From Spirochaetota bacterium (GTDB taxonomy: Bacteria; Spirochaetota; JAGLSM01; JAKPMW01), in NCBI GenBank assembly GCA_029548715.1, contig JAKPMW010000232.1, positions 1-31,507 of the forward strand: 31,507 bases of DNA, read 5' to 3'. The notes beneath the pieces were generated by a model that saw only the letters and a list, made by a program, of their open reading frames with translations, was not told the origin of the DNA and made no database searches. The position numbers were made by a program, and so were the translations under genes. Every line of letters starts with the position of its first letter. Position 1 is the first letter of the stretch. Shown in pieces: positions 1 to 31,507 of this stretch.

Positions 1-2
1 TT

Positions 3-1268
3 TCCGGGGCCGAGTCCGGCCTGATGCTGGCAGATCCCATCAGGTTGCAGTATCAGGCTGAGCGCGGAGATGGCCGGGCCCGGCTGATTCTTGCAATGAA
101 GCAAAAACCGGACATCCTGATCGGAACGGTCCTTGTAGGAAATAACATCGTCAATGTCTCGGCAGCTGTTTTGACAAACCGTCTGCTTGAGCACTGGATG
201 GAACCCTACATGGCCAATGTAGCGGCGACGCTCTCTCTGACGTTGATCATGCTGATCACCTCGGAGATTCTTCCCAAGATGATTTTTCAAAGCAGACCCG
301 AAGAGTTGTCACGCAGGGTGGCCCCCTGGCTTCGCCTTGTGGGCTGGATCCTGCGCCCGGTACTTCTTCTGGTCAATGGGGTCTCGGGTGTTCTTGTTTG
401 GGTGTTTGGAGGGGGAAAACGTGGGCGTGCCCCCCTGACCCGTGAAGATATCACGCTGCTTGCAGATGTGGGGATGGAACAGGGGGCGATCAATGCCCGT
501 TCCTATGCCCTGATTGGATCGGTCCTGGCTTTTACTCGGACTACGGCGAGGGAGATCATGACCCCGCTGGTTGATGTTGTTGCTTTGGGCGAGGATGCGG
601 TCGTCGAGGATGTAGTGCGTCTGATCGAGCGGACCGGATTTTCCCGCATCCCAGTGTACCGCAAGCATGCTCATACCATGACTGGCTATGTTTCAGCCTT
701 TGACCTCAAGCAGAGTCGGCGGACAGTCGGGATCTCGGAGTTTATCCGGCCCGCGGTATTTGTTCCCGAATCAAAGTGCATAGACGGGCTCCTGATCGAG
801 ATGCGACAGAAGCGGCTGCCGATGGTGTTTGTCGTGGATGAATGGGGCGGGACAGCCGGGATCATTACCCATGAAGACATTGCCGAGCATGTTGTCGGGC
901 AGATACTTGACAAGGGCGAGAAGATGGAACTGGAGATGCAGGAGGTCTCTCCGGGGGAATATCTTGCTGATGGCTGGACTGACGTGGACAAGGTCCAGCA
1001 GGTGCTCAGGATTCGGATCGAAAAAAAGGGTTTTGAAACCGTGGGAGGGTTTCTTGAATATCTGATGCAACGTGTTCCCGCGATTGAGGAAAGCGTGGCA
1101 TACGAGGGATACCGATTCCATGTGGAGGAAGCAGACAGTACGCGCGTGATCAGGGTGCGTATCAAGCAGGCAGGTTCGCGCAGGCGGTTGAAGTCTGATC
1201 AGACGCATGCCAAAAAACAGGCGCGAGCGGAACAAAATGGAAAGAAACATGAAACAGAACAGGTCTGA
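3..1268 (+). CDS. Hemolysin-family / CNNM (DUF21 + tandem CBS + CorC_HlyC) membrane protein, 5' truncated by window edge
   Basis: The frame is open upstream of the ORF-track ATG at 24 and reads (F)SGAESGL, the DUF21 N-terminal motif. It has LVGNNIVNV, SEILPK, GFSRIPVY, VVDEWGGTAGIITHED and a C-terminal TVGGF..YEGYRFHVEEAD transporter-associated domain. Confidence 0.9.
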   Translation, partial: SGAESGLMLADPIRLQYQAERGDGRARLILAMKQKPDILIGTVLVGNNIVNVSAAVLTNRLLEHWMEPYMANVAATLSLTLIMLITSEILPKMIFQSRPEELSRRVAPWLRLVGWILRPVLLLVNGVSGVLVWVFGGGKRGRAPLTREDITLLADVGMEQGAINARSYALIGSVLAFTRTTAREIMTPLVDVVALGEDAVVEDVVRLIERTGFSRIPVYRKHAHTMTGYVSAFDLKQSRRTVGISEFIRPAVFVPESKCIDGLLIEMRQKRLPMVFVVDEWGGTAGIITHEDIAEHVVGQILDKGEKMELEMQEVSPGEYLADGWTDVDKVQQVLRIRIEKKGFETVGGFLEYLMQRVPAIEESVAYEGYRFHVEEADSTRVIRVRIKQAGSRRRLKSDQTHAKKQARAEQNGKKHETEQV

Positions 1269-3255
1269 CAGCTCGATTCTTGAGAGTATTACACAAGCAG
1301 CACAAGGATGTTTGCTGGATGATTTGGTGGGCGGGGACAGGGATTGTGCGGATGTTCTTGCAGAACTTGCCCGGCTTGTCCGCGCAGGACAGGTTTGTTT
1401 TTCCGGGAACCGGTTTATGGTTCAGGGAAAAGGCGATCTGAAACTGTTTACGGACAGTTTTGGTGATCTTGCAAGGGTGCTTGAAAAGTATTCATTGCCG
1501 GACGGGTTTCCCGAGGTGGTACTGCAGCAGGCCAGACGCTGCCGGGAAGCCGGCAAGAAAGAAACCGCTCGCAGGAAAAAGCTTGAGGGCTGGATCATCA
1601 CAATCGACTCCGAAACGGCCAAGGACCTTGACGATGCGGTGTCTGTCAGGCAGCTTCGTAACGGCTGGGAGCTTGGTGTGCATATCGCCGATGTCTCGTT
1701 TTATGTCGCCCGGGGGAGTGCACTTGACAGGGAAGCCTTTGCCAGAGGAACCAGCGTGTACCTCAACCGGCATGTTGTGCCGATGTTCCCGCATGAGCTC
1801 AGTGATGATTTGTGCAGTCTCAATACCGATCGGCCAAAGTTGGCCTTGTCGGCTTTTCTGGAGATTGATGCATCCGGGAAGCTGCTCTCCTCACGCTTTG
1901 AAAAGACCCTGATACACGTTTCCCGAAGGTTTTCCTACACCGAAGTTGAAAGCATTCTGCGCGGGAAGAAGGATCCCGATGCGGGAAAACTCCAGACGAT
2001 GGCCAGGGTTGCCGGTCTTTTGCGACGCAAGCGGCACGAGCAGGGGGGGCTTGAGTTTGAGGTGCCCGAGGTACGGATTGCTCTTGATGAAAAGGGAGAC
2101 CCGGTGGGTGTCACCGTTCCGGTGCGAAATGAAGCCGAGATGATTATCGAAGATTTCATGCTTGCTGCCAATGAGCAGGTGGCCAGTTTTCTCTCAAAAA
2201 AGGGAGCTTCAATATTCAGGATTCATGCCAGCCCTGATTCTGAAAAGCTGGCGGAGTTTGTCAAATTTGCCAATGGTGTCGGGCTGGGCTTGCGCATTCC
2301 GCGTGAAAACACACCGCGGGCCATGCAGCACCTGCTTGAAGAAGTGCGGGCGAATCCCCATGCCGGTGTGTTGAGCAGTCTTTTGCTGCGTACGATGCAG
2401 AAGGCCGTCTACAGCACGGACAACCCGGGACATTTTGGGCTTGCGTTTGCCGATTACACACATTTTACTTCGCCGATCCGGCGCTATCCCGATCTGGTGG
2501 TACACCGGCTGCTTTCCTCGGCCATCGAGGGGAAGAAGGCCTATACCGAAAAGGAACTGGAGCGAATCGCTGAACAGGCTACCAAAATGGAGCAAAACGC
2601 GGTTGACGCCGAGCGGGAGTATACCCGGATCAAGGGCGCCCGGTTTCTGGGGAAGAAGACAGGCGAGGTATGCGAGGGCAAGGTAACCTCGGTGACCTCG
2701 TGGGGGATGTTCATCACGCTTCTCCAGTGGGGATTGGACGGATTGCTGCATATTTCCGAGCTTCGCGATGACTACTATCGTCTTGATACCTGGGGACACA
2801 CGCTGGTTGGAGAACGGACCGGGCGCGTCTACAGCATCGGAAGTGTCATCCGGGTACGGATCAAATCAGTCAATGCCGAAAAGGGTTTTGTGGACCTTGT
2901 TCTTGAAGAGAGTGAGTTGAAGGGCGGCAAGAGCAGGTCAGGCGGAGGAAGCGGGAAGCATGGGGCAAGGTCGTCCCGGACTGGTTCCGCAGGGGACAGA
3001 AGAACAGGCGACAAAAATGCCAGGACTTCTGAACAGCGCTCACGGAATGGTGCTGCGGGACCGGCGCGTACAGATGCCGGGCGGAATGCGGGGGCACGAC
3101 AGGGACAGGCGAGGCAGGATCCCGGCAGGATCAGCAAGGCGACGCATCCGGTAAAGACAACTCAGCCAGAAGGGGTCCGGGAACCAGTCATTCAGCCTGT
3201 TGCCGAGCAGGAAAAATCATCCAGAGGAAAGGGATGGCGTTTTTGGAAGAAATAG
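1249..3255 (+). CDS. rnr: Ribonuclease R (RNB family 3'-5' exoribonuclease), apparently lacking CSD1/CSD2; alternative starts 1207 or 1237
   Basis: RNB catalytic motif TIDSETAKDLDDA, plus GVHIADVS, RGTSVY, HFTSPIRRYPDL. C-terminal S1 domain (GKVTSVTSWGMFI...GLLHISEL) and a basic low-complexity tail. Confidence 0.9.
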   Translation: MKQNRSDSSILESITQAAQGCLLDDLVGGDRDCADVLAELARLVRAGQVCFSGNRFMVQGKGDLKLFTDSFGDLARVLEKYSLPDGFPEVVLQQARRCREAGKKETARRKKLEGWIITIDSETAKDLDDAVSVRQLRNGWELGVHIADVSFYVARGSALDREAFARGTSVYLNRHVVPMFPHELSDDLCSLNTDRPKLALSAFLEIDASGKLLSSRFEKTLIHVSRRFSYTEVESILRGKKDPDAGKLQTMARVAGLLRRKRHEQGGLEFEVPEVRIALDEKGDPVGVTVPVRNEAEMIIEDFMLAANEQVASFLSKKGASIFRIHASPDSEKLAEFVKFANGVGLGLRIPRENTPRAMQHLLEEVRANPHAGVLSSLLLRTMQKAVYSTDNPGHFGLAFADYTHFTSPIRRYPDLVVHRLLSSAIEGKKAYTEKELERIAEQATKMEQNAVDAEREYTRIKGARFLGKKTGEVCEGKVTSVTSWGMFITLLQWGLDGLLHISELRDDYYRLDTWGHTLVGERTGRVYSIGSVIRVRIKSVNAEKGFVDLVLEESELKGGKSRSGGGSGKHGARSSRTGSAGDRRTGDKNARTSEQRSRNGAAGPARTDAGRNAGARQGQARQDPGRISKATHPVKTTQPEGVREPVIQPVAEQEKSSRGKGWRFWKK

Positions 3256-3310
3256 CTGATACTTCAGAAAGCTTCAGGACAAAATTCTTTGACAAGTTGG
3301 AGGTAGTTTT

Positions 3311-3652
3311 ATGAGGGTACTGATTGGTGTGCTGCTTGTGCTGTCTCTGGTTGCCTGCGGTAAAAAAGGCGAGCAAGTGCAGGGTCATGAAAAAGGTGCT
3401 GTTACCAATTCCGCTGTGACGCTCAAGCAGATTGACGCGGCCGAACTGGCAAAAAATGACGGGAAAAATGGTCGCCCGGCCTGGGTGGCGTATAAGGGAA
3501 AGGTCTATGATGTCACGGCTGTCCCTGCCTGGAAGACCGGTACGCACAAGGGTCATGGGGCCGGGCAGGATATCACTGCAGCCCTTGCCTCCGCCCCGCA
3601 TGGGGACAAGGTGTTTGCCAAGCTGACGCCTGTTGGTGAACTCAAGAAATAG
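3311..3652 (+). CDS. Cytochrome b5-like heme/steroid-binding domain lipoprotein
   Basis: SD GGAGG upstream; hydrophobic signal ending in lipobox LVA-C. Cyt-b5 pattern ELAKNDG..WVAYKGKVYDVT..W..G.H..AGQDIT..APHG with two His candidates for heme ligation. Confidence 0.82.
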   Translation: MRVLIGVLLVLSLVACGKKGEQVQGHEKGAVTNSAVTLKQIDAAELAKNDGKNGRPAWVAYKGKVYDVTAVPAWKTGTHKGHGAGQDITAALASAPHGDKVFAKLTPVGELKK

Positions 3653-3668
3653 CCGACCGGCTTGCAGC

Positions 3669-3695
3669 AAAACCGCCCGGATGGGGCGGTTTTTT
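3669..3695 (+). terminator. Intrinsic (Rho-independent) terminator after the cyt b5-like gene
   Basis: AAAACCGCCC-GGATG-GGGCGGTTTT inverted repeat running into a T6 tract, 16 nt after the stop codon. Confidence 0.85.
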
Positions 3696-3753
3696 GTTCT
3701 TCCGGTGCAGTATATTGATATGAGGAAGGGTCACTGGCAAAGATGGAGGAGCT

Positions 3754-4149
3754 ATGAAATTCAGGCGCAGGCTGCAGCAGAAGGTGGGTATCGACATGAC
3801 GCCCATGATCGACTCAGTGTTTCTGCTGCTCATCTTCTTTATGATAACATCTTCCATTATCAAGGATCAGGGGATCCAGGTAACCCTGCCGCACGCCAAG
3901 AGCTCCGAGTCGCAACCGGATCGTGACCTTGTTATCAGCATCAGTCGGGAGGGTGTCATTTATCTGAATGAGGTGCGGGTTGCCAAGAAGGATCTCTACC
4001 AGAAGCTGAGAAAATTGTACAAGGAGGTCAAACGTGACTTCCTTATCATACGTGCGGATGAAGTCATCGAGTACGGTGTCCTTGTCGAAGTAATGGATAT
4101 TGCCCGCCTTGCGGGTATCTATAATGTTTCACTGTCGACCAAACGATAG
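3754..4149 (+). CDS. exbD: Biopolymer transport protein ExbD/TolR
   Basis: SD GGAGGAG. IDMTPMIDSVFLLLIFFMIT transmembrane helix with the conserved Asp; VTLP.A and IRADE..YG..VEVMD..R.AG motifs. Confidence 0.93.
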   Translation: MKFRRRLQQKVGIDMTPMIDSVFLLLIFFMITSSIIKDQGIQVTLPHAKSSESQPDRDLVISISREGVIYLNEVRVAKKDLYQKLRKLYKEVKRDFLIIRADEVIEYGVLVEVMDIARLAGIYNVSLSTKR

Positions 4150-4179
4150 TCAACAGATGGGACAGGGAGGAGAGGCGCT

Positions 4180-5028
4180 ATGGAGGGAATCCGGGATGGC
4201 ATGCGATTTGATCGCATGGTTGTCGTCTCGATTGCTGCGCACTGTCTCCTTCTCGTTCTTGTATCCCTTTTCTGGGGGGGGACTGAGATTCCTCCGGTAC
4301 GGACAGTCCAGCTTGTCATCGAGTCACGGACTGTTTCACGTGAGGTGATTGCCGAAGTCAGGCGGGAGAGTGCCCCTGCCAGGGCCCGGCAGGATTCACA
4401 GGAACGAGGATCAGCGGACGATTCGCTCGAAAACCTTCTTGAACGGTCCTCGTTTCCACACAAGCCCGCACCCGAACGGGAACTGCCCAACCGGAGGCGG
4501 GAGGATGATTTTGACTATGGCTCTCTCAGGCGCGATCACGAATCTCCTGCCGGAAGGCTGGAGCGAAACCCTGATTCAAAGGACATGCAGGCCCATCGTC
4601 CCTCTCTGACGGATCGGGATACCAGGGACAGGGCAGGTGCGCGCGATACTTTTGGCCGGGATGATCTGACCAGACAGGGCGGAAAGAGCAGCACCCCCGG
4701 AATTAGCGGTTCCGATTTTGCCCGGCAGGGTGACCGGGGCAGTGGTGTGACCGGGCTTGTCAATCTGAGGGGGCGAAACTGTGTCTATCGCCCTATGATT
4801 ACGCTGCCTGAGCGCTACAGCCGGCAGGGTTTGTCATATACCGTCCAGGTCGAGATAAGCGTGACCGAGGAGGGGATTGTCAGTCGGGCGGCTGTTACCG
4901 AGCCAAGTGGAAATCCGGAGCTTGACCTTTTGCTCGAGCAACGGGCACGGATGTTCAGATTTGAGGCAGCCTCAGCGGGAACCGGGACCCAGGCCGGGAT
5001 GATTGCGTTTTCCATTCAACCGAGGTAA
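4180..5028 (+). CDS. TonB/TolA-like energy transducer (N-terminal TM anchor, charged linker, TonB_C-like domain)
   Basis: TM segment with S-x3-H (SIAAH). C-terminal LPERYSRQGLSYTVQVEISVTEEGIV....EPSGNPELD resembles TonB_C. The linker is R/D/E/G-rich rather than Pro-rich. Directly follows exbD. Confidence 0.78.
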   Translation: MEGIRDGMRFDRMVVVSIAAHCLLLVLVSLFWGGTEIPPVRTVQLVIESRTVSREVIAEVRRESAPARARQDSQERGSADDSLENLLERSSFPHKPAPERELPNRRREDDFDYGSLRRDHESPAGRLERNPDSKDMQAHRPSLTDRDTRDRAGARDTFGRDDLTRQGGKSSTPGISGSDFARQGDRGSGVTGLVNLRGRNCVYRPMITLPERYSRQGLSYTVQVEISVTEEGIVSRAAVTEPSGNPELDLLLEQRARMFRFEAASAGTGTQAGMIAFSIQPR

Positions 5029-5033
5029 TCCCT

Positions 5034-8000
5034 GTGAATCAGCGATCAGGTGCATTCATTCTCCCGGCCATGGCAGGCAGCGTTCTTGTTTTTCTTTTTG
5101 CGCTTGCTGTCCTGATCAATCATGCGGTTGGGACCCTGCTTGTTTCGCTGGAGGATGATCTTGTAGCAGGGATAGAACGCGAAAACGGAATCCGCATCGC
5201 ATACGATTCGATCTCGATCGCCTCCCTTGATACCCTGGTGATGAATGGCCTGAAGATCCGCCATGCGGACACCAACCGTCAGGCTATCCTGGCAAGCCTC
5301 GACAGGGCCGAGGTGCAGGTCCGGCTTATCCCTCCGATTTTTGGTGGCAAGGACGTGATGGAATCCATTTCGTCGCTGGTGTTTGACAATCCCTCGATCA
5401 ACCTGTACAGCGATGGCTCGCTTTTTGACAGTTTTCGCGAGGCGGCAGTTCGACGGGAAACAAACACCTCCGCGAAACCAGGCAAAAAATTTGATGTCGA
5501 TGTTGTCATCCGAAACGGCATGGTGCGGGTGTATGGGTCTGATTCAATCCAGGCTGTTCCACCGGCTGCACCCCTTGCTGAAGTCAGCCTTCACAATCTT
5601 GATCTTGAATTGAGGGAAAACAAGGGAAGTTTTAGTATCAAGAGCGAACTGGCCATGCTCCCCTCGCAGGATCTTGTTGCGGGAAAGCTTGAAGTCGCTG
5701 GCATTCTTGACCTTGATACCGGTTCTGTTGATGCTCTTGTGACGGCAAGCGGATCCAGGGTCGCGGGATTTGTCCTGCCCGAGTTGCGTTTTTTCGTCTC
5801 AAGGGAGGCTGGCCAGGTAACGGTTGATTCATCCACCTTTGGTCAGCCGGTCTCAATTGACGGGCGCTGGAGGGAGGGCGCCGAGGGGAGCTTTGTATTG
5901 ACCCTCGACAGAAATCTTCGCTCTTTCGACAGTTTTATGACCCGAACAGCTTCCAGCGTATTGGGACGGATGTTTTTTTCGAAAGATGATCAGTACAGCC
6001 CAACCGGAAAGGTCGTTGTTGATATAGGAAGTGAAGGAGTCCGGATGTCGGGCGATCTTGCCATTGAGGACCGGAATGGCCGTCCCGTGTTCCGGTTTGC
6101 AGCGGGCGGAAACAGCCAGATTTTGACGGTTGACCGTTTTGAACTTGCAAGGGATGAGCATCTCATCAGCCTCTCCGGCTACTGGGACTGGAAGGGGTTT
6201 CCCCATTTTGCTGCCAGAGTGAGAAAGTTTGAACTGGAAGGGGCGACAATCGATGGTAATTGTACTGTCAGGCCTGCCGCGGACGGGATGGTTGCCCTTG
6301 ACCTGGAGGGTCTGGCGCTCAATGGCCGGCATATTGGATCTGTTTCAGCCCTGATGAACCCGGGAGCTTCGAAGATCTCTTTTGACGGTTTCTCAGGCAC
6401 CCTCAGGGGGCATGCTGCGTTGGGTGCTGAATCTGCCGCTGTACAGCTTGATTTGTCCGGCTTTCAGCTTGGAGATCTGGTCGAAGCCCTGACAGGAGCC
6501 GGATTCGTATCTGGCTGGAGCATGTCGGGGCCGCTTGTTGTCAGCAGAGGAACCAACGGGATATCGCTTCGGGGCGAAACGACGGTAGTCACTGCCGGAC
6601 AGGGAAATATTGTTTCTGCCTTCAAGTACAATGGAGAGGAATTGCGTATCGACCGCTTTGAGAGCGATTGGCTGTCACTGACAGGAGCTGTGCGGCGGGA
6701 GTATGATGGCGCGAGTGGAAAGTTCCTGATTGACTACAACGGCAGGCGCTGGCCTCTGACCACCCAGATCAAGCAGACCGGGGACATTGCGCGGGTAGGT
6801 GTCGAAATAACCGGTATGCTTGCTGGTCAGGCGGACATTTCAGGGAATGAGGTGCGGGCATCGCTGTCTCTCAGCGGGATAGATCTTGCCCCCTTTGGAG
6901 TCAACGGTATTCTCAAGGGAGAGGGGACTCTGGTGCGGCGTGGGGGCGCTGTACTGACTGGTGGCACATTTTCGCTCAGGATGCAAGACCCCGGGATTCC
7001 GTCGGCGGCATTGGTGTTTCATGGAGCAGACCGGAGATTTGATGTCACCAGTATTGTCCTCGAGCGGGAGGGGCATGCATTCTCGGGAGGCGGCACGGTC
7101 TGGTTTGATGAACAGGACTCGGTTCATTGCTCGCTGGCATTTGCCAATGGATTGGCTCTTCAGGCGAACACGATTCCGGGAGGGGTTGTTGTCCAGTCAC
7201 AGTTTGACAACCTTGATCTGGCCGGCGTTTTTCCCGGAATCATGGCAGGAGTTCTTCAGGGACGTGCCGAAGTCCGGCTTGTCGGGGAGGTACCTGCTGC
7301 ATCGTGGAATATCCGCCTTTCAAAAGGCACATTGCAGGGCCTGCAGGTATCGATTGTATCGGAAGCCAAAAGCCGGCCGGGCGGGTTTCAGCTTGAAAAG
7401 ACCAGTCTGGTTTTTGGGGATGCCGAGCTGTCGGTCCGTAACGGATATCTTGTCCAGACAGCGGGCGGTCTTGATTTTATGTGCAACGGTACCTTCGTCT
7501 GGGGAGGCGCCCCTTTCAGGGTCGATGGACGGATTCTTGCGCAGGGCGGGACCTCAAGCGGACAGGCCGAGGCCGTTGTGGCTCTTTCAGGTGTGCGCTT
7601 CGGAAACAGCAGGGTGACGGATTTTTCGAGTGCCATCATGAACAGAGGTGGGCGCCTTGATATTCGCAAGACTGGTCCTGCCGGACTGGATGGATGGTAT
7701 GACCTGGCCGCCAACCGGATGAATCTGAGATATTCCGATTCAAGCGGCATGTCCTTGCTTGTCCAGGGAAAAAACGGGAAGCAGCTTGACCTGACGGCAC
7801 ACGCTGTTGGACTTCCGTTGTCTGTCTTGCAGAATTATCCTGTCGTGTTCCGTTCCGCTGAGGGGCGTGCGAATCTGAGCATCAGTCTCAGGGGGCCGGC
7901 TGAGCGTCCCGAGGTTTCGGGATTGGCACGGATCGAAAATGCCAGGATGGATCTGAGCATGCTCCGAAGTCCTCTGACCAGACTTGCCCTGCAGGCAAGT

Positions 8001-9173
8001 GTGACGCAGGGCACCATTACGCTGGGATACCTCACGGCGACCAACGGGAGTGGCAGCCTGTCTGTCCGGGGCAAGGCCTTTATCAGGAATGGTGAGGTAG
8101 ACGACATTGATGTCAGGCTGCAGACCGACAGAAAGCACGGACTTGACCTTGATCTGGTGGATCCGGAGATTCGTTCATCAGGTGGTGCCCTGGCAGATCT
8201 CTTCATCACCGGAAACATCAATGCGCCACATGTCCAGGGACGTGTGGCCCTGCATGACAACGAATTCTTTTACATGGAAGACTCGGCCATTCCGAGCAAG
8301 GAAAACTGGATCAAGCGGATCCGCTGGAATCTCGAAGTGGCCGTGCTGGATGGTGTGAGCTATGTCAACCAGCTTGTCACCGCGATGATTCAGCCTGGCT
8401 CGTCACTCCATTTGAAGAACAGCATTATTGACAAGGATTTTCTGGTCAGCGGGAGGGTGACCGCATCCCGCGGAACATTTGACTACATCAACCACGAATT
8501 CAGGATCGAACAGCCGACATATATTGAATTCAGGCGGACTTCATTCGGACTTGATCCATGGCTTGCATTTCGTGGGCGCCTGCGGCTCAAGGATGAAGAG
8601 CTGGAAAACGTGGATATCTATCTTACATTTGCAGGCCCTCTCTCGACAGGGATCAATCCGGTCTTCAGTGCTGAGCCCGAGCGGTCCCAGGATGAGATTC
8701 GAGTCCTGCTCGGGATCGAGCAGCCCGATACCACATCAGCCGATGGTCGCCGGAAAAACGAAAACATCATGCTGCGCTCGACAGAGCTGATCTCGCTGCT
8801 CGGGTTGAAGCCGCTTACAAAGGAAATCCGGGAGTGGTTCGGGCTTGATATTTTCACCATACGTACACCTATTGTGCGGAATATCCTCGAGCGGGAGAGT
8901 CTGGATGCACTTGACCCCAAACGGCAGCTCTCGATTTTCAGGGACACCCAGTTCTCACTGGGAAAGTATTTGACCAGTTTCATGTTTGTTGAATATACTT
9001 TGGTACTGAAAGACGATCTGCAAAGCTTTGGGGATGTGTTGCCCACGCATCAGGTGGGTCTCGAGTTGAGTTTCGACTTTCTCAATCTGGGGTATCTCAT
9101 CAAGCCTACAGAAAAAAGCGGGTTCGGTGAGTACGAGCAAAGCATCGAGCTTCGTTTTCGACAGCGGTTCTAG
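5034..9173 (+). CDS. tamB: Translocation and assembly module TamB-like protein (AsmA-like, C-terminal DUF490), 1379 aa
   Basis: GTG start, N-terminal membrane anchor, long Gly/Val-rich beta-taco-like body. C-terminal L.I.G....P.V.G.V, FEQP..I.F, DP.L, F.S.P...Q.EI..LLG and LGKYLT patterns. Immediately upstream of bamA, as in spirochaetes. Confidence 0.8.
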   Translation: MNQRSGAFILPAMAGSVLVFLFALAVLINHAVGTLLVSLEDDLVAGIERENGIRIAYDSISIASLDTLVMNGLKIRHADTNRQAILASLDRAEVQVRLIPPIFGGKDVMESISSLVFDNPSINLYSDGSLFDSFREAAVRRETNTSAKPGKKFDVDVVIRNGMVRVYGSDSIQAVPPAAPLAEVSLHNLDLELRENKGSFSIKSELAMLPSQDLVAGKLEVAGILDLDTGSVDALVTASGSRVAGFVLPELRFFVSREAGQVTVDSSTFGQPVSIDGRWREGAEGSFVLTLDRNLRSFDSFMTRTASSVLGRMFFSKDDQYSPTGKVVVDIGSEGVRMSGDLAIEDRNGRPVFRFAAGGNSQILTVDRFELARDEHLISLSGYWDWKGFPHFAARVRKFELEGATIDGNCTVRPAADGMVALDLEGLALNGRHIGSVSALMNPGASKISFDGFSGTLRGHAALGAESAAVQLDLSGFQLGDLVEALTGAGFVSGWSMSGPLVVSRGTNGISLRGETTVVTAGQGNIVSAFKYNGEELRIDRFESDWLSLTGAVRREYDGASGKFLIDYNGRRWPLTTQIKQTGDIARVGVEITGMLAGQADISGNEVRASLSLSGIDLAPFGVNGILKGEGTLVRRGGAVLTGGTFSLRMQDPGIPSAALVFHGADRRFDVTSIVLEREGHAFSGGGTVWFDEQDSVHCSLAFANGLALQANTIPGGVVVQSQFDNLDLAGVFPGIMAGVLQGRAEVRLVGEVPAASWNIRLSKGTLQGLQVSIVSEAKSRPGGFQLEKTSLVFGDAELSVRNGYLVQTAGGLDFMCNGTFVWGGAPFRVDGRILAQGGTSSGQAEAVVALSGVRFGNSRVTDFSSAIMNRGGRLDIRKTGPAGLDGWYDLAANRMNLRYSDSSGMSLLVQGKNGKQLDLTAHAVGLPLSVLQNYPVVFRSAEGRANLSISLRGPAERPEVSGLARIENARMDLSMLRSPLTRLALQASVTQGTITLGYLTATNGSGSLSVRGKAFIRNGEVDDIDVRLQTDRKHGLDLDLVDPEIRSSGGALADLFITGNINAPHVQGRVALHDNEFFYMEDSAIPSKENWIKRIRWNLEVAVLDGVSYVNQLVTAMIQPGSSLHLKNSIIDKDFLVSGRVTASRGTFDYINHEFRIEQPTYIEFRRTSFGLDPWLAFRGRLRLKDEELENVDIYLTFAGPLSTGINPVFSAEPERSQDEIRVLLGIEQPDTTSADGRRKNENIMLRSTELISLLGLKPLTKEIREWFGLDIFTIRTPIVRNILERESLDALDPKRQLSIFRDTQFSLGKYLTSFMFVEYTLVLKDDLQSFGDVLPTHQVGLELSFDFLNLGYLIKPTEKSGFGEYEQSIELRFRQRF

Positions 9174-9220
9174 GGATACCGCGAATGGGTATGTCGGGGT
9201 AACGATTTGGAGCGTATTCA

Positions 9221-11638
9221 ATGAACTGTCTGGCCCGAATCCGGCTGGTCCTGGTTGTCTGCATTCTTTCGGTATCTTTTCCCGCATGGTCTGCCGGATA
9301 CGAGGATTATACGATCATCAAGATCGACCTCAAAGGCAATGTCAACACGGATGCCGCCCTTATCAGGGCCCTTCTTTCCAGCAAGGTGAATGCAAAGTTT
9401 TCCTACCGGAATGTGACACGGGATGTCAAGGACCTTTATTATCTCGGGTATTTTTCGGATATCCAGGTCGATGCCCTGATCGTCGCTGGCGGATTGGTCC
9501 TGACCTATATTTTTGAAGAGTATGACAAGATCGAGGAGATCCTCTTCAAGGGAAATGATGAGCTTTCCGAGGGCGACCTCAAGGAGGCCATGACCCTGAG
9601 AAAGGACTCGGTGTTCAGCCAGATTCAGCTTCAAAAAAACATCGAGACGATTCTTGAAGCCTACCGCAAGGAAGGCTACAGGAATGCGAAAGTGACCCCG
9701 AATGTGCGGGTCGACAAGAACCTGCGCAAGGTTTACATACGGCTGGATATTGACGAAGGCGACAAGATAGTTATCCAGAAGATCCGGATCATCGGGGCAT
9801 CACAGCTTCCTGAAAGTGCTGTCCGGGATGCGATCGAGGATACCCACGAATCGGGATTTTTCCGGGGTGGTATCTACGACGAAAAGACCTTCGAAAAGGA
9901 CAAGTCCAGAATAGTCGAATACTATCGCAACCGCGGTTTTATCAAGATGCAGATAAAAAAAGTGGATTTTCGTGTTGAGCCTGTCAAGCCCGGTGCGAAG
10001 CAGCAGGGCATTTTTATCGATGTGCATGTTGATGAGGGCAAGCGGTATCGCATGGGCCGCTATGTGTTTGAAGGCAATGACATCTTTTCGGGCGATGATA
10101 TATTGACGAAATACTTCAGGCTCAAATCGGGAGACTACTTCGACAACAGCCAGTACGAAAAGGATCAGATGGGCCTCTGGCAGGCCTATCGCGAGCGGGG
10201 ATATATTTTTACCGAGATTACGCCGATCAGGCAGATTGATGAACAGGCGCAGACTGTCAATCTGACGTACAAGATCCGGGAGAAGGAGATTGCCCACGTC
10301 CGGCATATCAAGATAAAGGGAAACACGCGCAGCGAGAATTACGTGGTTGAGCGCGAGATGCGGATCAAGGAAGGCGAGATTTTCAACAGCTCGGCCATTC
10401 GACGTTCGCAGGAGCGGTTGTTCAACCTGCGCTACTTCAAGGATGTCAATATCGAGATTGAGCCGGTTGAGGGCAATGAAGGGCTGATGGACCTTGTCTT
10501 TTCTGTCAAGGAGGACCGGACAGGCCTGTTTACCCTGGGGGCCGGCTATGGCTCGGTGACCGGGTTTACGTTTTACGAGCAGATTTCTGAAAACAATCTT
10601 TTTGGGATGGGTTTTACGGTCTCCCAGCGGCTTGAGCTGGGTGAAAAGCGCAAGAGCATATCGCTTGGTCTCGACACACCCTACACATTTACATACGAGC
10701 CGGTTTCGCTCGGTTTTACGATTTCCTACAGTGCAACCCAGATCGAAAACATCAATACCAACTACTTGAACATGGCTCTGTCCGAAGTGAAGCGGGGCAG
10801 TGATGACGAATATCATTTCATGCGCAAGGCCTTTGAAATCCAGCTTCGGGCCGGGCGCAGTTTTTCCGAGTGGTGGAGAGGCTATTCATCCTATACCTTT
10901 GCCTGGATTGACAGCTACGATGCCAATTTTGTCCCCCTGAGTGCGACGGAGGCCACCAACAAGTCGTCCACGACCCAGGAGTATATTCGCAGGCTGCGCG
11001 ATGCCCTCGACAAGGGGTTCAGTACAAAAAGCAGTCTCAGGCTGGGACTCCTGTATGATACGCGGGATTACGTGGGAGGACCCTCACGCGGTATCTACGC
11101 CAGCCAGTTCCTGACATATACCGGTGGAATTCTGGGCGGCGACAGCCAGTCGATCATGTCTGAGAGCAACTTCTCATTTTTCATCCCGCTGTTCTGGGAT
11201 CTGGTCTTTGCGGTTGACACAAAATTCGAATATATCCTTGACCAGCTGGATGGTGCGTCCAATATCTATCCGGGCGACGAGCTTCAGTTTGACGGGATGA
11301 CCGAATTGCGGGGCTGGCGCAGCTATAATCAGGTCGGTCGCGGGAAAATATCAACGATGACCGAGATACGGTATCCGATTGACAGGCGCATGCTCTGGGG
11401 CGTGTTTTTCTATGACGCGGGAAGATTGTGGGAGGACTACACCAAGGTCTCCTTTGATCTCAAGGAGTTCAAGCACAGCTTCGGGTTTGGTTTCCGCCTG
11501 CAGATTGCCGTCCTCCCGATCAGGCTGTATTTTGCCAAAAAATTCGAGTATGATGATTCAGGCAGGGTAAACTGGCTTGGTGGTTCCGGTGCTTTCGATG
11601 GGTGGGAGACGGTTTTCTCTGTTGCCGGTGTGTTCTGA
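9221..11638 (+). CDS. bamA: Outer membrane protein assembly factor BamA (Omp85), five POTRA domains + barrel
   Basis: Signal peptide; five recognisable POTRA repeats (e.g. IKIKGNTRSENYVVERE, RSQERLFNLRYF); barrel start TGLFTLGAGYG; ENNLFGMG; loop-6 ELRGW; FGFGFR; C-terminal Phe. Confidence 0.96.
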   Translation: MNCLARIRLVLVVCILSVSFPAWSAGYEDYTIIKIDLKGNVNTDAALIRALLSSKVNAKFSYRNVTRDVKDLYYLGYFSDIQVDALIVAGGLVLTYIFEEYDKIEEILFKGNDELSEGDLKEAMTLRKDSVFSQIQLQKNIETILEAYRKEGYRNAKVTPNVRVDKNLRKVYIRLDIDEGDKIVIQKIRIIGASQLPESAVRDAIEDTHESGFFRGGIYDEKTFEKDKSRIVEYYRNRGFIKMQIKKVDFRVEPVKPGAKQQGIFIDVHVDEGKRYRMGRYVFEGNDIFSGDDILTKYFRLKSGDYFDNSQYEKDQMGLWQAYRERGYIFTEITPIRQIDEQAQTVNLTYKIREKEIAHVRHIKIKGNTRSENYVVEREMRIKEGEIFNSSAIRRSQERLFNLRYFKDVNIEIEPVEGNEGLMDLVFSVKEDRTGLFTLGAGYGSVTGFTFYEQISENNLFGMGFTVSQRLELGEKRKSISLGLDTPYTFTYEPVSLGFTISYSATQIENINTNYLNMALSEVKRGSDDEYHFMRKAFEIQLRAGRSFSEWWRGYSSYTFAWIDSYDANFVPLSATEATNKSSTTQEYIRRLRDALDKGFSTKSSLRLGLLYDTRDYVGGPSRGIYASQFLTYTGGILGGDSQSIMSESNFSFFIPLFWDLVFAVDTKFEYILDQLDGASNIYPGDELQFDGMTELRGWRSYNQVGRGKISTMTEIRYPIDRRMLWGVFFYDAGRLWEDYTKVSFDLKEFKHSFGFGFRLQIAVLPIRLYFAKKFEYDDSGRVNWLGGSGAFDGWETVFSVAGVF

Positions 11639-11661
11639 TCTGATATGGTTTGGAGGGATCA

Positions 11662-12201
11662 ATGAAGCGAATTGTAATTTTGGCGGTACTGGCGATATCC
11701 ATGCTGCCCGTTGTTGCGCAGGCAGCATCACTCAAGGACATCATCAAGATTGGCGTTGTGGATATGGGCAAGCTCTTTACCGAGTATGCGTCCAAGAGCG
11801 AAGCATCAAAGAACGTTCGCGAAAAAAAGGCCCGTTTCGCAAAGGAAATCAGGGATGAGGCAGCCGTTATCCGCAAGATGGAAAGCGATCTCAAGGATCA
11901 GATGGCTGGCGCTTCGGACAGTGAGCGGCGGCGCAGAAGTGCAGAGATAGAATTCAAGAAGGACGAGCTTGCCAGTCTTGTTGCCCGGAGGAATGCCGAG
12001 CTTGAAAAGGAAGAGCGTGATATAACCCAGCCGATCCTTGAAGAGATTTATGAGGCAGTGCGCTTTGTGGCCAACAAGCAGGGTGTCAAGATTGTTCTCG
12101 ACAGCAGGTCATACATTGCCTACCACGATATCGAGCTTGACCTGACCGAACAGGTTCTCCTGAGGTTGCGGCTCATACTTTCACAGAAAAATCGGTTCTA
12201 A
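11662..12201 (+). CDS. skp: OmpH/Skp periplasmic chaperone
   Basis: GGAGG then ATG at 11662; signal peptide; [11 protein letters not shown] motif; long coiled coil; C-terminal DLTEQVL. Follows bamA. Confidence 0.9.
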
Positions 12202-12205
12202 AGGC

Positions 12206-13285
12206 ATGCTGCGCGCCTGCTCGCTGACACTGGTTGAGTTGGCAGAGAGACTCCGGGGAGTGCTCCGATCCGAAGGGGATCGGGGTATTGTGATTAATGG
12301 GGTTACTCCCCTCGATGCAGCAGCGCCAGGATCGATTGTCTATGTCACCAACAACGCGGGCTGCCGCATTGCCGAGTCCGGCCGGTGCGCGGCCGTGCTG
12401 GCAAACTCCGTGCAGGCGGGTCAGGTGACAAAGCCGGTCATCATCGTGGATGATCCCCGGGCGGCCTGGATGGCCTGTCTCCGGATATTTACTCCGGTTC
12501 TCACCGAGTACCGTGGGATTTCTCCTGATGCGAGTGTGGATCCTTCAGCGGTAATACATCCGCGGGCTGTCATCATGCAGCGGGCTGTCATTATGCCCGG
12601 TGCGCGGATCGGCGCGGGGAGCGTGGTCTGGCCAGGTGTGTTTATTGGCGAACAGGCTCAGATTGGCGAGGACTGCGTTCTTCACCCGAATGCAGTGGTG
12701 CGCGAGGGCTGCATTCTCGGAAACAGGGTCATTGTTCATGCGGGTGCCGTTATTGGAGCGGATGGGTTTGGCTACAGGGCAGATGCGGATGGGCGGCATC
12801 TCAAGATTCCCCAGATCGGAAATGTGATTATCGAAGATGATGTCGAGATCGGTGCCAATGCGACCATCGACAGATCCACGTGCGGATCAACCGTGATTGG
12901 CGAGGGTAGCAAGATCGACAACCTTGTGCAGATTGCCCATAATGTAAACATTGGAAAGCGTAATATATTTGCAGCCCAGGCCGGTATTGCCGGGAGTTCT
13001 GTCACAGGAGAGGGCTGTATTTTTGCGGGGCAGGCTGGTGTGGCGGATCACTGCCGGATTGGCGACAGGGCGGTCATCGGGCCACAGGCCGGTGTGCAAC
13101 TCAGAAGGGTTAAGGCCGACACGGTCTATTTTGGTACTCCCGCAATCGAGATGGAAAAAATGCAAAAAATCCTTCCGTTGTTTCATCGTTTGCCTGAACT
13201 GCTGGGAAAACAAAACAGCGAGGCGGCCAGGGAGCAGCCCACGGGCGAGGGAACGGAAGCTGCTGGACGATCACCGGATTTCTGA
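12206..13285 (+). CDS. lpxD: UDP-3-O-(3-hydroxyacyl)glucosamine N-acyltransferase LpxD
   Basis: Hexapeptide repeats; [42 protein letters not shown]. Confidence 0.96.
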
Positions 13286-13347
13286 TGATACTTGTTTTCA
13301 TGCCTTGCTGAGGCAAATTGACAACGAGGAAATAACAGGAGGAGAAG

Positions 13348-13800
13348 ATGTCAAAGACACTTGATGTAACAGAGATCATGAAACTGCTTCCACACCGTTA
13401 TCCGTTTTTGATGGTAGACAGGATCATCGATTTTGATGATGAAACCATTACCGGGATCAAAAATGTAACCATCAACGAACCCTTTTTTCAGGGGCATTTC
13501 CCGGGACACCCGATCATGCCCGGAGTGTTGCTGGTCGAGGGGCTTGCGCAGTGCGCTGGCTGCCTGATTTTCCAGAAGATTGACAATCCTGCAGCACATG
13601 TTGTGTACTTCATGGGATTGAACAACGTCAAATTCCGGAAACCGGTGCTTCCCGGGGATACGGTAACCTACAAGGTCAAGATCATCAGTTTTAACGGAAC
13701 ACGAGCCAAGATGCAGGGTGAGGTTTCTGTCGATGGCAAGGTTGCGAGCGAGGCCGAAATGACCGCAATGCTGATGCCACGCAAGACTGATGAAGGCTGA
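13348..13800 (+). CDS. fabZ: 3-hydroxyacyl-ACP dehydratase FabZ
   Basis: LPHRYPFLMVD, KNVTINEPFFQGHFPGHPIMPGVLLVEGLAQ, KFRKPVLPGD. Confidence 0.97.
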   Translation: MSKTLDVTEIMKLLPHRYPFLMVDRIIDFDDETITGIKNVTINEPFFQGHFPGHPIMPGVLLVEGLAQCAGCLIFQKIDNPAAHVVYFMGLNNVKFRKPVLPGDTVTYKVKIISFNGTRAKMQGEVSVDGKVASEAEMTAMLMPRKTDEG

Positions 13801-13818
13801 CGAACAGGAACGACAGGC

Positions 13819-14616
13819 ATGGTCCATCACACGGCTCTTGTTGACAGTGCTGCCCGGATAGGGGAGGGGGTCAGGATTGGACCCTATGCCGTTGTTGAAG
13901 GGAGTGTCAGGATCGGGCCAGGTTGTACGATCATGGCGCATGCCTGGATTGGCGGTAATACCAGCCTTGGGGAGGGTTGTGTTGTTCATCCCCATGCTGT
14001 GCTTGGGGATGTGCCCCAGGATTTTTCATATGATCCCGCCAGGGTGTGCTCATCACTCGAAATAGGAAATTTTTGTGTTTTTCGCGAGGGCGTGACCGTG
14101 CATCTCAGCTCAAGGGATGGTGGCCGGACCGTCATCGGAAATCATGTATACATGATGGCCTGCAGTCATGTCGGGCATGATGGGGTCATCGGCGATCATG
14201 TCACCATGGCCAATTCGGCCCTTTTGGCCGGGCATGTGGTTGTCGGGGAAAGAGCCTTCATTTCGGGTAATGTCTCAGTGCACCAGCATGTCCACATCGG
14301 GAAGCTTGCCATGATTGGTGCTTCAACCTTTGTCAGCCAGGATATACCGCCTTTCTGTACTGCACAGGGAGTTCCCGGCCGGGTGGTCTGCCTCAATACG
14401 GTTGGACTCAAACGAAACGGGTATGACCAGCAGAGGAGGACCGCGCTCAAGAAGGTTTTCCGTCTTTTGTATCGCCAGGGACTCTCTCTTGAAGGGGCGC
14501 TTGCGCAGCTTGATCAGCTTGAGGATCAGGATGCGGACTGCGTGTCCGGCTTTATCCGGGCTACAAAGCGCGGGATTGCGTCTTCACGCGGTCATGGTCG
14601 CGCCGATGAGTCGTAA
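13819..14616 (+). CDS. lpxA: Acyl-ACP--UDP-N-acetylglucosamine acyltransferase LpxA
   Basis: Hexapeptide repeats, G..PQD, HVGHD (catalytic His), LAGHV, VHQ, QDIPPF, LN.VGLKRNG. Follows fabZ. Confidence 0.93.
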   Translation: MVHHTALVDSAARIGEGVRIGPYAVVEGSVRIGPGCTIMAHAWIGGNTSLGEGCVVHPHAVLGDVPQDFSYDPARVCSSLEIGNFCVFREGVTVHLSSRDGGRTVIGNHVYMMACSHVGHDGVIGDHVTMANSALLAGHVVVGERAFISGNVSVHQHVHIGKLAMIGASTFVSQDIPPFCTAQGVPGRVVCLNTVGLKRNGYDQQRRTALKKVFRLLYRQGLSLEGALAQLDQLEDQDADCVSGFIRATKRGIASSRGHGRADES

Positions 14617-15058
14617 TGAAATTCCTCAGGACGGGGTCTTGCTCGGGATCGACTTTGGCCTGGCCCGGATTGGTGTTGCCCGTTCGGATTGTTCAAGGCT
14701 GCTGGCGTCTCCGTGTGCCATCATCTGCAGGAAGGTGAAACCGGCTGCTGATTCAGCCGGTAGTATCATGAGGCAGATGGCAGCATGCGGTGCGGTTGCT
14801 GTTGTCATGGGCTGGCCTGACGAGGAAGATGAACGGACCCAGGATATCAGGGCGGCTATTACCGGGTGCATTGATCAGCTTGAAAAGCACGCAGTACCGG
14901 TGGTGTGTGTCTCTGAATCGTTTTCAAGCAGGGAGGCACTGGATCTCCTCCATGCGTCCGGCAAGAAAAAAAAGCCCGGGCAATATCTGGATGACTGGGC
15001 TGCCGCGGTTATTCTTCAACGCTATCTTGACGCACCGGATGAGTACACACGAAGGTGA
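14606..15058 (+). CDS. ruvX: YqgF/RuvX family RNase H-fold nuclease (pre-16S rRNA nuclease / Holliday junction resolvase-like)
   Basis: LLGIDFGLARIGVA.SD, VVMGWP, VSESFSS, LDDWAAAVILQRYLD. Likely start is ATG 14606 (or 14594), overlapping the lpxA stop; the ORF-track start at 14315 lies inside lpxA. Confidence 0.9.
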   Translation: MSRNEIPQDGVLLGIDFGLARIGVARSDCSRLLASPCAIICRKVKPAADSAGSIMRQMAACGAVAVVMGWPDEEDERTQDIRAAITGCIDQLEKHAVPVVCVSESFSSREALDLLHASGKKKKPGQYLDDWAAAVILQRYLDAPDEYTRR

Positions 15059-15096
15059 TATACTGAAGAGCGGCATACTGTGGGCAGAGAGGTTCC

Positions 15097-15993
15097 ATGA
15101 AGCAACACACCCTGCAATCTCAGGTTGCGATCGAGGGCAAAGGGCTGCACAGCGGCCAGGATGTCTGCATTCTGCTTGAGCCGGCAGATCCAGGGACAGG
15201 GATTGTTCTGTTTCGTGAAGATCTTGCGCCCGGCATGCCGATTCCGGCTTCCTGGCGGTTTGTTGTGGATACGGGTCATAATGTGACACTGGGGCGCGAG
15301 AGTGTGTCGATCCAGACAGTGGAGCATCTTCTTTCAGCCCTGTCTGCAGCCGGAGTCGATAATTGCCTGATACGTGTCAACGGGCCGGAGATCCCGTTGT
15401 GTGATGGCGGGGCGAAGTACTTTCTTGAGACTCTCAGCCGGACCGGGCTTTCAGGGCAGGAGGCTCCACGGGAGTATTGCCAGATCAGGATGCCAGTCTG
15501 GGTTGAGGATGGCGATCGGTATCTGCTGGCCCTGCCAGCACATGATTTGCGGATCTCCTGTTCGATACATTTTCGCCACAAAGCCATCCGGTATCAGGCC
15601 TGCCATATCCGGATGGATGCAAAAACCTATCTGCATGAGATTGCTCCTGCCCGGACCTTTGGTTTTACAGGTGATATTGAGGTGTTGCGCAGGCGCGGGC
15701 TTGCCCAGGGTGGTGACTATGATACGGTGCTTGTGTATGATGAAAACGGGCCAATCAGTCCGGATATTCACTTCGAGGATGAGTGTGTCAGGCACAAGGT
15801 TTTGGACATTATGGGAGACCTGGCTCTTCTTGGACATCCTTTGCGGGCGCATGTGATCGGTCACAAGACAGGACACGCCCTTGATGTTGAATTTGTCCGG
15901 AGGCTGGCCGCTGAAATGATAACCGTGTCCGACACTGACACGCTTGAGCGCGACCGCGAATTTGCCAGTTTTTGCGAAAGGATGAATCTGTGA
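15097..15993 (+). CDS. lpxC: UDP-3-O-acyl-N-acetylglucosamine deacetylase LpxC
   Basis: KQHTL...GKGLHSG, TVEHLLSAL, EIPLCDG, IAPARTFGF, RHKVLDIMGDL, GH. Zinc and catalytic residues are present. Confidence 0.96.
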   Translation: MKQHTLQSQVAIEGKGLHSGQDVCILLEPADPGTGIVLFREDLAPGMPIPASWRFVVDTGHNVTLGRESVSIQTVEHLLSALSAAGVDNCLIRVNGPEIPLCDGGAKYFLETLSRTGLSGQEAPREYCQIRMPVWVEDGDRYLLALPAHDLRISCSIHFRHKAIRYQACHIRMDAKTYLHEIAPARTFGFTGDIEVLRRRGLAQGGDYDTVLVYDENGPISPDIHFEDECVRHKVLDIMGDLALLGHPLRAHVIGHKTGHALDVEFVRRLAAEMITVSDTDTLERDREFASFCERMNL

Positions 15994-16448
15994 AGGCGTG
16001 GTTTCTGGCCGTGTGTGCAACAGGTGTCTGCGCAGTCTGCCTGGTCTGTGCCTCCCGGCGTGACGAAAAATTTGAAGTCCGGGTAGATGCGGCGAAACTG
16101 ACGGTTGAACTGGCGGCTGATCCGGACAGCCGGGCCCGTGGGTTGATGCATCGCACAGATCTTGAGCAGGATGCGGGGATGCTTTTTGTGTTTGAGTATT
16201 CGGCTGAATGGGGATTCTGGATGAAAAACACCTTCATTCCGCTTTCGATAGCTTTTATACGGGAAGACAGGACGATCCTCAACATCGAGGATATGTATCC
16301 TCATGACACGAGTCTCGTGATGCCCAAGGGACCGGTTCGGTATGCACTCGAGGTCAACAAAGGCTGGTTCGCGGCCCACTCTATCCGGGCCGGGGCACGG
16401 GTGATGTTTTCCAGCAATCTCAGCCGTGCCATCAGGATCAGCCCATGA
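15990..16448 (+). CDS. DUF192 family exported protein (possible lipoprotein)
   Basis: GTG overlapping the lpxC stop (GTGA). VELA....RARGLMHR, GMLFVF, FWMKNTFIPLSIAFI, YALEVNKG; hydrophobic Cys-containing N-terminus. Confidence 0.88.
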   Translation: MKAWFLAVCATGVCAVCLVCASRRDEKFEVRVDAAKLTVELAADPDSRARGLMHRTDLEQDAGMLFVFEYSAEWGFWMKNTFIPLSIAFIREDRTILNIEDMYPHDTSLVMPKGPVRYALEVNKGWFAAHSIRAGARVMFSSNLSRAIRISP

Positions 16449-16846
16449 AAGCGTGCCTGCTGCTGCTCGTTTTCATGGCTTCGTGCGGGACTGTCCGTGA
16501 GTTTCACTTGCAACGAGGCGACGAAAAGGCCCCGATTACGGTTTCCCTCGGGCCTGCGGTTGTTTCGGGGGGACTTTTTTTTGTGTATCTGCCGGATGTC
16601 GAGGCCCATACGGTTTCCGTCGCAGGTTCATTCAACGGCTGGAGACCGGCCGAATTTTTTTTGACGAATACTTCGGGATCGCCTCTGTGGAGCGGGTTTC
16701 TCCCCCTGACACATCGGGAGAGTGTGCAATTTTGCTACTTCATAAACGGCCGCTTGAGGAGGGCCGATCCGGTGCTTGGATCGACAACGGATGAAGACGG
16801 GCAGGTCTATTCCACCATTGTTGTGAAGCCAGTTACCAACGGATAA
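16445..16846 (+). CDS. Glycogen-binding (CBM48 / AMPK1_CBM-like) domain lipoprotein
   Basis: ATGA overlap with the upstream gene; signal with lipobox MAS-C. A.TVSVAGSFNGW and Y.YFING....DP match the CBM48/E-set pattern. Confidence 0.72.
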   Translation: MKACLLLLVFMASCGTVREFHLQRGDEKAPITVSLGPAVVSGGLFFVYLPDVEAHTVSVAGSFNGWRPAEFFLTNTSGSPLWSGFLPLTHRESVQFCYFINGRLRRADPVLGSTTDEDGQVYSTIVVKPVTNG

Positions 16847-17822
16847 TCGAGGCACCCCAGGTCAGTCCGGCGCCAAAGCCTACGGTAACAATAATGTCTC
16901 CTCGTTTGAGCATCTGTGCACGATTGAGCTCGTCAAGGACAATAGGGATTGAGGCCGAGGATGTATTGCCAAACCGGTCGAGATTGGTGCGGATCACGCC
17001 CTCCGGGAGACCAAGTTTTTTGGCAGCCGAATCGATGATGCGGATATTCGCCTGGTGCGGGATAAAGTGCTGCACATCGGCAATGGTCAATCCGCTCTCA
17101 CGGAGGACCGCATGCACGGATTCGGTGATGGCGCTGATGGCGAACTTGTAGACAGCCGGTCCGTCCATGCGGAGAAACTGCCCGCGTGAGGACAGGGTTG
17201 TTTCGGAAAATGGTTTACGGGATCCCCCTTCGGGGACGATCAGCATGTTTGATCCGCTTCCGTCCGCATGCAGATCAAAGGAGATGACGTTGCTGCCGCC
17301 GTTGGCTGGCCCCGCTTCAAGAAGCATGGCCCCGGCCCCATCCCCAAAGAGAATGCAGGTGGATCTGTCAGTCCAATCGAGAAAATGCGAGAGGGTGTCA
17401 ACACACACCATGAGTATTTTCCGGTACATACCGCTTCGAATCCAGGCGGTCGCAGCCGAGAGGGCGTAGACAAATCCGGTACAGGCAGCGGACATGTCAA
17501 CGCAGGGAACATGCCCCAAGCCAAGGCGATGCCCGATGAGGGAGGATACCGAGGGAAATAGGGGGTGATCAGGAGTGGTGGTTGCCACCAGAATAAAATC
17601 GACACCATGCAGTGAGCCGGGAACCGCCTGTTCCAGCGATGTGCAGGCAGCGTAGGCAAGATCGGATGCTGATTCTCCGGGTGAACAGACATGTCGTTCG
17701 CGGATTCCGGTTCGCTCGCGGATCCACTCGTCCGAGGTCTCGACAAGTTGTTCAAGATCATGATTGGTCAGTATCCGTGAAGGGACGGCACTGCCGGTGG
17801 CAGAAATACGTACGGTCTGGAT
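16833..17822 (-). CDS. fabH: Beta-ketoacyl-ACP synthase III FabH, 329 aa, predicted non-canonical ATC start
   Basis: Catalytic Cys-His-Asn motifs DMSAACTGF, PHQAN.RI, GNTSSASIP; ILFGDGAGA. I translated the frame upstream of 17588 by hand: IQTVRISATGSAVPSRILTNHDLEQLVETSDEWIRERTGIRERH, the conserved FabH N-terminus, with an in-frame stop at 17868-17870. Confidence 0.95.
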   Translation of the reverse strand: MQTVRISATGSAVPSRILTNHDLEQLVETSDEWIRERTGIRERHVCSPGESASDLAYAACTSLEQAVPGSLHGVDFILVATTTPDHPLFPSVSSLIGHRLGLGHVPCVDMSAACTGFVYALSAATAWIRSGMYRKILMVCVDTLSHFLDWTDRSTCILFGDGAGAMLLEAGPANGGSNVISFDLHADGSGSNMLIVPEGGSRKPFSETTLSSRGQFLRMDGPAVYKFAISAITESVHAVLRESGLTIADVQHFIPHQANIRIIDSAAKKLGLPEGVIRTNLDRFGNTSSASIPIVLDELNRAQMLKRGDIIVTVGFGAGLTWGASIIRW

Positions 17823-17828
17823 GGCAGG

Positions 17829-17834
17829 CTCCTT
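17829..17834 (-). promoter_or_regulatory. Shine-Dalgarno AAGGAG, 6 nt upstream of the ATC codon proposed as fabH start
   Basis: The minus strand reads gacAAGGAGcctgccATCcag. Confidence 0.75.
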
Positions 17835-17874
17835 GTCATCACCGCAGGTTCCAGCGGATGCAGAGTATCAAATA

Positions 17875-17902
17875 AATGTAGCATAGTTTGCCATAAAAAC
17901 AA
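17875..17902 (-). promoter_or_regulatory. Putative sigma70 promoter for fabH (extended -10)
   Basis: Minus strand TTGTTT-N16-TACATT with TG-n directly before the -10 (TGcTACATT), in an AT-rich divergent intergenic region. Confidence 0.5.
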
Positions 17903-17963
17903 GACGTTACAGGGAAGCCATCCGAAGTATATTGTTATCAGGTCACCTTGGGAGTTGAGCGGT

Positions 17964-18995
17964 ATGGGGATTCATGAGCGGTACAGGCCGGAAAAAAAAA
18001 GCACCCCGGCGGCGATTGCGCTGAGGCTTGTTGTTGCGGCCCTGATTGTATCCGCCTGCATCAGGCTGTTTTTGTTTGAGACCGTTGTCCTCAGGGGCCC
18101 CGAGATGTTGCCCGGAGCGGCGCGGGGTGACGTGCTTCTCCTCAACCGTTTTGCAACTGGAATCCGTCTGCCTTTGTTCAACAATGTCAGTCTCTTTGGT
18201 TTTTATACACCTGAGACAGGCGACCTCGCCGTGATCAAGCACCCCTGGCGGGCCTGGAGCGGGGTGGCCGAGTTTTTTGATACCTGCACAGCATCACTCT
18301 TTGGGCTGACGGGCAATGGCGAACTCCGTCTTGTCCGTGTTATGGCGCGCGAGGGACAAAAAATCAGGATCGATGCATCCGGGATTGTACATGTCGGGGG
18401 CACAAAGCTTGACCGGCAGAAATCGGGCACTCTTTCGCTTCATAACAGGGCTGCCGGTGGTGATGAGATACTTCGCCGGCAAATAGTACGGCGAATGCTG
18501 GTATCCGAAGACAGCATCAAGGGCAAGCCGATGCCGGATCTGACTCTCCCTCTCTGGCGTGAAGGCAAATGGGAAGTGGCGCAGAGTGAGGGCGAAAGTG
18601 CTGATTCTTCAATGCGGACCTTTCCCCTGCCGGTTACAAATGATGCGCAGGCGGCAACGTGGGCACGTCGCTGGCTGGCCAATACGGTTCTCCAGTCGGA
18701 TGATGCGACCGTGGCTTTGCTTCATGAACGGGACAACGGGACAGGACCTGCGCTTGTTCGTGATGCCAGCGGAAACCTCTGGTTCCGGCTGGATGACAGC
18801 ACCCTCGAACCATTGATCAGAATTGAATCCGGCCTGGCCTGGCTTGTCGTCCCCAGGGGGATGATCTTTGTCCTCAACGACATGAGGGATGCGCTTGACG
18901 ACAGCCGGACCTGGGGGCCGGTGTATGAAAAAACGATTACAGGAATCCCCATGCTCCGCATCTGGCCCATGGGGCGGTTTGACTCGCTTGACTGA
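17964..18995 (+). CDS. Signal peptidase I (S26)-like protein lacking catalytic residues
   Basis: N-terminal TM; box B-like ETVVLRGPEMLPG..GDVLLLNRF..GIRLP; box D-like LVRVMAREGQKI; box E-like NDMRDALDDSRTWGPV; ends G.P..RIWP..RF. ATG 17964 has GGGAG upstream. Confidence 0.82.
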   Translation: MGIHERYRPEKKSTPAAIALRLVVAALIVSACIRLFLFETVVLRGPEMLPGAARGDVLLLNRFATGIRLPLFNNVSLFGFYTPETGDLAVIKHPWRAWSGVAEFFDTCTASLFGLTGNGELRLVRVMAREGQKIRIDASGIVHVGGTKLDRQKSGTLSLHNRAAGGDEILRRQIVRRMLVSEDSIKGKPMPDLTLPLWREGKWEVAQSEGESADSSMRTFPLPVTNDAQAATWARRWLANTVLQSDDATVALLHERDNGTGPALVRDASGNLWFRLDDSTLEPLIRIESGLAWLVVPRGMIFVLNDMRDALDDSRTWGPVYEKTITGIPMLRIWPMGRFDSLD

Positions 18996-20124
18996 GCCGG
19001 TTCGTCCTTCGGTCTATGTCCATATTCCCTTTTGCAGGCGGCGCTGTCCGTATTGCGCTTTTGTCTCGACTGTTCCGGAAGCGGGGCAGACGGAACGCTA
19101 TCTTGCAGCGCTGGCAAAAGAGTTGAGGCTACGAGCGGGGATGATCCCGCCTGGCGGAGCAGAGACCATTTATGTTGGCGGCGGCACGCCGACCCTTCCG
19201 GGTGAAGAATGGCTGAAGGAATGTCTCGCTCTGATACGGCGGCATGCATACGGACCATCAACCTGTGAATGGAGTGTCGAGAGCCTGCCGGGATGTATCA
19301 CTCCTGCGCTGGCCGGGGTTTGTGCGGATTCGGGCGTCACCAGGGTGACGCTGGGTGTTCAGAGTCTTGACCCCGAAGTATTGGCCGGAATAGGGAGATC
19401 CGACCAGCTTGCTGCCTTCTGGAAATCGGTTGGGATACTTCGGGCTGCCGGAATTGAAGCAATTGGCGCAGACCTGATTCTTGGCTTGCCCGGGGAACGG
19501 ATCGACCGGTTCAGGAATGGGGTTGAACGGATCATTGATGCCGGAATTCCCCACATCTCGGCGTATATGCTCTACCTTGAGACGGGTTCACCCTGGGCTG
19601 GACGCCAGCGGGAAGCGCCGGACTGGATGGTTCGCCGGTTGTATACTGCCCTTGCCCAGCGACTTGCCCGTGCGGGGTATCAGCAGTATGAGGTATCAAA
19701 TTTTGCACTGCCAGGGTTTTCCTGCCGGCATAATCTGGGGACATGGGGGGGGCGCGACCTTGCTGGGTTTGGCCTTGCGGCGGTGGGAACAGTCTCCGAT
19801 GGCCATGGTGTCCGGGTTCGGCGCCAGAATACGCTGGATCTCTTGCAATACCTCGAGGACCCCCTCTCGGGATACGCCGAGGAATACCTGAGCCCGTCCG
19901 ATCTGTACAATGAACACCTGATGCTCGGGCTACGAAGCCAGATCGGGCTCCGGCTCGACTGCGGCTTTGCCGAGCGCTACGGCCAGTCGTCCGCAGGACT
20001 GCGTGACCGGCTGGAAGAATTTTTCCGGGCGGGGTTGCTGCGTAAAACCGCCGACCGCTGGCAAACGACCCGGAGGGGTACGCTCTGGCTTGATTCGATC
20101 CTGGTGGAGCTTTTCTGCAAGTGA
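18988..20124 (+). CDS. hemW: Radical SAM heme chaperone HemW (HemN-like)
   Basis: VYVHIPFCRRRCPYCAF (CxxxCxxC), IYVGGGTPT, RVTLGVQS, DLILGLPG, QQYEVSNFA, CRHN..TW. Likely TTG start at 18988 overlapping the upstream stop. Confidence 0.88.
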   Translation: MTEPVRPSVYVHIPFCRRRCPYCAFVSTVPEAGQTERYLAALAKELRLRAGMIPPGGAETIYVGGGTPTLPGEEWLKECLALIRRHAYGPSTCEWSVESLPGCITPALAGVCADSGVTRVTLGVQSLDPEVLAGIGRSDQLAAFWKSVGILRAAGIEAIGADLILGLPGERIDRFRNGVERIIDAGIPHISAYMLYLETGSPWAGRQREAPDWMVRRLYTALAQRLARAGYQQYEVSNFALPGFSCRHNLGTWGGRDLAGFGLAAVGTVSDGHGVRVRRQNTLDLLQYLEDPLSGYAEEYLSPSDLYNEHLMLGLRSQIGLRLDCGFAERYGQSSAGLRDRLEEFFRAGLLRKTADRWQTTRRGTLWLDSILVELFCK

Positions 20125-20129
20125 AAAAT

Positions 20130-20158
20130 TTGACCGGGGCAGCGGATTTTCGTAGCTT
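20130..20158 (+). promoter_or_regulatory. Putative sigma70-type promoter for grpE-dnaK-dnaJ
   Basis: TTGACC-N17-TAGCTT, preceded by an A-tract, 50 nt upstream of the grpE ATG. Confidence 0.65.
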
Positions 20159-20208
20159 AAAAAGAGGTAAACATTTGTTAATACACAACAGGACGCAAGG
20201 AGGCCGCG

Positions 20209-20805
20209 ATGTCTGACGGGAACGATATTCAGGAAGCTGCAACAGAAGTCCTCGATCAGGATACTCCGGCGTCCGGGGCTCCTGATGAGGCAGAACTCTT
20301 GAGAGCCGAAAACGGGCAACTCAAGGCCAGGCTGGCCGAGCTTGAGCGGCAGTGTGAAGAGCTTAAAAAAGAAGACAAGTATCGCATGGCCGAGTTTGAC
20401 AACTTCAGGCGACGAACCAGGGCTGAACAGGAGGAGCTCCGCAAAACGGCCGCCAAGGCCCTGTTGATTGAGCTGCTCGACATTGAGGACGGGTTTGCCA
20501 GCGCTGTAGACGGAAGTGAGACAGCCGATTTTGCGGCCTGGAAAGAGGGTGTCATGATGATTGCCCGAAAATTCAGGAGTCTTCTCGAGAAGCATGGTGT
20601 TCAGCCGATCGAGGCCCTGGGGAGCGAGTTTGACCCCGGATTGCATGAAGCCCTCTTTGTTGTTGATGAGGGGGAGCACGAGGGGCAGCAGGTTGCCCAG
20701 GTGATGCAGCGCGGATACCTCCTCCACGACAAGGTATTGAGGCTGGCCAAGGTCAAGGTGGCACGCGGGCAAGGTTCGTCCGGGGCCGCCGAGGCTGAGG
20801 GCTGA
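20209..20805 (+). CDS. grpE: Nucleotide exchange factor GrpE
   Basis: SD AAGGAGG; AEFDNFRRR, FDPGLHEA, QRGYLLHDKVLRLAKVKV. Confidence 0.96.
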   Translation: MSDGNDIQEAATEVLDQDTPASGAPDEAELLRAENGQLKARLAELERQCEELKKEDKYRMAEFDNFRRRTRAEQEELRKTAAKALLIELLDIEDGFASAVDGSETADFAAWKEGVMMIARKFRSLLEKHGVQPIEALGSEFDPGLHEALFVVDEGEHEGQQVAQVMQRGYLLHDKVLRLAKVKVARGQGSSGAAEAEG

Positions 20806-20821
20806 CAGGAAAACAACTGGG

Positions 20822-20840
20822 ACCGGTGCCTGGCACCGGT
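20822..20840. repeat. Perfect inverted repeat in the grpE-dnaK intergenic region
   Basis: ACCGGTGCC-T-GGCACCGGT (9 bp arms, 1 nt spacer). Confidence 0.8.
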
Positions 20841-20869
20841 GGATACGCTAATTGCAAGAGGTGACAGAT

Positions 20870-22798
20870 ATGGGCAAGATTATCGGAATCGATTTAGGGA
20901 CAACCAATTCGTGTGTGGCGGTCATGGAAGGCGGTGCGCCTGTGGTGATTGCCAACAGCGAAGGTCAACGAACGACTCCTTCAATCGTCGCGTTTACCGA
21001 AAAGGGTGAGCAGCTTGTCGGGCAGCAGGCCAAAAACCAGGCGGTTGTCAACCCGGGAAACACTGTTCGGTCCATCAAACGCTTTATGGGTCGCCGCTAT
21101 GTCGAGGTAGGCAGTGAGGTCCGCTATGTCTCGTATGACGTCAAGGGGGGATCGAATGACGAGGTGCGGGTTACGACCCGCGAAGGGGAGTTTACTCCGC
21201 CCGAGATTTCCGCACGCGTACTGATGAAGATGAAGCAGACTGCCGAGGAGTACCTCGGGACCAAGGTTGACAGCGCTGTGATTACCGTGCCGGCATATTT
21301 TAATGATGCGCAGCGGCAGGCAACCAAGGATGCCGGTAAAATCGCCGGGCTCAAGGTTGAGCGTATCGTCAATGAACCGACGGCGGCGGCCTTGGCATAT
21401 GGCCTTGACAAGAAAAAGGACGAAAAGATCGCGGTGTATGACCTTGGCGGCGGGACCTTTGATATTTCCATCCTTGAACTCGGGGACGGCGTTTTTGAGG
21501 TAAAATCGACCAATGGCGATACACATCTGGGTGGCGATGATTTCGATCAGCGCCTTGTCGAGTGGATGGTGACTGAATTCAAGAAAGAAAAGGGAGTTGA
21601 TCTTTCGAAAGACAAGGTTGCCATGCAGCGTCTGCGTGACGAAGCCGAAAAAACGAAGATCCAGCTTTCTGGAAGCCAGTCGGTCGATATCAGTGTCCCC
21701 TTTATCACGGCCGTGGACAACGTGCCCATGCACTTCAACATTTCGCTGTCAAGGGCCAAGTTCGAGCAGATGGTGGCGGATCTTGTGGAGAAGACCCGGA
21801 TTCCCTGTGAAAATGCCTTGAGGGATGCCGGCCTGAAAGCCTCGGATATTGATGAGGTCATCCTGGTGGGTGGTTCGACCCGGATTCCCGCTGTCCAGGA
21901 AATGGTCCGCAGGATTTTCGGCAAGGAGCCGAACAAGGGTGTCAATCCGGATGAGGTAGTTGCTGTCGGGGCAGCCATCCAGGGCGGAATTCTGGCAGGT
22001 GATGTCAAGGATGTCCTACTGCTTGACGTGACACCGCTGTCCCTCGGTATCGAGACCCTTGGGGGCGTTATGACTTCCCTTATCCCCCGGAACACCACCA
22101 TCCCGACAAAGAAGAGTCAGATCTTCTCGACAGCCGCCGACAATCAGCCTGCTGTTTCGATTCATGTGCTGCAGGGCGAGCGGGAATTTGCCAAGGATAA
22201 CCGGACACTCGGTCGCTTTGAACTTGAGGGCATTCCTCCTGCACCACGTGGTGTCCCGCAGATTGAGGTATCTTTCGATATTGATGAAAACGGGATCGTC
22301 CATGTGAGTGCCAAGGATCTCGGGACCGGCAAGGAGCAGAAGATCCGTATCGAAAGCTCCAGTGGCCTGTCTGAATCCGAGATCGACCGCATGGTCAAGG
22401 ACGCCGAGCTGCACGCTGAAGAGGATAAGAAAAAGCGTGAAGCTGCCGAAAGCCGAAACAAGCTGGACAGCCTTATCTATGAAGCCGAAAAGAGCCTGCG
22501 TGAGCATGGCGACAAGCTGGCTGACGGGGACAAGACGAATCTCCAGAAGGAGATTGACGCGGCGAAGGCTGTTCTTGACAGCGGTGATGAGGCCAAGCTC
22601 AAGGCTGCCCTTGAGTCGTTGACCCAGGCTGCACACAAGCTTGCAGAGATTGTCTACAAGGAAGCTGCAGCGAAGGAACAGGCCTCAGGCGGGGCTGCCC
22701 CCGGGAATGATGCCGGATCAGGGGCAGGTGCGTCAAAGCCGGCTGATAATGTCATGGATGCCGATTTTGAAGTTGTGGATGACGACAAGAAAAAATGA
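20870..22798 (+). CDS. dnaK: Chaperone DnaK (Hsp70)
   Basis: [61 protein letters not shown] 20870 follows GAGGTG. Confidence 0.99.
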
Positions 22799-22807
22799 TC
22801 AGACCGT

Positions 22808-22836
22808 GGCATGACAGGATATGTTCCTGTCATGCC
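22808..22836 (+). repeat. 12-bp perfect hairpin between dnaK and dnaJ
   Basis: GGCATGACAGGA-TATGT-TCCTGTCATGCC, with no U-tract downstream. Confidence 0.85.
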
Positions 22837-22859
22837 TCTGGTTCATGATGGAGTGTACG

Positions 22860-24005
22860 ATGGCTTCTGGAAAGCGCGATTATTACGAAATTTTGGGTGT
22901 GGGCAAGTCTGCGGGCAAGGAAGATATCAAAAAGGCCTACCGCAAACTGGCGATGCAGTATCATCCTGATCGTAATCGCGACAATCCCGAGGCGCTTGAG
23001 AAGTTCAAGGAAGCAACTGAGGCGTATGAGGTTCTCTCCAGTGACGAAAAGCGTTCGACGTATGACCGGTTTGGCCACGAGGGGCTGAATGCGTCAGGAG
23101 GGGCGGGCGGTTTCGATCCCCGCAACTTCTCCGGATTCGAGGACATTTTCGGAAACTTCGGTCCGTTTTCTGATTTTTTTGACGGAATTTTTGGCGGGGG
23201 ACGCCGTGGTGGACGGAGTACATCCGGTGCCCGGCATGGACAGGACCTCCGCTATGACCTTGAAGTCACCCTTGAGGAAGCGGCGTTTGGAGTACAGAAG
23301 CGGATTGAGATTCCCCGTCGTGAGGCGTGCGAGGAGTGCAAGGGCAGCGGCGCCGCATCCGGGAGCCAGTCCGAGACCTGCCCGGACTGTGGCGGCAGTG
23401 GGCAGATTCGGCGCAGTCAGGGATTTTTCAGTATCAGCACAACCTGCCCCCGCTGCCATGGCGAAGGGCGGATCGTTCAAAATCCCTGCCAGTCCTGTCG
23501 CGGGTCTGGGCAGGTCAAACGGACACGCACCATTCAGGTTCGCATTCCGGCAGGGGTGAGTGATGAAGCCCATCTCAAGATGACCGGGGAGGGAGAAGCG
23601 GGAACCCGGGGCGGGTACAATGGCGATCTGTACATTGTGATTCATATTCAGCCGCATCGCTGGTTTGAGCGACATGACGATGATCTTGTCTGCGAGGTTC
23701 CGATTTCCATCGCCCAGGCAGCACTGGGGGCCGAGATCACGGTTCCAACACTTGATTCCAAGCGGGTCAAACTGAAGATTCCTTCCGGGACACAAAACGA
23801 TACGATCCTCAGGGTGAGGGGGCAGGGTGTGCCCAGGGTCAACAGCAGCAGCCGGGGCGATCTTCTGGTCAAAATAATAGTGCAGATTCCTGATTCCCTG
23901 TCAGGCAAGCAAAAACAGATTCTCAAGGACTATGCTGCCGCGAGCAATGATACCGACTCCCCGCAGCCCAGCGACCTGTTCGCCAGACGCAAGGCCAGAT
24001 ATTAG
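22860..24005 (+). CDS. dnaJ: Chaperone DnaJ (type I Hsp40)
   Basis: [13 protein letters not shown] motif, G/F-rich region, four CxxCxGxG repeats, GDL motifs. Likely start ATG 22860. Confidence 0.98.
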
Positions 24006-24055
24006 CTTTCGTCTGGTACTTCGGGTTGCGTTAATCGGATTGCTGGAGGATGGCC

Positions 24056-25030
24056 ATGACCAGGGTGCGGATAGGCGTTGTCGGTGTCGGCCATATGGGG
24101 CAATACCATGCCAACATTCTTGCCGGCCTGGATGGGGTCGATTTTGTCGGAGTCTATGATGCCAGCCGCGAACGGGCACACGAGATCTCGGCCAGACTGG
24201 GTGTCAAGGCATGGGATGACCTGGACCGGCTGTTTTCAAAGGTGGATGCGGTGTGTGTTGCCGTGCCAACAAATCTCCATTACAAAATAGCAAGTCGTGC
24301 GCTTGCGGCCGGTGTGCATGTCCTGGTGGAAAAGCCGATGACCCGGACGGTGCGCTATGCGGAGCGACTTGTTGCCCTGGCCAAAGAAAAACGCTTGATA
24401 CTTCAAACCGGTCATGTTGAGCGTTTCAACGGGGCCATCAGGCAGATCGGCAATATCATACACGAGCCAAAACTGATTGAGGCCCGGCGCCTTGCGCCCT
24501 GGACTCCACGCATCAAGGATGTGGGAGTCGTGCTTGATCTGATGGTGCACGATGTTGATATCGTTTTGGGCATGATTCAATCCCCTGTCATCGCTGTCGA
24601 TGCGGTCGGGACCTCGGTGTTTTCGCCATACGAGGATGCTGCAACGGCCATCCTGCAGTTCGAAAACGGGTGCGTTGCCAATCTTACAGCCAGCCGGATA
24701 ACAAACGACAAGATCCGGACCCTCTCCATCTCCCAAAAGGATGCGTACATCTTTCTCGACTACAACCGTCAGGGGATTGACATCTACCGGCGGCTGAGTC
24801 AGGACTACAGTCTCAAGCAGGAAGAGATACGCTACACGGTTGAAACAACGGTTGAGAGGGTTTTTGTCCACAGCGTCAATCCCCTGCAGCAGGAACTGAT
24901 GCATTTTTGTGATTGCGTTCGCGGCACGGCCACCCCTCTTGTGAGCGGTGAGAGTGATGTCAATACCCTGCGCCTGACCCGAAAGATTCTTGAGTGCATC
25001 AACCGGCATCTGCTCCAGGATGGGGAGTAG
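24056..25030 (+). CDS. Gfo/Idh/MocA NAD-dependent oxidoreductase, candidate UDP-GlcNAc 3-dehydrogenase (GnnA-like)
   Basis: GVVGVGHMG Rossmann motif, EKP, GHVERFN, DLMVHD, ASR. GGAGG lies 6 nt before ATG 24056. Its stop is 3 nt before waaA. Confidence 0.85.
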   Translation: MTRVRIGVVGVGHMGQYHANILAGLDGVDFVGVYDASRERAHEISARLGVKAWDDLDRLFSKVDAVCVAVPTNLHYKIASRALAAGVHVLVEKPMTRTVRYAERLVALAKEKRLILQTGHVERFNGAIRQIGNIIHEPKLIEARRLAPWTPRIKDVGVVLDLMVHDVDIVLGMIQSPVIAVDAVGTSVFSPYEDAATAILQFENGCVANLTASRITNDKIRTLSISQKDAYIFLDYNRQGIDIYRRLSQDYSLKQEEIRYTVETTVERVFVHSVNPLQQELMHFCDCVRGTATPLVSGESDVNTLRLTRKILECINRHLLQDGE

Positions 25031-25033
25031 GCT

Positions 25034-26353
25034 TTGGAGCCGGGTCGCTGGCCGTACCCTGTCCGCATTGTTGTGCGCATATATTCCGGATGTTTTGCAC
25101 TTGCTGCTGGTATCTGGTTTGTCATTATGTGTATCCGCAGTCTCTTGTCCGGCCGGAGCCTTGAAGGCGTCTGGGCGAGATTTGGCCGTGGGGCCAGCCT
25201 TTCCCGGGCACCAAAACATGCGGTCTGGCTACATGCGGTTTCGGCGGGGGAGGTTGCTGCGACAGCGATCATGATTCCGGTATTGCGCGCATCCCTGGGC
25301 AGCGATGTTCCAATTGTGCTTTCAACTGCCACGCACAGCGGAATGCAGATGGCTGAAAAAAGGCTTGGACAGGGTGTGACCCTGATCCATGCGCCCCTTG
25401 ATCTTCCCCGTGTGACCCGGCGGTTTGTAGCCAGACTTGAGCCTGCCTTGCTTGCTGTTGCGGAGATTGAGATCTGGCCTAATCTTTTCAGGGCGGCGGT
25501 GCAGGGCGGGGTCCCGCTCATGGTGTACAATGCCAGGTTGCCTGACCGGGATTGGAAGCGGTATTCCAGGTTTCGCTGGATCTTTGCCCCCGTGCTTTCA
25601 GGCGTCAGGCTGATCGCTGCCCAGAGTGCCGAGGATGCGTCACGGTATTGTGATATTGGTGCTGCTACCGATCGGGTCCTTGTGGCCGGGAATATCAAGA
25701 ATGACCAGGAATTTGTGACTGGAAAGAGCCTGTTCCCGGATTTTGGCCACCGTCCTGTGATCCTGCTGGCGTCATCCCATCCCGGGGAAGAGGAGATGCT
25801 GCTCGAATCCGTTGGGCGCGGCGGGGCCTGCCTGGTAATTGCTCCGCGCCATATTACCCGTGCAGACCGGATCGCCGGTATGGCGAGACGGGCCGGATTT
25901 TCGGTTGCGCTGCGATCCGGATGGGGAGACCATGAACGTATGGTTACGGAAGATGTGATGATACTCGATACATTTGGGGAGATGATGCAGGCTGCAGAGA
26001 GAGCCTGCTGTGTTGTCATGGGCGGCTCATTTTCAAAACGGGTTCAGGGACATAATCCGATGGAGGCCGCAGCATCAGGCCGGGCCGTCATCATGGGCCC
26101 CTGCATGGATAATTTCAGGGAGTCACGGGATGCCCTCGTTGCAGGAGGGGCTGCTGTTGTTGTCTCCGGGCAGATTCAGCTTGCCGGGGCGATACGGCAC
26201 TGGTTGCAGCATCCCGGGGAGGCAGAAGCGGCCGGGCAGAGAGCCAGGGCGGTTCTTGAGAGCCTGCGCGGAGCATCCCGGCGCACGGCAGAACTGATGG
26301 CAAACCTCGCCTACGGCAGAAAAAAATTTGATTCTTGTCACCGGCGTGGGTAA
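25034..26353 (+). CDS. waaA: 3-deoxy-D-manno-octulosonic acid (Kdo) transferase WaaA/KdtA
   Basis: VWLHAVSAGE, AEIEIWPN, NARL...W, GNIKND, ASSHPGEE, IAPRH..R, DTFGEM, GHNPMEAA. TTG start. Confidence 0.93.
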   Translation: MEPGRWPYPVRIVVRIYSGCFALAAGIWFVIMCIRSLLSGRSLEGVWARFGRGASLSRAPKHAVWLHAVSAGEVAATAIMIPVLRASLGSDVPIVLSTATHSGMQMAEKRLGQGVTLIHAPLDLPRVTRRFVARLEPALLAVAEIEIWPNLFRAAVQGGVPLMVYNARLPDRDWKRYSRFRWIFAPVLSGVRLIAAQSAEDASRYCDIGAATDRVLVAGNIKNDQEFVTGKSLFPDFGHRPVILLASSHPGEEEMLLESVGRGGACLVIAPRHITRADRIAGMARRAGFSVALRSGWGDHERMVTEDVMILDTFGEMMQAAERACCVVMGGSFSKRVQGHNPMEAAASGRAVIMGPCMDNFRESRDALVAGGAAVVVSGQIQLAGAIRHWLQHPGEAEAAGQRARAVLESLRGASRRTAELMANLAYGRKKFDSCHRRG

Positions 26354-26356
26354 CTT
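26328..26356 (+). promoter_or_regulatory. Putative sigma70 promoter for tRNA-Val, overlapping the waaA 3' end
   Basis: A-tract (UP-like), then TTGATT-N17-TAACTT, 13 nt before the tRNA 5' end. Confidence 0.62.
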
Positions 26357-26369
26357 ATGGGCAACGTAC

Positions 26370-26443
26370 GGGCGATTAGCTCAGTTGGTTAGAGTACTTG
26401 CTTGACATGCAAGGGGTCACTGGTTCAAATCCAGTATCGCCCA
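26370..26443 (+). tRNA. tRNA-Val(GAC)
   Basis: Acceptor stem GGGCGAT/ATCGCCC, D arm GCTC..GAGT, anticodon stem CTTGC/GCAAG with loop TT-GAC-AT (anticodon 26404-26406), T arm ACTGG-TTCAAAT-CCAGT, discriminator A. CCA is not encoded. Confidence 0.97.
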
Positions 26444-26479
26444 CAGTCGTACACGAAACAGCGTTCATTACCGGGAACG

Positions 26480-26533
26480 ACCCCGCCCCCTCCGCTCAAG
26501 GCCCTTGCAAGGGATCGGAGGTGCGGGGTTTTT
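26480..26533 (+). terminator. Intrinsic terminator-like hairpin between tRNA-Val and thrS
   Basis: ACCCCGC..CCTCCG pairs with CGGAGG-T-GCGGGGT and runs into a T tract. The loop contains the perfect palindrome CCCTTGCAAGGG. Confidence 0.68.
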
Positions 26534-26570
26534 CGCAGCATGTTTGGTCGGGCGCAGAATTGAGGCAGCT

Positions 26571-28511
26571 ATGAGTTCCATTGAAGTCACACTCCCCGAC
26601 GGAAGCACCCGTTCTGTTGAGAGGGGGACGTCCTGCCTTGAATTTGCCCGAACCATCGGGCGCAAGCTGGCAGAAGATGCACTGGCGGCTGAGGTTGACG
26701 GGGTTTTGCGGGATCTTGGATCGCCGCTCACTGAGTCTGCAACGGTCCGCTTCGTCATGTTTGAGAGTGATGCGGGGCGGGACATTTTCTGGCACTCGTC
26801 CTCACATGTCATGGCCCAGGCCGTCTGCCGTCTCTTTCCGGGAACCAGATACTCGATTGGACCGGCTATTGAAAATGGATTTTACTACGATTTTGACAGT
26901 GAGCACGTGTTTACCCCGGAAGATCTTGTCAGGATCGAGACCGAAATGGCCAGAATTGCATCCGAAAAGATCCCCTTTGTCCGCAGGGAACTGCCCCGTG
27001 ACGAGGCAGTCGCTTTTTTTGCTGAACGTGGCAACACATACAAGACGGAGATTATCAGCGAGTTGCCCGAGGGTTCCATCATTTCGCTCTACGAGCAGGG
27101 GGATTTTGTAGACCTTTGTCGCGGGCCGCACGTGCCCCATACCGGGTATGTCAAGGCCGCCAAGCTGCTCTCGCTGGCGGGAGCGTACTGGCGCGGCGAC
27201 CAGAAAAACCGCATGCTGCAGCGGATTTACGGGATTTCCTTTCCCTCGAAAAAGCAGCTTGACGAATGGGTGGTCCGTTTTGAGGAGGCCAAAAAGCGCG
27301 ATCATCGCAGGATTGGGCGCGAGATGGATCTCTTTTCGTTTCAGGATGAAGGCCCGGGCTTCCCGTTTTGGCATCCCAATGGCACGATTGTGTTCAATGA
27401 GCTCGTGGACTATATCCGCGAGAAGAATACCGCACGCGGGTATGGCGAGGTCCGCACTCCCCCCATCCTCAACGAGTCTCTCTGGCATACCAGCGGGCAT
27501 TGGGACAATTTCCACGAAAACATGTACTTTACCGAAATAGACAGCCAGGGTTTTGCAGTCAAGCCCATGAACTGCCCAGGCGGTCTATTGATCTACAAGA
27601 GCACCCTGCATTCGTACAGGGAGCTTCCGCTCAAAAACGCCGAACTGGGACTTGTGCACCGGCACGAGCTCTCCGGGGTATTGCATGGACTCTTCAGGGT
27701 GCGCAGCTTTACCCAGGATGACGCGCATATTTTCTGCACTCCCGAGCAGATTCGCGAGCAGGTGCTGGATACCATTCGCTATACGACCGAGGTCTACCGG
27801 GATTTTGGATTCCAGGATATCGCGATATTTATCGCAACCCGCCCTGAAAAATCCATCGGTTCGGACGAGGACTGGAATCTTGCGACGGATGCCCTGACAG
27901 GTGCCATGGCTGATGTGGGGATGGAATACAAGATCAAAAAGGGAGAAGGTGCGTTTTACGGCCCAAAGATCGAGTTTAACATCAAGGACAGTCTCGGACG
28001 CAACTGGCAGTGCGGAACAATCCAGGTGGATTTTTCCATGCCGGCCAGATTCGGGATCTGTTATCGGGGCAGCGACGGCAAGGATCACACTCCGGTCATG
28101 CTGCACAGGGCTATCTTTGGCTCGCTTGAACGCTTTATCGGGATCATTACCGAGCATTTTGCGGGCAAGTTCCCGCTCTGGATTGCGCCGGTTCAGGCAA
28201 TCGTGCTGTCCATAAACGATACTGCCCGGGAGTGGACGGGTGCCGTGACAGAAAAGCTCAGGCAGGCCGGAGTTCGTGCCGAAAAGGATGATTCAAGTGA
28301 CAGTCTGGGGAACAAGATCAGGCTTGCAAGGAACCGCCGGATTCCCTATATTTTCATAATTGGCGACAAGGAGCGGGAGACCGCGACTGTTTCCTGGAAG
28401 ACGTATCACGATGACAATGCCGGTGGCGTTCCGGTTGAAGAGGCTGTTCCGGTTATTGTCAATGCGATACGAGGGCGTTCACTTGAACTGCCAAAGATAA
28501 CTGGGGGGTAA
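26571..28511 (+). CDS. thrS: Threonine--tRNA ligase
   Basis: GAGG then ATG 26571; TGS domain; editing motifs HSSSH and DLCRGPH; KRDHRRIG; KPMNCP; LFRVRSFTQDDAH; GAFYGPK; MLHRAIFGSLERF. Confidence 0.99.
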   Translation: MSSIEVTLPDGSTRSVERGTSCLEFARTIGRKLAEDALAAEVDGVLRDLGSPLTESATVRFVMFESDAGRDIFWHSSSHVMAQAVCRLFPGTRYSIGPAIENGFYYDFDSEHVFTPEDLVRIETEMARIASEKIPFVRRELPRDEAVAFFAERGNTYKTEIISELPEGSIISLYEQGDFVDLCRGPHVPHTGYVKAAKLLSLAGAYWRGDQKNRMLQRIYGISFPSKKQLDEWVVRFEEAKKRDHRRIGREMDLFSFQDEGPGFPFWHPNGTIVFNELVDYIREKNTARGYGEVRTPPILNESLWHTSGHWDNFHENMYFTEIDSQGFAVKPMNCPGGLLIYKSTLHSYRELPLKNAELGLVHRHELSGVLHGLFRVRSFTQDDAHIFCTPEQIREQVLDTIRYTTEVYRDFGFQDIAIFIATRPEKSIGSDEDWNLATDALTGAMADVGMEYKIKKGEGAFYGPKIEFNIKDSLGRNWQCGTIQVDFSMPARFGICYRGSDGKDHTPVMLHRAIFGSLERFIGIITEHFAGKFPLWIAPVQAIVLSINDTAREWTGAVTEKLRQAGVRAEKDDSSDSLGNKIRLARNRRIPYIFIIGDKERETATVSWKTYHDDNAGGVPVEEAVPVIVNAIRGRSLELPKITGG

Positions 28512-28523
28512 TGAAGTACCTGG

Positions 28524-29159
28524 ATGGTTAACGATCGCGCGCAGGAAAGACGAATTAATGCCATGATCAGAGTCCCCGAGGTTCGCCTCATTGGACCTGA
28601 GGGGGATCAGCTTGGGGTAGTTGCGGTGCAGGCTGCATTGCAGCAGGCACAGGATGCTGGTCTGGATCTGGTTGAGATCTCGCCGACGGCAAAGCCGCCG
28701 GTTTGCAAGATCATGGACTACGGGAAGTTCCGCTTTGAAGAAGAAAAGCGGATAAAGGATTCTCGCAAGCGTCAAAAGATCATCAAGATCAAGGAAATCA
28801 AGTTCAGGCCCATCACGGATGAGCACGATTTTGACTACAAGGTCAAAAACGGAATCAAGTTTCTTGAGCGTGGTGACAAGGTCAAGTTTACCGTTCGGTT
28901 CCGCGGCCGTGAGATGGCTCATGAAGAGCTTGGTATGCGGGTGATCGAAAAGGTGCGCGAGATCGTGCAGCAAAACATAGCCGTCATCGAGGAGAAGAAG
29001 GCGGCATTTGAAGGTCGAAATCTCATCATGATTATGGCCCCGGCGAAAAAGACCGCGAAGCGGCCCGTATCCGGCGACACGGACGATGACGAAGAGGACG
29101 TCATTGAGGTGATCGAGGAGGATGCGGAACCGGAGTCTGATGATGAGGACGAGGGTTGA
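28524..29159 (+). CDS. infC: Translation initiation factor IF-3 with acidic C-terminal extension
   Basis: RIN..IR..EVRLIG, LDLVEISP.AKPPVCKIMDYGKFRFE, KEIKFRP..DEHD, GDKVK..VRFRGRE. Start is ATG 28524 or possibly ATT 28554. Confidence 0.97.
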   Translation: MVNDRAQERRINAMIRVPEVRLIGPEGDQLGVVAVQAALQQAQDAGLDLVEISPTAKPPVCKIMDYGKFRFEEEKRIKDSRKRQKIIKIKEIKFRPITDEHDFDYKVKNGIKFLERGDKVKFTVRFRGREMAHEELGMRVIEKVREIVQQNIAVIEEKKAAFEGRNLIMIMAPAKKTAKRPVSGDTDDDEEDVIEVIEEDAEPESDDEDEG

Positions 29160-29192
29160 GTTTTCAGCCCAATACATTACTGGAGGAAGTAC

Positions 29193-29390
29193 ATGCCCAA
29201 GATCAAAACAAAACGAGGGGCAGCCAAGCGCTTTAAGGTTACGGCCGGTGGCAAGATCAAGCGCAAGAAGGCTTTCAAAAACCACATCCTGACCAAGAAG
29301 TCAACCAAGCGCAAGCGCAATCTGCGCCAGGGATGCTATGTGACGGACGGCGATTACAGCAAGGTCCGCGCAATGATCCCCTATCTCTGA
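29193..29390 (+). CDS. rpmI: 50S ribosomal protein L35
   Basis: [43 protein letters not shown]; SD GGAGG. Confidence 0.98.
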
Positions 29391-29424
29391 TCGATTTCAT
29401 CCATAACGCACAAGGAGCAGATTC

Positions 29425-29775
29425 ATGCCTCGTTCCATACCTCATTCCGCACGTACCCGCAGGCGCAAGCACCTGCGGCAGTTGACCAAGGGTTTCTTTG
29501 GAACCGCCAGCCGTGGTTTCAAAAAGGCCCGCACTTCGATGATGCGCGCCCTGCGCTTTGCCTATCGTGACCGTCGGGCCCGCAAGCGCGAAATGCGTTC
29601 ACTCTGGATTGTCCGGATCAATGCTGCCTGCCGCATTTGCGGAGGAAGTTACAGCAGATTCATCGGTGCCATGAAAAAGAGCAATATTGTCCTTGACCGC
29701 AAGGTCCTTGCCCACATTGCTGCCACCGATATTGAAACGTTTAAGTCAATCTACCAGCAGGCCGGTATTCGCTGA
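29425..29775 (+). CDS. rplT: 50S ribosomal protein L20
   Basis: KGFFG..SR, AYRDRRARKREMRSLWIVRINAA, SYSRFI..., LDRKVLAHIA; SD AAGGAG. Confidence 0.97.
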   Translation: MPRSIPHSARTRRRKHLRQLTKGFFGTASRGFKKARTSMMRALRFAYRDRRARKREMRSLWIVRINAACRICGGSYSRFIGAMKKSNIVLDRKVLAHIAATDIETFKSIYQQAGIR

Positions 29776-29798
29776 GCCCCGGTCTGGCGGTTTATCAG

Positions 29799-29832
29799 GA
29801 CAAAGGAGCGGCAGCGATGCCGCTCCTTTGTC
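29799..29832 (+). terminator. 15-bp perfect hairpin with GCGA (GNRA) tetraloop after rplT; terminator or RNA-structural element
   Basis: GACAAAGGAGCGGCA-GCGA-TGCCGCTCCTTTGTC; the following tract (ATTAT) is only weakly U-rich. Confidence 0.65.
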
Positions 29833-29909
29833 ATTATACGTACCAGCAGGAACGCCAGACCGTGCACGCAGGAACGTCTGGTGACAAGAATGCTCCTGGA
29901 GGAGACAGG

Positions 29910-30839
29910 ATGGATACGGTATCCCTGATGTCAGGCAGTTTCAGGGCCTCGCCCGCGAAAGGGAGCGGGCCCATGGTGCGGGTTGCTGTTGTCTGTGCGG
30001 CGTGCCTGTGCATGCTGGTTTTTGCCGCTTCCCTTGAAGCTGCCCGAATGCATCATCTGCACACCGGGGACATGCTGGACATGAATGATGTTGCCCTGCG
30101 GACCGGCTTGACTTCAAGCATTACCTCAAGCGGCGAATACCGGCACTGGTTACAAGAAGTCATTTATGGAATTTCAGATGATGTAAATTTTATCCTTGGC
30201 GTCCCTCTCGTTTCACTTGGCGGGATAGACAACTCGCTTATCCTGGGTGATATGGATTTTCAGGTCCAGGCCAGGCTCGCACAATGGGAGACAGAGAATG
30301 CCACCATGTTGTCGTCGGTCTGGCTTCTCGTGGGCTGGCGGGCAGGGCTGGGGGTCGAGAGCGGTGAGGGCAAGACAAACCCCGAAAGTGGGCTTTTGCA
30401 GACCTATGCGCCCTGGGCAACAGGGAGGAGCTCCTTCTGGCTGGGGGGAGGATACTCTTTTCCGTTGGCGGGTCTGGCGGGCCATGTTAACTTCACTTAC
30501 TGGAGCGAGACTGGACGAAGCGGTGACCCGCTTGAGTTTGTTCTCAGGGATGACCACATTGAATTGGGTGGTTCGCTCGAATACACGTTTGAGATCGAGC
30601 CGGAAATATTCGGGAGTCCGGTCAATATCGGCATCAGGCCGTTGTACGAAATGGTGCTCAGGTTTGCGTGGGACGAGTCATCCTCGATGCCGTCACGGCT
30701 TGAAAACACATTTGGAATCTGGCTGCGTATCGGCCCGGTATTCCGGCTGATGGGCGGAATGAATTTTCCGGTAGCCCTTGAGTCGCCCCGGTATCTTAAA
30801 CGGGAGTACTTTTTCAGTATCACTGCGGTTTTCCGGTAG
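29910..30839 (+). CDS. Hypothetical exported protein, predicted outer-membrane beta-barrel
   Basis: GGAGGAG 5 nt before ATG 29910 (alternatives 29817, 29973). Signal-peptide-like VRVAVVCAACLCMLVFAASLEA, many alternating hydrophobic/aromatic strands, C-terminal YFFSITAVFR. Confidence 0.6.
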   Translation: MDTVSLMSGSFRASPAKGSGPMVRVAVVCAACLCMLVFAASLEAARMHHLHTGDMLDMNDVALRTGLTSSITSSGEYRHWLQEVIYGISDDVNFILGVPLVSLGGIDNSLILGDMDFQVQARLAQWETENATMLSSVWLLVGWRAGLGVESGEGKTNPESGLLQTYAPWATGRSSFWLGGGYSFPLAGLAGHVNFTYWSETGRSGDPLEFVLRDDHIELGGSLEYTFEIEPEIFGSPVNIGIRPLYEMVLRFAWDESSSMPSRLENTFGIWLRIGPVFRLMGGMNFPVALESPRYLKREYFFSITAVFR

Positions 30840-30864
30840 TCTTGAGCTGGTTCAGGAGGAACAG

Positions 30865-31507
30865 ATGCAGCAACATATTGATGAGCTTGTCAGCAAGGGA
30901 ATTGAAGAAATCGGCAAGGCGGCAGGCCTGCGGGAGCTCGAGGCCCTGCGCGTGCAGTTTTTTGGAAAAAAGGGAGCCCTGGCTGATCTCCAAAAAATGC
31001 TGGGAAGTCTCTCCCCTGATGAAAAGCCCGCATTCGGTGCCAGGCTCAACCAGGCCAGAACGAGCCTCGGTGAAGCGCTTGAAAGCAGGACAGCACATCT
31101 TTCCGAGGCAGCGCTTGAAGCGCAGCTTGCCGAAGAGATGATCGATGTTTCCCTGCCAGGCAGGGAACAGGGTTGCGGCGGGCTGCACCCGGTCTCTGAT
31201 GTATCGCGCCAGATCTTCAGGATTTTTGAGAGCATGGGCTTTACAGTGCTTGATGGCCCCGAACTTGAGGAAGAATATTACAACTTTGATGCACTCAACA
31301 TCCCGCCCCACCATCCTGCACGTGAAGACCAGGATTCGTTTTATGTGGGTGAGGGGCGCCTTCTGCGGACACAGACTTCGCCGATGCAGATCAGGACCTT
31401 TGAACGCTTCAAGCCCCCCGTGGCAGCAATTTCACCCGGAAAGTGTTTCAGGCGGGATGCCGTGGATGCCACACATCTGCATACGTTTCACCAGGTCGAA
31501 GGGTTTC
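30865..31507 (+). CDS. pheS: Phenylalanine--tRNA ligase alpha subunit, 3' truncated by window edge (absent from the ORF track)
   Basis: AGGAGG then ATG 30865. Manual translation gives RVQFFGKKG, IDVSLPG, GGLHP, GPELEEEYYNFDALNIPPHHPARE.QDSFY, LLRTQTSPMQIR, SPGKCFRRD.VDATH..TFHQVEG. Confidence 0.97.
   Translation, partial: MQQHIDELVSKGIEEIGKAAGLRELEALRVQFFGKKGALADLQKMLGSLSPDEKPAFGARLNQARTSLGEALESRTAHLSEAALEAQLAEEMIDVSLPGREQGCGGLHPVSDVSRQIFRIFESMGFTVLDGPELEEEYYNFDALNIPPHHPAREDQDSFYVGEGRLLRTQTSPMQIRTFERFKPPVAAISPGKCFRRDAVDATHLHTFHQVEGF

Follow-up and report, generated by a model that had tools for sequence, protein, structure and literature searches.

Our analysis suggests that exbD and the adjoining tonB-like gene of this Spirochaetota genome probably encode two of the three parts of a shared Ton/Tol-type motor, with its TolQ gene upstream, a second envelope job and an ancient synteny with outer-membrane assembly genes. 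The TolQ-like channel would be the third part. Going by the protein families concerned, a TolQ pentamer and an ExbD dimer would turn proton flow into mechanical work (stoichiometry and force transduction both being read across from these families), and this work would act on the S-x3-H transmembrane helix of the TonB-like arm. The linker of the arm, predicted to be disordered, would span the periplasm and the TonB-type end domain would grip an outer-membrane partner; any contact of the motor with TamB or BamA is putative. Such a motor would serve TonB-dependent receptors in relatives as well as a receptor-independent envelope job.

The motor genes and the block downstream

The window (the whole stretch of DNA analysed, 31,507 nt) carries the features described here on its forward strand. 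The ExbD/TolR-type stator subunit (3754–4149; PF02472, 112 bits, cut-off 25.4) has a single N-terminal helix whose transmembrane aspartate, D20, is invariant in an alignment of eight sequences. Its gene is separated from the upstream genes by an intrinsic-terminator-like hairpin of 10 pairs, of which 6 are G-C, with a T run behind it (3669–3693), the sole strong site of this kind across positions 3200–16500. After the tonB-like gene (4180–5028) come an AsmA-like TamB (5034–9173; PF04357, 56.6 bits), which has a GTG start 5 nt past the tonB-like stop and a GAGG 10 nt 5' of that start; BamA (9221–11638; TIGR03303, 469.7 bits, cut-off 297), with five POTRA domains and an Omp85 domain; and a Skp/OmpH chaperone (11650–12201; PF03938, 91 bits). 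The same-strand block continues with lpxD, fabZ, lpxA, ruvX and lpxC (12206–15993), and the gaps from exbD through lpxA are, in order, 30, 5, 47, 11, 4, 62 and 18 nt. Profiles, gap lengths and the terminator scan thus bear out the initial annotation, which had described exbD and a TonB-like gene lying after a terminator and running through short gaps into tamB and on to lpxA. The TamB has a C-terminal DUF490 domain and adjoins a POTRA-bearing Omp85 protein (BamA), the make-up of a TAM/BAM hybrid.

The arm consists of a transmembrane helix, a linker and a TonB-type C-terminal domain, and it matches TIGR01352 at 31.3 bits (cut-off 27.1) and PF03544 at 19.8 bits, under the cut-off of 24.6. Its N-terminal helix carries S17-x3-H21, with H21 nearly invariant in the family alignment. 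AlphaFold2 models the C-terminal domain (residues 190–282) with a pLDDT of 82–93, and its 13 best Foldseek matches in the PDB are TonB C-terminal domains or the homologue FusB (TM 0.31–0.75); TolA domain III comes no higher than rank 44, over 37 aligned columns. Judged from profiles and predicted fold, the arm gene belongs to the TonB family, as had been proposed from the S-x3-H motif and the TonB_C-like end. This particular TonB-like family is small: out of 1.8 billion representatives, 11 clusters match at E ≤ 1e-10. The linker (residues 35–186, ~150 residues predicted to be disordered) contains 17% Arg, 11% Asp, 10.5% Ser and 7% Pro; being rich in Arg, Asp, Ser and Glu, it differs from the Pro-rich, rigid linker of classical TonB, and the earlier remark to that effect stands.

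The TolQ gene beyond the contig edge

A profile search of the window returned no MotA/ExbB-family gene, and no TonB-dependent receptor, TolB or Pal was found among the window ORFs scanned. The reported lack of an ExbB, TolQ or MotA gene is therefore correct for the window, but the window stops at a contig edge: its first base is the first base of the contig and falls inside a CNNM gene. The reverse complement of another contig of the same genome, C336, shares a 19-nt exact overlap with the window start, and the join leaves the reading frame of the second CNNM gene unbroken and agrees with the orthologue in G001, one of the three closest genomes. The gene order on C336 is unknown-TolQ-CNNM1, which places a TolQ-like gene 5,078 nt 5' of exbD on the same strand. 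Between the two lie the tandem pair of CNNM/CorC-family genes (the second at 1–1268, with PF01595, PF00571 and PF03471, its 5' end continuing on C336), an RNase R/II-family exoribonuclease (1207–3255; PF00773, 343 bits; TIGR02063, 563 bits, under the cut-off of 598) and a small cytochrome-b5-like protein with a lipoprotein-type signal (…LVACG…; 3311–3652; PF00173, 37.9 bits). The CNNM pair and RNase R form a wedge that parts tolQ from exbD. The RNase R gene holds an equivalent position in six other genomes (G001, G002, G003, G026, G039 and G061), and the cytochrome-b5-like gene was found at this position in G001 only.

The apparent absence of ExbB is thus a product of the contig edge, and the split between tolQ and exbD is an old insertion of two CNNM genes and RNase R, joined here by the cytochrome-b5-like lipoprotein gene and the terminator. 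The suggestion that an ExbB is borrowed from elsewhere in the genome consequently falls, as the cognate TolQ-like gene lies on the same strand 5.1 kb upstream, past this insertion. More generally, an annotation of "exbD without exbB" can arise from a contig edge combined with an old operon split.

Profile scores raise the alternative that the locus is a Tol-Pal equivalent, with TolQ-TolR-TolA-like proteins acting in outer-membrane constriction, tethering or lipid homeostasis alongside unrecognised substitutes for TolB and Pal. The best NCBIfam match of the TolQ-like protein is tolQ at 126.5 bits (exbB, 81 bits), and that of ExbD is tolR at 75.5 bits (ExbD model, 61 bits); the motor also persists without receptors (see below), in an apparent housekeeping envelope role like that of Tol-Pal, which has been linked to outer-membrane lipid balance and homeostasis (PMC11889096). 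However, every one of these scores lies under its equivalog cut-off (221 for tolQ, 127.3 for tolR), and the end domain of the arm resembles TonB, not TolA domain III. No canonical TolB scored above cut-off in the source genome, a provisional result at 81% completeness, where the nearest candidate, a protein of 374 residues, shows a weak TolB_N-like match. In other families, moreover, the genes that come after TolQ-ExbD-TonB-like triplets are glycogen genes rather than tolB-pal, and we regard a Tol-Pal equivalent as highly improbable.

Gene order across the Spirochaetota

In each of the three closest genomes (G001, G002 and G003), a single contig carries the order tolQ-cnnm-cnnm-rnr-...-exbD-(tonB-like)-tamB-bamA-skp-lpxD. 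Across the phylum, 21 of the 64 genomes surveyed, representing 14 of 40 families, have exbD directly 5' of tamB and/or bamA, though related genomes are not independent and counts by family exaggerate how many events took place. Within this set, ExbD stands directly 5' of (tonB-like)/(tamB)/bamA in 20 genomes from 13 families; in the remaining family, f7, it directly precedes a 1,960-residue TamB without BamA. Counting against the link, 80 ExbD loci from other phyla have TolQ adjacent and no TamB or BamA within 10 kb. The check on synteny is positive, with exbD-(tonB-like)-tamB-bamA kept in the genus and order and widely recurrent in the phylum, and the placement of exbD ahead of tamB-bamA-skp is, as read from gene order, ancient in Spirochaetota. 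We found no paper describing a link of this motor to tamB-bamA.

The tonB-like gene is not a constant part of the locus. In five families (f1, f2, f4, f23 and f27) a gene of this type with S-x3-H separates exbD from tamB or bamA, but G002 and many other lineages (for example G023, G024, G014 and G011) have no such gene at the locus. Since the unrelated CNNM pair and RNase R are also conserved in the block, adjacency here is not proof of shared function; in families f9 and f40, CNNM-CNNM-bamA is kept although exbD is gone.

The initial annotation had gone further and proposed a dedicated arm that couples the proton motive force to TamB/BamA-mediated delivery. In this case the motor would exist to power TamB lipid flow or TamB-BamA protein insertion, and the TonB-like end domain or ExbD would bind the machinery directly. 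Adjacency in 14 families, the exbD-tamB pair of f7 and the tight spacing (5 nt between the tonB-like gene and tamB here; in G023, an intact exbD overlapping the start of tamB by 4 nt) favour this idea. So do additional motor loci besides the bamA-adjacent one, namely a second, single-ExbD locus in G024 and G006 and second and third sets in G005 and G118. Against it, loci without the tonB-like gene are common, TolQ-ExbD-TonB-like genes are distant from tamB/bamA in many families (including those of G010, G018, G021, G033 and G037), and the N-terminal helix of TamB itself has no conserved S-x3-H motif. Together with the stator inventories discussed next, these observations make a dedicated energiser unlikely.

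Receptors and a plausible second envelope job

TonB-dependent receptors are present in the source genome, which, like G001, also encodes a classical exbB-exbD-exbD-tonB set apart from this locus. In both G002 and G003 there is a single ExbD alongside two Plug-domain receptors, and the locus TolQ is their only non-flagellar stator, a provisional count given that these assemblies are 92–94% complete and that the other family member is one likely, unchecked MotA. Because it is the only stator there, the motor must serve TonB-dependent receptors in these two genomes, and it is provisionally shared, not dedicated to TamB/BamA, in both. G002 has a receptor-TonB operon elsewhere whose TonB carries S-x3-H; in G003, where receptors are likewise present, the TonB-like protein is the only TonB-family member with that motif.

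These inventories, the TonB-type fold of the arm, the receptors of the source genome and the conservation of the unrelated CNNM and RNase R genes in the block would also suit an ordinary Ton system, in which the pair and the upstream TolQ serve receptors only and their position is inherited order without functional meaning. This explanation sits poorly with the classical set already owned by the source genome and G001, with the linker composition and with genomes in which receptors appear to be missing. No Plug match, the sole basis on which receptor absence was judged, was found in 19 of 151 genomes of the phylum, and 12 of these 19 retain one ExbD. Seven of the 12 were checked for TolQ, and every one carries such a gene of non-flagellar size; an S-x3-H TonB-like gene adjoins ExbD in four of the 12, and five also lack LpxC. 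Two Plug-less families have exbD directly before tamB, and G023, at 99% completeness, has neither a Plug nor a TonB_C match. Retention in Plug-less genomes lends weight to a dedicated energiser too. The receptor-only account is distinctly unlikely.

Since the motor survives in Plug-less genomes, it plausibly has a second, receptor-independent envelope job and is not only a receptor energiser. Its ancient position ahead of tamB-bamA-skp points to the TamB/BamA machinery as the foremost candidate for that job, as far as gene order can indicate. That an ancestral TolQ/ExbD(/TonB-like) motor drives the delivery of lipids or proteins to the outer membrane, by passing proton-motive-force energy to a TamB-BamA bridge, is a more speculative and rather unlikely extension. 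If true, it would account for the lasting attachment of exbD to tamB/bamA in 14 families and for the persistence of the motor without TonB-dependent receptors and, in some genomes, without the lipid A pathway.

The shared motor proposed here resembles the Ton system of E. coli in its ExbD with a transmembrane aspartate, its S-x3-H arm with a TonB-fold end, its MotA/ExbB-family channel gene and its receptors. It differs in having the channel gene four or five unrelated genes away from exbD, in the chaining of exbD and the tonB-like gene to tamB-bamA-skp-lpx and in Plug-less relatives that retain the motor. The Myxococcus AglQRS gliding motor is an Exb/Tol-type stator recruited to another envelope machine; it offers a precedent for a TolQ/TolR-type motor powering non-receptor work, though there is no gliding apparatus here. 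The spirochaete TamB-BamA hybrid machinery of Borrelia, BB0794-BB0795-BB0796 (PMC5582053, PMC11361582, PMC13382580), shares the tamB-bamA-skp order and a TamB whose neighbour is BamA, not TamA, whereas here the motor lies directly upstream and lipid A genes lie downstream. Genomes of the Borrelia- and Treponema-like families f45 and f16 carry tamB-bamA but lack ExbD altogether.

The energy source for traffic to the ATP-free outer membrane is an old open question, and no energy input is known for AsmA-like bridges such as TamB. Bulk phospholipid movement between membranes was reported decades ago to depend on the proton motive force, including intermembrane transfer in E. coli (summarised in the review PMC10345924), a point that also speaks for a dedicated energiser. 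The conserved linkage of proton-motor genes to tamB/bamA and the persistence of the motor in genomes without receptors together provide a concrete, testable candidate for such an input. The tolQ-exbD-bamA order also occurs in the Leptospiraceae-like family f10, and the Leptospiraceae have established genetic tools.

Organization of the exbD–tamB–bamA gene cluster

The cluster lies on the forward strand of the window. A CNNM gene whose 5' end is cut by the contig edge (1-1268) and an RNase R-like gene (1207-3255) precede a cytochrome-b5-like lipoprotein gene (3311-3652), followed by genes for ExbD (3754-4149), a TonB-family protein (4180-5028), TamB (5034-9173) and BamA (9221-11638) and then, in order, Skp, LpxD, FabZ, LpxA, RuvX and LpxC. 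Intergenic gaps from exbD through lpxA are short (30, 5, 47, 11, 4, 62 and 18 nt), Shine-Dalgarno-like motifs (GGAGG/GAGG) stand ahead of the tonB-like and tamB starts, and the only strong terminator-like hairpin detected by a terminator scan within 3200-16500 is an intrinsic-type one immediately ahead of exbD (3669-3693). A consensus scan of the interval between hairpin and exbD (3694-3753) found no sigma-70-like promoter, a result that carries no information in a spirochaete. The small product of 3311-3652, with the hairpin directly 3' of its gene, carries a heme/steroid-binding domain, and a cytochrome-b5-like gene was found at this pre-exbD position elsewhere only in G001, the closest relative (same genus). 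Further downstream (14612-16846), ruvX is flanked by lpxA and lpxC, and a DUF192 gene and a CBM48-like lipoprotein gene follow.

The initial annotation described an exbD and TonB-like pair ahead of tamB and bamA, and profile matches, diagnostic residues, a TonB-type fold and the short gaps bear this out. The transmembrane Asp of ExbD is invariant in our alignment, and the N-terminal helix of the TonB-like protein carries S17-x3-H21, the motif of TonB-type arms. Its linker (~150 residues) is disordered and rich in Arg, Asp, Ser and Glu, with just 7% Pro; its end domain was modeled confidently, and the 13 best structural matches were to the C-terminal domain of TonB or to FusB, a TonB homologue. 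The family is small and fast-evolving, forming 11 clusters at E<=1e-10 in a search of 1.8 billion representatives. A third TonB C-terminal-domain protein (~326 residues; TIGR01352, 31.9 bits) is encoded on contig C51 of the same genome (L126:1459-2439, minus strand). Its N-terminal helix lacks the His and hence S-x3-H, and it is conserved in 4/4 genomes of the order (our own, with orthologues in G001, G002 and G003).

Location of the TolQ-like gene

The window corresponds to contig C11 in a genome bin of 468 contigs with 81% completeness. Three MotA/ExbB-family genes were found in this bin: one in a flagellar motA-motB pair, one in a classical exbB-exbD-exbD-tonB set on contig C26, and one, TolQ-like, on contig C336 (3.9 kb), where a CNNM gene comes next and stops 79 nt short of the edge. 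The last 19 nt of the C336 reverse complement match the window's first 19 nt exactly, and joining the two leaves a frame open straight through the second CNNM gene that matches its G001 orthologue. The overlap and continuous frame thus put the TolQ stop 5,078 nt before the start of exbD, with both genes on one strand, and the proposed borrowing of an ExbB encoded elsewhere is not supported: the partner lies beyond the contig edge, in an order repeated in three relatives. On a single G001 contig the order is unknown-tolQ-cnnm-cnnm-rnr-cytb5-exbD-tonB-like-tamB-bamA-skp-lpxD-fabZ-lpxA; G003 (same order) has this arrangement plus an extra 4 kb ahead of exbD, and G002 has tolQ-cnnm-cnnm-rnr-exbD-tamB-bamA-skp-lpxD, without the tonB-like gene. 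The genes have the anatomy of a Ton/Tol-type motor in which the channel gene and exbD became separated long ago. In NCBIfam, the TolQ-like protein and ExbD lean to TolQ and TolR, yet both fall below equivalog cut-offs. In an ExbD tree, sequences of the exbB-exbD-exbD type fall apart from those of single-ExbD loci; the deep nodes are not resolved well enough to tell one origin of the bamA-adjacent copies from several.

TolQ and ExbD are often far apart in the phylum, from 12 kb up to separate contigs (G032, G015, G117, G008 and G047), so that exbD without an adjacent exbB is common in Spirochaetota and not peculiar to the window. C26 also carries, a few kb away from the classical set, a reverse-transcriptase gene (RVT_1; L008:7770-8960, minus strand). 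The only TolB candidate in the genome was a weak TolB_N-like protein of 374 residues on contig C181 (L032:5717-6841, minus strand), which also matches DUF3280 weakly, lacks beta-propeller repeats and is encoded beside histidine biosynthesis genes.

Conservation of gene order across Spirochaetota

We compared the region preceding bamA across 64 genomes, which represent 40 families. ExbD was encoded directly upstream of (tonB-like)/(tamB)/bamA in 20/64 genomes and 13/40 families, as tolQ-exbD-bamA, tolQ-exbD-tonB-like-tamB-bamA, tolQ-cnnm-cnnm-(rnr)-exbD-(tonB-like)-bamA or exbD-tamB-bamA. The exbD-tonB-like-tamB-bamA synteny of the window was recovered in G001 and G003 and, without tonB-like, in G002. 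Genes in the exbD-tamB gap of G005 and G118 encode TonB-like proteins with S-x3-H, and exbD of family f7 stands ahead of a gene for a 1,960-residue TamB that bamA does not adjoin.

A functional reading of this synteny is weakened by three patterns. Other families have tolQ-exbD-tonB-like elsewhere, with unrelated genes downstream. CNNM-CNNM-bamA is retained in families f9 and f40 where exbD has gone, indicating that the block also preserves genes sharing no obvious function with it. Finally, none of 80 loci from other phyla (a sample without the closest relatives) had tamB or bamA as a neighbour of ExbD; TolQ was adjacent there. In at least four families, two tandem CNNM/CorC paralogues with 27% mutual identity separate tolQ from exbD, and in most cases an RNase R-family gene accompanies them (window 1-3255 with C336; L019, L020, L120, L133, L139, L141 and L189).

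Receptors and a candidate second client

The motor is shared and not, as had been suggested, dedicated to TamB/BamA. G002 and G003 (92–94% complete) each encode one ExbD and two receptors with Plug domains (the marker for TonB-dependent receptors), and their MotA/ExbB-family genes are the TolQ of the exbD block and one more, probably flagellar MotA. With a sole ExbD/TolQ set alongside receptors, the motor must serve receptors in these genomes. G003 has a single TonB-family member with S-x3-H, its tonB-like protein; G002, which has lost tonB-like from the locus, has a receptor-TonB operon elsewhere whose TonB carries the motif.

Nor is the motor merely a receptor energiser. Plug matches are absent from 19/151 genomes of the phylum, 12 of which keep a single ExbD, with an S-x3-H TonB-like gene beside it in 4/12 and a TolQ gene of non-flagellar size in all seven examined. 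The remaining seven, without ExbD, all come from the two families that resemble Treponema and Borrelia. In G023 (99% complete), which has neither Plug nor TonB_C matches, exbD is intact and shares 4 nt with the start of tamB; the TolQ gene of this genome lies elsewhere and is frameshifted or mis-assembled. A tie to lipid A/LPS was considered and rejected, since LpxC is also missing from 5/12 of the Plug-less, ExbD-bearing genomes and motor retention therefore does not track LPS.

The recurrent siting ahead of tamB/bamA makes the TamB/BamA machinery the best candidate for a second client, with gene order as the sole basis. That TamB might itself engage the stator directly, in the manner of TonB, was rejected because no conserved S-x3-H occurs in its N-terminal helix. 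Complex prediction for TonB-like residues 185-282 with BamA POTRA1-5 (25-440), both with alignments, scored zero, which is evidence neither way. The organism is present in metagenomes from sludge, bioreactors and wastewater; four metatranscriptome runs gave short, low-depth contigs on the tonB-like gene and tamB, for which DNA carry-over is possible, with one piece spanning 4894-5046 and no junction bridged by >=31 nt. Full-text literature searches, partial in coverage, found no paper linking ExbD/TolQ to TamB/BamA. Published work implicates Tol-Pal in the lipid balance of the outer membrane, and TamB in lipid flow in the anterograde direction (PMC11889096), and proton motive force is reported necessary for intermembrane lipid transfer (PMC10345924). 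For Borrelia, TamB-BamA complexes are established (PMC5582053, PMC11361582, PMC13382580).
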